NCBI GenBank assembly: GCA_024137785.1
Contig: JAHRHZ010000021.1
Span: 36,801,691 to 36,865,690 of the forward strand
Reading direction: 5' to 3'
DNA length: 64,000 nt
Source of the DNA: Ginglymostoma cirratum
Taxonomy: Eukaryota
Shown: positions 1-64,000 of the stretch, piece after piece
Layout: each line of letters opens with the position of its first letter
Numbering within the stretch: the stretch's first letter is position 1
Made by a program: the position numbers and the translations under genes
Notes under the pieces: generated by a model
Seen by the model: only the letters and a program-made list of their open reading frames with translations
Told to the model about the DNA's origin: nothing
The model's database searches: none

Positions 1-475
1 GCTATACGTTCATTTGCCTGAATCACACCCTGCGCATGAAACAAACCATGTCCCCATTATAAACTTGCAAGATTTCACAAATTGCATTCATCTGAGATGG
101 TATGGTCATTCAAATTGTGTTCATTTTCTTAAGTACACAGGCAAGATTGGTGTACATATTTTAAAAGTTTTAAATATCAAAAAATATTCAATTTACAAAG
201 AGCCAATTAATGTAAATCAATGAAATTAATTATCTCAGTATCACTATTAATGTAATTTCAAGTGATTTTAAACTAGACCACCTACTAGTGAAGGATGAAG
301 AAAAATACTAAAAATGCATACTTTTGGTGAAAAGTCTGTTTTCAGCTGAATTAGTAAAGCTGCAATACGTTACCACTTTTAAACATGTCAAGACTGACAT
401 TTTAATGGATAAAAGAAAGAATAAACAAATCTTTTATTATTGTTTATGAATTGTACTGGTTCATTAAAGATTTTA

Positions 476-664
476 CTAATGCAGGTAACTTTCTTCAGAA
501 CCTGAACTACAGTTTGACAAATATAGTTTGACCCTTTTTAAACAATTTTTAATGTTGATAAAAGCACACACTCTGCAGATTTTTTGCACACCATGGGTTT
601 CCCCATTAAGGACACCTCTTGCTCCTCTTAAAAAAGAATTCCCAGAGGAATTCTGTCCTTGCAA
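476..664 (-). CDS. Candidate terminal coding exon of an unidentified gene (LQGQNSSGN...SEESYLH*)
   Basis: Acceptor acattttag immediately before the ORF (phase 0); stop at 476-478; AATAAA at 433-438 followed by a T/GT-rich tract. Confidence 0.35.
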   Translation of the reverse strand: MQGQNSSGNSFLRGARGVLNGETHGVQKICRVCAFINIKNCLKRVKLYLSNCSSGSEESYLH

Positions 665-1302
665 CTAAAATGTTTGTAGAAACAAAGAATAATGAAGGAA
701 ATTATTGTCAGCAAAATAAATGGAAGGTTAGCCAGAAAAACAAACAATATTTACAGAAAGGTATGATTAAAATACAAAACAAATTGATACTATGATCTAC
801 TTCCCGATGATTATTTAAGAAAGCAAAGCCTCAACATTCCCCATTTTGTTTGGGCAAGATGCATGCTGCAGACAGAACTTTATTGCAGGTCAAAATTTGA
901 CACATTTCCTAACTTACATACACTATTTAAACAAGGCGCACACATACCTGCAGCATGACATTATTTCCTTTTTCTGTACCATTAAATAGGTGAAGTGTCA
1001 ATCAACAGCTTGACTAATGCTGGCAGCCTGCCTAATTAATTGGAGGGAGCACAAAATTGAGCTTCCTAATGTAATTTAAAGAGAGTCTATATCTCTTAAA
1101 GTGGAGGCATATTTTGGTTTAAACCATGTGCAAAGGAACATTTAACATGACAAACCCTCTCCATCTTAGATTGATGGTTTTGGTCAAGGAAGATGACGAG
1201 GAGAAGGGACCTCCTTTTCCTTTCAGCCAGCAGAAAGATATCCTGCCAATGTACTAAGAAGTAGTGGACAAAATGGAGAGTGATGGCAAAACATGCACTT
1301 AC

Positions 1303-1475
1303 GGTGTGATCAGAATGAATTGCATAATATGCAGGATTTACAAGGGTGTGTCTATCTACAGTGATGTCCACGATAATTTTCAGGTGATTTAAAATAAATA
1401 CACCAAAGAGGACTGAGAAAGTCTCTTCCTGGTGAATATCTTCATGTGAGTGTGACAAAGACTTCAACCTGCAGT
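1303..1475 (-). CDS. Candidate internal exon of the same unidentified gene (CRLKSLSHSHED...AIHSDHT)
   Basis: Acceptor ccttttag (1476-77) or ctgcag (1469-70); open frame; donor ACC|gtaagt in phase 0, matching the 664 acceptor. Confidence 0.35.
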
Positions 1476-2399
1476 CTAAAAGGTCACAACAGTTTGCTAA
1501 TTACATACTGCTTATGTAAGTATTAAAATCCCATTTTATTTGCATCCATTTAGTTTAATACACAGCTCTTAATCACAAAAAAAATAGCTTAGATAGATTA
1601 GATCTCCTTCTTTGTGATCTAATTGGATATACATAGCAATTCAAATTGTGCTGGAGTAGCACTTTTCACGGCACACACCATTAGTTTGTGCATCCTCCAA
1701 CTCAGCCATTTTTCTGCGAAGGCAAAAGAACATCAAGGGCTTTGGACAACAGTGGGATTGAAAATATGTCTCCCTAACTACTGAGATTTAAATAAGAATT
1801 TGAAATAAACAGTCGCACAACAAAGAAGCGGGGCTTATTAGAGTGAGCTATTAGAGTCAAATTAGCCACAGAAAGATACATAAAGGTGAGGGAAAGAAGA
1901 ATTGTATAAAAAATTAAGAAAAAAAATTCAGAGATGCAAAAATCTTTAATGATTTTTTTAAAATCTCCAATGGGAATACACCATGTGCAAGGATGGTATA
2001 TGTACTGAAAGCACCAACTCTACATTTTTGCAGGGAGCTACATTAAATTCTAGATTGTAATGTGCAAATCCAATTAGTTATTTTAAAAAAGCAGGGGGGC
2101 TGACGGTGTGCTGTCCTTTGTACAAGGCAGACAGCAGAGCAGCATAAATGAGCAACAAATTTTGGATACTTTTCACTCAAAGTATATTTCTTCTTCATCT
2201 GAACTTGCTGGCTGATTTTTGCACCAATAAATTGTATTGTGAGCTTTCTAACAGTTTTCCATTAAAAAGGGGCTACTTTTAAAAGCTAGGCAAATCACTG
2301 GACTAAACCAAGCTTAAAGCCAAAGTATATTTGTTATGATGATTAATGAAGGACAAACTATAACATAGCTAATGGCTTCAAAAGCAACAAAAAATTATA

Positions 2400-2970
2400 A
2401 TTCCACAGCGCCTTTAGTGTAATGAAAGGTCCTAAGGTGCATTGCAGGAGTATTACTATATAAAATGAAATATGACACTGAACAACACCTCAAGACATTA
2501 GTTTAGATTACCAAAATCTTGATCTGAGGGGTAGGTTTTAAGGAGTGTCCTAAAGGAGAAAAGCAATGCTACAATTTTGAAAATAAGGGTTCTCAATGAT
2601 GGCAGAAATATGAAATCAGAAGCTCATCTCAGGATCAAGTGTAACACCAAGGCTGTGAACACACTGGTGTAATCTCAGACTCTTTCCAGAAGTGGCTAAC
2701 TAGTGAATAGAGGTTGGAGCAGGAGCTAAAATCCTCAGTATTCTCAAAACTTATTTGGAGGAAATTTCTGTTCATTCGGTACTAGGTTTTGGATAACTAA
2801 TGTGATAATTTAGCAACAATGGAGGAGTCAAGAGCAGTTGTGGTGAGGTAGAGTTGGATGCCATCAGCGTACATGTGAAAACCATTGTTGTGCCTTCTGA
2901 TATATCACGGAGGACAGCATATAAATGAGAAATAGGAGGGACCCAGGGATAGATTCTTGGACTACAGCAG
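2400..2970 (-). mobile_element. Diverged L2 fragment(s)
   Basis: L2-like 3' end and RT remnant (minus strand ttcacatgtacgctgatggcatccaactctacctc = HMYADGIQLYL; gtccaagaatctatccctgg). Confidence 0.55.
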
Positions 2971-3850
2971 AGGTGCTCATGCCCATGCCCATGCAGCATC
3001 AGGAGAGAAGCTGTTGTATGTGATTCTCTGCCTAGAATCCACAACTATCAACATCCCTGGGGGCTACTATTAATGGGGAATTTAACTGGACCATTCATAA
3101 GTGCTGTGTCTACAGAGCGCATTAGATGCTGGGAATCCTGCAGCAAGTAACTCACCTTCTGACTCCCCAGAAATTGTCGATCATCCACAAGGCATGTTAA
3201 GAGTGTGATGGAATTTGCCTGAATGTGTGCAGCCCCAGCAACATTCAAGAATCTTGACACTATCAAGGACAAAGCTGTCAGCCTGATTGTCACTTCACCT
3301 ACAATTTCAAACATTCACTCTCTAAACCACCAACACATAGTGACAGCATTGAGTAGTAGCTACAAGCAAGATTCCTTCAACAGCATCTTATAAACTATGA
3401 CCCCTACCACCTAGAAAGACAAGGGCAGCAGATGAGACGTATGAGGGTACCACCATCTGCAACTTCCCTCCAGCCACACAATGTCGCCTCCTGGAACCAT
3501 ATTGTTGTTCTGTCACTGTTGCTGGGTACTGAAACCTGTTACTCCCTTTCCAACAGAACTTGAGTGTACCTAAACATGGATTGCAACTGTTTCCCTATGG
3601 TGGAAGAGGTGGAAAACTGATTGGAGTGAGTCACACTTTAAGTTATGGAAAAATGGGAATAGATCTGGATGGTGACAACACATTCAAGGACCTTGGAGAG
3701 AAATGGGAGGTTGTAGACTGAATTATGAGGTCGAAGCTTGGTTTTTTTCAGCTGTAGCAATAACAGCACAGGTTTGAAACGATCACGCCTGAAGAGAGAG
3801 AACCATTTACAATATTGGCTAACATGGAGCCCAGAATGGAAAATTCAAAT

Positions 3851-3975
3851 TCTGAAGAAGGATCACTGGACTGAAAATGTTAGCTTGTGTCTTTTCTTTT
3901 CATGGATACTGCCAGGCCTGCTGAGTTTGACCAGCAATTTCTGTTTTTGTTTCAGGTTTCTGCCATCTGTGATTC
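3851..3975 (+). mobile_element. Older-subfamily Penelope-type terminal repeat (degenerate hammerhead)
   Basis: tCTGAAGAAGGATCACTGGACTGAAAATGTTAGC...gccaggcctgctgagtttgaccagc. Confidence 0.55.
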
Positions 3976-4027
3976 TTTATTTAATTTATTTAATTTATTT
4001 AATTTATTTATTTAATTTATTTATTTA
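3976..4027. repeat. (TTTA/TTTAA)n microsatellite
   Basis: tttatttaatttatttaatttatttaatttatttatttaa... Confidence 0.85.
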
Positions 4028-4743
4028 ACAGTTTTATTGGGAAGCTGAAGTGAGGAAATGGTTGAAGAAATCAACCTGCAGCAATATTGTAGCGAATGCA
4101 GAATTGAAGGCTACTGGGAAGTTTTAAAGTGAAGTACAAGTTATTGCCTTCTGTCAAAGACGTACTTCCATACTCTAAATTAAACATGCGTAATGCTTGA
4201 TTGTATTTATCAGTGGCCGATTTTCATTTAATAAGAAGTACATGTTAGACCGGCAATATGGAATTATTCCTTAAAAAGTTATTCTTTTAGACTCTTCATC
4301 TAAGTTTGCACAATGTCACAGTAAGTTTTGTTCACATGACTTTTGAAAAGGCATTGAAAAACATAAAAGGACACAGGGAAATATCATGGAGATAGAATCG
4401 GAGAAGAGAGCTGCAGTTTATATCTTGCATGAGCACAAAGAGTTGAATAATCTCTTTCTGTGTTGCAATTTCGAAGATTTACTAAATTTATTGTACCTGA
4501 TGGGCTGACACTAAAATAACAGCACAGTTTAATGGCATTGGTTCTAAATATTCTGTGGGGATTAATTCACAATTAAAGTTGCTTTGTTGCATTTTCTTGG
4601 GCCTACAGTTGGACTGGATAGACTGAAACCTTTACTATAAGAGATAGGAACAATGAGAAAGGAGAATGGCTGCCAAATTAAGAGGTGCAGAGAGACTCCA
4701 ATGTTCTACTGTATGAGTTACAAAATGTTCATATGTAAATATA

Positions 4744-4852
4744 GGAGATAGCAAGAACTGCAGATGCTGAAGTCAGAGACAACACAGTGCGAAGCTGGAG
4801 GAACACAGCAGGCCAGGCGGCATCAAAGGAGCAGGAATGTTAACATTTCAGA
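4744..4852 (-). mobile_element. Diverged Penelope terminal-repeat copy
   Basis: gctggaggaacacagcaggccaggcggcatcaaaggagcagg is similar to 5819-5925. Confidence 0.65.
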
Positions 4853-5399
4853 AAATTTTATAATTAGGGTGGTCATTGTAGCACACATTTGAAGAGAAGT
4901 GTCTTCTCTCAGCGTGTTGTGCAACATCTGAAGTCTACCTCAGAAGGCAGTGGAGGCAGGATCATCAAATATTTTTAAGAAATAGGTAAATAGTGTCATA
5001 ACTCACTGGAGTAGTGCACTGGAAATCAAAACCCACTATTCCCAGAGTCATGACATATGTTAAAAGATTTAGCCAAACTATCCTACTTCCCCAATTTACC
5101 GAACTGACAAACTCAGGTTAGAAGAGAACACTCAGCAGGTTTCTGCACTTAACAAGAAAATAACCATTTATTACAAACAGCTAACTGCATAAATTATAGC
5201 ATAAGATACACAATGTCTCTGGGCAACATCAGTCATCCTAAGAATAGGTCACTTTAAGGTTGTTTTATGCCTCTCTGGCTCAGCAGAACATTTTGTCTTG
5301 TTGACAGTTATCCTGCCATAACGTAGGCTCCTCACCCTCCCCCTTCACAGACCTTTCTTCTTGCTCCTGCATCTATCTTGTCCTCTGCCAAGGCATCCT

Positions 5400-6500
5400 C
5401 CTTTTGGCAATTAAAGTTGTGCAGAGTGCAGCATACCACTAATGATATGAGACAGTGTGCCTGGAGCATACTGTGTGGCACCACCTCACCAGTCAGGAGG
5501 GATCAGAATCTCATTTTCAGGAGGCCTACAGTCTGCTTGACAAAGATCCTTGTGGAAATTTGTGTGAAGTTGTATCTCTCCTTGAAGTTAGGATGAGAAC
5601 AAGCTGGATTTTAAAGGGTTATCCCTTGTCATCCAGCAATAAATGTTATATGAACTGAGAGCATTGAAAGAAGCTGACACCTTTGAGACATCCAGGATGT
5701 GTCATGGCAGGTGCCTAGATATTGAGCACTAACTTGCATTGTCCGTTGTGGTCTCAAACGATTGGTCCATTAAGGGATCCTTTTCTATTGATGAAAACTG
5801 CTGGTTATTGGTAGGATGAGATAAAAGGTACTGCAGGTGCTGGAGAATCCGAGATAACAAGGTGTGGGGCTGGATGAACACAGCAGGCCAAGCAGCATCA
5901 TAGGAGCAGGAAAGCTTGACGTTTCAGGCCTAGACCTTTCATCAGAAAAAAAAGGCATAAAACATGCATAAAAGAGGCATAAAACAACCTTAAAGTGACC
6001 TATTCTTAGGATGACTGATTTTTTTCTGATGAAGGGTCTAGGCCCCAAACGTCAAGCTTTCCTGCTCCTATGATGCTGCTTGGCCTGCTGTGTTCATCCA
6101 GCCCCACACCTTGTTATCTCGGTTATTGGTAGGATGTTCTGACTGTGCTTCGAACCAGTAGGAAACCAGTGATCAGTGAAATCTGAATGCCTTTACTGCC
6201 CGTCTCACCTTGTTAAAAGAGGAAAGAGAGAAATTGATGGGCTGTGGTGAGGAGGGTAACAGTGGCTTCCCGGATACAAGACTGAGTTGTGAAATAGCTG
6301 CAAAATGATACAGAAGTCCCCAGGAGTTCGCAGAGATGATCTGCAAGGCTAGAAATTCAGGGCAGCAGGAACCTTTAGAGCTACCCGGATAGGATTGCCA
6401 CTCAATCTTTGCAGCGACAGCTTCTTGTCTAGCTGCTGGTATATGTATCTAGTGGTGGGTTCAGACATCCTGAGGCATTACCTATGCTGTCACTCACTTA
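5400..6500 (-). pseudogene. PIF/Harbinger (HARBI1-like) DDE transposase fossil, interrupted by the composite Penelope insertion
   Basis: Minus-strand fragments PVALKVPAALNF, LLDDKG*P, ERYNFTQISTRIFVKQTVGLLKMRF and CCTLHNF, with frameshifts. Confidence 0.7.
5819..6120. mobile_element. Composite insertion: inverted pair of Penelope terminal repeats around a captured local sequence
   Basis: Minus copy 5819-5950 and plus copy 6020-6120; 16-nt TSD ggttattggtaggatg at 5803-5818 and 6121-6136. Confidence 0.85.
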
Positions 6501-7729
6501 GCTGGAGATAGTTGCATCAGAATCTGGAGATACAGCTCCAGGCAACAGCTTTCCTTCAATGTCTCGTCTCTTGCCTTGATCCTTCTCCCTCTGCAGCCTG
6601 CACCACAGCCAGTGGCAGCTGCTGCTGTTCCTGAGCTTGCAGATGGGTTCAATACTGGTTTCTTTAGAGCTGGACTGAAGAGGAGGGAGAGAAAACTGTG
6701 AGAGCAGAGAGGGAGAGGGAGCAGGGAGACAGGGAGCAAGGGGAGAGGGACCTGAAGTCACATGTAGGCCAGACCAGTTTCCTTCCCTAAAAGACATTAG
6801 TGAACCACATGAGTTTTTCCAATAATTGACAATGGATTTACGGTCATCATTAGACTCTTAGCTCCAGAATTTTATTGAATTCAAATCCTACCATCTGCTG
6901 AAGCAGGATTTGAACATGGGTCTCCAAAGTATTAGCGATAATACCATTAAGCCATTGCCTCCCATAATTCTGTTTCTCCTCCACCATTTCACAATCCCTA
7001 TTTCCCAAAGACCCTTCACCCTCTCCCTGTTTCTGTTGAGATCCATGTTACTGTCAATGTCCCCTTTTTACTCTTGAGGCTCCACAGAATCAAGATCCTG
7101 AAGCACATGGGGCCCCATAGATTCTCCAGGTCCCTTCCAGAGTCACCCTGTTTTTGTTTGTCTCCTCCACCAAGTTGGCCATTCTAATTCCCAAGCTGTT
7201 GTGTAGTGACTCTCCAGTTGATATCTGTCATTGCCAATGGACACATCCTTCCATACCATCACTTGGACATGTCTATTGCACTTTCACAGCTTACAGCAAA
7301 AGACTACAAATATATACAACATTTCAATGGAAGGAGAAATGGCAAAGAACTTGTGGAGGCTAAAGACGAAATGGCAGGTACATACCCGTTACATGTGGTC
7401 AGGTATCTGAAGTGCCAAGTTTCTTGATTGAGGAGAGGTTAATTGGAAATACTGACTTAATTCTAGCAGGTTGTGGAATCAATGAAATCCAAATACATAT
7501 AGATGAAATTCTTCACATCTGATGGTGAGAAGCTCAACTCCCCTTTTGAGGATGGAGAACTTACATACTAAAGGTCATCTTAGGACCTTTGCCACATGCT
7601 CCATTCTTCCCACCTCATCTGGCAGCAGAAGAAGAATACCCACAGAGCTTGACCATTACTGTAGAGGCTTCAGGATACTTAGAATTTTGTCATAAATATT
7701 AAAGAATGAATGGATAGGTAGAAGCCATA

Positions 7730-9000
7730 TGAAGACAACAGAAATATGAATCTCTGATCTGCTGTGGCCTTCACTCCACTTTCCTGCCTGAGCCACTCCT
7801 AGCACCAACCCCAACCCTTGACTTCTGTCTCAATCAAAAATCTGTCTAACTCAACTTTGAATATGCTCAATGACACACCTCTACAGCTCAATGGGCAGGG
7901 AATTTCAAACACTCACAAACCTCAGAAGATATTCCTCCTTATCTTTATCTTAAATGGGAGACACTTATTTTTAAACTGTGCCACCTAGTTCTGGAATCTC
8001 CCATGTGAGGAAACATCCTCTCAACAACCACTCTACCAATCCCCTCAGAATCTGATATTTCAATACAATCACCTCTGACTCTTAACCTCTAACGAGTACA
8101 GACATCATTTGCTCGACCTTTCCTCCTAATTTAAGTCCTTCAACCCAGGAATCTGCTGAGTCAATCTCCTCTGAACATGGAGCATGCTCAGAGATGTTGG
8201 GAAATGGTGACCAAGATGGATGCTTAGAGAAGATGCCAGCAACCTGCAGAGATCGCGAATCGGCAACATCTAGCTTCTCACTAGAATCTGGGAGAATGGA
8301 AACCTTTTGTATAAATGAGGTGAGATTATGAAATAATTAGATGTTAATACATGCAAATATACCTCTCACCACATACTTGTGAGATTCTCAACTAGCTGTT
8401 GAAACTTTTATAGAAAAAGTTAGACTTCTATTTCTCAGCATTAACAAATTCATTTTTTCATTCTTGCCATTTTCCCTCAGCTTTCTCACCGTTGCCCATA
8501 TTGTTATGACACTGAGAAAATCACACACAGCTGCTTTAATAATGGGTTTTAGCATTTTCCCAATAACAGACCTTTTGCTATCTGGTCTATAGTTTCTTTT
8601 GGTTTCTCTTCTTTCTTGAGCGAGAGTGTTACATTTGCAATTTTCCAGTAGGCAGGGGCTGTTCAAGAATCTAGAGAATTTGGGAAGTCATAAAAATGCA
8701 GCCACCATCTCTGCAACTACTTTTAAGACTCCAGAATGAGGCCATCCATTCTAGAGAACTTGTGTGCCTTAAATTCCATTAGTTATCCCATTACTGTTTC
8801 TCTAGTAACAGGGCTTTTACCCCTTCAATTTCAATTATACTTGGGATACTTTTAGTGTCTTCCATTTTAAATCTGGATAAGAAAATACTTATTGTAAGCC
8901 TCTCCTGTTTTCTCATTTCTTGCTATTAATTCCACAGTCTTACTCTTTTAAGGGACTAATGCTTACTTTAATTACTGTTTTCCTTTCTATTTTTAGCCGA
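7730..9000 (-). mobile_element. Diverged CR1 fragments
   Basis: 3'-end-like sequence at 7730-8175; NYRPDSKRSVIGKMLKPII at 8540-8600. Confidence 0.5.
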
Positions 9001-9976
9001 CTCCTTCTTTGTATCCTTGTAATTGCCATTATTTAAGTTTACGTCTCGAGTTATAGACTCACATTTCTTACACAAACCAAATGTGAGGTTCTACCATGTT
9101 ATGATTGCTCTTGCCTGAGGATCCTTTACTAAGAGATCTTCATTTAATCTTAAGTTATTTGCATTGTTCACCTGTATACTTTTATGCAAAGAACAGAAGC
9201 AAACTGTATACTCCAATATTTACAAACATGAATCAGGTTAATTGTCCATATCATGTCTATTTTAGGTGCCTTCCTCAATTTTCCCACTGTTGCTGCAAAT
9301 CAGTCTCTGTTCCACAGGCCACCAGGTTCTACACAAGCCTTTCCACCAGCTCCCAGCGTTGCTATTTTCACTTGCCAAGTTTGATTATGTTGTGTAGACA
9401 ATATACACGATATTCCTAATTCAAACATAAATCGACAAGCCAAATAATGTATAAGCTGAAAAAATCAATAAAAATATATTGGAAATATTCAGACAGCCTG
9501 GCAGTATCTCTGGAGAAAGTTGACAGGCTAGGATTTCTTTCCAGGGCCCTAACCCTGCCCAGGATTGATTTGGAGTGAGGAAACTGGAGACATCAGCGGC
9601 AGCATCCGGAAAGCAATTTTTTCAGGAGGCAACCAAGAAAGTGGCTACTCTGAGAGTCCTTTGATCAATAGCAGGTCAGCTCTTGAGACTTAAGGTTCAA
9701 TTGGAGGCCCTCATGTTTGAAGTATTCATGTAGTTAATTGAGAGGATATTTTATTAATTTATAAATTGACAAACCCTCCCCTGGATATCCAGCGGTATCA
9801 GCTGTGACTATACAGCTGTGGAAATGTTGAGAATTGGCAATACAGTTTTCTTCAGGTTGGAGTACTGGCCTCATTCTACATCCAGGGGGCACTTCCATTC
9901 CGTGGCCATTTTCCAGCCTCATTGCAGGGCCCACATATTGACTCAAATATTCCGGCTCCCATTTAACAGACTTTAA

Positions 9977-12583
9977 CAGCCCTGCTGGGTCTTCACCGTC
10001 CCCCCAGACCTCCCCTTCAGTGAGGATGAATAGTCAGTCCTCAGTAACGGGCTCACCGTTATCCCCCTCCACCCAAACATCGACAAATACCGCTCACGCT
10101 TGGACGTTGAACAGTTTTTCCGCCGCTGCCGGCCTCGCCTCCGCGCTTACTTCTTTAATCGTGAGGCTAACCCTCCCTCTACTGACCCCTTCTCCCGCCT
10201 CCAACACACCCCTTCCTCCTGGACACCACCCCAAGGCCTCCTACCCTCCCTCGACCTCTTCATCTCCACCTGCCATCAAGACATCAATCGCCTCAACCTC
10301 TCCACTCCTCTCACCCACTTCAACCTCTCCCCCACAGAACGTGCAACCCTCCGCTCCAATCCCAACCTCACCAGAAAACCCGCGGACAAGGGAGGCACAG
10401 TTGTAGTATGGCGCACTGACCTCATATCACCGAGGCCAGACGCCAGCTCTCTGACACCGCCTCCTACCGCCCCCTTGATCATGACCCCACCCCTGACCAC
10501 CAAAAAATCATCTCCCAAACCATCCACAACCTCATCACTTCAGGTAACCTCCCACCCGCAGCCTCCAACCTCATCGTTCCCCAACCCCGCACCGCCCGTT
10601 TCTATCTCCTTCCCAAAATCCACAAACCTGACTGCCCTGGTCGACCCATTGTCTCCGCCTGCTCCTGCCCCATTGAACTTATCTCCAATTATCTTGACTC
10701 CATTTTCTCCCCCTTGGTCCAGGAACTCCCCACCTACGTCCGTGACACCACCCATGCCCTCCACCTCCTCCAAAACTTCCGATTCCCTGGTCCCCAACAC
10801 CTCATCTTCACTATGGACGTCCAATCCCTGTATACTTGCATTCCCCATGCGGATGGCCTAAAGGCCCTTCGCTTCTTCCTGTCCTGCAGGCCCGACCAGT
10901 CCCCCTCCACTGACACCATCATCCGCTTAGCTGAACTCGTCCTCATCCTTAACAACTTCTCCTTCAATTCCTCCCACTTCCTACAGTCAAAGGGGGTGGC
11001 CATGGGTACCTGCATGGGCCCACGCTATGCTTGCCTCTTTGTAGGATAACTGGAACAATCCATCTTCCAAAGCTACACTGGCCCTATCCCCCACATTTTC
11101 CTCCTTTACATCAATGACTGTATCAGCGCCGCCTCGTACTCCCATGAGGAGCTCGAACAGTTAATCCACTTCACTAACACCTTCCACCCCAACCTTAAGT
11201 TCACCTGGACCATCTCCGATACCTCTTTCTCCTTCCTGGACCTCTCTGTTTCCATCTCTGGCAGCCACCTGGAAACCAATGTCCATTTCAAGCCCACCAA
11301 CTCCCACAGCTACCTAGAATACACCTCCTCTCACCCACCTTCCTGCAAAAATGGCTGTCCCCTATTCCCAACTCCTTTGCCTCTGCCGCATCTGCTCCTG
11401 AGACGAGGCATTCCACTCCCGGACATCCCAGATATCCTTGTTTCTCAAGGACCACAACTTCCCCTCCACAGTGGTCGAAAACACCCTCAACCTTGTCTCT
11501 CACATTTCCTGCAACTCATCCCACACACCACCTCCCTGCAATAACAACCAAAACAGAATCCCCCTCGTCCTCATGTACCACTCCACCAACTCCGGATCCA
11601 ACGCATCATCCTCCGGCACTTCTGCCATCTGCAATCTGACCCCACTACCAAAGACATTTTTCCCTCCCCACCCTTATCTGCTTTCCGGAGGGACCACTCT
11701 CCGTGACTCCCTTGTCCGCTCCACACTCCCCAGCAGCCCTACCACCCCCGGCACTTTTCCCTGCAACTGCAGGAAGTGCTACACCTGCCCCTACACCTTC
11801 CCCTCAACCCCATCCCAAACCCCAAGAAAACCTTCCATATCAAACAGATGTTCACCTGCACATCTGCTAATGTGGTATATTGTATCCGCTGTTTCCGATG
11901 TGGCCTCCTCTACATTGGGGAAACCAAGTGGAGGCTTGGGGACCGCTTTGTGGAACACCTACTTTCGGTTTGTGACAAACGACTGCACCTCCCAGTCGCG
12001 AACCATTTCAACTCCCCCACCCACTCCTTAGACAACATGTCCATCCTGGGCCTCCTGCAGTGCCACAACGATGTCACCTGAAGGTTGCAGAAACAACACC
12101 TCATATTTCGCTTGGGAACCCTGCAGCCCAATGATATCAATGTGGACTTCACAAGCTTCAAAATCTCCTATCCCCCTACCGCATCCCAAAACCAGCCCAG
12201 CTCGTCCCCACCTCCCTAACCCGTCCTTCCTCCCACTTATCCACTCCTCCCATCTCAAGGCCCACCCCCATCTCCTACCTACCAGCCTGCCCCCGCCTCC
12301 TTGACATGCCCATCATCTCTGGACTGACCTATCCCCTCCCTAACTCCCCACCTACATTCACCTTTCCGGGCTCCATCTGCACCTCTTTGACCTGTCTGTC
12401 TCCTCTCCACCTATCTTCTCCTTTATCCATCTTCTGTCCACCTCCCCCCTCTCCCTATTTATTTCAGAATCCACTTCCCCTGCCCCATTTCTGAAGAAGG
12501 GTCTAGACCCGAAACGTCAAGCTTTCCTGCTCCTATGATGCTGCTTGGCCTGCTGTGTCCATCCAGCTCTACACCTTGTTATT
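9977..12583 (+). mobile_element. Penelope-like retroelement (Neptune-like), 5'-truncated and degenerate: RT + Cys-rich linker + GIY-YIG endonuclease + C/T-rich tail + terminal repeat with hammerhead motif
   Basis: Peptides KPADKGG, MDVQSLYT, GVAMGTCMGP, YIND (decayed YIDD), FPCNCRKCYTCP, NVVYCIRC...LLYIGETK..LGDRFVEH; frameshifts and stops (e.g. TAA at 11047). Confidence 0.9.
12488..12521 (+). ncRNA. Minimal hammerhead ribozyme motif in the Penelope terminal repeat
   Basis: ttt-CTGAAGA-A-GGGTC-ta-GACCC-GAAAC-GTC-aag; predicted cleavage after C12518. Confidence 0.75.
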
Positions 12584-12799
12584 TCAGGTGGTCTAATTGG
12601 TTACAACCTGCTTGGAGGCAGGTTGCCATTATCACTGCCAATAAACAAACCCTGCACCCTCAACAAATCCTGCTTACTCCAATATATCTCAAAAGATGGC
12701 AATATGCTGGCAAACCAGCACTCTGACACATAGAAGGAAATTATCAGCCCAGTTGTCTCCTGCACCACTTCTGTAGTCAAAAGAGAACTTGGCACACAC

Positions 12800-13305
12800 T
12801 TCAGATCAATGACCTTTTATCAGTGTATCAGATCATCAAACTGAAACATTAGCTCAGTTTCTCTCTCTCTACAAATGCTGCTTGACCTGCTGAGTATTTC
12901 TGGAATTTTCTCTTTTTAGTTTAGATTTCCAGCAGCTGTAGTATTCGGCTTTCGTATGACTGTATAATTCCAGTTGGACTGGATTTACAGTAGTTTTCCA
13001 CTGTGTCCCTGAAATCAAACTTGAACTTTACAAAAGATGAGCTGGTTCACAGAGCTAGGGACTTACCTCTTTACACCATAAATAAGCTACACTGGCAATC
13101 TGTTCTGAAGTATCTTGATATTCTTATTACCCCAATTGTTAATTTTAATAGCAAAAACAGAAGTTGCTTGAAAAGCTCAGCAGATCTGGCAGCATCTGTG
13201 AAGAGAAATTGGAGTTAACATTACAGGTCCAGTGACCCTTCCTCAGAACTCAACTTTTCCATCAACTTTTGTCTTACAGCATCTGCAGTTCTTTCAGTTT
13301 TTATT
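12800..13305. mobile_element. Cluster of older Penelope-type terminal-repeat copies (plus ~12835-12950; minus 13152-13250)
   Basis: ctgaaacattagctc...tgctgcttgacctgctgagtatttc; minus strand CTGAGGAAGGGTCACTGGACCTGTAATGTT. Confidence 0.6.
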
Positions 13306-13646
13306 TTGTTAATTTTAATAGTTTCTCTCAGTAGGTCAGTGTAAATAGTTATAAGTTGATGGATTTTTGTTTTCATAAAACTGATGTAAGTTTGCCTCAA
13401 GATTCCCAACTTCGTTCCACTTATGGCTCATAGTAACAAGCAAAGAGATTTTAATTTTGCGCATTTCAGTTGGTTTTAAGCAGTGAAATTGAATGCAGAA
13501 TGTTCTACATTGCTGTGCCATCCAGCCTGCTTGAGCTCTGACAAACAAACAAACAAATAAACAATCTTTAATGTTATTGAAGTATTCTGTCAAAATGAGA
13601 ATATAACCCATTGCTTTAGATTTTAGACAAAGAAGGGTGCAGGCAT

Positions 13647-15403
13647 TTTATTAAAATAAAAGCAAGTTCATTTAATGGGTGGAGTAATGAACAGAAGGAA
13701 CAAGCAACAATATAACTTGACATATAAATGGATGCTAACAATTTAGAATAGCCAAGTGTGTTTATTTTACTATTAATCTTAAATGCAAAATAAGAACATA
13801 AAGAATTCTCTATAAACTTCATTATAGCTTTGTGATGTAAGGATGCCATTTTGCAAAAACTTTGCCGTGAAAGAGGGATCTTCACTGCTTAAACTTTGTT
13901 AAATAATTTAAAGCTATCAAATCTGCTTTAATTAAAAAGTATAACTACAATCTTACTGTAGGTCCAGATTAACAGTGATTGAATGAATGGCCTATGTGTC
14001 TATTGCATTAAAATGAAATGTAGACACATGTGGTTAAAAGTATTGTTAAATAACATAATCTAATCATCCTAATACAATGTAAACAATTATAAACTGCAAA
14101 TTATAAACTGCAAAACTCCCTCAATTGTTGAGCATTTCTTTCATTCATTCTTCGTTTAAACAATTTCAAATCTTTTGCAGGTAGTGCATTGAGATCCAGG
14201 TGTGAGGACTCTTGATGTAACAAATATCCCACCCAATGGCTGAATTTGGTATATACAAGTTCTTATTTACAAACTTAGCACTCCCCTCTGTCATCAGTTG
14301 CATTAAGCAACTGGTCATCAAATTTATTAAGTCTCATCATAACTTAAGAAACAGCTACTTTTAAAGAAATGATCCCATTGTTCGAACCTAGGATAGCTAT
14401 TGTTTTAGTGTATTTTGTAATGAGTTTTTAAAAGTTTAATTTATTCTTTCAGAGGTGATATTTGAATGCCCAATGCTTAGTCTTTTAAATTAAAACTGTG
14501 CTCCCCCTTTTAAATTTTCAGGAATTACAAATTATTTGAAGTGTCATCAAGGTCCTGTTGTAGATCATCCTCCACAGTTCTTTGTAAATGTAAGATTATT
14601 AAATCTTAAAATAAGAACCTTTGCACAAATCCAGTTAGGTTGCAGTTTAAATGTAGTGACATGCCTGTTTTCATTCTGGCACATATTCTAAGTACAAGCA
14701 TATATACACATTTGTGCAGAATGTAAATTTAAAGTATACAAGTACTTTGCAAAAATAGGTATTAAATTTTGCAAAAACAGTGCAGGTTATTAGATCACAA
14801 AATACATGATACATTTCTAGCTATTTGAGAGAAAGAAATTGATTACATTACCAAAATGAATTAATGTCAACTGACACCGATATCTTACAGGGACATTTTT
14901 CTTTCCCTTTCAATTCACAGGCAAATTATTTGATTGCTTCTGGGCAGTTCCAGTTATTCATGTAAAGCTGATTTCCTATTTATAAAGTATAAGTTATTTT
15001 GCTGAAATAGTTGGTGAAAATGCTGATGGGAGGAGAAGGCGAAAGATGGCTTTCAAACCCGAATTAAATTAGGTCAGAATGCTAAGTATTTGTGACCTCA
15101 TCTTTAATAAATAGTCAGCAGGCAAGACTCGGTCATTACTGCTACACTTGTCACTCATCCACTATACATTGTACAAGGAGAGCCAGAGAGGCTAAAGGCA
15201 GAGTGCAGTACTAGGTCCAGTTAATTACATATATTAAAAAATTGATTATAAAGCAGTTCATCTTATCTGGTAAGTGAAGTACAGATTCTGTTTCTCTCTT
15301 GCTGAAGTCTGAGCACACACATTATACATTCACCATGTTAGCAGTTTCTTTTGGAAAAGTGGGAACTCCCCAGGCACCCTTTACATAAAAGTTTTTTTTT
15401 AAG
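13647..15403 (-). other. wnt5b: Putative wnt5b 3' UTR (end uncertain)
   Basis: AT-rich sequence with no recognisable repeats after the stop codon; minus-strand AATAAA candidates at 14440-14445, 14323-14328, 13761-13766 and 13647-13652. Confidence 0.5.
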
Positions 15404-15862
15404 TTATTTGCAAACAAACTGATCAACTATTTGTGTGCATTTTTTGCATTTGACGTAACAGCACCAATGGAATTTACAATGGCATCTTTCAACTTTCGTG
15501 GTCTTGAACTGATCATAACCCCGTCCGCAGCACATTAGCTCACAACCATCCATTCCCTCAGAGGTCTTGTTACAGAGGCGGCCCGTTGTGCCCAGGGAGC
15601 CTGTGGTCTTATTCTTAACACAGTAATCAGGGCTCTGATCGAGATAAACTAGATCATCTGCAGTGGGAGGGTTGAAGCGGCTGTTTACTAGCTCCAGCTT
15701 CCCTTTGCGGTTAATTTTCATGGCAGCAGCGCTGTCATACTTTTCTTTCAGCAGATCACCCACTTTCCGGAAATCAGCCAGTTGAAGCCAGCAAGTCTTC
15801 AAGCTGCAGGAGCCTGAAACACCGTGACACTTGCATGCCACATCCGCAAGATTATACACAGC
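15404..15862 (-). CDS. wnt5b: Wnt-5b last coding exon ([19 protein letters not shown]...DQFVCK*)
   Basis: 459 nt; acceptor ttttttcacag|GCT; [10 protein letters not shown] lipidation motif and Cys-rich C-terminus; [11 protein letters not shown] is Wnt5b-like; spliced total 1080 nt = 359 aa + stop. Confidence 0.96.
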
Positions 15863-15997
15863 CTGTGAAAAAAAATGAAAGACAGAAGATTTACATCTCT
15901 AGAATTAAATTTCATTTGCTAAGATAAATACCACACTTTGCAATTAATGTTTAACAGCTCTGCTAATTCCAGGTAAACAAATTGTGAACCACAATTT

Positions 15998-16377
15998 GTA
16001 TCAGAGATAAAAGGCATCTGCAGTACCTTTTATCTCTGATACAATTTTAACCCCACTGCGAAGCCTCTTCTAAGGATGCCTACCCTGAAGAAGTTACCCT
16101 CCTCCCTCCGGACAAACCTCAGGGAATTTCTCTCCCACTGCAACTCTCTCATACACCTTTACTGGCTCCATCCCCACCTCTTCGACTTGTCTGCCTCCTC
16201 TCCACCTATCCTCTCCTCTATCCATCCCCTATCCGCCTCCCCCTCTCTCCCTATTTATTTCAGAACCCTCTTCCCCTCCCCAATTTCTGATGAAGGGTTT
16301 AGGCCCGAAATGTCAAGTTTTCCTGCTCCTATGATGCTGCTTGACCTGCTGTGTTCATCCAGCCCCATGCTTGTTAT
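15998..16377 (+). mobile_element. Rearranged non-autonomous Penelope derivative in the last wnt5b intron
   Basis: 16-nt TSD ttgtgaaccacaattt (15982-15997, 16378-16393); 19-bp hairpin at its 5' end; tail and terminal repeat similar to 12355-12583. Confidence 0.8.
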
Positions 16378-19300
16378 TTGTGAACCACAATTTACCTGAA
16401 CGTCCCTGGAGTATAGGAGGCAAGAGAATCAAGTTACATCTTCCGAATTACTGACAAGTGAACTTTACTGGAAAGTTCATATGTATATAATTAGTGAAGA
16501 AAAGATCAGAATAAGCTCTTCAAAATGATGTTGTAGCAAAAGCAAATTCACAACACTGTGAGAAAATTATACAGAAATAATAAAAACTGCAACTTCCAAG
16601 CAAATTACAAAATGAAATGACCGTGTAAGACACAGTATGGGCTCTTAAAAGAGAAGCACATTTCACTTGCAGGCTTACAGCAAAAACAGGTAATTGATGG
16701 TGTTGGTAGAATCCCTAAGACTTTGGACTAATTTCATCACTGTGATGAGAGTGGCAGCAATGCAAGGTTCTGAATGTTACACATTGGCAGCCATTAGATA
16801 TCTCACCATAGGCCCGAACAGACATTCACGATGCTGTCTTCCTGCTCTCAGTAATGTACAAAAACAACAAGTTGCAGTCATATGGCCAATCTTACAAAAG
16901 TATAATGTGAAAAGAAATGCTTCCTCAAAATATGCTGAGTGAGGTACGTAGGGTGGCTGAGGCAGAATCACACCTGGAAAGGTGGTAAGAGAATAGAATG
17001 ACAGGGAGTAGTGATGGTTTATGTTAGGAATTGGCAGAGGACCAGAGTGTGCTGTGTGAAGTACACAAGCAGGAGAAATAAGCAGCAGCATGACTGGCTG
17101 AAAGGAAAGGGAGGGTGCAGAAAGGACAGGTCATGTGAAAGAAAGGGGTGAAAGTAGTGTGTTCAGATCCAGAGCAGCCAAAATGTCGATGGGGATAGCC
17201 TGAAGCATCATATACCAATTTTGGGGTTTCCAGGGTCAAAAACTTATGTTGAATGGACCCCAGTCTATCAGTAATTCAAATGGCAGACTACCAATTGTTG
17301 GCTGCCGTCAGTGAAAACAGAGGGATGAGGAGGAGGGTAAAATCAACCGTGAGCGAGAAGAACCTAACTCAGCCTTTCAGTGTATAGTGTTTTCAGGTTG
17401 TTAATCAATTAGCACCAACAGACCTAGATCACCAACAGATGGTCGAAGAGCAGTAGAAATGAAACTGTAAGGAAAGTTAAGTCCAGCAAGCCAGCCAAAA
17501 TTAAAAGGTAACTCTAGCAAATCAATGCAGATGAGGAAGATGTAGTAAGGGGAAGAACATACAAGACTGGACCAGCAGTAGGCATTTGGAAAATTAATCC
17601 AAACTAGTCCATTAGAAAAAATGATAGAAGAGTTCTGGAGGAGAAGTGGAGCAAAGAGATAATAAGGAATCATATTGGAAATATGGTAATACACAAGGTC
17701 ATAGCTCTGACTCAGCAGAGAAATAGAAAATGTGTCTTCAAAAGCAGGCCACATACTGGTATTGAGGCAGTTAGAGAGTGGTCTCTTGGTTAAAAAGACA
17801 GGTGGGAAAGATATGGATCACTTCAGCTGAGAAGAATTGAAGAAATTGAATTAAGTCTTGGAGAAAGATGCTTTAGTTCAGGTCACAAATTGCAATGGAG
17901 TTGTGCAGGTATGTCTCAGCCATAAGTGATTTCAAAGATCACGTTTTACAGTAAACTGACACTAGGGATTGTGATTGTAATAGTGAAAAGGTATATGGTG
18001 CTGCCCCATTCTCAATTACTTTTGCAAGATTCCAGCAGCAAAGAGGATCCAAGAACTCCACGCAGTAAAGCAACTGTATTGCTATGGGCAAGATGAAGAG
18101 ATAGGTCCCAAGAACTACCTCATCCAGTACGGGGATTGAACCCAGAACTGTTTGTATTGTTCCACACCATTCTCTTACACCTTCAGTCCCAAATAGCAAC
18201 AGAGTTGAAAGGCAACAGCACGTTAGTTGGACTACCTCAGCTTATGAACTTGTACATTGTTCATTTTACAATCTTCACAAATTCCTTAAATATGTTTTCA
18301 TGGTGAAACATTTTGCAATTACAATCACAATAATAACCAACAAGATATTTGAGGGAACCATTAGCGATGTAATGTGTTTGCTCAGTTGGAGGACATGTTA
18401 GGTGAACCCAACATGACACTGCATAAGAAAATTCTCTGCAAGATCCAGTATTAGTGATAAAATGGTGAGGGGGATAGAGAGCTGGTCAGTAGGTAGATTA
18501 TTATACTATAACAAAATAATAAGTTCGGATCTGTTTGGAGACTGGTCACCAACAATGGCTGTTCTTTGTATTTTTTTCGATGTTCAATTATATAAGACAT
18601 TGTTGCAGAAATCTGAAAATTTGAAGCTATTACTAAAATGGGTGTGATTCTCAGTATTGTACACTTGTCCAGTTAGTTCAGCTAGATCTTAATCCACAGA
18701 CAATTGGGCTTATGACTGCTTTGCCATGAAGCAGTAGCTAGAACAAATACACTACCAGGATCTATTTATTCGACAGAAGTCTGTAAATGAATTAATATTA
18801 TTTTTGTATTCTCACTGAGGCATTTCATTGTCTTACACAAGGACAGAGTCCAATTGTGGTCTAATCTCTTGGTAGGTATTATTCTTTTGCACTTGCAGCA
18901 TCTACTGTGCTTTGCTTTTGTGTTAAAAGAGGCCATCTGGTTGATAAAGAGGAAATAAATAAAGGAACATCACTCCTCAGCTCCTTAGTAATGTTGAACT
19001 ATATAAAAGGAGACAAACTAAAGGGTTTAAGTTTTAAAGAAGATGCTGGAGATAAGATGTATCGGATAGATATGTTTTCTGCCGATTTCTAAAATAAATA
19101 TAGTGTAAAGTGTAATAATTGCATAAAAACAAAAAGTTTGTGTGTATGTGTGGGGGGTGAGGGGGGCCGGGGATGCAGTGTGCTACAGAAGTTAAAAGCC
19201 AAACAAAAGTGAAGGAACCTCAAGGATAAATGATAGTATTAGACTTAGTAACTGAATCCTCATGTGTCAATGAAGTGGCCAGATTAATGGTTGAACTTAT

Positions 19301-20444
19301 GAGCACACCACCGGAAACCCACTGGAGATGATGGTGAGTACAATTAGGAACTGAGTCACTTGCCACAAAATAAAAATAAGCAGTGAGGGAAACGAAGGAA
19401 TTGAGCCCAGTGCATGGATAACAGTTATTAAAAATAATAAGTAAATCTGTGAAGCTTCAAATAATTATATTAACAGGCAGATATCAGGCCCTGTCCAAGG
19501 AATCAAAGGCTTAGGCAACTACAAAAAAGCAGATGACAGCTTCAAGCAAAACATCAGCCCAAACTTTATGGGGAGGCAGGAGTAAATTTCAGCAGCATGA
19601 AATCTGAAAATACAGAAAAGGCAGTTGGTAAGGAATGAATAAGGGCAGAAAGACATTTTATTTCCAGATGCACATTAAATTTTCTTAGCATTAACAATGG
19701 AAAACAATTTTGGTTTTGAGATTGATCTGGACTTTATTCTTAAAGTACATCTAAAACTAAATTTCATACTTTCTAATGTATTTGGAGTCAGTTTCCTCTT
19801 AGCTGGCTTTTTGCAAATGTACTCTAGTTGCTTAGTTAGATAGTTTATATTGAGGACATTGCTTTGTGGCTTTTCACATAGTTGAGTATACTCACAGAAT
19901 GTAATCCACACAAAACTGGTAAACTATTGGGCAAAATTAGAAACAGGCAGAATGGTAGATTTAAACTAAGTCATCCAATTAAATTCCAATGATATCAGGT
20001 AGCTGCTATCAATAACGGTTGCAAATATAATGCATTTCACAAAGGCTGAGCAAACTATTTCCCACCTATTTGCTAATTTCAAATTCTATGTCTCCTCCAT
20101 TGAGTTATTCTTCCTTCCTCCTAAACCAAAATAATATCATCCACGTCTTCATAACAATGAAGAAAACAACAATTCAGTCTGTTTTCTGGCTAGCAATGAA
20201 GCCAGCTCTGTGAATGCACAGCCTTCCTTGACCTGGATGGAAATAGTTACTCATTGCTGAAAGGCATTTGTAAAACTCAACGCCTGGAATTGAGGAAAAG
20301 GAATTTTTAAAAAAGAAAGGTAACTTTTTACTACACCGGGTGAAATTACAGCTTATATTTTGCAATGCTACCAAATGAACCACTAAACATGATTTGTGTT
20401 TATTGTCTCTCTGATAAGACAGATACCATTTTAATAGGTCATGG

Positions 20445-20935
20445 AACATAAGAACTAGGAGCAGAAGTAGGCAATCTATCCCCTTGAGCCTCTTCCAAGG
20501 GCATTTAACAAAACTGTGACTGATCTCATCTCGGCCTCAACTTTGCATTCCTGCCCACTTTCCATAACCTTTCAACTCATTGCTCATTAAAAACCTGTCT
20601 ATCTCCTCAGTAATTTACTCAATGTCCCAGCATCCACCACACTCTGGGGTAGTGAATTCCACAAGATTCACAACTCTTTGAGAGAAATAAATCCTCTTCA
20701 TTTCTGTTTTAAATCTACCGCCTCTGAGCGTAAAAGTACAAGCGCTTATTCTAGATTGGCCCACAAGGGAAACATCTGCTCTATATCTACTTTGTCAATC
20801 CCCTTTGTCAAATTGATATACCTCAATTAGATCTCCTCATCCTTCTAAACTCTAATGAGTGTAGGTTTAAACTATTTAAGTTTTCCTTATAAGATAAGCC
20901 TTTTATCCCTGGAATTAACCTAGTGAACCTCTCTT
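20445..20935 (-). mobile_element. CR1 LINE 3' fragment
   Basis: aacataagaactaggagcagaagtaggc tail; gggtagtgaattccaca (WNSLP on the minus strand). Confidence 0.65.
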
Positions 20936-21181
20936 TGTAATTTCTTTTAAAAATAAGGATCTTCTAACCAGTTTCTTATGATTTCACCTTGCTCATTGTA
21001 GAATGAAAAGTTCTAAAGTCTCTTGAGAATTTGGTAGATCAACAGAATGGTGGAAGCAGGTTTAATTATCCCTTTTCAGAAAGAAATTAGATAAGCACCT
21101 GAAGAAGAACAAAAGAATTGTAGAGATACAGGGAAGAGGCAGGAAACAATGCAGAGAGACAGTATAAACATGACAGGCCAA

Positions 21182-21577
21182 CCTCCCTAACCTGTTTTTC
21201 CTCTCACCTCAAGCCACACCCCCATCTCCTATCTACTAACATCATCCCGCCCCCTTGACCTGTCTGTCCTCCCTGGACTGACCTATCTCCTCCCCACCCC
21301 CCCTACCTACACTCACCTTTACTGGCTCCATCCCTGCCTCTTCGACTTGTCTGCCTCCTCTCCACCTATCCTATCCTCTATCCATCCTCTATCCACCTCC
21401 CCCTCTCTCCCTATTTATTTCAGAACCCTCTTCCCCTCCCCCATTTCTTGAAGGGTTTAGGCCCGAAACGTCAAGTTTTCCTGCTCCTATGATGCTGCTT
21501 GACCTGCTGTGTTCATCCAGCCCCATGCTTGTTATCTCAGATTCTCCAGCATCTGTAGTACCTTTTATCTCTTTATT
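21182..21577 (+). mobile_element. 3' fragment of the Penelope-like element (tail + full terminal repeat, hammerhead core damaged)
   Basis: Similar to 12210-12583; CTGATGA reduced to cttga; possible TSD acaggccaa at 21173-21181 and 21578-21586. Confidence 0.8.
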
Positions 21578-22280
21578 ACAGGCCAAATGATATCCACTGT
21601 GCTTTAGATAATTCTCACATTCTATAATTACTTTACAAGGGTAAGATTCTCTCCTTCTAGGACCAAAAATACTTATGGTACTCAAGTGATGTTTCACACA
21701 CACCCAAGACTGAAAAGCTATTGAATTGTAAGAACTCATTCGCCTGTAATGGTAGATATGCAGTAATACCACAGTGAATCCTTCATAGGGAGAGCAGGCT
21801 AATCTACAAGGCAAGAGCAGATCATAACATCACTTGGTCCAATGATCACAACAATAGCAATTATGTCCAGCCTACAGAAGTTGCACACTCCTGCTCTACG
21901 TTTACTATTACATTAACAAAAACAATGATTCAATCAGCACCTAATAAATGTCTCAATGTGTGTAATCCCATGAGAAGTTATAATTTCAGATCTTGGAATA
22001 CACAATGCAAACCCTAAGCCATATCAAAACATAGTTGGTCCCAGATAGACTGCATCCAGTATGTAGTAATATGTATCACATGATAAACATGATAGTGTTT
22101 AAAAACTAAAAGTTCTTTCAGAGAGAAAAATGGACAGAAGGAAAAGGTGCTAAAAATAAATGTAAAATTGAAAAATCAAAATAGGTAGGTAGCAGCGCAT
22201 ACCCTTCCAATACTAATCTGCCTAAAGGAATATTTAACCGGTAAAAATCTTAAAGAAAAATGAAATTCCCTGGTAAGTAC

Positions 22281-24740
22281 AGTCATAGAGTTATACAGCA
22301 TGGAAACAGCCCCTTTGGTCCAACTTGACTGTGCTGACCAGACATCTCAACCTGACCTAGTCCCATTTACCAGCATTTGGTCCATATCCCTCTAAACCCT
22401 TCCTATTCATTCAAATGCCTTTTAAATGTTACAATTGTACCCGCCTCCCCCACTTCCTCTGGCCGCTTGTTCCATACGCGCACCACCCTCTGCATGAAAA
22501 CGTTTCCCCAAGGTCCCTTTTAAATCTTTCCCCTCTCACCTTAATCTTATGCCCTCTAGTTTTGGCCTCTCCTATTCTCAGAAAAAGGTCTTGGCTATCC
22601 ACCTAATCCACACCCCTCATAATTTTATAACCCTCTATAACGTTACTCTTCAGCCTCCAACATTCCAGGGAAAAAAGCCCCAGCCTATTGAGCCTCCCCC
22701 ATAACTCAAACCCTCTAATCCCAAGAACATCCTTGTAAATTTTTAAAGCTTTTCTGCACCCGCTCAAGTTTAACAACATCTTTGCTATTGAAGGGTGACC
22801 AGAATCGTACGCAGTATTCTAAAAGTGATTTCAACAATGACCTGTATAGCTACAACATGACATCCCAACTCTTTTACTCAATGCACTGACCAATGAAGGC
22901 AAGCATGCTAATGCCCTCCCTGCCACCCTGTCTACCCTGTGACTCCACTTTCAAGGACCTATGTATGTGCACCCCTAGGTCTCTTTGTTCGGCAACACTT
23001 CCCAGGGCCGTACCATTAACTGTATAAGTTCTGCCCTGGTTTGCCTTACCAAAATCAACATCACACATTTATCTAAATTTAACTCCATCTGTTTCTCCTC
23101 GGCCCATCTGATCAAGGTCCCATAGTACTCGGAGATAAACTTCTTCACCGTCCACTACACCACCTATTTTGGTGTCATCTGCAAACTTACTAATCAAACG
23201 TCCTATATTCACATCTAAATCATTTATATAAATTACGAAAAACAGTGGATTCAGCACTGATCCTGTGGCACACCACTGGTCACAGGCCTCCAGTCCGAAA
23301 AGCAACCCACCATCTTCAAGTGAATCTTGTATCTATTTGGCTGGGTCCCCTTTGATGCTATGTGATCCAACCTTGCTAAACAGTCTATTATGTGGAACCT
23401 TATCAAACACTTTGCTGAAGTTCATATCGGTAACATCTAATACTCTGTCTTCATCAATCTTCTTGGTCACCTTTTCAAAAAACTCATTCAAGTTTGTGAG
23501 ACAAAATTTCACACGCACAATGTCATGTTGACTATCCCTAATCAGTCCTTGCCTTTCTGAATGCATGTAAATCCTGTTTTTCAGAATCCATTCCAACATT
23601 TGCCCACCTCTGATGTCAGGCTCACTGTTCAAATTTCCCTGGATTTTCCTTACCACCTTACTCAAATAATGGCACCACATTAGCCAACCTCCAGTCTTCC
23701 AGCACCTCACCTGTGGCATTCAATGATACAAATATCTCAGCAAGGGGCCCAATTTCTTCCCATGATTGCCACAAAGTTCTGGGAAATACCTGATTAGGTT
23801 CTGGGGATTTATGTACTTTTATGCATTTTAAGACCTTCAACACCTCCTCTTCTGTTCTATAAACTCTTTTCATGACATCACTATTTATTTCCCCTAGTTC
23901 CCTCATTTCCATGTCCTTCTCTACAGTAAATACTGACGCAAAATATTCGTTTAGTACCTCACCCATTACCTGTGGTTCACAATTGATGGCCACGTTGATC
24001 TTTAGGGGGCATTATTGTCTCCCCAGTTACTCTTTTGCCCTTAATGTACTTGCAGAATCTCTTTGGATTCTCCTTAACTCTATTTGCCAAACGTATCTCA
24101 TACCCCCTTTATGCCCTCCTGCTTTCCCTCAAATATACTCCTACTGCCCTTATACTCTTCTGGGAATTCACTCTGTACCTGATTTATGCCTCCTTTTCCT
24201 TCACCAGATACTCCATTTCTCTAGTCTTCCAACTTCCCTACACCTACTAGACTTGCCCCTCACCTTAACAGAAACACACTGTCTCTAGCCTCTCATTATC
24301 TCATTTTTAAAGGCCTCCCATTTCCCAGCTGTCCCTTTACCTGCAAATAGCCTCCAATCAACGTTTGAAAATTCTTGTCTAATACCGTCAAAATTGGCCT
24401 TACTCTAATTTAGAACTTTAACTTTTTAATCAGTTCTATCCTTTTCCATAACTATTTAAAAACTAATAGAACTACGATCACTTGGCACAAAGTGCTCCCC
24501 CATGACACCCCAGTCACTTGCACTGCCTTATTTCCCAACAGAATGTCAAGTATTGCTCCTCCTTTTGTAGGTACATCCACACATTTAATTAATAAGAGAG
24601 TTTTCTTGTACATTCTTGTAACAAATTTCTCCCCATCCAAACCCTTAACACTATGACAGTCCCAGTCTATGTTTGGATTGTTAAAATTCCCTGGGATTAC
24701 AATCCTATCACTCTTACAGATATCTGATATCTCCTTACAT
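22281..24740 (-). mobile_element. CR1-clade LINE (HER1-like), 5'-truncated and degenerate
   Basis: ORF2 fragments WRLANVVPLF, CLTNLNEFFEKVT, DMNFSKVFDKVPH, FVIYINDLD, KFADDTKIGG; tail repeat agtcatagag. Confidence 0.9.
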
Positions 24741-25125
24741 CTGTTAAATGTAGACTGTGCATTTTCAGCTCAAGAAAACATTAAAAATGAGAAGAATAAA
24801 GTGTGAAAATGGAAATCAAATAAAAACTATCCACAATTTCACATCATGACAAGCAGAAATGCATTCCACAAAATGAGAACAATGTAGTGGTAGATAAGTT
24901 AAGGAGAGAGATACATGGATAGACAGTTAAAGGTATACTAAAAAGGTGGGTAAGCAGCAAAGGACAGAACTGAGACCAAACAACTAAGGAAATATCAAAC
25001 AGACAAACACAAAGGCAGATGTAAATACAAATAAGTTTTGGGAACATGCTGGAGATGGAAAACATTTTCTTGCCAGAAGTGAGGAATAACTGATAGACAA
25101 TAACTCATCTCTGTTCATTTCTTAC

Positions 25126-25418
25126 CCTCCTGCCAGCTTCATTATTCTGCAGGTTCATTAGTGTCCTGGCATGCTCCACTGAGCCTTTTAGGTAATTCTT
25201 CTCCCTTTCCCTGGCATCCACAAATTCTTTGGCAAACCTGTAACCGTATTCGGCATTGTCCCCACAACCTCCCCACAGCCAGTCCCGGGGAAGATCTTTG
25301 GGTCTGGCAGCACGACTGCACCCACAGGTTGAGAGCTCGCCCTCACGACATGCACGACTTATTGCATTTACTACACCAGCTGCTGAGATGGAATAGGTGA
25401 AGGCGGTCTCTCGGCTCC
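25126..25418 (-). CDS. wnt5b: Wnt-5b coding exon 3 (GSRETAFTY...NNEAGRR)
   Basis: 293 nt; acceptor cctatttcag|GG, donor AGG|gtaag; Wnt motifs WLWGGCGDN and [10 protein letters not shown]. Confidence 0.95.
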
Positions 25419-26066
25419 CTGAAATAGGAAAAAACAACTGTGGTCAATATGTATTTAATTATATGTACCAAATGCATTTCCACATTAGATTCCCTGGTTT
25501 CAAACAAGTTCATTAAATGTTTATGACAGTTAGGTATCGATATTCGTCTTCTTTTACCTCTGTAAGTGCATATGTTTAATCCTGGTCATGTTAATATTTT
25601 TCCCTTTTCTCTGAAAAATAATTTTGTGGATAACTTACAGAAGTGAAATTTTATCCACACATGATACTAAACAGAAAGGACCTGATTTAACTGAGTAAAT
25701 GGGTGTGTTTTGAATGAGTTAAAATGGGGTCCTGAATGTTATCAGGCTATTAAAATTGGAGTGCATTGATGATCTGACCTCATTTCTAACAAGATATACT
25801 TTCCAGCAAGGGTGACTCAATAGTGATCAGGTTTGGGATTCAAATACTTTCCCTTCTATGTACACAAAAGTCTATTACTGTGTCGCATTACTGGTCTAGC
25901 TTGGAGCAGCTAATTCAGCAGCAAAGAATCAGACAGTATCCAATACTATCGATGGAGCTATTTTATCTTTGCACATTTTCAGTAAATACACAGATAACTG
26001 AACTTACACTTGTATACTCGTAGATGTTGGACAGAAATGGATAGTTTGTTATGTCAGTTCTGATAT

Positions 26067-28174
26067 TTCAGTGACTGTAACGAGGTTAGTCAGGTGGATC
26101 TTATAGAATATGCATTCCCCGATTAGGGCAGTTAATCTGTTCCAATCAGGGAGCCCTGGCTGACGGATATGAACAGGAATGTTCTCTGAGAACTGGCTCT
26201 GAGGGAGCTGGAGCAGTGTCAAGGACTCTCCACATGTAAATAAAGGGTGACTTGGTAATGGGAAACTGGCCTCTCTGGAGTTATGTCAATGTCAACGAGA
26301 GTGGGATTCTAGGTCAGCCCACAGCAAAAGCCCAAAACAAAGCCAATACCTTTTCAGACATAAATTTGTGGTAATAACAGACTACAAACTCCTGCTAGGT
26401 CTACTTAAAGAGGACAAAGCAGTGCTGCCCATAGCTTCAGGCTGAATTCAGCATTGGGTTCTAATACTAAGTCTATATAATTACAAGTTGGATCACCGTT
26501 CAGGAGGCCAAGCAGAAATGCGAATGCACTGAGCTGCCTCCCACTGGCGGATACACTACCCACAGACAATATCAGACATTGGCCGCAGTAAGATCCAGTC
26601 CTGGCAAAACTGAAACAGCTGGTGGTGATGGGGAAAACCAAAGGACCATCACAACCAGAACTGAAACCTTTTTGGACTCTGAGAGACCAGATCACAGCAG
26701 AGGCTGTTGTATTATTACAGTGAGCAAGAATGATTGTGGCTGAACTCCACCAGGGTCATCCAGGGGTTTCCAAAGTGAAGACGTTGGTGAGAAGCTATGT
26801 CTGGTGACCAGGACTGGTCACTTCAGGACCAGGACTGAAGTGGTGAGGCAGTGGCCAAAGTGCCAACAAGGACAAAAATCTGCACCACACTCATGGGAAT
26901 GGCTGGGTAAAGGCTGGACTCGGTTAAATGACGACAATGCAGGTCCTTTCATGGGCTCAATGTTCTAAGACATTGTGGACACCCACACAAAGTGACTGGA
27001 TGTGCACAGAATTCATTTGTAAAACACAGAGACGACAATAGAAAAATTGCACACATCTTTTGCAATACCTAGACTCCCAGCAGTATTGGTTTCAGATAAA
27101 GGGCTATTATTTACCAGCAGGGTTTCTGAGTATTTCCGAAAGCCAAACAGTATTCAACATATAAGGACAGCTCCATACCTTCCATCATTCAATGGTCTGG
27201 CAGAAACAGCAGTGCAAACTTTGAAGACAGACTTAAAGAAACAGCCTACAGTTTCAATAGATACCAAACTGTTCCATTTGCTATTTGATTATGGGACCGC
27301 TCCTCGTGCAATTACAGGGATAGCTCCAACAGAGTTATTATGGGGAGAAGATGCTGCACCAGATTTAATCTGATCTTCCTGGACCTCAGCGGTGGGTGAA
27401 ACGGCATCACGAACACCAATGCCAGACACAAGACTCTGCTAACCGAGAGCAACAGTTTACTTCAGGGGCCAAGATTTGAAGTAGGAACCATGGGAATGGC
27501 TCTGCATGGGTAAGAGGCATGGTCGACATGAGATCAGGTCCAGTGACATGTAAAGTTCAGATGGGTGCAATAGTCCTGAACAAGCACATGGACCATATGA
27601 AAGCTGCAAACTCACATACAATGCAGGAGCAAAATATTCCCAACTCCTCAACAGCCTTTCTGACTGCTCCAGAACCTGTGGGTTCTCTCTCTGTCAAGCA
27701 TTGAAGATACCTTGGAATCTGTGGGCACAGCAGATGGGGCCACCTCAGTGCCTTTACCACCTGAAGAAGAGAATGAATTGCTTCTGAAACGCTCCTGATG
27801 CAAGAGACAAGCCACTGTGTGTTATAAAGCACCTGTATCCGAGCAGAGTTGGAGGGAACCTGACCTGGTGCCGGAGGGGCAGAAGGAGCTACAAAAAATA
27901 AAGAACCAGCCTATGTCCTCAGACTTACAGGGAAAGGGATGTAGTGATTGTAATGAGTTCAGCCAGGTAGATCTCATAGAATATCAGTTCCCTGATTGGA
28001 ACAGGTTAGCAGCCCCAATCAGGGAGCCCTGGCTGACAGACAGGAACAGGAGTGTCAGACATCCTGTTCTCTCTGAGAGCTGCCTCTAAGGGAGCTGGAT
28101 CAGTGTCAAGGACTCTCCATATGTAAATAAAGGGTGATTTGGTGAGGGATACCGGCCTCTGTGGAGTTATCTTA
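26067..28174 (+). mobile_element. Internally deleted Ty3/Gypsy LTR retrotransposon
   Basis: Diverged direct LTRs ~26067-26288 and 27940-28174; purine tract agggaaaggga before the 3' LTR; integrase remnants ELHQGHPG and LVSDKG...APYLPSFNGLAETAVQTLK; no gag or RT visible. Confidence 0.85.
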
Positions 28175-28789
28175 GATGGTTATCATGATTCCAGCATAGC
28201 CTAAATGTGACAGCTTTTCTGTAACACAGCAAAGTCACCACGTCAATAAAGACAAGTCTGATGCAAAGCAACATTACTCAAACTGATAAAGACCAGGTCT
28301 TACAGATATGTCCAAATATAATTTTATAAAACTTGCATAAACTGCAAGGAAATGGCTAGTAACTTAAGTATATCTCATTATTTGTACAGGAAAACATGTA
28401 TTTTGACATCTCACGTAGTATATTGCTTTAGATGTAAACATTTCCATATTATTTTTTCTAAAAACCTTCACTTTTTTAGTTATTTTCATTTGGACATAAC
28501 AGATAACATGTGCATATTTTAAGAAGAGTGGACCATGACCTGACTATTATTTCTCAATCATTGCCTTCAAGATAGGTCTGTGGGGCCTTGTCTGCCATAT
28601 CTGTATTTAGTGCAACATGGGCTGCATTCGAAAAATGAATTGGCTATGATGCACTTCAGGACTCTTGATATACAATTGTACGTTGTCATCCTATTGTTAA
28701 ATTTTGATAGTTAAATTAGAGAATTCTGATAAATTACCCATTTCTTAAAACATAGTATTAACAAGGTAAACAACAATTTTTAAAAAATT

Positions 28790-29200
28790 GAATTTATTTA
28801 GCACCTTTTAACATAATAGTGGAATGTGCAAGATAGGTGGGTTTGTCATGGGAAATGCAAGGTTACAGGGATAGGGTAGAGAGTCTGGGTGGGATGCTCT
28901 TCGGAGGGGCAGTTTGAACTTAATGGGCTGAACGGCTGTTTCCACACTGTAGGGATTCTGTGATTCTGTGATAAAATTTCACAAGGCGCTTCACTGGAGA
29001 AATATAAAACAAAATGTGACTTTGAACCACAAACGCAGCAGAATTTTGGATGATCTCAAGTTTACACAGGGTAGAATGTGGGAGACCAGCCAGGAATGCA
29101 TTGGAATAGTCAAGTCTAGACATAACGATGGCATGAATGAGGGTTTCAGCAGCAGATGAACTGAGACAGGTCAAAATCAGGTAATATTATGCAGGTGGAA
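28790..29200 (-). mobile_element. L2 LINE 3' fragment, interrupted by a plus-strand SINE/CR1 tail (~28818-28970)
   Basis: AAETLIHAIVMSRLDYSNAFLAGLP...IQNSAA; the inserted piece ends in (gattctgt)n. Confidence 0.7.
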
Positions 29201-29639
29201 AAAGGAATTATTTAATGCAATGATAATAGCAATTGAGATTTATGAGTATTATTGAAATGTTAATGTGTTTGGGGGTCAGTTTGAAAAATATCAGAAGCAA
29301 TTGATTAACAATGAATTTTAAAAAGGCATTAAATAGTTAATGACATTCACTAAAGAGACAGCACATTACACAAAGCAACAAGTAGTCATCTAATAATTAC
29401 TGAATGAAATGCAATGTTTGACACTGTTAGTATCTTAATATGAAATTAAAAAAGGAAACATTTCTTTAGTTAGAAAAGTGAAAATTCCTGAAGAATCAGT
29501 CTTACACAGCTTCACAAAACAGGAACAAAAGTTAAAAAGTTGACAAAATGGATTGAAAAAATTTTGCTCCTATGGTTTAAGGTTGGGATGAGAGGAAGAT
29601 GAATTCTTATTTACATATTATTTATTTCAGGAAAGAATT

Positions 29640-30020
29640 GGTTCTCTTTCGAAATAAGAAAGAGACCTAATTGAGGTGTTGATAATTTTGAAAAGTTTTA
29701 ATGGAGTGGATACGGAGAGAATGTTTTCTTGTGTGGGACAGGGTATGTCTAGGGACCATGAATAGAAGATAGCTACCTAGAAAGCCAATAGAAAGTTCAT
29801 AGTTCTTTACTCAAAGAGTGGTAAGAATGTGGAACTTGCTGCCACAGGGTGTGATTTAAATGAATAGTGCATTTAACGGAAATCTGGAGAACCAGAAGGA
29901 ATAGACTGTTTCAAAAGGTGCATTTAGATATGAAGAGTGAGACAACTGTCTTGGAGCTTAAACTCTGGAAATAATTAATTGGCCCAAAAAGGCCTGTTCC
30001 TGCACCGCATCTCCAATGCA
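29640..30020 (+). mobile_element. CR1 3' fragment
   Basis: RDLIEV...FTQRVVRMWNLLPQ followed by ggcccaaaaaggcctgttcc. Confidence 0.6.
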
Positions 30021-30469
30021 ATCCTACGTAATCATTTGTTCTGATTGCAAATGTGGGTATAGTTTGAAATATTTTAACTTAATCCAGGGGTTCTCAAACT
30101 ATGGTCATGAGTCGCAGGACAAAATGGTGGGGTTGTAAGGTCCAGGACCACAGTGGCAGCCATGGGACAACGGGCAATTTGGATTAATCTACAACAGCTC
30201 AGTGTGCCCGGCAGCAAGATGCTGCCTGTTTATCATGGGATCTGCAGAAGTTTAATCCAGCAATAATCTGCATATAGCCATGGGAGGAATGTGGCATTGA
30301 TGTTTCTGATATGGGAATTTTATATTGCAGGTTAAATTCAAACTGAGTTCTCACACTAATTTTCATTCACAAGTGCATAATAAGTTCAATAATAGACCCC
30401 AGATTGTTCAAAGGTACTGTCCTCTGCCAAATATAACCATGTGTCAATTAATATATCGTTCCACTGGAA

Positions 30470-31022
30470 GGAACTCCTCCCCCCATCTACTCTCACGACA
30501 CCCCCAGGTACCCACCCTAATCTCCCACAAAAAACCCTCCCCTCCCCCAGTATCCACCCAACTCTGATAACCCCCCACTAACCATCCACTCGCACAAACC
30601 CCCAGTGGCACCTGACCTATTTTCTCACAAATCTAACCACACCCTCGCCACTCCCACAACAACCCTCAGCAGGCATCCACCCAAAACTCACAACCAACCC
30701 CCACCCCCCAACCTCCCCCACTCTCAAACCCTCCAACCCTCCCCAATCTCAATCTCCCACTCTCCCCCTCCCCCCCCACAACCCCCACATCCTCCCCCAC
30801 ATACAACTCCCCCCACACCCTCACTCTCACCCACCCCCACACCCTCCCCTCACTCTCAACCTAACAACCCTCTCCTGCTCTCATCCCCCCTCCACTTTCA
30901 CTCCCTATACCCTCTCCCAGTCTCACCACCCAACCTTCCCTCTCTTACATCCCTCTCCCTCCTTCCAACACCCTCCCCCACCTTCACAACCCCTCAGCCT
31001 CATCGAGCCCCCCCCCCCCCCC
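30470..31022. repeat. C-rich low-complexity tract (G-rich on the wnt5b sense strand)
   Basis: About 550 nt with many C3-C7 runs, ending in a long poly-C; very few G on the plus strand. Confidence 0.85.
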
Positions 31023-32047
31023 AAGACTGTGCCTGAAATAAATCGTGAAACAAGATTATGCACAGTGTTTCCAAGCATTTAGTTCACAAGCCCTAGAAAA
31101 GTGGAAAGAACGGAGGCAGACACTTGTTAAATGTGGTGATCTCCAATTCGGTAAACCATAAACACTTCACCATATCCCAATGTAACGACATGTGTGTCCT
31201 CCCCAACAGCAGTGTCCAGGCTTTAGGTTTCACCCTGAGCTGCTTCATCAATTTCAGTCATAGCTGGTTGGCCATTGCCTCCCACTCTCATGGATAAGGT
31301 ACTTCCCAAGTCGACTTCAGCTGTTTTTGGAATCAAATCTGTGTTATTGGTATATTTCTGAATCCAGGTAGCTGGTCAACCGAGCTGATTAGGTCCACAT
31401 CAAAAACAACAGCTGGAAGGGATGGTTACGCCATGCTGACATTATGCACTTGAGCTGCTGGCTCTGTTATCACTAACAGTGACTTGTAAATTCCAACAAC
31501 AAACTGTTATGAACTAGGATCCATCAACATCACTCCAAGAGGTCAGAAATAAAAACAATAATGGTCACTGTCCTCTGACAAACCTACCTGGTGATACTTG
31601 TAGAATACAACTTGAGTTCCTTTTTTAAGTCAAAGAAGCATTTTCCTCACGTACTTCATGGAGACTGATGAAACTCAAGCAGCTAATAAAAATTAGTCTC
31701 CAGTGTCATTTCAACATCACATTAAACCATCACTTTGTATTTTAAATAGCCAAATTGTAAAAGTGGACATTTTCAGTAAATGCGTGATATTGGTCCAATT
31801 TGTCTATCCAGGTGAAACTGCGAGTGTATGAGAGCTCTGATTTATTTGAAAGATGTAAACTAACTGTTTTTGGAGGGTGCCATTATGTTGTGCCTTCAAA
31901 TTCTGTTCCTAGGAACCATGGAGGAATCTGACCAAGTGTGATGGCTCCAGCCCCAGCACAGCATACAGATCTGACTCGCCTCCAGCTGTGGCTAAGTACT
32001 CAGTCAAAGCAGCAAAAGACTGTCTGAACAATTTGACAATACACCTT

Positions 32048-34740
32048 AGTCATCGAGTTATAGAGTCATAGGGTTATACATCACGGAAACAGACCCTTCG
32101 GTCCACCTTGTTCATGCCGACCAGATATCCGAAATAAATCTAGTCCCATTTGCCAACATTCAGCCCATATCCCTTTAAACCCTTCCGATTCATATATAAT
32201 CCAGATGCCTTTTAAATGTTGTAATTGTACCAGCTTCTACCACTTCCTCTGATTCCATACACGCAACACCCTCTGCATGAAAAAGTTGCCCCAAGGTCCC
32301 TTTTAAATCTCTCCCCTCTCACCTCAAACCTATGCCATCTAGTTTTGGAATCTGCTACTCTGGGAAAAGGCCTTAACTATTCACCCTATCTACACCCCTC
32401 ATGATTTTATAAACTGCTATAAGGTCACCCCTCAGCCTCCATCACTTCAGGGAATATAGCCCAAGTCTATTCCGCCTCTCCCTAAAGTTCAGGCCCTCCA
32501 ACCCTGACAACATCCTAGTAAATCTTTTCTGAACCCTTTCAAGTTTCACAACATCCTTCCTATAGCAGGGAGACCAGAATTGCATGCAGCATTCCAATAG
32601 TGGCCAAATCAATGTCCTGTACAGCTGCAACAATGACCTCCCAATTCCTATACATCATGCACTAACCAATAAAGGCAAGCATATCAAGCACGTTCTTCAC
32701 TATCCTATCTACCTGTGACTCCACTTTCAAGGAACTATGAACCTGCACTCCAAGGTCTCTTTGTTCAGCAACACTCACCAGGACCTTAACCATGAGGTGT
32801 ATAAGTCCTGCCCCAATTTGCCTTACCAAAATGCAGCGCCTCACATTTATCTAAATCAAACTCCATCTGTCACTCCTTAGCCCATTGACCCATCTGATCA
32901 AGATCTCGTTGTACTATGAGGTAGCCTTCTTCGCTGTCCACTACACCTCCAATTTTGGTGTCATCTGCAAACTTACTAACCATACTTCCTATGTTCATAT
33001 CCAAATCATTTATATAAATGACGAAAAGCAGCAGACCCAGCACAAATCCTTGCAGCACACCGGTGGTCACAGGCCTCCAGTCTGAAAAGCAATCCTCCGC
33101 CATCACCCTCTGTCTTCTACCTTCGAGCTAGTTCTGTATCCAAGTAGCTAATTCTCCCTCTATTCCATGTGATTGAACTTTGCTAATCAGTCTACCATGA
33201 CGAACCTTGTCGAATGCCTACTGAAGTCTATATAGATCGTGTCCACCACGCTGCCCTCATCAATCCTCTTTGTTACTTCTTCAAAAAACTCAATCAAGTT
33301 CATAAGACATGATTTCCCACACACAGAGCCATGTTGAATGTCCTTAATGAGTCCTTGTCTTTCCAAATACATATAAGTCCTGCCCATCAGGATTCCCTCC
33401 AACAACTTGCCCACCACCAAGGTCAGGCCCACCAGTCTACGGTTCCTTGGCTTTTCCTTACCACCTTTCTTAAATAGTGGCACCATGTTAGCCAATCTCC
33501 AATCTTCTGGCATGTTTTCGGTGGCTATCGATGATGCAAATATCTCAGCAAGGGGCCCAGCAATCTCCTCCCTTGCTTCCCACAGAGTTCTAGGGTACCC
33601 CTGATCAGGTCTGGGTATTTATTCACATTTACGCATTTGAAGACATCCTGCACCTTCTCCTCTGTAATGTGGACTCTTTCCAAGATGTCACTATTTATTT
33701 CCCCACATTTTATATGTTCCATATCCTTCTCCACAATAAACACTGATGCAAAATATTCATTTACTACCTCCCCCATCTCCTGCGGATCCACACATAGGCG
33801 ATCTTGGTGATCTTTAAGGGGCCCTATTCTCTCTCTAGTTACCCTTTTGTCCTTAATGTATTTACAGAATCCCTTTGGATTCTCCTTAACCCTATTTGCC
33901 AAAGCTATCTCGTCCAAATTTTGCCCTCCTGATTTCCCTCTTAAGTGTACTCCTACTGCTTTTAAACTCTTCTAGGAAATCACTGGATTTCTGCTGTCTA
34001 TACTTGACATACAATTCCTTATTCTTGACAAAAATCTCAACTTCTCTAGTCATCCAGCATTCCCTGCACCTACCAGCCTTGCCCTTACCCTAACAGGAAC
34101 ATACTGTCTCTGGACTCTCATTATCTCATTTTTGAAGGCTTCCCATTTTCCAGCCATCCTTTTACCTACGAACTTCTGCCCCCAATCAACTTTTGAAATT
34201 TGTAGCCTAATACCATAAAAATTGGCCTTATTCCAATTTGGAACTTTAACTTTTAGATCAGGTCTATCCTTTTCCATCACTATTTTAAATCTAATCGAAT
34301 TATGCTCACTGGCCGCAAAGATCTCCCCCATTGATGCCTCAGTCACGTGCCCTGCCTTATTTCGCCAGAGTAGGTCAAGTTTTGCACCTTCTCTAGTAGG
34401 GATATCAACATACTGAATCAGAAAATTTTCTTAACAAATTAACAAATTCCTCTCTATCCAAGCCTTTAACACTATGGCAGTCCCAGTCTATGTTCGGAAA
34501 GTTAAAATCCCCTACCATAACGACCCTATTATTCTTACGGATAACTGTTACCCCCTTACAAATTTGTTTCTGAATTTCACGCTGACTGTTGAGGGTCTAT
34601 AGTACAATCCCAATAAGGTGATCATCCTTTTCTTATTTCTCAGTCCCACCCAAATAACTTCCCTGGACGTATTTCCAGAAATATCCTTCCTAAATATAGT
34701 CGTAATGTTATCCCTAATCAAAAACGTCACTCCCCCTCCT
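32048..34740 (-). mobile_element. CR1-clade LINE (same family as 22281-24740), 5'-truncated and degenerate
   Basis: GLYYRP and SEHN (APE), PEDWRLANMVPLFKKG, GVLQGFVLGLLLFVIYINDLD, KFADDTK, LYRTLIWPLLECC; (agtcatag)n tail. Confidence 0.9.
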
Positions 34741-35196
34741 TAAACTGTCTCTGGGTGAATTTTCCTGACAAAGATTTGAAATGAAACACATTTACGAAAG
34801 CAATGGACCTTTCTACTATTCCTTTCCCCAAAACATCCTGTCAAACGATCTACAGGATGGAAACGACTGAAAGTTTCCCAATCCATCTGCTGTGCATATG
34901 GAACTCGTCTCCATCTTCTGTCTGCTCCCTAACACTGGATTGTAAAACATCCATATAGTCCCGGATTTCTCCAGCCCTTGTCACTGGATAATTGAATTTC
35001 AAAAAGCCAGGGACAATGCATCGAGGCGACACCTTCCGATAACGCGCCAGCAACAAGGTCTAATGATCGCTGAGAAAAGCCTTCGGCTGCAGTTTTGTTA
35101 AAAGGGGCCGAACACAGCGGATCTCACACTTGTGTGCTAAACTTTTGTTTCATTGAAGCATCTTTTTTTGTTATGTAGCAAAGTGGAAAGTCTCAC

Positions 35197-35444
35197 CTAT
35201 CTGCATGACCCTTCCAAACACAGAGGTGTTATCCACAGTGCTGCAGTTCCACCGCCTCTGTCTGAACTGATATTGGCATTCCTTAATGCCCGTCTTTGCC
35301 CCCTCTCCAATATAAATCATATGATCCTGATATAACTGGCACAACTTCCTCTGGCCTTGCGACAGACCATTCAGTTGACTGCACAGAGGTTGGGCGCCTA
35401 TAATGTACATCTCAGGCCGTTGGATGGGGTTCATGGCCAGCGAC
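35197..35444 (-). CDS. wnt5b: Wnt-5b coding exon 2 ([21 protein letters not shown]...FGRVMQIG)
   Basis: 248 nt; acceptor ttgttatag|G, donor ATAG|gtgaga. [15 protein letters not shown] and FRQRRW match Wnt5b rather than Wnt5a (NNPVQMSEV, KKLCHLY, FRHRRW). Confidence 0.95.
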
Positions 35445-35629
35445 CTATAACAAAAGTAAGAAAAACGCAAATCATTCGGGCACAGTGGAGAGATGAGACA
35501 TGTATTTCAGTTTCTGCTTTGATTTTCCTCGCGTGTTGCAGTATTTACCAAAAGACCCAGCGATTTGTCAGCCCTAATGCTTTTTTTAAACAGTTAGAAG
35601 CGGGATAAAAAAATCCCACGAGTATTAGA

Positions 35630-35790
35630 AATCTGAAATGAAATCAACAAATGCTGGAGATGGTTGGTAGTACCTGCAGAATTAGTAGAGAAACAGAGTT
35701 AATAATGAAAGGTTATTGACCTGAGAAGTTAACTCTCTCTCTCTCTCGCTCAGATACTTCCTAACATGCTGAGGATTTCCAGCATTTTCA
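35630..35790. mobile_element. Old inverted pair of Penelope-type terminal-repeat fragments
   Basis: aaatgctggaga...gaaacagagttaa followed by gaaaggttattgacctgagaagttaactct...tgctgaggatttccagcattt. Confidence 0.45.
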
Positions 35791-36416
35791 GTACTCTACA
35801 AGCAGAATACAGTTAACTCCGCAACATCAGCTCCACGCCTAAAGCTCATGGGCTTCGGAGAATTCCGCGTTTATTCAAGCAGCCATTCGTCTATTTTAAA
35901 TAAGCTTGAAAAACAATATAAAAAACATTTTCCAGATTCATCAAAAAATTGCAAGGTTCAGGTCATTTCCAGTGAACCCTGTATTATTATGGTGTGAGAG
36001 ACTGCATACAGATGCTTGTCGACCTACGTCTGTGGGAGAATACACATTGTGTTTAAAAAACTCACACATCAGCGTATCTACCAGCGTGCAGTAAATGTTC
36101 ATCTGAAACACACACAGGCGATATCGCCCAATGGTGTGAAACAATGAAAAATTACAGCAGTTTCCTGAAGTTTGCTTCTCATCTTCAATTCCGCCTCATT
36201 TTTTCAACATGCACACGCTAATCGAACTCCGCAGCACAGAATATCTATCCAAATTTCACAGTGCTGTGCACTTTTTAAAATTTATACTGACTTAACCCTC
36301 CATCCTTGAATGCAAGCAAGAATCGCCAAACCCCGACAGCGAGGTTCCAGACCATTGCGAACCCTCCCTGACTCGACGGTAAATTAAACAGCTTTTCCTA
36401 TCACAAAGTCACTTAC

Positions 36417-36496
36417 CACCAAGAGTTTGCCTGAACCAGGCAGTGGGAAGAGCCAGAGAGGAAAGCGGCAGCCAACAGAACGTGAAGCCCAGTCAT
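36417..36496 (-). CDS. wnt5b: Wnt-5b, first coding exon (signal peptide MTGLHVLLAAAFLSGSSHCLVQANSWW); the whole exon is 36417-36553, including 57 nt of leader
   Basis: accATG at 36496; hydrophobic signal peptide ending in the Wnt5 ANSWW motif; donor TG|gtaagt; acceptor tttttttttctttccag at 36554-36570. Confidence 0.9.
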
Positions 36497-36734
36497 GGTG
36501 AGCCTGGCCGGGCTAAGAGCTGCATCGAGCGCTCCTCGCACTGTCACTGAGTTCTGGAAAGAAAAAAAAACAGGTAAAGGCTATCAATCAGGCTGGGTCA
36601 GTCCCTCCACAAGTCAGATTCACCTCCCTTCCTATTCTTCTTATTTCAGTCAAACGATCAAATTCTACTCTTGGCGCAGCACAAGCTGATATATCTGAGC
36701 TCCGCCTGAATCCGAGCGAATCTCTTCCAGAGAG

Positions 36735-36769
36735 TTTTTATGGAGGGTTCATCTCCTCGTTCCGATTGG
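36735..36769 (-). promoter_or_regulatory. Candidate proximal wnt5b promoter (CCAAT box plus TATA-like CATAAAAA)
   Basis: Minus-strand CCAAT at 36765-36769 followed by CATAAAAA at 36735-36742, about 180 nt upstream of the exon acceptor. Confidence 0.3.
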
Positions 36770-39700
36770 TCAGAGACTGTCACACTGAAAGGGGGAAAGC
36801 TTTTTGTTAAGCTTGGCATCTGAAAGTGAGTTTCCACATTGAAACAAAAGAACAACTTGTTGAAAGGGACATTTCCTCAATCCCATTTGTTCGTTCCCCT
36901 CAGAAACTTGGAGAGCTCTCTACTTGAGAACAACTAAAAGCTGGAATCTAACTCTGCTCAGGTCTGAGTGCGGGGGGGGGGGGGGGGGAGCGGTGGAAGA
37001 GCCATAAACAGCAGCCAGCTCCAGCACAGCTCTCCTTGTCAGCGGCTCCCGACCACCAGTGTTACCCAAACACCAAATGGCCCCAAATTGTGGGCTGTAC
37101 AAACACAAGATGCTGGGGCTGGCCGATGATCCTCCAGCAAAATACCACAGTCAGGCCAAGAAAAGCGCCGGCCCATCTGCTGAACCGTTCAACGAGCTGA
37201 ATAGAAATTTGGCGGCAATAAACTTGCGGGCCATCAAACAAGTTACTTCATACCTGTATGCTTGACGGCGTAAATATAAAAGGTCGGGCAGATGAGTCAT
37301 ATTTTTACTTGTTAAAACAAATTTTATAGAAATATGATGCACGTTAGTACCATAACTAAGCCTTTACTGGGTCTTAGACACAAGCTTCAGATGGCAGGCA
37401 CAACATCTGCATTTCATTAAACAATGAATTCATGTTAAATAAGTAAAAGACATGTAATCAATGTCTTTTTGGAGGGCTGCAGAGAGAAACGGGGTGGGTG
37501 GGGGAGCGGGGAGAGATGGTTGCTTTCCAAAACACTAGAAGCTTCAGTGATGACAAGCGGACTTGGCGACCCTGAACTAACTGGGCAGTGTTCCTGGGGC
37601 CGGATTGTGTGTATATTTCAGGGTGGGGTGTGTTCAAATGATCAAGGCGCAGACTGCAGTCCTCCTCACTCCCCAATGTACACTGCTGCAGCGCCACTCC
37701 GGAAATTACCTGGCGGCTTCGACAACACCAACACAGCCAGCAGCCGACACCCCTTCAAAAAGATCCTCGCTTCCAATCATGCTCCTGGAAATCGAGCCTA
37801 ATTCTAACGTGGTATAAAAAAGGATTTGCAGCATCCTCCGACTGACCGTGGAAGCGAAGACAAAGTATATTAAAGCGCAGACAAGACTTCGTTACAGAGG
37901 ATATATAGACATTGCAGAGGATGTATAGACAAGGCTGGCGTTTCCGCTCGCGGTCTCCCTTTTGCAAATTCAGAAGGGTTTCATTTTTTGCTAAACTTGG
38001 CGAATGATAACTGAACAGCAGTGATACAGTTATTACCAGCACCAGGAACCGTGTCAACACGTGTTCCTTTCAAGGCTTCATTTACAAGATGCTTAAAGCG
38101 GAACGCGAAGGGGAGACAGCACTGAGCAGCTCTCAGTTGAGTTCTCTGGCTCGGTCTCTCTCACCTGCAGACTGCAGAGCTAGTCCATCCACATCTCCAC
38201 CTGGCCAGCAGATGCTGACCCCACAGCCACACAGAGCGGAAAGGCTAACCTCTCAGTGGCCCAGAAATACAAAGCCACGCAAATTCCCCAAATTGCTTCC
38301 TTCATGTTCAATTCAACACTAGCAGAACCACCCGGATTGCTCAGAATATTATTATATACGATTGGTTTAAAATATGAAAAGCGAGTAAAGCATATCGTCC
38401 CGCAGCGCAAGGTCAGAAAAAGCTCAAAAGTCCACTCTAAAATATGACTCATTCTCGCCATTAACTTTTGGATGCACCAGGTTTATGTTTCTATTCTAAC
38501 CAGTTAATTGAAGATAAAATCCCTTGAAATAAACTGTAATGACGGAATGGAAACCACGTTCATTTTCTACATTAGCTTTTCACAGTAATTGCAATCGTTC
38601 GAGTGCCATTCGTGTTGTGTACCCTTTGAAATAATTGCTCTCAGCGTTTGATCAGTTAGCCCAGTCACACTACCTCTCTCGAAAATATTGTCAAACGCAC
38701 AAGAAACAAGAACATCACTGAGAGGTAGAACCGATCACCCCATTATCTCCTGCCGATTTCTTTAGCGTTCCTTTCAAATCTATAACGAAATGAGAGTTTT
38801 GAATTAAGATATATTTGTCCGTGTAGCCTGAAAATAGCTTCACACTTGGCGGGATAACACTGTCTTCTGCAGGAATCTAAAAGAATACAATCATAACAAG
38901 TCTTTAATATCTCCCAACTTTCCCCGGTCCTGCTATTAACTGCAAATAATAGTGAAATCTCCCAATAAATTGCTCCATTGTGTTAGAAAATCTGTATGTT
39001 TTTTGGGCACCTAAATTGCAGCTGGAGCCAATGTTATAATCTCAGAGGAGTAGCATATTTATTTGTGCAATTTATCCACAAGCTCATTGACATGGGCTGA
39101 TGGAAGCTCAAGGTAATTGGAATATTTACAAACTACACATAAGATCTGAGAACAATTCTTGTGTCATGATGATGTCAAATTTGCCGGCAGTATCACCAGG
39201 CAGTGCTTCGTCAATCCCATCTTAATAGGTGAACAGCAGAGTGGGAGTTAGGCCCGGGATAAGCAGAATCTGACAGGGGCAAATAGCAAAAGTGCATTTT
39301 CCAAATCCATGCCATGAGGAGAAATTTCTTCTCTCAGGGAGTCTTTGGTCTGTGGAAGAATACTGAAGACCAGGTCATTGAATATATGAGGTAAGCAAGT
39401 TTTTGATCAACAAGAGAGGCAAGAGTTATAGGGTAGGCAGGTCATCAGCCTCAATCATATTGAATGGTGGAGCAGGATCAAGGGTCTGAATGGTCTACTC
39501 CTGCTCCTAATTCACATATGGGATGCCACTTTGGCCACAATTCCATGTTTGAAGTCCCTTCAGTGTGGTTTTGAGACTCAACACAGTATTAAAATACTTA
39601 TGTGAAAGGCACAAGTTCTATTTTTATTAATTATGATATTGTAATCCATTTTCCTTCTAAATCTGTGTAGCTGTTAAAAGCATTGACCACAATGGCCCAC

Positions 39701-40177
39701 AATCAGCCATGAACACGCTTGCCTTTAACATAGAAGGAACGTCAATTATGAAGCAGCTCAAGTTGCTTTGCCTTGGCACAAGTGACCTAAGGAACTCAAT
39801 CGGCAAAATCCTGGGTCTTCAACAAATCATAACCAATTTGCTTTGTGCAAGGAAAGGCTCCAAACAGATAATGATTTCCCCACTGACCATACTCACAACT
39901 CAGTCATCACCTCACTCACTACACTCACTACTCCGATTCGGACCTTGCTTCACCACAATGTGATTTGCAACTACTGATTTATTCAAGATCACCTCATCTT
40001 GAGCTTTGGTGTCCTAGTTCCTAAATAAACTATTACCCCCTCTCATCTTTGTCACCAGACCACCATCCAACTCTGCACTGATCTTCACTTCCACAAGTAG
40101 AAAAATCCAAATGACACAGCCTTGGAAAGATATGGCAGACAACTAGTTTAGCCAGCCACCATCTGCCAGAGACTGTG

Positions 40178-40273
40178 ATAATAAGGTGTAGAGCTGGATG
40201 AACACAGCAGGCCAAGCAGCATCAGAGAAGCAGGAAGGCTGACGTTTCGGGCCTGGACCCTTCTTCAGAAAAG
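40178..40273 (-). mobile_element. Solo Penelope terminal-repeat insertion with an intact hammerhead motif (40241-40268)
   Basis: Minus strand CTGAAGAAGGGTCCAGGCCCGAAACGTC; 14-nt TSD tgccagagactgtg at 40164-40177 and 40274-40287. Confidence 0.85.
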
Positions 40274-41087
40274 TGCCAGAGACTGTGCTTTCTTTTCACT
40301 TTAAAAGTGCAGTTGTAAGTTAATTTAGGGACAGATATGGAAGGAAGTTTAATTAAAGCATGGTAGGAATGATGGATGCTAAGTGATAAAAGTAGGTGAT
40401 CAGAAATTACCTTGTCAATAATACGACTGGACAAGCAAGTGGCCATTCACCCAAGATGTGTCTGACCCCTTAAAAGACGATCAGGTTCTGCGGTGATCTG
40501 CTAAACTGTTCATTTGTCTTGGATCATTCAGGAATGCAATGACAATCTCTGGCTTCTTTTCTCTGCTGCAAACTGTCTTCTTAACTCCTTCTCCTTTGTC
40601 TTCTCCAACAATGATCAAGGAACTCATGAACTTTATTGTAACTGCAATCGAGATAACTTAATCAGCAGTCTCTGTAACATCACTCTTTAACGGGTCTGCC
40701 TGGCTATGCTTTCATAAATGCCACACTCTGCTCTAGCCCTGAACTCGAGCTTGTCTCCTTCTCTCACTTCAGCCCCTCTCCAAAGTCAGCTTGTCAATGA
40801 GTCCCACCTCCTGCTCTTCAATCCTTTATAAACTAAGCTGCTGATCACTCCACTTCCCCTCCCACCCTGACATTAGCTGATATTGCAAACTGTTTTTTCA
40901 GGTATTGTCCCTCTCGCATTTAAATTTGCAGCGATCACCTTTCTGCTAACCCACCACTTTTGTGTACTATCATGCCATTTCCAAACTCCCTTGAATCCCT
41001 CTAATCAAGTTTCTGCACCGTCACTTGACTGACTTCACCTTGTTGGTACATTTATGTAATTAATTTGTACGTATTATCAGCATATTT

Positions 41088-42316
41088 TGTGAAGTTTGCG
41101 TTAAGACAATCTTATTATTGTTGTCTTTTTAAGTGACAAATACTACAAAGTAACTTTAAGAAAGAACATATGGAATGCATTGGAGTTGTAACTATGTGTA
41201 TTTGGACACTGAACCTATCTAGCTTAGCAGGAAAGGAAAACCAAAGCTACAATTATCCAGGAAATTGGCCTCAGGATTTTATATTCCGGGAACTCCTATC
41301 AAAAGATACAAGTTATAGTTAGCAGTTAGAAAAGGCACCAAGGCTGCCAAGCTAATTGAGACTGAGGTCTAGGTGTTGGTGATACAGATTAAGACTAGCT
41401 TGTCGGTGGGAAGCTGGGAACACTATTCACATTGATCAAGAGTTGCAAATATTTGGTTCGAGGGGTATAAAAAGGGCTGCATCACTGAGGATTTTGCACT
41501 CGTCAAGTGATAACATGTCACAAGGGACAATTGACAGGAGAGAGTTGGTTCTGGGCATTTTCAAGGAAGCTGGCATTTGTACGGCAGTCAACAAATATTT
41601 GTCAAAGGTTTTCTGTAAGAACCCAGTATTAGGCTTTAGTAATTAATACAGCTGGAGGATTTCTACATTGCGATAAGGCCCAGTATCGAAATCGATGGCT
41701 CCACTACATACTGGATTGTCAGAGCTATAGTAATTGCCTAATGAGAAAGTGAATGGAAACCATATAACTACAACAAACAAGGACTCGTTTAGTCAGTTGA
41801 AGTCTAACTTGGGAGAATCACTGGTAAAGTACAATCTTTCTCATTTTGGGAAAGCTGCAGTTTTTGTGAGGAAGTTAGTTCAACCAAAGAGAAAGACAGG
41901 GAGAGAGAAAACACTCAGAAGGCAGCTGCCCAACACTACCTACAAAAGTTAAGGTAGACTGGAAGTTCAAGCCTAAGGTAGACTGGGAAATTGTGGGTTT
42001 AAAAAGGATTCACAAATCATGAAGTCTTAAGGCTACAAAATAGTTTGTATGTATGTTAGAGTTAAGTTGGCTATGCTAAAATATTGAAGTATGTTATGAG
42101 TCAAGAGAGCAGGTTCAAGGAACCAGGAAGACCCTAGTAGTCTCAAGATTCGTAAGTGTTGAGTGTGTATATTGTGCCATGCCTTGAACAATGAAATTTT
42201 AAATATCAATTCTTATTGTTCAATAAAGTTTGTTAATCTGTATTCTAAGTTTTTGATTGTCTTTTTTGCCAACAAAGTTATTCCCTAACAAAAAGTTTCT
42301 TTCTCTGGGGTTCACA
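41088..42316 (+). mobile_element. Candidate solo LTR (~1.2 kb)
   Basis: TGTGAA...TTCACA inverted termini; TATAAAA at ~41466; AATAAA at ~42222; no clean TSD. Confidence 0.45.
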
Positions 42317-42399
42317 ATAAGAATCCAAATCCCTATTCACTGTACCAAAACAGCTCTTACGTAAGACACACATAACCTTCTTTATAAACATCACAAAGG

Positions 42400-42810
42400 T
42401 TAATTTACCTTACTTATCCTTTTCAACCTATCTGCATCCATTGACATAGTTGACCATATCATCCTCTTCCAACATCTTTGCACTGCCATCCAACACGGCA
42501 GGACTGCTCTCATCTGGTTCCATAATAATATCTTGAATCACCATCAGAGAATAATTTGCAAAGGTTTATTTTCCTGCTCCAACACCCTTGCCTTTGGTAT
42601 TCTCTAAAGGTCAAACTTTGGTGAATTCCTCTTTCTCATCCATAATTTGCATCCATAATGGCATTGTTCTAAGACATGATGTGGTTTTCACATATGCACA
42701 ATGTGGTTTTCACATGTGCACTGACAGCATACAGCTCTACCTCAGCATTCCCCCTCAGTTGTCAACTTATCAGACTTCTATCTGACACCAAGTACTTGAT
42801 AAGCAGCACC
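42400..42810 (+). mobile_element. L2 RT fragment
   Basis: LSASIDIVDHIIL-like and FHMCTDSIQLYL motifs. Confidence 0.55.
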
Positions 42811-44544
42811 ACTATTTCATTCCCCTAATCAAAGTACTGGTATTGATGCATTAAAAGACCAAGGGATGGTAAAATATAGTGATGTGACCAGCAACTAAAG
42901 CCAAGGACAAGAGCTGTAAATGTGCCTGAGCTTTTAACAGATGTAGTTACTTCTGTAGGATCAGCTTCATGTCCTGCACTAACACCTCAACAGCCTTTCA
43001 TGCAGACAAGTCTGATAGCAAAGGTCCCTACTATCTCTGCGCTACACCCATTAGTGTTACAACTGCATCAGTTAGACAAAAGAATAAAAAATTGGAACAC
43101 TGAAACCTGAAAGGAAGCTCGAAGAACAGAAAGTTAAATTAGGCAAAGACATTGTCTAGAATAAAATGAGCTCTTTGGCAAGATCATTCATACATAAAAG
43201 TGCCTGTGATTTTGAGGGAAAAACTAGTAGATTATCACCACAACCACTCAGGCCTCAGACAAACATTTTGGCAGTAAATTCACCTGATACAGTAACGGAC
43301 CCTACTTCCTGGCTACTAATGAAGCAAATCACAAGGTAAATCTTAAAAAAATGCATGACCATTAAGTTCAAACCCACAACATGTCTCATTGGCATCTATC
43401 CCTTTCATAGGTAAGATCAGAAATTGAATCTCATGAATAAATTGAATATTAAATATTTGTTCTGCTAGTCTTCATGGAAGAATTTAACAAGAAAGATAAC
43501 AAATTGTAAAAGTTTACTTGGTTCATAGGAACAATCTTACCAAATGTTGGAATCACTTTCATCCAAAGCAGTTTTTCACATAATACCTAAGATCGACTTT
43601 GGCAAATTTAAACTCAAATTTAAATGCAGTTTTAAGGTATTGTTTTCCATTGTATTTTTTTCACCAGGCCTTTAGATTTTGAAAACACTATAGGTAGTTG
43701 TGAAGAGTTTGAGAAAGAATAGGATCACTCCTTACTTATTAAATTCAAATACAATCCCAAATGAAAAATGTGGAAGTAAGAAAAGAAGCTCTAGCAAAAT
43801 GTATTTTCAAATCCATTTACAGCTGCAAGTGTTTTAAGGTTCACTAATCAATAAGCTGACCAGAGCCTCAGTGCGTATGAAAAACCTGAACTGTACAAGC
43901 AACCTTTGCTTTCTGGCTAATGCCTATTGTAGTTGCCCAATCTTGTCAGGTTAAAATTGACTTGTTTCTAAACAAATTGCCAAAAACATGTACAACCTGA
44001 TGTAAAGCACCAAGCAATGATTAGATTTAAACTCAAAACTCATTTGTTACTGAAAAGTATTGACCTTCTAATACATGAATATAGTTATGGCCAATCTAAA
44101 CTTAAATGCATTGACCAACGTTGTTTCTTCATACATTTTGCGTAACAATACAATCAAATGTTGGAACTTAGCTGAGAAGACGTTGAATGGAAAAATGCTT
44201 TTCCACTGTCATTTTTCTGATATTTGTCACAACGGGACAATCAGTACTGTGAATTTAGACCATCAATTCCATCATCTGATTTTAATACCCATGACCCTCA
44301 TTGATAAAATGGTTTCACAAAGGAAGAAACATGAACCTAAAATGGCTGCAACCTGACCAGTTCAAGCCAAGGTCATGAAACGAATGTAAGAGAAAGACAG
44401 TCTGTGCCAAAGTTCACATCTTATCAACGGCACTAAAACTCAGTGATGAAACCCCTTGCGTCCAATTTTTGATTTATACATTTCTGAAAATTTCACACTT
44501 TAGGATGAAGGTTGCCAGCAGATCATCCATCTTGAAAAGCAGTC

Positions 44545-45150
44545 ACAGGAATATAGGAACAGGAGTAGGCTATTCAGCCCTTCAGGCTTGCTCCAACATT
44601 CAATGAGATCATGGCTGATCTGTGACCCAACTCCAGATATCTGCCACTAACCCATCTCCCTCAACACCTTTGCTTAGCCAAAAATGGTCTACCTCAGATT
44701 TGTAATTAACAACTGAACTGGCAGCAATCGCCGTTTGTGGAAGACAGTACCAACTGCTATCATTCTTTGTGTTCTTAAGTTCTTCCTAGCATCTCTCCTG
44801 AATGATCTGGCCTTAATTCTCATACAATGCCCCCTAGTTCTAAAATACCCAACAAGTAGAAATAGTTTATCTTTACCTATCCTGTCTTTTCCAGTTAATA
44901 TCTTGAACACTTCAAATGGAGCATCCCTTAACCTTCTAAATTCTAGAGAAACTCAGCCTAGTTTGTATAATCTCTCTCCATAACTTAACTCCTGAAATCC
45001 AGTATATGCTTTCTAAGGTATGATGCCCAGATCTGCTCACATCACTCCAGGTGAGGTCTAATCAAGAGTTGTGCAGAACATCTGCATCCTTGTACTCCAA
45101 CCTTCCAGATATAAAGGCCAGCGTTCCATGAGCTTTCTCGATTATTGATG
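44545..45150 (-). mobile_element. CR1 LINE 3' fragment
   Basis: VFKILTGKDRIGKDKLF...RTRGH; tail ataggaacaggagtaggctattcagccc. Confidence 0.7.
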
Positions 45151-46099
45151 CCAGACATGGAAATACACAAATGAACTGTATTTCAGGCAAACAACTGTAA
45201 GGTTCTTGCTCCCATATTTCTTCGTCATCAACTCAAAAGGTAAAACCAAAGGTAAGGCAAACCAAATAAATATCCATTAATGAAAATGCAAGAATTTTAC
45301 AAATTTACTACTAAAAATACTACTGCTGAGGATACATCAACTACATGTCCATGGGCTCAGGTTTAATATAATAACTCAAGATTCAAGTACTTTTAAAATT
45401 ACATATTCTTTAACTTATTATTGTACTAGGTACTCTCACCTTTTTAAACATTAAACTCACATTTGCATGTGCATTTGTTGTCATGTTTTATTATTTTTTC
45501 CAGAGTTAATCAGCATTAAAATTCCACTTTCTTTCACTCAAGAAAACCTTGTAAGTGACACCTTCATTGTGATTCAGTGAACTATGTTTTAATTGAACTG
45601 TGATATAGGTGCATGCTATAAACATTACAAATCTTTGTTGCAACAGATGGAGGAAGTTAAAAAGAGGGGAGCCAATTCAGCCCTCCTCATCTGGTCATAA
45701 TGTAATTGTTGTTTATTAAAGAAACTAAAAATGGTGTCAGTTTGAAAGAGAAGATATTCAATTCTGTAAAGATCAATAGTATCCCTGAATTTTAGGAATA
45801 TTTTATAAATGAGCATAGGATAAAGCTCCCAAGAAAGTTCCAAGCCACACACCACCCTGTCATGGAGCTGTATCATTGTTTCCTTACTGCCACTGAGTCA
45901 ATATCATGGAACTCCTTTCCTAAGAGCACTTTGAGTGTTCCTACATTCCAAGGACTTTGTGATTGAAGAAAGCAACTCACAATCACTTTCTCCAGTCAGT
46001 TAGGGATGGGCAATAAATCCTGGCTAACCAGCGACACCCATATCCTGAGTGAATGATAAAAAAATTAAAACAAAATAAAGAGAAAAAAGTTAGAATATG

Positions 46100-47310
46100 T
46101 GAGAAAATTAGCAAGAAATATAAAAACAGTTAAAACTTCTGGAGGCATTAAAAAAGAAACTGAATATCTGAAGTAAGTTTTGGGCTCTTAGGCATTGAGA
46201 ATGAGCAGCTGATATAAATGCAAACAAGAAAATAGCAGAAATTTTGAACAAGTATTTGTGGTAGAATGTACAACACTCATCCCAAGAGAAGTATAAAATC
46301 ACAAGGCAAAACAAGGAACATACAACAAATGATCACTAGAGGAAAAGTATTAGGAAAACTAGCAGAACTAAAAGTCCCTTGAACCCAATGGCCTACATCT
46401 TAGGGTATTATAGGAATTGGCTGCAGAGATAATGAATATATTGGCTGTAATTTTCCAAAATTCCCTACATTCTGGAAAGTTTCAGGGGTTTGGAAAGTTG
46501 CAAATATAACACTACTATTCAAGAAAGGATGACAACTGAAAGAACAGTTGGTCAGCTGGTCTAACTTTCTTTTTATTATTTCATGTGATGTCAGCATCAC
46601 TGGTAAGACTACATTTTCTAGCCATCCCAAACTGCATTTGAATTGAACGTTGCTACAATATTTCAGAGGTGAGTTTAGGTTTGGAGTCACACATAGGCCA
46701 GACCAGGGCAAAGAACATGAATGAAGTAGATGGGTTTTTACAACAATTGATGATGGCTGTCATGGTCACTATCACAGAGGGCAGCATGACGTTTACAAAA
46801 TCCTCATCTTCTCAGGTACATTCATCATGGGATTATGAAAGGGGAATATTATCTGATTAAAAAAAAAAGAGTTTTTTTGAGGAGTAACAAGCAGGGTTGG
46901 TAAAGGGAGATTGGTAGATGCAGTGTAATTAGATTCCCAAAAAGCATTTGAATACGTGTCACATAGAAGGGCCACTGCAGAAGGTAAGAGCTCATGATGC
47001 TCGGGGTGCAGATGGGGAGGAGGGGTGATATTTTAACATTAACAGAGGATTGGCTCATTCATAAGAACAAATTCAGGATGAAGTGGCTATTTTCAGGTTG
47101 ACAAACTGTATAGGTGAGTTGTTGCAGGGATCAGTGCTGTGGCCTTAGTTATTTATGTTTTATATTAATGACTGGATGAAGACACTGATTTTGATTGACA
47201 AGAAAGTTGAGGGTAGTACTAAAGTTGAGGCGGGAAAGTGGAGTTAAGGCCACATTCAGAGCAGACTTGATGGTCTGAAAGGGCCTATCCTGTCTCCTAT
47301 TACTTATCTC
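46100..47310 (+). mobile_element. Fragmented CR1 ORF2 remnants with a nested repeat
   Basis: WKVANITLLFKKG, FFEGVTSRVGKG, DFQKAF-like gattcccaaaaagcatttga, QGSVLWP. Confidence 0.6.
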
Positions 47311-47502
47311 TTCTAAGCAGAAATATCCTACAATTAAATATTAGGAAGACTGAAATCAGTATTTTCTGTTTCTACTCCAAATTTTGTTTCCTAATTGTCA
47401 GCTTCAATTCCCTCACTGACAGCAGTCAGTGATTAAACCAGTTCATGACACTGGCATCACACTTGTTCCCAAAAGGAGCTTGCAACCTAATACAACAAAG
47501 AT

Positions 47503-47601
47503 TTTTTCTGATGAAGGGTCTAGGCCCGAAACGTCAAGTTTTCCTGCTCCTATGATGCTGCTTGGCCTGCTGTGTTCATCCAGCCCCACGCCTTGTTATC
47601 T
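47503..47601 (+). mobile_element. Solo ~100-nt Penelope terminal-repeat insertion with an intact hammerhead motif (47508-47535)
   Basis: CTGATGAAGGGTCTAGGCCCGAAACGTC; 12-nt TSD tacaacaaagat at 47491-47502 and 47602-47613. Confidence 0.85.
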
Positions 47602-47649
47602 TACAACAAAGATGGACCCGTTTCTATGTGTGTAACAATGTCTGAATTC

Positions 47650-48270
47650 ATCCCATCTCAACTCATCAGCTGCTGAAACCTTCACCCATATCTTTGTTAC
47701 CCCTAGACTGGACTATTCTAACACAATCCTGCCCAGTCTCCCACATTCTACTGTCCATAACTTGATGTCGACCAAACTTAGCTGCATGTGCCTTAACTCA
47801 CAGCAAGTCCCATTCCGTTAACATCCCTGAAATTGTATGACTTACACTGATTCCTAGTCAAGCAATGTCTTGATTTTAAAATTCTCATGCTTGTTTTCAA
47901 ATCACTCCATAACCTTGCCCCTGCCAATCTCTATAATCTCCTCTGGTTCAGCAACTCTGACATATCCGTGCTCCTCTAATTCCGACCTATTATGCATTCT
48001 CAAATTCAATCACTCCATCATTGGTGGAGCCCTCAGATGTCTAGGTCCCAAGTTCTGGAATTCCCTCCCTACTTCTCTCTGCCTTTCTGCCTCACTTTTA
48101 TCCTTCCAGACACTCCTTAAAACCCAGCTGATCAAGCATATGGATGTTTAACCTAATGTCACCTCCTGTAGGTCAGTTTCAAACTTTGTTTTGTAATGCT
48201 CCTGTGAAGTGCCCAGAGGCATTTCATTACAGCAAAGGTGCTATATGAGTATAAGTTGTTGTTGCTGCTG
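47650..48270 (+). mobile_element. L2 LINE 3' end
   Basis: AAETFTHIFVTPRLDYSN, FKILMLVF, GPKFWNSLP; 3' end aaaggtgctatatgagtataagttgttgttg. Confidence 0.75.
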
Positions 48271-48379
48271 CTATTGGTTCAGCCACAATCTCAGTTGCCT
48301 GTCAAGCATAGCTAACCCCGACATAACTTTGTTAAACTGTTAAAATACTGTTTCCAAACTTTCCCATATATCTGAACCA

Positions 48380-48830
48380 ACACCAAGACTGCCTACTTCC
48401 ATTTCCAAGTGTCGTTTGACTGCAATCTTTCCTCAGTCCATCTCTTGCCTAAATTCTCATTCATGCCTTTGTTACTTCACAGCTTGCCAATTCCAATGCT
48501 ATCCTGGCTTACCTCCCATCTTTTCCCCTGGAGAAATTTCATTCAAAACTCTGCTGTCCACATTTCAATTTGTTTGCAAGATCATCATTTTACCACCCCT
48601 GCCCTTGTTAATGCTTACAGGCTCCCCAGCTCATTAATGTCCCAATTTTAAATTGTGACTTTCATTTTTAAATTCGTCAATGGCCATGCCCCCTCCTATC
48701 TCTGACAATTCATCCTACAAGTTTGGGAGATATCTGTACTCCTCTAATTGTGGTGCATTATACATCTTTGATATTAATCTCTCCACCACTGGTCACCATG
48801 CCTTTCAGCCACCTTGGCCCTAATTTCAAT
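48380..48830 (+). mobile_element. Diverged L2 fragment
   Basis: LIHAFVTSQL-like and FIQNSAV motifs resembling 47650-48000. Confidence 0.55.
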
Positions 48831-50582
48831 TCTTCAGCTCAATTTAATGTGTGTAGTCCTTCGTATTATTTGAACTAGTCTCTGTTATATTAAAAATCTA
48901 TTCCGAAGTTAGCCATTTTATGGCTGTTCATGATGCTCCCTCCACAACTGACTGCTCCACAGTCACATTATACATACACAAGTCAGTTTTCAGATGTCTC
49001 CAGTTTCTCTCCCATCTACCTCTCTAACTCACAAACCTGGGACCACCTCAGTGTTTTGAGATTTCCTGTCTGACCTTAAATCATTAATGGGGCACAACTA
49101 TTCCCAAATTAACTGGTAATGTTGGGATCCACAAAGTTTATTTTTTTCATGCAGTGGGTGGCAAGTTTGCAGGAATGAGTGTTAAATCCCCAGAAATTGG
49201 TGCTGCTGTGATCCTGGAACCATGCCATCTTCTTCTGACATTCCTCGGGTTCCGAAGCCAGGGAGAAATCTCCTTGGAACTGGCAGGAAAACAATTAAGG
49301 GAACTTAAAAGGCAATTACATTTTGCATTATGGCATTCCCTGCCAGTACGTAGCTTGCAGAAGGTGAGTGCACAGTGGAAGTCATTGTTGAATGACACTG
49401 ACCTGCTAGCAACAGTATCAGGACAGAAAATCAGCATGTCTGTGGTTTGCCACAGTGAAAGGATTATATCTTTCACTCCTATATTTGGGAATGCAACTGG
49501 AGTCCATCATAGTCAACATGAAATTCTTACCTGCATTGCTGTTCCTGAGGAGGAGCTGCAGCCTTAACAACATTGAGATGCTCAAGCAGTAGCTGCCTTC
49601 TCCATAACCAGATGCAGCTCCACAGGACAGAGAATAGAGATAGAGCTGCACCTCAAAGGAGACAATGCTCCCTGCAGACAGCTGATGTACCAAGAATCAG
49701 CTTGCTTCATTTCTCTGAACAAAGCAAGTCATTTTGAAAGCAGACATCTGGTCGAGGGGGGCAGCAGACAGCCATACTTTGCCTGCGGCTGTCAATGGGA
49801 CCACAACCATTGATTTCCTCACTTCTGATTTCTTCCAGGGATCTTCAGGTGACATCTTCAAGATTTTATAATTTAGTGCCTATACTGCACCAATCAAGTC
49901 CCTTCTCTTTCATTTGCCAAGGCCTCCAGTGATATTCACTTTGATGTAGTGAGGCAAATCAAACCCAGATAGCTGTCAGCTTTGCTTCAACGTCAGGATT
50001 TCCACCAGTGCAGAGGATGATTCAACTCTTGTGGCAATCAAGGGGTCATCAGAACACACACGAGTTTCCACTTCCTGAATAGGCAGCTTGTCAATGATCT
50101 ATCTCAAGAATGTTAAACATGTCTGTGCCAGATATCCAGGCAACTTTCATAACTCTTTCATCCTCTGACAGTCTCAACTTGTACCAGCATTCACTCCAAC
50201 AAACAGCCTCAACGGTTGGCTCCTAGGAGACAACATATTCCCTTTCAAGACCTAGCTGCTAATTCCAGTGAGGGATCCAACCACAGAAATTCAGGAGAGA
50301 CCCATTTCACAATCTTTGCAACCATCAGGAAGCCGTTGGTTTGCTGCAAGTGTCTTTCCAGTGTCTTCACAAATCTGGATGTCCTGCAGGATGCCTCATC
50401 AAGGTTCTCTAGGATAATAATGGTCAGCTGTGCCCCTCATATGATACTGAGGGAGGGTTGGAGTTGGAGCAAGGGGAAGGTAGATAGAGTGCCTGACAAC
50501 TGAGGAGAAGGAGACTGATGTACCATTGATACCTTTAGCTTAACAGTATACACAAAGGATTGGATTTCTAGAATCCAACATG

Positions 50583-50685
50583 CACAAATGTGCAGACCCC
50601 ACACAGTCACCCGAGGCTAGGATCGAACCTGGGTCCCTGGTGCTTTGAGGCAACAGTGCTAACCACTGAGCCACAGTGCTGCCAT
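50583..50685 (-). mobile_element. 5' fragment of an HE1-like SINE
   Basis: gtggctcagtggttagcactgttgcctc...cccaggttcgatcc on the minus strand. Confidence 0.7.
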
Positions 50686-50843
50686 GTTCTGTCATCTTTT
50701 CCAATTCCTTCTTCAAAATGTCATAGTTTTGCAGTTGATCTCTTTATTAATGTGGGCATGTTTATCCAGGATAGTTTTCTTCAAACTTTAAACAAGACCT
50801 CTCTTCTCTTTCATGAGAGTTTGTTTCACAAATATAAGTTAAT

Positions 50844-50948
50844 TCTTCTGAAGAAGAATCATATTAGACTTGAACAGTTAACTCTGTTTCTCTCTTCGTA
50901 GATGCAGCCACACCTGCTGAAATTCTCCAGCATTTCTTTGTGTTTATG
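50844..50948 (+). mobile_element. Older-subfamily solo terminal repeat (degenerate hammerhead)
   Basis: ttCTGAAGAAGAATCATATTAGACTTGAACAGTTAACTC; possible TSD taagttaat at 50835-50843 and 50949-50957. Confidence 0.55.
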
Positions 50949-51839
50949 TAAGTTAATATTGCTGGTTGCAGGAAAGTATTCTTCTTAGCTGCAACGGCCC
51001 ACTGAGTTTCAAACTTCAAATATCTAAGAAAGAGAGTCATGTTCCACCATCAGAGCAACTCTTTTTCTTGCCAATTTCACAGGGCAATGGATGTCTCTGA
51101 ATATGACTGTGAAAATTTGCTATAAACTTTTGCATTTTGGTTATTAAGCTCCCATTTTTCTCTAATGTCCTTTCCCTGGACTGGTAACAATTCTTCCTGT
51201 TCTTGAAGCAGTTGTGTTCGTTCACATGTTCATATGAACCTCTGTCTGAAGCTCTCTAATGTGGGATTTGGAGGGCTTTATTTTCTGGTGTTCACTCATC
51301 AAAAAGTTGCTGCAAACATTTGATTTCTAATAAAACATTTCCTTTTCAATCTCTAAGACTTCCTTTTCCAGACCATTTTTTAATGCATGCATTAAAAATC
51401 TTGTCTTTTGCTTAAACATGCTGCTTCCTCAATCTGAAGTTCCTCATTCATTGAATGTGATTTTTTTTTTCTCTCTAACTGCCACTGTGGCAATAGGAAG
51501 GATCATAGTTTCAGTATTTCTTCAGGTAAAGGAGTTGCTGTGTCAGGTTGTAGTTGTTGTTTTGTGGGATTGGTGTCTTCAGTGGAATTATGGCACAAAA
51601 GCAACTCTGTATCATTTTGTGAACAAGTGTGACTTTACTCAATTGGATAGCAGAGACTTCACAAAGGTTGTAAGTATCTATGCTGTCTTCAAAGAGCACA
51701 GTCAGATCCAGGGCTTTCTCCTACACCAAATCATCAAGATCAATATGGTCATCATTCCCAGGCACTCTTCTCTCAAAAAATGAAGGAACCACAAAATCTA
51801 TCTATGGTCCTAAGGATAGAATTTTATCAATGAAGATTG

Positions 51840-52420
51840 ATTCAGAGCATAATGGAGCAAGATCTACTTCTTTTGCTACTGCTGAACAAAGAAACTATAC
51901 AAGCATTTTTGTTAAAACAGAAATAATGATGATCAGGGATTACTAGAATATTGGTGGTATCTCTCCCATTATAGCACAGAGTAGCGGTCACCTGCCCTCT
52001 CACTCTTACTGGAATAGCTCCTAGGCTCAGTAACAGTTTGAAATCTGAAAGAATGGATACCATAGCTCCTGTATCCAAAATAACTTTAGTTCTCTTGCCA
52101 TTAACTATGGCAAACCAGAATTCATCCTATAAATCTGCAAAATCAGGGTAGCAGAAAGCTTGTAGTGGATCTGTTAAATCTGGGTTGAAGGAATTATCTG
52201 ATGTGTTCATTATATCCTCCGAGAAGAATACATCCTGCACCTCAATATCCTCAAATCCTTGGACACCCACTGACTGTTGCAGCCTATTTTTATCTTTTCG
52301 TCATCCTGATACCATTCTGAAATGGCATCTTTCATAGCACTCATGACACTCAGTATTATTGGCTGGCCCAATCTGATCTTTCAATAGTGGCAACTGCATG
52401 GTCTTTTTTTCTTTCCCCCA
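51840..52420 (-). mobile_element. LTR-retrotransposon gag/protease fragment
   Basis: Decayed zinc knuckle ECHECYERCHFRM (~52320-52355) followed by the retropepsin motif VNGKRTKVILDTGAMVSIL. Confidence 0.6.
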
Positions 52421-52529
52421 TTCCTGTTGACAGTCTGTCCGCCCTTTTATTTCCCACTCTATCTCACACACTTGGGTCCCAGTTCCATATGGTCTGACCT
52501 CATTGATATATAATCATACATACATACAA

Positions 52530-52838
52530 GAATCATACAAGCCCTACAGTTTGGAAATAGGCCCTTCAGCCCTACAAGTCCACACCGACCCTCAGAGCAT
52601 CCCACCCAGACCCATCCCTCTATAACCCACACACCCCTCAACACTATGGGCAATTTAGCATGGCCAATCCACCTAGCCTGCACACCTTTGGACTGTGGGA
52701 GGAAACCGGAGCACCTGGAGGAAATCCATGCAGACACGGGGAGAATGTGCAAACTTCACACAGACAGTTGCCCGAGGGTGGAATCAAACCTGGGTCCCTG
52801 GCACTGTGAGGCAGCAGTGCTAACCACTGACCCACCAT
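52530..52838 (-). mobile_element. tRNA-derived V-SINE (HE1-like), near full length
   Basis: Head ggtcagtggttagcactgctgcctcacag...ggtttgattcc (Pol III A/B boxes); V-domain gggtttcctcc-like...ggattggccatgctaaattgccc; CR1-like tail. Confidence 0.85.
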
Positions 52839-53769
52839 TATATGAATTCATTATACTACAATACAGCCCAAGAAGATTTATTAACATCAGAGTTAAGACT
52901 GTTACAGGACACATGAGTCTGATAACTTCAGCCTAAACAATGTCAACTTTATTTCTATCACAACTTTAAAATTAGTGTTAAAAGTTCTTTCTTTTTGGAC
53001 AGAGACAATTCTTTGCAAATGTTAAGAAATTCAGGTGCTTAGTTACAGCATTTTGTGTTCAGATATGTGTATCTAGAGATTAATTCCTTCTTGACCTCAG
53101 AATGTTGTAGTGAAAGTAGTTTAATTATGTAACTGACGCACTGCTAAAAAGTGCTTATCACTGTTCTCACCATTGATTTAGAATAAAATTGCTACAATTT
53201 TGTGAAAAGTGAAATTTCAACATTTTTGTTCACATATGGATAGTTGAAAGGAGAAATCCTTATTCCCAGTCTAAGCCAGACTGTTGGAAGCACAATATTC
53301 AGACTCTCCCAAAACTGTAAATGCAAGAAAAGCACAATAAACTATTGTGAACAAGTGGCTTAAAATTGTTATTCCATTTAGACCTTACACTGTGTATTTG
53401 CTAAATTTATAACATAATTGCATAGAAAAACCTTAATTGTCCAATTTAAAAGATTAACAGAACACTTCTTTCTTATTGTATTGAAAAGGAGTTTCCTTAA
53501 CACTAGAACAGTTGTGATCACTTGTGCAGCTCTTGGCAAAATCGATGCATGTGTTTCTTATTACCTGAAGTTATTTTATAACTTGAACACCTTGCATCAG
53601 TATATACAGGAAATCTGTTTGCCTTCTGGTCAGGGGCAATGACAATTAATCCCCTAATGACACAACCTCAGTGACATCATATTCTACTTGTTACAAGTGT
53701 TTAACATATTTAGTTAAGGTTTGCTCTGGAACAATCAACTGTTAAATGATAATGTGCGCTAGAAACAAT

Positions 53770-54930
53770 GGAAACATATAAAATAGGAGCAAGTGTTGTT
53801 TATTTGGCCCATTGAGTCTGTTCTCCCATGATCATGGCTGATCCCCTATGTCAAGCCATACTCCTGCACTCTCCTTGTATCCCTTGATACTTTTACTGTT
53901 TATGATGCAATCTATTTCTTTCTTAAACATATTCAGTGATTTGGTCTCCACCCCCTTATGTGGTATAGAGTTCAACAGAGTCACCACCATCTGAGTTAAG
54001 AAATTTCTCTTTCTCTCTCTCATCTTAGTCCTAAATGGTCTACCCAGTACCCTGAGAATGTGGACACCCCAGGCAAGGGGGAATATCATGCCTGCATCCT
54101 GTCAGAATTTTATGTGTTATAATTTAATCCCCTCTCATTCTTCTATATTCCATTGAATACAGGCTTAGTCAATCTAACCTCCTTATATGACAAATCTGAC
54201 ATCCCAGGAATCAGCTTGGTAAACTTTTGCTGAACTCTTCTATGGCAGTATATTTTTTTTAAGATAAGGCAACCAGAACTGCACACAATACTCCACAATA
54301 CTCATGAAGGCCCTTAACAACAGTAGCAAGAAACTCCTGTTCGTGCACTCAAATGCCATTGCAATGAAGACCAAAATAACATTTGCATTCCTAACTGCTT
54401 GATGTACCTGCATGCTAGCTATTACCTACTGTCATACAAGGATACCCAGATCCCTTTTTACATCAACATCAATCTATTACCATTTAAGTAAATTGCTGCC
54501 ACGTTATTAGTCTGACAGAAGGGGACAACTTCCCTTTTATCTACATTATCATGCATCTGCCGTATATTTACCCACTCACCCAACTTGTCTGAATTGCCTT
54601 GAAGCCTCTTTGCTTTCCACTTGCCACTTGTAAATCTACCCAGTTTTGTGTCAATTGCAAACTTGAAAATATTACATTTAATTCACTCATTCAAATCATT
54701 GGAATATATTGTGAATAGCTAGGACCTGATCCACATGGTCCTAAATCCACAAATCAGTGGTCCTTGATCCACAAATCAGAACTTCAATACCTAAAAAAAC
54801 GTTTTTATTCCTACTCTCTATTTCCTGTCTGCTAACTAATTCTCAATCCATATTAGTATCATATACCCAACCCCTTATACTTTAATTTTGTACACTAACC
54901 TCTTAAATGGGGCTTCACCAAAAGCTCTAG
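53770..54930 (-). mobile_element. CR1 LINE 3' fragment
   Basis: LRVLGRPFRTKMR...LLNSIPHKGVE; tail aaataggagcaagtg. Confidence 0.65.
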
Positions 54931-57900
54931 ATTTGCCAACATAAAATGTCAATGACCTATATTAAACTATTAAAATGCAACAGTTATCAATCTGGTACAG
55001 GCATTAAAATACTTATTTTTCACTCCAATTTTAATCCTATCCATTACCCATGGAATCCAACCATACACTTACTTGGAGCATATGACATAATTTATCCATG
55101 GTTTCCGCATACCTTCACATGTGTGGCTCTGTCACCATGTCCCAATTAAAATTATGCTGGAATACATTTCCATCGGTTCTTTCATACTGAACCAAGCCAA
55201 TAACAAAGAAATTTAATCAACGATGGGGGTAGGTTTGGAAATCACAGACCTTACCTGACATTTTGTAACCAGAAGGAGACCCCTGCTTAATTTGATTAAC
55301 ATCAAATCATAAAAAGAATGCACTTTTCAAAACACATCCACTGGGGGATTCTAGGGAACTTGGGAACTCACAGAACTTAATGCTCACAGTGAAATAATCT
55401 TAACATGGGTTATTAGATTACCTGACCATTATCATTCAAGAAAATTGCCTGAGAATAAATTACAACCATGGATGAGAAAAAAAAGATGGTTTTAAGTAAC
55501 TATATTTTCAGTTCCTATTTTCACATTCTTTTTAATATCCAGCTTTGTGGAAGAATATATTTTGATTCCATTTATATGAATTCACCAATGAACCAAACTA
55601 GCTACACAGCCTAATGGTGCCTCAAATGCTAGTTGTCACTTGTCACAAAGGTATCATTCTATTATTTTCAACATCTCTCAATGGTATAGATCATGGAAAT
55701 TAGATTGCTTATATGGATGCCAAATGCAGATCCTATTTCTTCACTACATCCAACCTTTCCAATACAGTCTTCTGCCCTGTGACTGCAATATACTTCAAAC
55801 AGGCCAGGTGAGATATTCAGAAATCTGCTTTATTCAACCTCAAACAGCATAACCTGACCAAACTACTTTTTTTTTCTCGAAATTGGGTGCCTTACTCATA
55901 TTATTCATAGGTTGCATTCAGTCCAAAATACCAAGAGTTGGAATTTATATCAGGTTGGGGAGGGACAGTGCAATCACAGACTGACCTCCTCCACCCCTAC
56001 TCTACAAATGGCATAGGGTAATGGGCAGGCCTGCCCCACTTAGGGGTAATTAATGAGAAAACATTGAGGTTTACTGCCTCCAGTTGACATAAGGATCCTA
56101 TGAAGGAGGCACCCAAGCCCTGGCCAGGCACCAGCCCAAGATCTGCCTGTCTGAATAGGCTGTTGGTCGCTTGTTGTCATCGGTTAAATCCCAGCAGTGG
56201 AGGGAGAAAGCCTTTAACTGACTTGTAAAAGGCCTCAATTAGTCCATGGACAGGATAGGTTGTAAAGTTGCAATTAAAGTGGACAAGAACAGTGGCCATA
56301 GCATGGCAGCCAATTTTACAGCTTTCGTGTGCCCTCAATATCCAGCCCCGAATCTCTCACCACCACACTCACCATAGTTTTTCCAGTTTATCTATTGTTT
56401 TCATATTTGTGATATCCATGAGGTAGCAAAGATCTATGCTGTATGCTTCCTCTTTAAGTTGTGCACTTCATCCATGAAGAGGCCACATGACATACAAGTC
56501 TCTCCTCAGTGGGGTGGCTTTGTGAGTTGTTATTCCCCTCAGGGCTCAGTGCTTCTCTCAAACACACACATTACCTTATCATGATATATAAAATGATTTC
56601 ATCTAATTCTTTATTTTCAGTGGTGAATATTTATTAATACAGAGTAATACTGAAAATGATACACAGTCACAAACTCAATTAACTTTCAAAGTCATCAAAG
56701 TGTTTCCTGTACTCCTCACTTAAACACCATCTGACTGTTTTGGGAGAAAATGTTGACAAATATCCATTGGCAATAACAGGGACAATATTTATGATGGTTA
56801 TTAATTAAGTAGATAATAAGTGCTATGGATGTGAGGGTTCATGAAGCAGCCAGTCCTCATTGTAATGGAGTTGTCAAGCTGCCAACACAAACCACCACTG
56901 AGGCAATTTACAAATCTGGAGGCAGGAAATTAGGCAGAGCAACCACATGCAAGGGTTCTGATCCTGAATGGAAACAGGTACTAACCTTTAAAAAAGAAGT
57001 AATACTGCAGAACAGCGAATAATATGTGTATAGAACCAACAGCAGAAAATGCAAGAGACAAATTTTACTGGAACTCTGTATCAAACAATGAATCAATAGA
57101 AAAGATTTATCAGCCTTGAGTCAGCTGACTAAGAATTATCTCCTGAATCAACCTTGTTGAAGGATTATGAAATTAACAATACAAGAACTTAGAAAGAAGT
57201 ATAAATTAAAGTGGATAAATTTAATGTTAGATCAGTAGAGAAAGAAAAATAAAGAAAGATTGTATAGAAACAAAATAAAGGAAACAGAAAATGTCAAAGT
57301 TTTTAAATTTCACAACCACAATTAAAACCTCAAGGAGTGAGAATCCATACTTGTCGTATTTAATTGTCAATGTCAGAGTGGTGGTTTGGAGCTAATTAAC
57401 ATTTATCATATTGTTAAAGGAATACTTATCCAGGAATGGACAAGATTTAACTTTCTGCTGACATTAGTTTCTATCTGCCACATAACTTAATAGCATTCAA
57501 TGCAATTAAATGACTATTAAGAAAGAAAGATGCCATTTTCATAAAGCCAGAAGTTGACAGATGCAACTGCAGCAGTAGGTTTAGCTATTTGAGTTTAAAT
57601 GCGCATCTGTCCCAGCCTGATGTTTCTGAACCACATTCACATAAATAATGGTGAATCTCATCAGCACTAACAATCTTAGAAAAAATTAGAAGAAAAATTA
57701 TAGAATTATACATTGTTACTTAGAAAAAACAGGATATAATTCCTACCAAGTCTGTAGTGCTGTTTTCCTTCACAAATCAGCTAATTAATTCCATTTGTGC
57801 TTCCTCTCATATAACGCCTAATATTCATCTTTTTCAAGCAACCATCTAATTCTCCTTAAACATACTCTAGGCTCTGCTTTGACAATGGTTTGTGGCACAA

Positions 57901-60900
57901 AATTCCACATTGTAAATAGCTGGTATATAAAAACATTTATTCTAGTCTCTTCTTTCAATATTTTATATTTAGTTTAATTTGGGCTCTTGTTTTTTTTTGT
58001 CTCACCAAACCAGTGTGAGCAACTTATCCCTACTCACATCATAATCTTTCATAACATTTAATATCTTTATTGTTAACTTATATAGCTGTTCTGAAAATAT
58101 CTCATATTTCATATCTCTCCATAAATTGTAATAATTCAGCAGATCTCAAGTATGTTTCCTCTATTAATGTCCCAGGAGAGAGCCAGTCTATGTCACCTGA
58201 AGTGAAAAAACATTTTCCACTCCAGCTTTTCCAAAGGCGTTGCAGTCCCAAATAACATCGATGAAACCGGAACCTTACAACTTCTGTCACTCCAATACAA
58301 TGTGTCAGCTAATTGGCAACACGTGTTGGAACCCATTACCATGCTCAAAAGTACACAAAGCAATCTGAGAAATACACAGAGTCTTTCTAGTTCTCATTAC
58401 AGACATTTGTTCCCAGAGAGACAGCTGTCACTTAACCAAGTGCAGAAATCATAGACACGGGAGTAATGCCTTATTTGTTTTCCTTCTCACTATTTATCCA
58501 GTTAGGACCATATTCTCCATCCGGATACTGATGTCAGATTAGCTTGAGCCCCCTCATGACAGGCTTCCCCTCCAGATCCTACTTCCTTGTATATGATTAA
58601 CAATGTCCTCAAACTTCAGATCACCTGGTCTGTCATTAAAGAATAATTTGGGTCTAATCATTTATATCATAACACTCAACCCCAAAGAAGCTTTCCTGAA
58701 GAAAAACTGGGGTCATTGCAACAAGTGGATACGTAAATATTTAGTACGTCACAGAGGATTACAATATCATGTTTGTTCATGTGTTGCTATGTAGATTTTG
58801 TAAGGATGGACAGAAATTATGGATTCACTACAAATTCTAGTAATTTCTGCATGGAGAGTAGAAGCAGTGTGTAGGAAAGATCCTCATATCGCGTACTAGC
58901 TCTCCCTAACCCTCAAAAGTTACATAAATTTGACCAAAATGGATCAATCTCCCCGCACCAATCTCCTACACAAACAAGGAGTGGCATTACACTTGCTTGG
59001 GCCTTTGACCTGGTTTGGGACTCCTTCACTGATTAAGCCAAGATACCTTACCTCAACCCCTAAACTTACCAGTGAATTCAATCAGGCCTCAAGCAATTAC
59101 ATTGACTGAAAAGTCCTGATGCCATCCTTGGCAAGCAAATTACCTGTTACACAAAACTGTTTTAAAAGTTACATTGCCTTTTGAATAGAACATTGCATTG
59201 TTACCCGAGCAGCTCATGGGGGGTATTTGTCCAAAAACTTACCTTGAGTAGATTTTCACGTATCTATTGAAGGCAGTTAATTCCGGACTGTGGCTGGGGC
59301 TAGAAACACAGAGGCTTAATCACCCCATACCAGCTGCTGGTTATAACGTATCACTTAGGATGGACTGAAAATGCTCACCAGCCAATTGTGTAGGAATAAC
59401 CAACGCATTAAGATAAGAGGAATTTAAACAATGAATGAAAAAATCAATTGTTTACAGGTTGTTACTGTTTAAAAGGTAAATAGTTATCTCAAAACCATTT
59501 TGAAAGTATTTATTACTGATAACTTCTGAGATTGCAAGTATGTACCTGGCAAGGCTATTACTTCATAATACTTTATTTGCTAGAGACAATACAACAATAG
59601 GAACATAATTCATAACAACATCTACTGCAGCAATCAAGTCAGAGCCAGACATGACAGAGAAATTTGCGCATGTGGTTATGCTTCATATCAAATTAAACCA
59701 AAGAGAAACCAGCAGGTATTACCACTGTCCAGTCAGTGAAGCCCTCATTCTGAACTTATGTCAAGTTTTAACATCAATCTAAAGAAACACTGCTAAAGTT
59801 GTTATGTGAATAAACCTTTAATAATGTGTTGTTTCACTTGGCCAACACTGACTTGATTAATTTTGAATGGCATCATTATTTGTATCTGAAAATCATTTTA
59901 TTACTTACATATTTCTACTTTGTTGCACTATTAAAACTGTGGGTAATTATTTTTAATCTTTCAAGAGGCACATCCAATGTTGTTTGCATCCAATAAAAAT
60001 TTATGCTTTCAAGGCTCAGGAGTTGTTCGGTTGGGTGTGCGGCCAGTGAAATAAATGTGAAAAACTTCATTCCCAACAGGGAATTGTAGTTCCAACTTGG
60101 CAGTGTAAAAAATGTTGAAAATACTCAGTAGGTCAGTCAACAACACAAAGGGAGAACCAGAAACAATTATCACAAATTGGTTAAGAGTAAATTTTGGCGA
60201 GTTTCATGGAGGGTTTCTCTCCGTGAGCAATAACAGGGTTTTTCACTCTATTCCCTGCAACGCACTTCATTACCTATATACCACCTTTCTATAGCATACA
60301 TCTCGGGCTACCTCCCTTCTCACCAGCACAGGAAGCACTCGTCACAGCTGAAGCCTCCTGGGATTCCCAGCACTATGTTTAAAGCCCAGTCATGTGTCAG
60401 ACATTGCCCTAAACAGTGGACATAGAGGGAGAGGAACTGAAAATAAATATTTCTAAGTGTATATAAGTGGCACAGTTGATACTTCATTGCAAATACTTGT
60501 ACCTTTGCAAATGTATTACTATTTATGAGCTAAGATACATAGTTTACATGTCCTCAGTACCATCCCATTATAGAACCTGTATAAGAGCAGGGGGCTTCCT
60601 TTCCCCAAATCCTGTTGTAGCCTAACATCTTCTCATTGTTCAATGTGGGGCCAATTATGAACTGGAATGGTGTCAAATGCTTGAAACCATTCAATTCTAT
60701 TCAGCAAAAGCAAAGAAAAAAAAATTAAGTTACGTGTGCTTTTTAGAACAGACATGGACAGCTTGAATTTCAAGTAGCAACAAATTTACAGTCAATAAGT
60801 GATCACTGCACCCGGCTCACATCTGTCAGAAGTGGATGTCAATTAAGTCCTGCCTAGCTTGTTGTGCCTGATATTGCAGCGCTCCTTCGTGTAGAAGATG

Positions 60901-60979
60901 ATGATCCAATTCTACCTTGTCACAAGTTCCTCCCCAGACGACTGCTGCTGCTCTCCCAGATCTTAAGCATCCATCACAT

Positions 60980-61330
60980 CCTCTCTTTGCCTCCATGAGT
61001 TGTGCAGAGCACAAAATTTTACTATTATGCAGCACACTCTGTCTGAACCAGATTGCAAGATCTCTCCCAGATCAATCAAAGCATTGGAACCTCATCTTTA
61101 GCAGATTGATCATTTGCTCCACAATGGTCTTCATCAAAGAATGGGCAGCATTGTACCTACATTTGGCTTCCGTCAGGGTGTTGTGTAAAAGGGTTATCAG
61201 CCACTGGAGAAAGGCCTTGCTGTCTGTCACCATCCTTGCAAGGCATCTAGCCCTTGATAGTCTCACATACTTCCTTATATAATACAGCATGGAGAACTCC
61301 AACAAAGAGGGACATGGACCTTTGACATAC
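60980..61330 (-). pseudogene. PIF/Harbinger transposase fragment
   Basis: DSKAFLQWLITLLHNTLTEAKCRYNAAHSLMKTIVEQMINLLKMRFQCFD*SG matches the Harbinger YN..H...R..IE..FG.LK.RF motif. Confidence 0.7.
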
Positions 61331-63519
61331 AGTCCTTATTCCTATGAATGCAGCACAAATGGTGCTGTGCAAATACAGGAGATTATAAGTACTGAATGAT
61401 TACTGATACGTTGTACCTCACATCCTACATCACCCAAGAAGACAGCATTTTTCAATACCAGGTGGTCTACCTAGTCTTATGGCAGAGTTGTTTCCCTGAA
61501 AGATGATAAATGAAAAAGCACACTATTCAGTACCAACACCATTCAAACAACAATCAGATGTGACAGGGAAGGTGGGCCAGCCTTTGGATGGTAATCCAAG
61601 TCAGATTATTTTAAATGATAACTCCTAATACCTGCTCCAGCCTCAATAATCTTCCCTCACCTTTAAAGATACTTGCTCGATGAAGTGCTAGACAGTTTAA
61701 TTGATGCTAGCCACCCAAGAAATTGGCTCCTGATGATGAATTTGGGCAATAAACAGTATGATTAGCAATGTTTGGCTACAAACTAAAGGAAATAATCAGG
61801 CATCACAAAGTCAGTGTTCTGCCTGCATTGTAAACAACATGTTTTCAGAGGCTCTCCAACTCAGCATCATGGCTTCAATGCTTAGATTGTGGGTGGCAAT
61901 ACTTTATCATTATTGAATCTCTGACCTATGTTCTATTTTCCACTAACTCTCCTATCCAAAGTGAAGCAGTGGTAAGTGGTCCCTCATCTTCAACCTTGCG
62001 CTTTGCTCAACCAATTCTGTTGCATCTCTCTCACTTTAAGCCCCAATCTCTACCCTGAATTTCTTCTTAATATATCCTCCTTTATTTCAAACCTGAATCT
62101 CTAGTCTAGACTGCTGTCAATGAGTTTAACCTTCATCTAATGGATGTCTGTCCGTTGATTTCACTGCCCTCCTTATACCTTTGTGCACCATACAAACCTA
62201 TGCATGGCCATGCTGTCATTCTTAGCTTCACCAAATTCCTTAATGAACTTGCCCTTCCATTCTCTCTAATCCCTGGCACTACAGATGCCCCTAATCCCTA
62301 ACATTAATCGTTATTCTACTGACACCAGTCTGTACACCCCTTCCTGTTTGCCTCACCTTTGGACAAACTGCCAGCTTCAAACCCCAAGGTTTCAAACTTC
62401 ATCTATAAAATGTTGTATTGTTACCTCCCCACCCTCCCTTAAAACCCAACTATTGTTTGATCACCCCTCATGATTAGCATCTATTTTCCAATACGTCATT
62501 CGAAGTGCTTCTTTTTCCCATATTAAAAGCTTTAAATAAACGCAAATGGTTATTCTTGTTGATTAAATTTCTGATAATAATTTGCGACAAACTATTCTGG
62601 AGAAAGAAGAGACAAGACATTGATTCTAAGACTACAAGGTCATAATATTTTTGAAGATGTTTAACCATTTGTTAAATGGCTTGGTGATAAACAATAGGGG
62701 GAACTGGGAAGATTTTGTGTTCGATGTTTTACTTTTAAAGTGTTATTTGATCTCACTAATCTAGTAATGCAATAGTATAACTGGCCTGAAGTTAAGGAGT
62801 GGCAAAATGAGCCAAAGTTCACACTCCTGATTACTGTCCAGAGGCTGACACCCTCCACAACCTGAAAAGCAAACACAAAGGAAAAGAAAAGATCACACTC
62901 AGTTGTGGTGCCTCCCATTTATTGTCAATAGCCTGTTAAAATTCATGTCTGGGTTTAGTCATGCAACTGCATCTCAGCACAGTCCATAGCTGTGAGTAAG
63001 GGAGGGGGTTGGAAGGGAAACAAATAATCAAGGTAAATAGATGACTAAAGTGATCAAAATGAAAATATTTGCATATATGCTTTATATTAATATGCTTTCA
63101 CTTCCTACTTGTCTGTTAATTATGCAATCATTGCACTGAAGGTACAGGGAATTGGATGCAGCACTTACTTTATTTATGTTTTAATTTTTTAAGGCCCTTT
63201 CCTTAAGGCACTATTTCTCACTGGTGTACGGCCTCATGCAAGTCAGTTACTTCTGAAGTTTTGTCCATGCTATTGTTCATTCATGAGCTCTGACAATTAA
63301 TGTCAACAGGCGATCCAACGATTGACCAAATTAGAGCCAATTTTAACATCTCTTCTTCCAACGTTCAGCAGCATGTACACATTGCAGAGCTGCCTGATAG
63401 TGATTAAAAGTAGGAATTCAAGTCAATTATTTTGCCTCACTAATCAGTGGTCACTGAGATCAAATGTATTTACATTCCCAGCGGTTATCAGCATTAACAA
63501 CAATTTGTATTTTATATTA

Positions 63520-63597
63520 GATAACAAGGTGTAGAGCTGGATGAACACAGCAGGCCAAGCAGCATCAGAGGAGGAGGAAAGCTGACGTTTCAGGCCT
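63520..63597 (-). mobile_element. Truncated Penelope terminal-repeat copy
   Basis: ataacaaggtgtagagctggatgaacacagcaggccaagcagcatc...gctgacgtttcaggcc matches the other copies; the CUGANGA half is missing. Confidence 0.75.
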
Positions 63598-64000
63598 TGA
63601 AGGGTCAAATTGAGCGAATGTGATATATATGAAATTCCAGGAAGTCTTCAACAAGGCACTGGACAGGAAACTATTAGAAGAGATTAATCAGTTTGGAACA
63701 GAGGAGAAATAACAATAATTCATAAATAATCTAAAACTTTTAGTCTGTGAGGAATTATTCAGAAATATTTTGAAACAGTTCACATTTTTCTTTTAATTTG
63801 AGAATAGTACAAAGATGCCACAGAAGACAACATTTTAGAAGAAATTAAGCAAGTTGCTCCTTTTTTAAAAAAAGAAATTTAAATGGAACTATGGGCTTTA
63901 ATTTGACTTTGCCTGCAATGGAATTGTTAGAAGTGTAGTTCGGGTGGCAATATAAACACCCAAACTCTCAATGTCCAACACCAAAAAAGTGAGAAACAAA

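Follow-up and report, generated by a model that had tools for sequence, protein, structure and literature searches.

Insertions of endonuclease-positive Penelope-like elements (PLEs) typically combine a direct copy with an adjoining inverted, 5'-truncated copy and carry a one-sided tail of 30–40 bp (PMC8557442; Pen2a_Av of Adineta vaga, PMC3846280). In vitro, the protein of a lizard PLE cuts both strands of the target and extends each of them, and its two reverse transcriptase (RT) start sites flank the tail (PMC11167929). How the cDNA arms become joined, late in integration, is described as unresolved (PMC11167929, PMC8557442). In A. vaga, host sequence is captured between solo pLTRs and flanked by target-site duplications (TSDs); the cargo ranges up to a whole gene and is read as mobilised in trans, and the available text of that report mentions neither a local donor nor a stutter (PMC3846280). 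Among other retroelements, the cDNA ends of R2 snap back and are extended on target DNA close by before joining (PMC11371274, PMC11331408), and locally templated DNA is described in three L1 insertions in one study (PMC11702581) and in 22 of 3,598 in another (10.1101/2024.08.27.596794). Polymerase theta typically copies templates within 30 bp of a break in primary tracts that rarely exceed 10 bp (PMC7165422), its signature being repeated abortive priming from AT-rich, microhomology-poor ends (PMC7165422, PMC2895639), and an inverted orientation of the insert is the outcome of intramolecular fold-back (PMC7165422, PMC5068794).

The insertion described here, located in a 64,000-nt window (the whole stretch of DNA that was analysed), is real, a single clear example in fossil form of a kind of patch that repair is known to leave at other jumping genes: its inverted layout is standard for PLEs (PMC8557442, PMC3846280), and local fillers are known from L1 and R2. 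It comprises 318 nt (5819–6136, one TSD copy counted in) and is bounded by a 16-nt left TSD at 5803–5818 and its exact copy, the right TSD, at 6121–6136, both read on the plus strand. The left arm lies on the minus strand and consists of a 30-nt PLE tail (5819–5848), which the right arm lacks, followed by a terminal repeat with a putative minimal hammerhead motif (5849–5953), whose core at 5921–5945 is intact and whose plus strand ends in an A run. The right arm is a tailless, plus-strand terminal repeat (6019–6120) that begins in a T run; in its hammerhead core, C replaces the G of GAAA, and the GG at 6121–6122 is common to this arm and the TSD. Positioned head-to-head, 5849–5952 and 6019–6122 are complementary at 101 of 104 positions, and both stop at one T run, no more than 1 nt apart. 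The preliminary description had given, for 5803–6136, 16-nt TSDs, a minus-strand terminal repeat ahead of a plus-strand one, and two arms able to fold into a hairpin of about 100 bp. All of this is borne out, the orientations by reference to a long RT/GIY-YIG copy at about 9.9–12.6 kb and the hairpin by a DNA fold of −138 kcal/mol (z −23) for the 104-nt arms, an energy that restates the inverted repeat.

Inverted arms, a one-sided tail and a TSD together make a textbook Penelope layout. Specifically, the locus shares with the endonuclease-positive PLE insertions described in the sources above an RT/GIY-YIG element, head-to-head repeats with an inverted truncated copy, a 30-nt tail on one arm, and a TSD; a candidate minimal hammerhead motif, recognised by pattern, would add to the likeness. 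It departs from those descriptions in that no ORF lies between the arms and the junction is occupied by local filler rather than by a palindrome or an overlap; the TSD of 16 nt likewise compares with 8–10 nt in the rotifer cases reported there. L1-type twin priming does not fit the layout: in that process a single RNA supplies the inverted and direct parts from neighbouring regions that hardly overlap (PMC11702581), whereas both arms here copy one and the same 104-nt region.

Judged by sequence, the arms are the 3' terminal repeat of a PLE that would encode an RT and a GIY-YIG endonuclease. They match 12488–12585 at 92–93%, which is the 3' end of a long, frameshifted Penelope-like copy on the plus strand (~9900–12590) with an RT, a cysteine-rich linker and a GIY-YIG region. 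In this copy, RVT_1 (E 2.8e-4) and GIY-YIG (E 0.024) matches follow each other in the expected order, both below the Pfam curated cut-offs; a stricter first Pfam scan of the copy returned no RT or GIY-YIG match, and a solved-structure search with its RT returned nothing relevant. A cysteine-rich linker ahead of the endonuclease has been linked to Neptune and Nematis (PMC8557442). Nine substantial copies of this repeat, both arms counted, are present in the window, and exact TSDs of 12–16 nt occur at four of eight element ends tested there. The 30-nt tail is also present in the copies at 21541–21570, 4746–4775 and 16014–16035, and the two 3' end points, 30 nt apart, recur in other window copies. 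In the public sequencing run X11, loose ends among the matches listed (24 of about 1,600) fall at 5818 in 113 records and at 5851 in 130. A pattern scan based on the published definition of the minimal hammerhead motif (PMC4209133) recovers the core boxes, a short stem II and a palindromic ACGT in both arms and in three other copies; the Rfam scan gave no hammerhead match, and RNA of the hammerhead region folds no better than shuffled sequence. Two Rfam matches to microRNA precursors were rejected; they score below the gathering thresholds and arise from the hairpin.

The two arms show three private differences. Two of these, changes private to the left arm within 5926–5937, are partners in a single hammerhead stem II pair whose pairing is kept, and one of the two sits at a CpG; the coincidence may be due to chance.

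The insertion interrupts a decayed PIF/Harbinger-type DDE transposase remnant on the minus strand (5335–6588; Pfam DDE_Tnp_4, E 8.7e-07) that is full of stops and frameshifts. A word-index search with the remnant found no homologues, whereas an exhaustive search found 16, whose tblastn matches cover 6588 to 5335. When the 318 nt are removed in silico, 11 of the 16 homologues align in a single frame from one side of the TSD to the other, a further one stops within it and four fall short of it; with the filled sequence, none of the 16 crosses the site. The printed alignment to a homologue has no gap across the TSD and lacks about seven codons just to the right of the right TSD. This single reading frame across the removed segment establishes that the TSD is a true duplication and that 5819–6136 is a clean insertion. 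The last exon of a wnt gene is on the minus strand at 15404–15898 (Pfam wnt, E 1e-64), about 9 kb upstream of the insertion with respect to the gene.

Between the arms lies a filler of which all but one base can be traced to the same donor, a single-copy 47-nt stretch at 5228–5274 (plus strand) that lies outside the insertion and just past the matched part of the transposase remnant. On the plus strand, a first, abortive copy of 12 nt (5953–5964, reverse complement of 5261–5272) shares its first A with the A run of the left arm; it is followed by an unmatched T (5965) and a second abortive copy of 8 nt (5966–5973, reverse complement of 5263–5270), and then by a third, long copy of 47 nt (5973–6019, reverse complement of 5228–5274). 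The three copies thus start at donor positions 5272, 5270 and 5274, within 5 nt of one another, and end differently. The end of the donor lies 529 nt from the left TSD and 699 nt from its 47-nt copy, so that the donor spans 529–575 nt (about 550 nt) from the TSD. The donor may represent the final codons of the transposase ORF; against a 12-residue profile for this end, derived from 8 of the 16 homologues only, it ranks 391 of 127,930, and second of 264 locally.

The exact reverse-complement relationship of 5973–6019 to 5228–5274 had been reported in the preliminary description and proves to be a maximal exact match, with a blastn E value of 2.6e-20 against the window and a next-best match at E 0.26. 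Across 1000 base shuffles of the spacer, taken as a cut of 66 nt and compared with about 5 kb on each side, the longest exact match ranges from 8 to 17 nt (mode 10), as against 46 nt observed. The stuttered units noted ahead of the 47-mer resolve into the 12-nt and 8-nt copies of the same donor end plus the one T. Within the window, the 11–12-mer of the first copy occurs only there, in the 47-mer and at the donor; the 8-nt copy is not significant by itself and draws its weight from being flanked on both sides by copies of that donor end. A scan of the window for exact repeats of at least 18 nt within 5 kb of one another revealed no further locally templated filler. Microhomology at the switches amounts to 0–1 nt, and these matches do not fix the direction of copying.

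The filler resembles the A. vaga captures in that unrelated host DNA sits between terminal repeats and the whole unit is enclosed by a TSD, but the cargo here is only 47 nt long, comes from 0.55 kb away, is inverted and was primed three times, a combination that differs from those cases as described. With L1 and R2, as reported in the sources cited above, it shares the extension of a cDNA end on nearby target DNA before sealing, in the reverse-complement orientation of R2 snap-back; the retroelement class is nevertheless another one, and L1 templates typically lie within 15 bp of the site (10.1101/2024.08.27.596794). A further likeness in form is to the inverse-repeat insertions attributed to polymerase theta, which also show overlapping copies of one flank, repeated abortive priming, AT-rich sequence and priming on 0–1 nt (PMC7165422, PMC5068794, PMC2895639). 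Here, too, the flank is repeated in overlapping rounds, yet a template 529–575 nt from the TSD and tracts of 12, 8 and 47 nt fall outside the reported ranges of distance and tract length. The filler works like a polymerase theta insertion but is not classed as one.

These features are probably the product of one integration event of an endonuclease-bearing PLE, with fold-back of the left cDNA end on the flank to which it is attached. In such an event, the element's endonuclease would cut the two strands 16 nt apart and leave 3' overhangs, a stagger suggested by the 16-nt TSD. Each 3' end would then prime cDNA synthesis on element RNA, the right one at an inner start site and the left one at an outer site 30 nt further 3'; two start sites at this distance would yield head-to-head arms with a one-sided tail. 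Both cDNAs would halt in the U run that immediately precedes the hammerhead core on its 5' side and thus end in A runs, which are visible in the sequence of both arms and would not allow the ends to pair with each other. The left cDNA end would next fold back on its own top strand, bared over at least about 575 nt by resection or unwinding, and prime with 0–1 matching bases at 5272, 5270 and 5274 to add 12, 8 and finally 47 nt, probably in this order and direction. Since the top-strand filler is the reverse complement of the upstream top strand, the simplest template is that strand itself, which is continuous with the left cDNA. Finally, the last T would anneal to the right cDNA's A run, after which the gap would be closed. 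Two other routes were rejected: the snap-back of a single cDNA on itself, because the tail is on the left arm and absent from the right, and the copying of a master element that was already inverted, given the local origin of the filler.

The preliminary description had likewise proposed a single integration with switching onto neighbouring DNA and slippage of the primer. Local switching with repeated re-priming fits every junction. As to the enzyme of the fold-back step, given there as RT template jumping or Pol-theta-like repair, a host end-joining polymerase such as polymerase theta is somewhat favoured, and the RT of the element is a substantial second candidate. What resulted is dead and neutral, and nothing in it points to a function.

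Several observations weigh against a single event. The distance of about 550 nt and the 47-nt tract are atypical of known templated fillers, the only independent contig of the donor differs at two positions inside the 47-mer, and the divergence between the arms (3 of 104 positions, against 0 of 47 between filler and donor) would allow for a filler younger than they are. This contrast also speaks for a two-step history, in which a near-perfect palindrome centred on the A/T runs was inserted first and was later broken at its centre, by cleavage of a cruciform or hairpin, and patched from local DNA. Such a history is rather unlikely. Its proposed precursor is plausible in form, as the arms meet at the same T run within 1 nt and would leave a spacer-free centre if the filler were absent, and palindromes are fragile sites (PMC7999016). 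The difference in age between arms and filler, however, is not significant: at the rate of the arms, 1.4 differences between filler and donor would be expected, and the chance of seeing none is ~0.26. Moreover, no arm sequence has been lost at the centre, as would often happen in a later break with resection; the two A-run ends would need a bridge already at insertion; and two events have to be assumed in place of one.

Quite improbable is a variant in which the right, bottom-strand cDNA was the one extended, the RT jumping to a minus-strand RNA or to the bottom strand at 5228, copying 47 nt, slipping back twice and joining the left cDNA. Three of four bases match between the cDNA end and the start of the donor, so that the inverted repeat reaches 5225/6022; RT jumps to other RNAs are described for R2 and L1; and the minus strand carries both the transposase remnant and, at a distance of ~9 kb, the wnt gene. 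This route nevertheless requires an RNA 3' end or a bared bottom strand at 5228, with no evidence for either, while resection from the left end bares the top strand and not the bottom one. Two terminal slips are also less natural than three starts at one place, which is the pattern that fold-back of the left cDNA end would produce.

Public sequencing runs bear on the remaining explanations. None of them contains half of the words of the stretch (best 0.25), and 4 of 23 runs were compared. In these four, no record spans the insertion, and none spans the empty site; in three, coverage is almost confined to the repeats, and these runs resemble a relative, so that their gaps carry no weight. At 86% likeness, the donor region (5205–5326) has a depth of 3 in X11 and of 0, 0 and 0 in the three other runs, as compared with 147–2,891 beside the donor at 5022–5082 and about a million over the arms. 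The unique flanks are represented in X11 by three 151-nt contigs, of which two are identical to the window. One of these contigs, at 6130–6280, includes just 7 nt of the TSD and is compatible with an empty or a filled site. The third (5198–5348), the one contig that has the donor in its own flanking context, differs from the window only at 5231 and 5246. Both differences are A>G and lie inside the donor, where the filler keeps the letters of the window; the chance that both would fall there is ~0.011 if they were random over 453 nt, a value computed after they had been seen.

An assembly or read artefact, such as a fold-back chimera, is very improbable, even though inverted PLE structures are hard to assemble (PMC8557442) and the four runs contain no spanning record. 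An artefact would have to account for an exact TSD, a tail at the second end point of the family, three private arm differences, the unmatched T and the restored collinearity of the transposase, and the window contains a second inverted insertion with a 16-nt TSD at 15982–16393. That the 47-mer is a piece of a repeat that reached both sites independently, the common-repeat objection anticipated in the preliminary description, is scarcely credible despite the donor's position next to a multi-copy region and at the end of an old Harbinger-type transposon remnant, given only two matches in the window, the near-absence of the donor from the four runs, a remnant too decayed by stops and frameshifts for a distant copy to match at 47 of 47 positions, and stutter copies that derive from the same donor end.

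The A>G differences at 5231 and 5246 may represent an allele, RNA editing of a donor–filler duplex (if the run is RNA), or an error in a contig of depth 3. If they are allelic, the filler copies its own haplotype. Each of the two positions is followed by a 3' G, and ADAR prefers sites with a 3' G.

A literature search, confined largely to openly readable papers, found no description of a local, inverted and stuttered filler in a PLE junction. The fossil preserves, base by base, a record of late PLE steps: two priming sites, two A-run ends and three re-primings on a distant local template. As a single case it is an anecdote without sign of function. A genome-wide count that recorded for each such donor its side, its orientation and its distance would gauge the extent of single-stranded target DNA during integration and would help to tell RT from host repair.

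Inverted arrangements recur in the family. The second inverted insertion (15982–16393) consists of a very short minus-strand arm followed by a tail and a partial tandem, with no local filler. Contigs from other family loci in the public runs join one arm to another in 569 cases and give 640 rows of sequence that lies between the two sides; we read inverted pairs with short fillers as common at these loci, among the joints and rows listed (15 of 569 and 12 of 640, respectively). It is conceivable, but doubtful, that the telomerase-related RT of the element routinely bridges PLE arm joints in these genomes by re-priming repeatedly on single-stranded target DNA, with the copied stretch 0.5–1.3 kb away on the same strand. 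Were this so, PLE integration would pass through a long, one-sided single-stranded intermediate and would keep producing short inverted duplications of local DNA, from which double-stranded RNA arises; the A>G differences at 5231 and 5246 inside the donor are what editing of a donor–filler duplex would give.

Other copies of the family in the window show further irregularities. A minus-strand terminal repeat with a tail at 4746–4851, 1 kb from the insertion, is older (79% identical), and no TSD was found around it. Another minus-strand copy, at 63519–63612, is short and abuts, on its 5' side, 9 nt of the hammerhead region in inverted orientation; here too, no TSD was found. Additionally, the short arms at 5953, 6019, 47503 and 40273 all begin in a T run just 5' of the hammerhead core, which comprises 4–8 T in these four arms as compared with 3 in the long copies. 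This common start suggests a preferred RT stop or an RNA 5' end.

Follow-up and report, generated by a model that had tools for sequence, protein, structure and literature searches.

Minimal hammerhead ribozymes have been described in the pseudo-LTRs (pLTRs) of endonuclease-bearing (EN+) Penelope-like retrotransposons (PLEs), and the consulted sections of Cervera and de la Pena (2014, PMC4209133) report these motifs as mostly single, ascribed to truncated PLEs, with opposite-strand pairs 100-700 bp apart, a picture that resembles the one found here. Transcription start sites of PLEs were located in the pLTR (parts of PMC2377424 and PMC8557442), while in vitro the reverse transcriptase (RT) of an anole PLE initiates internally, from a pair of neighboring sites immediately beyond the hammerhead and independently of its cleavage (PMC11167929). 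An untemplated G at L1 and SVA insertions has been interpreted as a copied cap (PMC4859970). We analyzed short hammerhead-bearing units in a window of 64,000 nt from the shark Ginglymostoma cirratum (contig JAHRHZ010000021.1, positions 36,801,691 to 36,865,690) together with a genome sample of 1.08 Mb of readable sequence, in which 162 units were found. Positions within the unit are numbered from the C of CUGA (0).

Copies in the window and their parent element

Both short insertions proposed in the earlier note are present, each between an exact pair of target-site duplications (TSDs), while a further copy at 6020 shares the common boundary, as had been claimed, but is not a solo: together with 5818-5950 it forms a head-to-head pair. 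The copies are the following:

4744-4849, minus strand: older-subfamily copy with tail, truncated within the core
5818-5950, minus strand: left arm of the head-to-head pair; shares the 5' boundary and has the ~33-nt tail that marks the second RT start site
5951-6020: 70-nt stretch separating the two arms, where ~50 nt (5973-6022) are an inverted copy of 5225-5274
6021-6120, plus strand: right arm of the pair, without tail
9977-12587, plus strand: long PLE copy, 5'-truncated, frameshifted, Neptune-type, CUGA at 12491
16154-16377, plus strand: 5'-truncated read-through copy, extending to -133
21181-21571, plus strand: 5'-truncated read-through copy with tail, extending to about -257
40164-40177: left 14-nt TSD copy of the minus-strand solo, exact match to 40274-40287
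40178-40273, minus strand: solo pLTR unit with one extra C, 4 T and a minimal hammerhead
40274-40287: right 14-nt TSD copy of the minus-strand solo
47491-47502: left 12-nt TSD copy of the plus-strand solo, exact match to 47602-47613
47503-47601, plus strand: solo pLTR unit with a T-run and a minimal hammerhead
47602-47613: right 12-nt TSD copy of the plus-strand solo
63519-63600, minus strand: copy truncated within the core, starting at +11

Each solo carries CUGAnGA, a 4-bp stem II and GAAA-CGUC, followed by ~65 nt to (C)CTT(G/A)TTAT; on the 3' side, both solos end where the first RT start site lies. CUGA starts at 40268 in the minus-strand solo (predicted cleavage after 40241) and at 47508 in the plus-strand solo (predicted cleavage after 47535), where the last bases of the left TSD match the first ones of the element (microhomology). 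Among random flank pairs from the window, 4 of 3000 had at least 12 nt in common. The head-to-head pair (5818-6120) is flanked as a whole by one 15-nt TSD (5803-5817 / 6121-6135). The unit also closes three longer copies (at 12491, ~16287 and ~21448), in which it is preceded by PLE 3' UTR/ORF.

The core motifs of the hammerhead, previously called intact, are indeed in place, with the correction that it is of the minimal type, without a stem III loop and with a stem I of 2-3 bp. The features of a minimal type I hammerhead (CUGAnGA, stem II, GAAA, loopless palindromic 15.2-16.2, NUH) were all found; in a survey of 98 units the core was kept in 68 and CGUC was present in 45. An Rfam search of the window at the gathering score gave zero matches.

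As their identity with the ends of long RT/GIY-YIG copies shows, the ~100-nt units are the terminal repeat (pLTR with minimal hammerhead) of an abundant PLE, whose Neptune-type label rests on ORF architecture and structural hallmarks. The copy at 9977-12587 has the layout RT, Cys-rich linker, C-terminal GIY-YIG, 3' UTR and then the hammerhead unit. Relatives of its ORF pieces (10034-12081) have RVT_1 and many also GIY-YIG; the direct Pfam match to GIY-YIG was weak (E=0.024, under the cut-off), Pfam did not recognize the RT directly in the RT pieces, and Atlas relatives of the PLE pieces belong to clusters that are unnamed or RVT_1/DUF8422. A Cys-rich motif between RT and EN, a hallmark taken from PMC3846280, was seen by eye as CxC-x2-C-x2-C upstream of the GIY-YIG motif. 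The structural hallmarks of PLEs, i.e., pLTRs or partial tandems (L190 is a tandem copy), inverted 5' copies and an optional 30-40-nt tail, are all present, and head-to-head pairs hold 75 of the 162 units in the genome sample. The long copy, the two 3' start sites with the ~33-nt tail and the TSDs support the suggestion that the units are mobilized by a Penelope-type RT/GIY-YIG.

Position of the ends and the bases beside them

The 5' boundary behaves like the 5' end of a template. Stops at -4..-2 account for 38 of the 94 copies that reach -2, a per-base rate 60-200 times the upstream one (0.11 per nt at -4 and 0.28 at -3 vs. 0.0009-0.0018 over -8 to -800), the trailing shoulder of stops is found only on the downstream side, and few 5' ends lie at the cleavage site (2/127 at +27..+29). 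A defined boundary, distinct from random truncation and from the cleavage site, had been proposed from the window copies and is borne out in the genome sample. Among copies chosen by their ORF leader, 17 of the 29 reaching -2 begin at -7..-2 (including the two query loci) and two begin at +28; contigs from organisms A, B and F likewise have loose ends at -3. The 3' ends are fixed at two places, with clusters near +93 and at +127. The boundary is read through in 52/94 copies, which speaks against run-off at an RNA end as the only route: these copies need a second one, with the RT either starting from the 3' repeat when the RNA is a read-through transcript or making a homologous jump.

TSDs were detected in 11/22 non-inverted end copies compared with 9/810 controls. 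The same test gave 2/25 for long copies and 7/35 for core-truncated copies, but it is weak there, since TSDs can be masked by fuzzy ends, by inverted partners that were missed and by age. In the junction set, two TSDs out of 14 (L152 and the T-run of L157) look like chance.

The boundary falls on the 5' strand of stem I and on a U-run, both unit ends are paired in predicted folds, and the T-runs are longer at ends: the run is 3 nt in 89/90 read-through copies and at least 4 nt in 35 of the 71 end copies having a run of 3 or more, compared with 1/90 read-through copies (p=2e-14). All of this could be expected of an RT that, on a longer read-through RNA as template, stalled or slipped either on the UUU run or on meeting the edge of the ribozyme fold. 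Such stalling is quite unlikely, as ends do not pile up at other U-runs (2 at +30..+36, 1 at -40..-30) or at the 3' foot of stem II (4/127, at +19..+21), stem I has only its 2-3 bp, and stalling predicts neither an extra G nor efficient jumps from that exact site. The folding stability of the solos is unremarkable (z -0.31 and +0.66; -0.24 for the end of the long copy and -2.19 for the tailed arm), and the best predicted folds are not hammerheads, the hammerhead-like monomer being 7-8 kcal/mol less stable. The idea that the ribozyme fold sets the boundary is thus not supported.

Self-cleavage and circularization of a short RNA, as in retrozymes, or a splice junction beside helix I, would be another way of setting the boundary. 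The frequently kept core is in line with it, as are the starts at the cleavage site mentioned above, the circular model proposed for PLEs and the intron end at helix I of D. virilis Penelope (the latter two from part of PMC4209133). We consider this route very unlikely, given that the ends lie away from the cleavage site and a unit running from cleavage site to cleavage site is therefore not what was found, that a single minimal hammerhead showed no activity in vitro according to the sections of PMC4209133 consulted, and that by eye the listings contained no head-to-tail arrays of at least two hammerhead units, the copies being single, inverted or ORF-separated. The splice junction was rejected, as the boundary lacks an AG acceptor; a constant upstream exon is likewise absent.

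At 16 same-strand junctions, as parsed, leader or ORF sequence at +398..+1716 is joined straight to a unit restarting at -7..-4. Untemplated bases are present in seven of them and G abuts the unit in 7/7 (p=8e-5 vs. 0.26), a result from one junction class that was picked after the data were viewed. When end copies of every class were pooled, G was the first non-templated base in 19/53, which is not significant (p=0.07), and in solos the TSD, or an opposite-strand start that was aborted, could also be the source of the G. L001-L030 were excluded from the junction-base counts, because their query included the flank of 47503. Exactly one tail was found in 22 of the 24 N-free head-to-head pairs (p=2e-5). 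As a separate observation, one RNA contig has a 132-nt back-jump.

Origin of the short copies

The earlier note had regarded the solos as an independent, non-autonomous SINE- or retrozyme-like unit, in which case they would themselves be transcribed as short RNAs and re-mobilized in trans by the PLE protein. Their high number (40/162 units end at -7..-2) and their TSDs speak for it, solos could keep a promoter if it is internal, and the 40178 type is biased toward end copies, both in the sample (6 end vs. 2 read-through) and among its nearest relatives (24 of the 29 readable are end copies, 5 read-through); the other copies with at most one mismatch to 47503 are three, each an end copy. Against it, short and long copies are intermixed in the tree (24 label changes vs. 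a shuffled mean of 25.7, with 142/500 shuffles as low; 91 columns, 46/73 forks open), which indicates no separate lineage. Identical sequences occur among both kinds of copies, all six named sequence variants were also found in read-through copies, both window variants in leader-bearing copies, and none of the 1485 pairs compared had a 5' flank in common. A lineage of source copies of their own, as in a SINE-like family, is therefore not seen in the tree or in the variant sharing, within the limits of 91 columns and a local end bias. Moreover, solos have nothing 3' of +127, whereas in the anole system, taken as an analogy, the template had to include sequence beyond the RT start sites (PMC11167929). 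We thus regard an independent unit as unlikely.

The reading that we prefer, with a probability of roughly 0.66, is that an RT starting inside the PLE RNA runs off a capped 5' end after ~100 or 130 nt and so produces the short insertions. The sharp boundary common to the copies probably corresponds to the capped 5' end of the PLE RNA. Transcription would begin at an initiator-like CC-A-TTT just ahead of CUGA, and the RT would start internally, ~95 or 127 nt from the capped end, before running off; the extra G at junctions would be the copied cap, and slippage on the terminal U-run would lengthen the T-runs. The short cDNA might then be joined to the other target end (a solo with TSD), be joined to a second cDNA from the opposite nick (a head-to-head pair with one tailed arm), or jump to an internal point or the 3' end of the PLE RNA (a tandem or pLTR-flanked copy). 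The ribozyme would be carried along because the RNA begins with it (30 nt), and its cleavage would be unnecessary for short insertions. Solos, head-to-head pairs, leader-bearing copies and tandem restarts do have one fixed 5' end (-5..-3) in common, and it is there that the extra G and the lengthened T-runs are seen.

A broader proposal, for which we see about even odds, is that PLEs replicate via a strong-stop step, in which the first ~100-130 nt and the cap are copied before a jump to RNA or to a sister cDNA. If true, this step alone would yield pseudo-LTRs, partial tandems and inverted pairs, as well as short hammerhead copies on the order of 10^5 in this genome. A capped RNA start at the boundary would explain how PLEs rebuild their terminal repeats, and the fixed 5' end, the extra G and the jump junctions name a specific site, which makes cap-copying and template jumping directly testable; the same three features would also explain the many lone hammerhead motifs in animal genomes, which would not have to be active. 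No strong-stop account was found in the literature searched, and Repbase, Dfam, the 2005-2006 PLE reviews or supplements may describe one.

Comparison with described systems

The suggestion of an under-described mobile ribozyme family falls, because dispersed single minimal hammerheads of PLEs are already covered in the consulted sections of PMC4209133. Their hammerheads resemble the shark unit in the loopless palindromic stem III and in the extra base ahead of stem II, whereas a fixed 5' end, TSDs, an extra G, jump junctions and a shark example are all absent from the same sections, which favor a circular template. The Neptune-clade PLEs (Craig et al. 2021, PMC8557442; Arkhipova et al. 2013, PMC3846280; both in part) have the same single ORF with RT, Cys-rich linker and C-terminal GIY-YIG, the same 5' truncation, partial tandems and inverted 5' copy, as well as the 30-40-nt tail at one end and solo pLTRs. 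In these sources the rotifer solo pLTRs are ascribed to recombination or deletion, while the shark solos have TSDs of their own, and the inversions are ascribed to self-priming on an antisense template, while shark pairs, tandems and solos have one common 5' end.

In the anole Poseidon element PAc (Frangieh et al. 2024, PMC11167929), the tail is likewise defined by a pair of adjacent internal RT start sites, cutting and extension take place on both target strands, and hammerhead cleavage is unnecessary. That study leaves the 5' fate of the cDNA unresolved, and Poseidon is a different family from the shark PLE. The PAc ORF begins within the hammerhead, whereas in two translated shark copies the frames across it reach a stop within ~50 codons. 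Metazoan non-LTR retrozymes, as described in parts of PMC7761336 and bioRxiv 10.64898/2026.07.22.740005, have the same type I hammerhead and are likewise non-coding, PLE-pLTR-derived and dispersed as monomers, yet are defined by tandem units and cleavage-to-cleavage circular RNAs. The shark unit, in contrast, is single or inverted, keeps both sides of the cleavage site and ends elsewhere. In LTR retroelements, the minus-strand strong-stop DNA is a short first cDNA that extends to the 5' end of the RNA, and its jump regenerates the terminal repeats. The shark PLE would differ from this scheme in being primed from nicked target DNA, in the variable targets of the jump and in the frequent integration of the short product itself.

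Solo insertions, sample and parent element

Numbering starts at the C (0) that opens the CUGA of the hammerhead core, with predicted cleavage after +27, and the ~100-nt unit was surveyed in 140 stretches of 10 kb plus the window (1.464 Mb, of which 1.082 Mb readable). Since 34 of the first 80 stretches were wholly N and later ones were chosen adjoining readable ones, this sample, window included, is not strictly random. It contained 162 units, i.e., ~150 per Mb, or roughly 6x10^5 across the 4.36-Gb genome if the sample is typical. Nine clear copies were counted within the window, where the following features are relevant:

40178-40273, minus strand: solo unit between exact 14-nt repeats
47503-47601, plus strand: solo unit between exact 12-nt repeats
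5818-5950 and the copy at 6021: arms of a head-to-head pair (opposite-strand units), with one 15-nt target site duplication (TSD) for the whole pair
15404-15898, minus strand: Wnt-family gene, final coding exon (Pfam wnt, E=1e-64), with several unit copies nearby
22278-24739 and 32061-34560, minus strand: two decayed ~2.5-kb repeats, 76% alike, whose ORF pieces look by eye like a CR1-type LINE reverse transcriptase (RT) and had no Pfam match
~28883-29166, 47656-47779, 48432-48556 and 52514-52936: short interspersed copies from other repeat families, one of which looks like a ~300-nt SINE-like repeat that is very common across the sample

The exact repeats bear out the TSDs first described for both solos; in a window control, at least 12 nt were common to 4 of 3000 random flank pairs. 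The copy at 6021, cited in the earlier note as a further case, does share the boundary but is paired rather than solo. The spacer of this pair measures 70 nt, ~50 nt of which (5973-6022) are an inverted copy of 5225-5274, located ~600-700 nt upstream, and its sequence marks it as a putative templated insertion from nearby DNA at the junction of two cDNAs. Both solo cores are minimal hammerheads (stem II of 4 bp, GAAA-CGUC without a stem III loop) with three stem I pairs in one and two in the other, and Rfam did not detect the hammerhead core of the solos. In 5818-5950 and 47503-47601 a similar CCTT(G/-)TTATCTC motif ends both RT start sites; predicted to pair with the hammerhead 5' arm, it could possibly switch between ribozyme and RT-ready folds.

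The parent of the unit is an EN+ Penelope-like element (PLE), apparently of Neptune type by the Cys-rich linker criterion of PMC3846280. In the classic partial tandem at locus L190, the 3' UTR, hammerhead and tail (the ~33-nt extension to the second RT start site) run straight into the ORF leader, so the unit both closes the pLTR and immediately precedes the ORF. Protein relatives of the window's PLE carry RVT_1, often with GIY-YIG, the closest named ones being from sharks and rays (73-82% identity); with the unit as the end of this element, the proposed Penelope RT/GIY-YIG driver is upheld. Before its RT domain, the ORF at L177, L178, L183, L186 and L190 contains a Thr/Ala/Asp/Pro-rich repeat of variable length, recalling the low-complexity inserts of rotifer Penelope ORFs.

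The 5' boundary

The 5' end was readable in 127 units and censored in 35 (24 because of N or the edge of a stretch, 11 because they outrun the reference). Among the 94 units that extend to -2, 38 end within -4..-2 and 52 run on past -7. Per nt, the stop rate reaches 0.11 at -4 and then 0.28 at -3 vs. 0.0009-0.0018 throughout -8 to -800, and downstream it falls from 0.03 to 0.002, a sharp peak that rules out ordinary random truncation for end copies and agrees with the defined boundary originally proposed. A head-to-head partner accompanies 18 of the 40 copies that end at -7..-2; of the 22 unpaired ones, 11 have a TSD of at least 8 nt (9/810 in controls). The boundary had been ascribed to the ribozyme fold rather than the cleavage site: the cleavage site is indeed rejected (2/127 ends at +27..+29), but the fold is not supported either, as ends do not pile up at the stem II 3' foot (four at +19..+21). 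Stalling of RT on a longer template is quite unlikely, because other U-runs, rejected as stop sites, gather only 2 and 1 ends; an origin from circles or splicing is very improbable.

In a leader-selected set of 60 loci (including the two query loci; 5 are censored and 26 start further in), 17 of the 29 copies reaching -2 start at -7..-2, and L095 is a TSD-flanked, leader-bearing copy with a boundary start. The T-run is three long in 89/90 read-through copies and 4-9 long in 35/71 end copies, which indicates ends made by RT and not by later deletion. Together with same-strand restarts, the leader copies and T-runs point to the template end as the boundary, which probably marks the RNA start. 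The boundary template reads CC-A-TTT-C, which fits the YYANWYY initiator consensus. Less favorable to this reading, the first extra base is G in only 19/53 of all end copies (p=0.07), and in solos extra bases often equal the first bases of the opposite-strand start. RNA-type contigs of organisms A and B also have loose ends at -3, and an unlabelled organism F run shows 355, so the boundary occurs beyond this genome as well.

Relation to read-through copies

The solos could instead be an independent non-autonomous unit, as the earlier note held. Among the 30 nearest relatives of the 40178 copy fetched (of 40 scored), 24 are end copies, 5 read-through and 1 unreadable, and all three other copies within one mismatch of the 47503 copy are end copies; this skew fits either sources with two differing repeats or some short-copy re-mobilisation. 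In a tree built from 35 end copies and 49 long ones (91 columns), the label changes 24 times vs. a shuffled mean of 25.7 (142/500 shuffles need as few), with identical sequences in both groups, which speaks against a separate lineage. Each of the six named variant classes is represented among both end and read-through copies, both window variants are present in units running on into the leader, and among 55 end copies no pair has 14 nt of 5' flank in common. We therefore regard an independent unit as unlikely: the feature is real and its Penelope driver correct, but the solos are a by-product class of an autonomous PLE, not a separate family.

Junctions, mechanism and known systems

In the sample, 3' ends concentrate around +93 and at +127 (39 exactly at +127), in agreement with the pair of internal sites where RT starts in vitro and which set the PLE tail (PMC11167929). 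Head-to-head pairs account for 75/162 units, with exactly one tailed arm in 22/24 N-free pairs and a flank word of at least 8 nt common to both sides in 27/39 candidate pairs. Young pairs (L004, L005, L008, L009, L016, L026, L027 and others) often contain ~400 N separating the two arms, and the junction recurs on either side of this gap, which may be an assembly gap at palindromes or withheld sequence; boundary counts are thus probably underestimates.

Many leader-selected copies are composite, the leader/ORF being broken at +398 to +1716 and followed by a same-strand unit restart at the boundary. Nine of 16 such junctions are flush or have 1-3 nt of microhomology; seven have extra bases, the base abutting the element being G in 7/7 (once preceded by eight A). 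Break points recur near +398, +458, +620 and +760 with differing junction bases, apparently reflecting independent events. Loci L191-L250 (e.g., L226, L229, L232, L246, L250) include mini-elements of unit, 400-1700 nt of leader/ORF and unit, without 3' UTR, which could be true non-autonomous PLE derivatives with the leader kept. In the RNA-type contig runs X4 and X9, from two organisms and two studies, L190:1200 is joined to L190:708 (+489 to -3, two bases between); this shared junction may be an old common copy, an amplified derivative or a circle.

Identity with the PLE end, RT starts at two 3' sites, a single 5' end, TSDs, pairs and jumps favor, with a probability of about two in three, run-off of RT at the presumably capped PLE RNA 5' end as the source of the short insertions. 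The RNA would begin at -5/-4 with a cap, the PLE protein would nick both target strands ~9-17 nt apart, and RT, primed at +95 or +127 near the RNA 5' end, would run off, slip on the U-run and perhaps copy the cap. The cDNA end could then be joined to the target (solo) or to a sister cDNA (head-to-head pair), or jump into the RNA body (tandem, pLTR), while read-through copies would require either that RT begins in the 3' repeat or that a homologous jump takes place. An extra 5' G is taken as cap copying in L1 and SVA (PMC4859970), and the RT of R2 can both append untemplated bases and jump between templates (PMC8857657). The hammerhead would be carried along as a passenger; single minimal hammerheads were uncleaved in vitro according to PMC4209133, and in other in vitro work insertion did not need cleavage, which was assisted by protein (PMC11167929).

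The run-off-and-jump account was not found in the literature searched (Repbase, Dfam and non-open papers lay outside the search), and the portion consulted of PMC6155905 contains no shark data. The account bears on pLTR regeneration, called unexplained in PMC2377424. Earlier work already describes dispersed minimal hammerheads of PLE origin, both single and on opposite strands (PMC4209133), as well as solo pLTRs, inversions and one-sided tails (PMC3846280, PMC8557442). Retrozymes, as defined in PMC7761336 and bioRxiv 10.64898/2026.07.22.740005, consist of tandem units and cleavage-bounded circles, and the solo unit differs from them in both respects.
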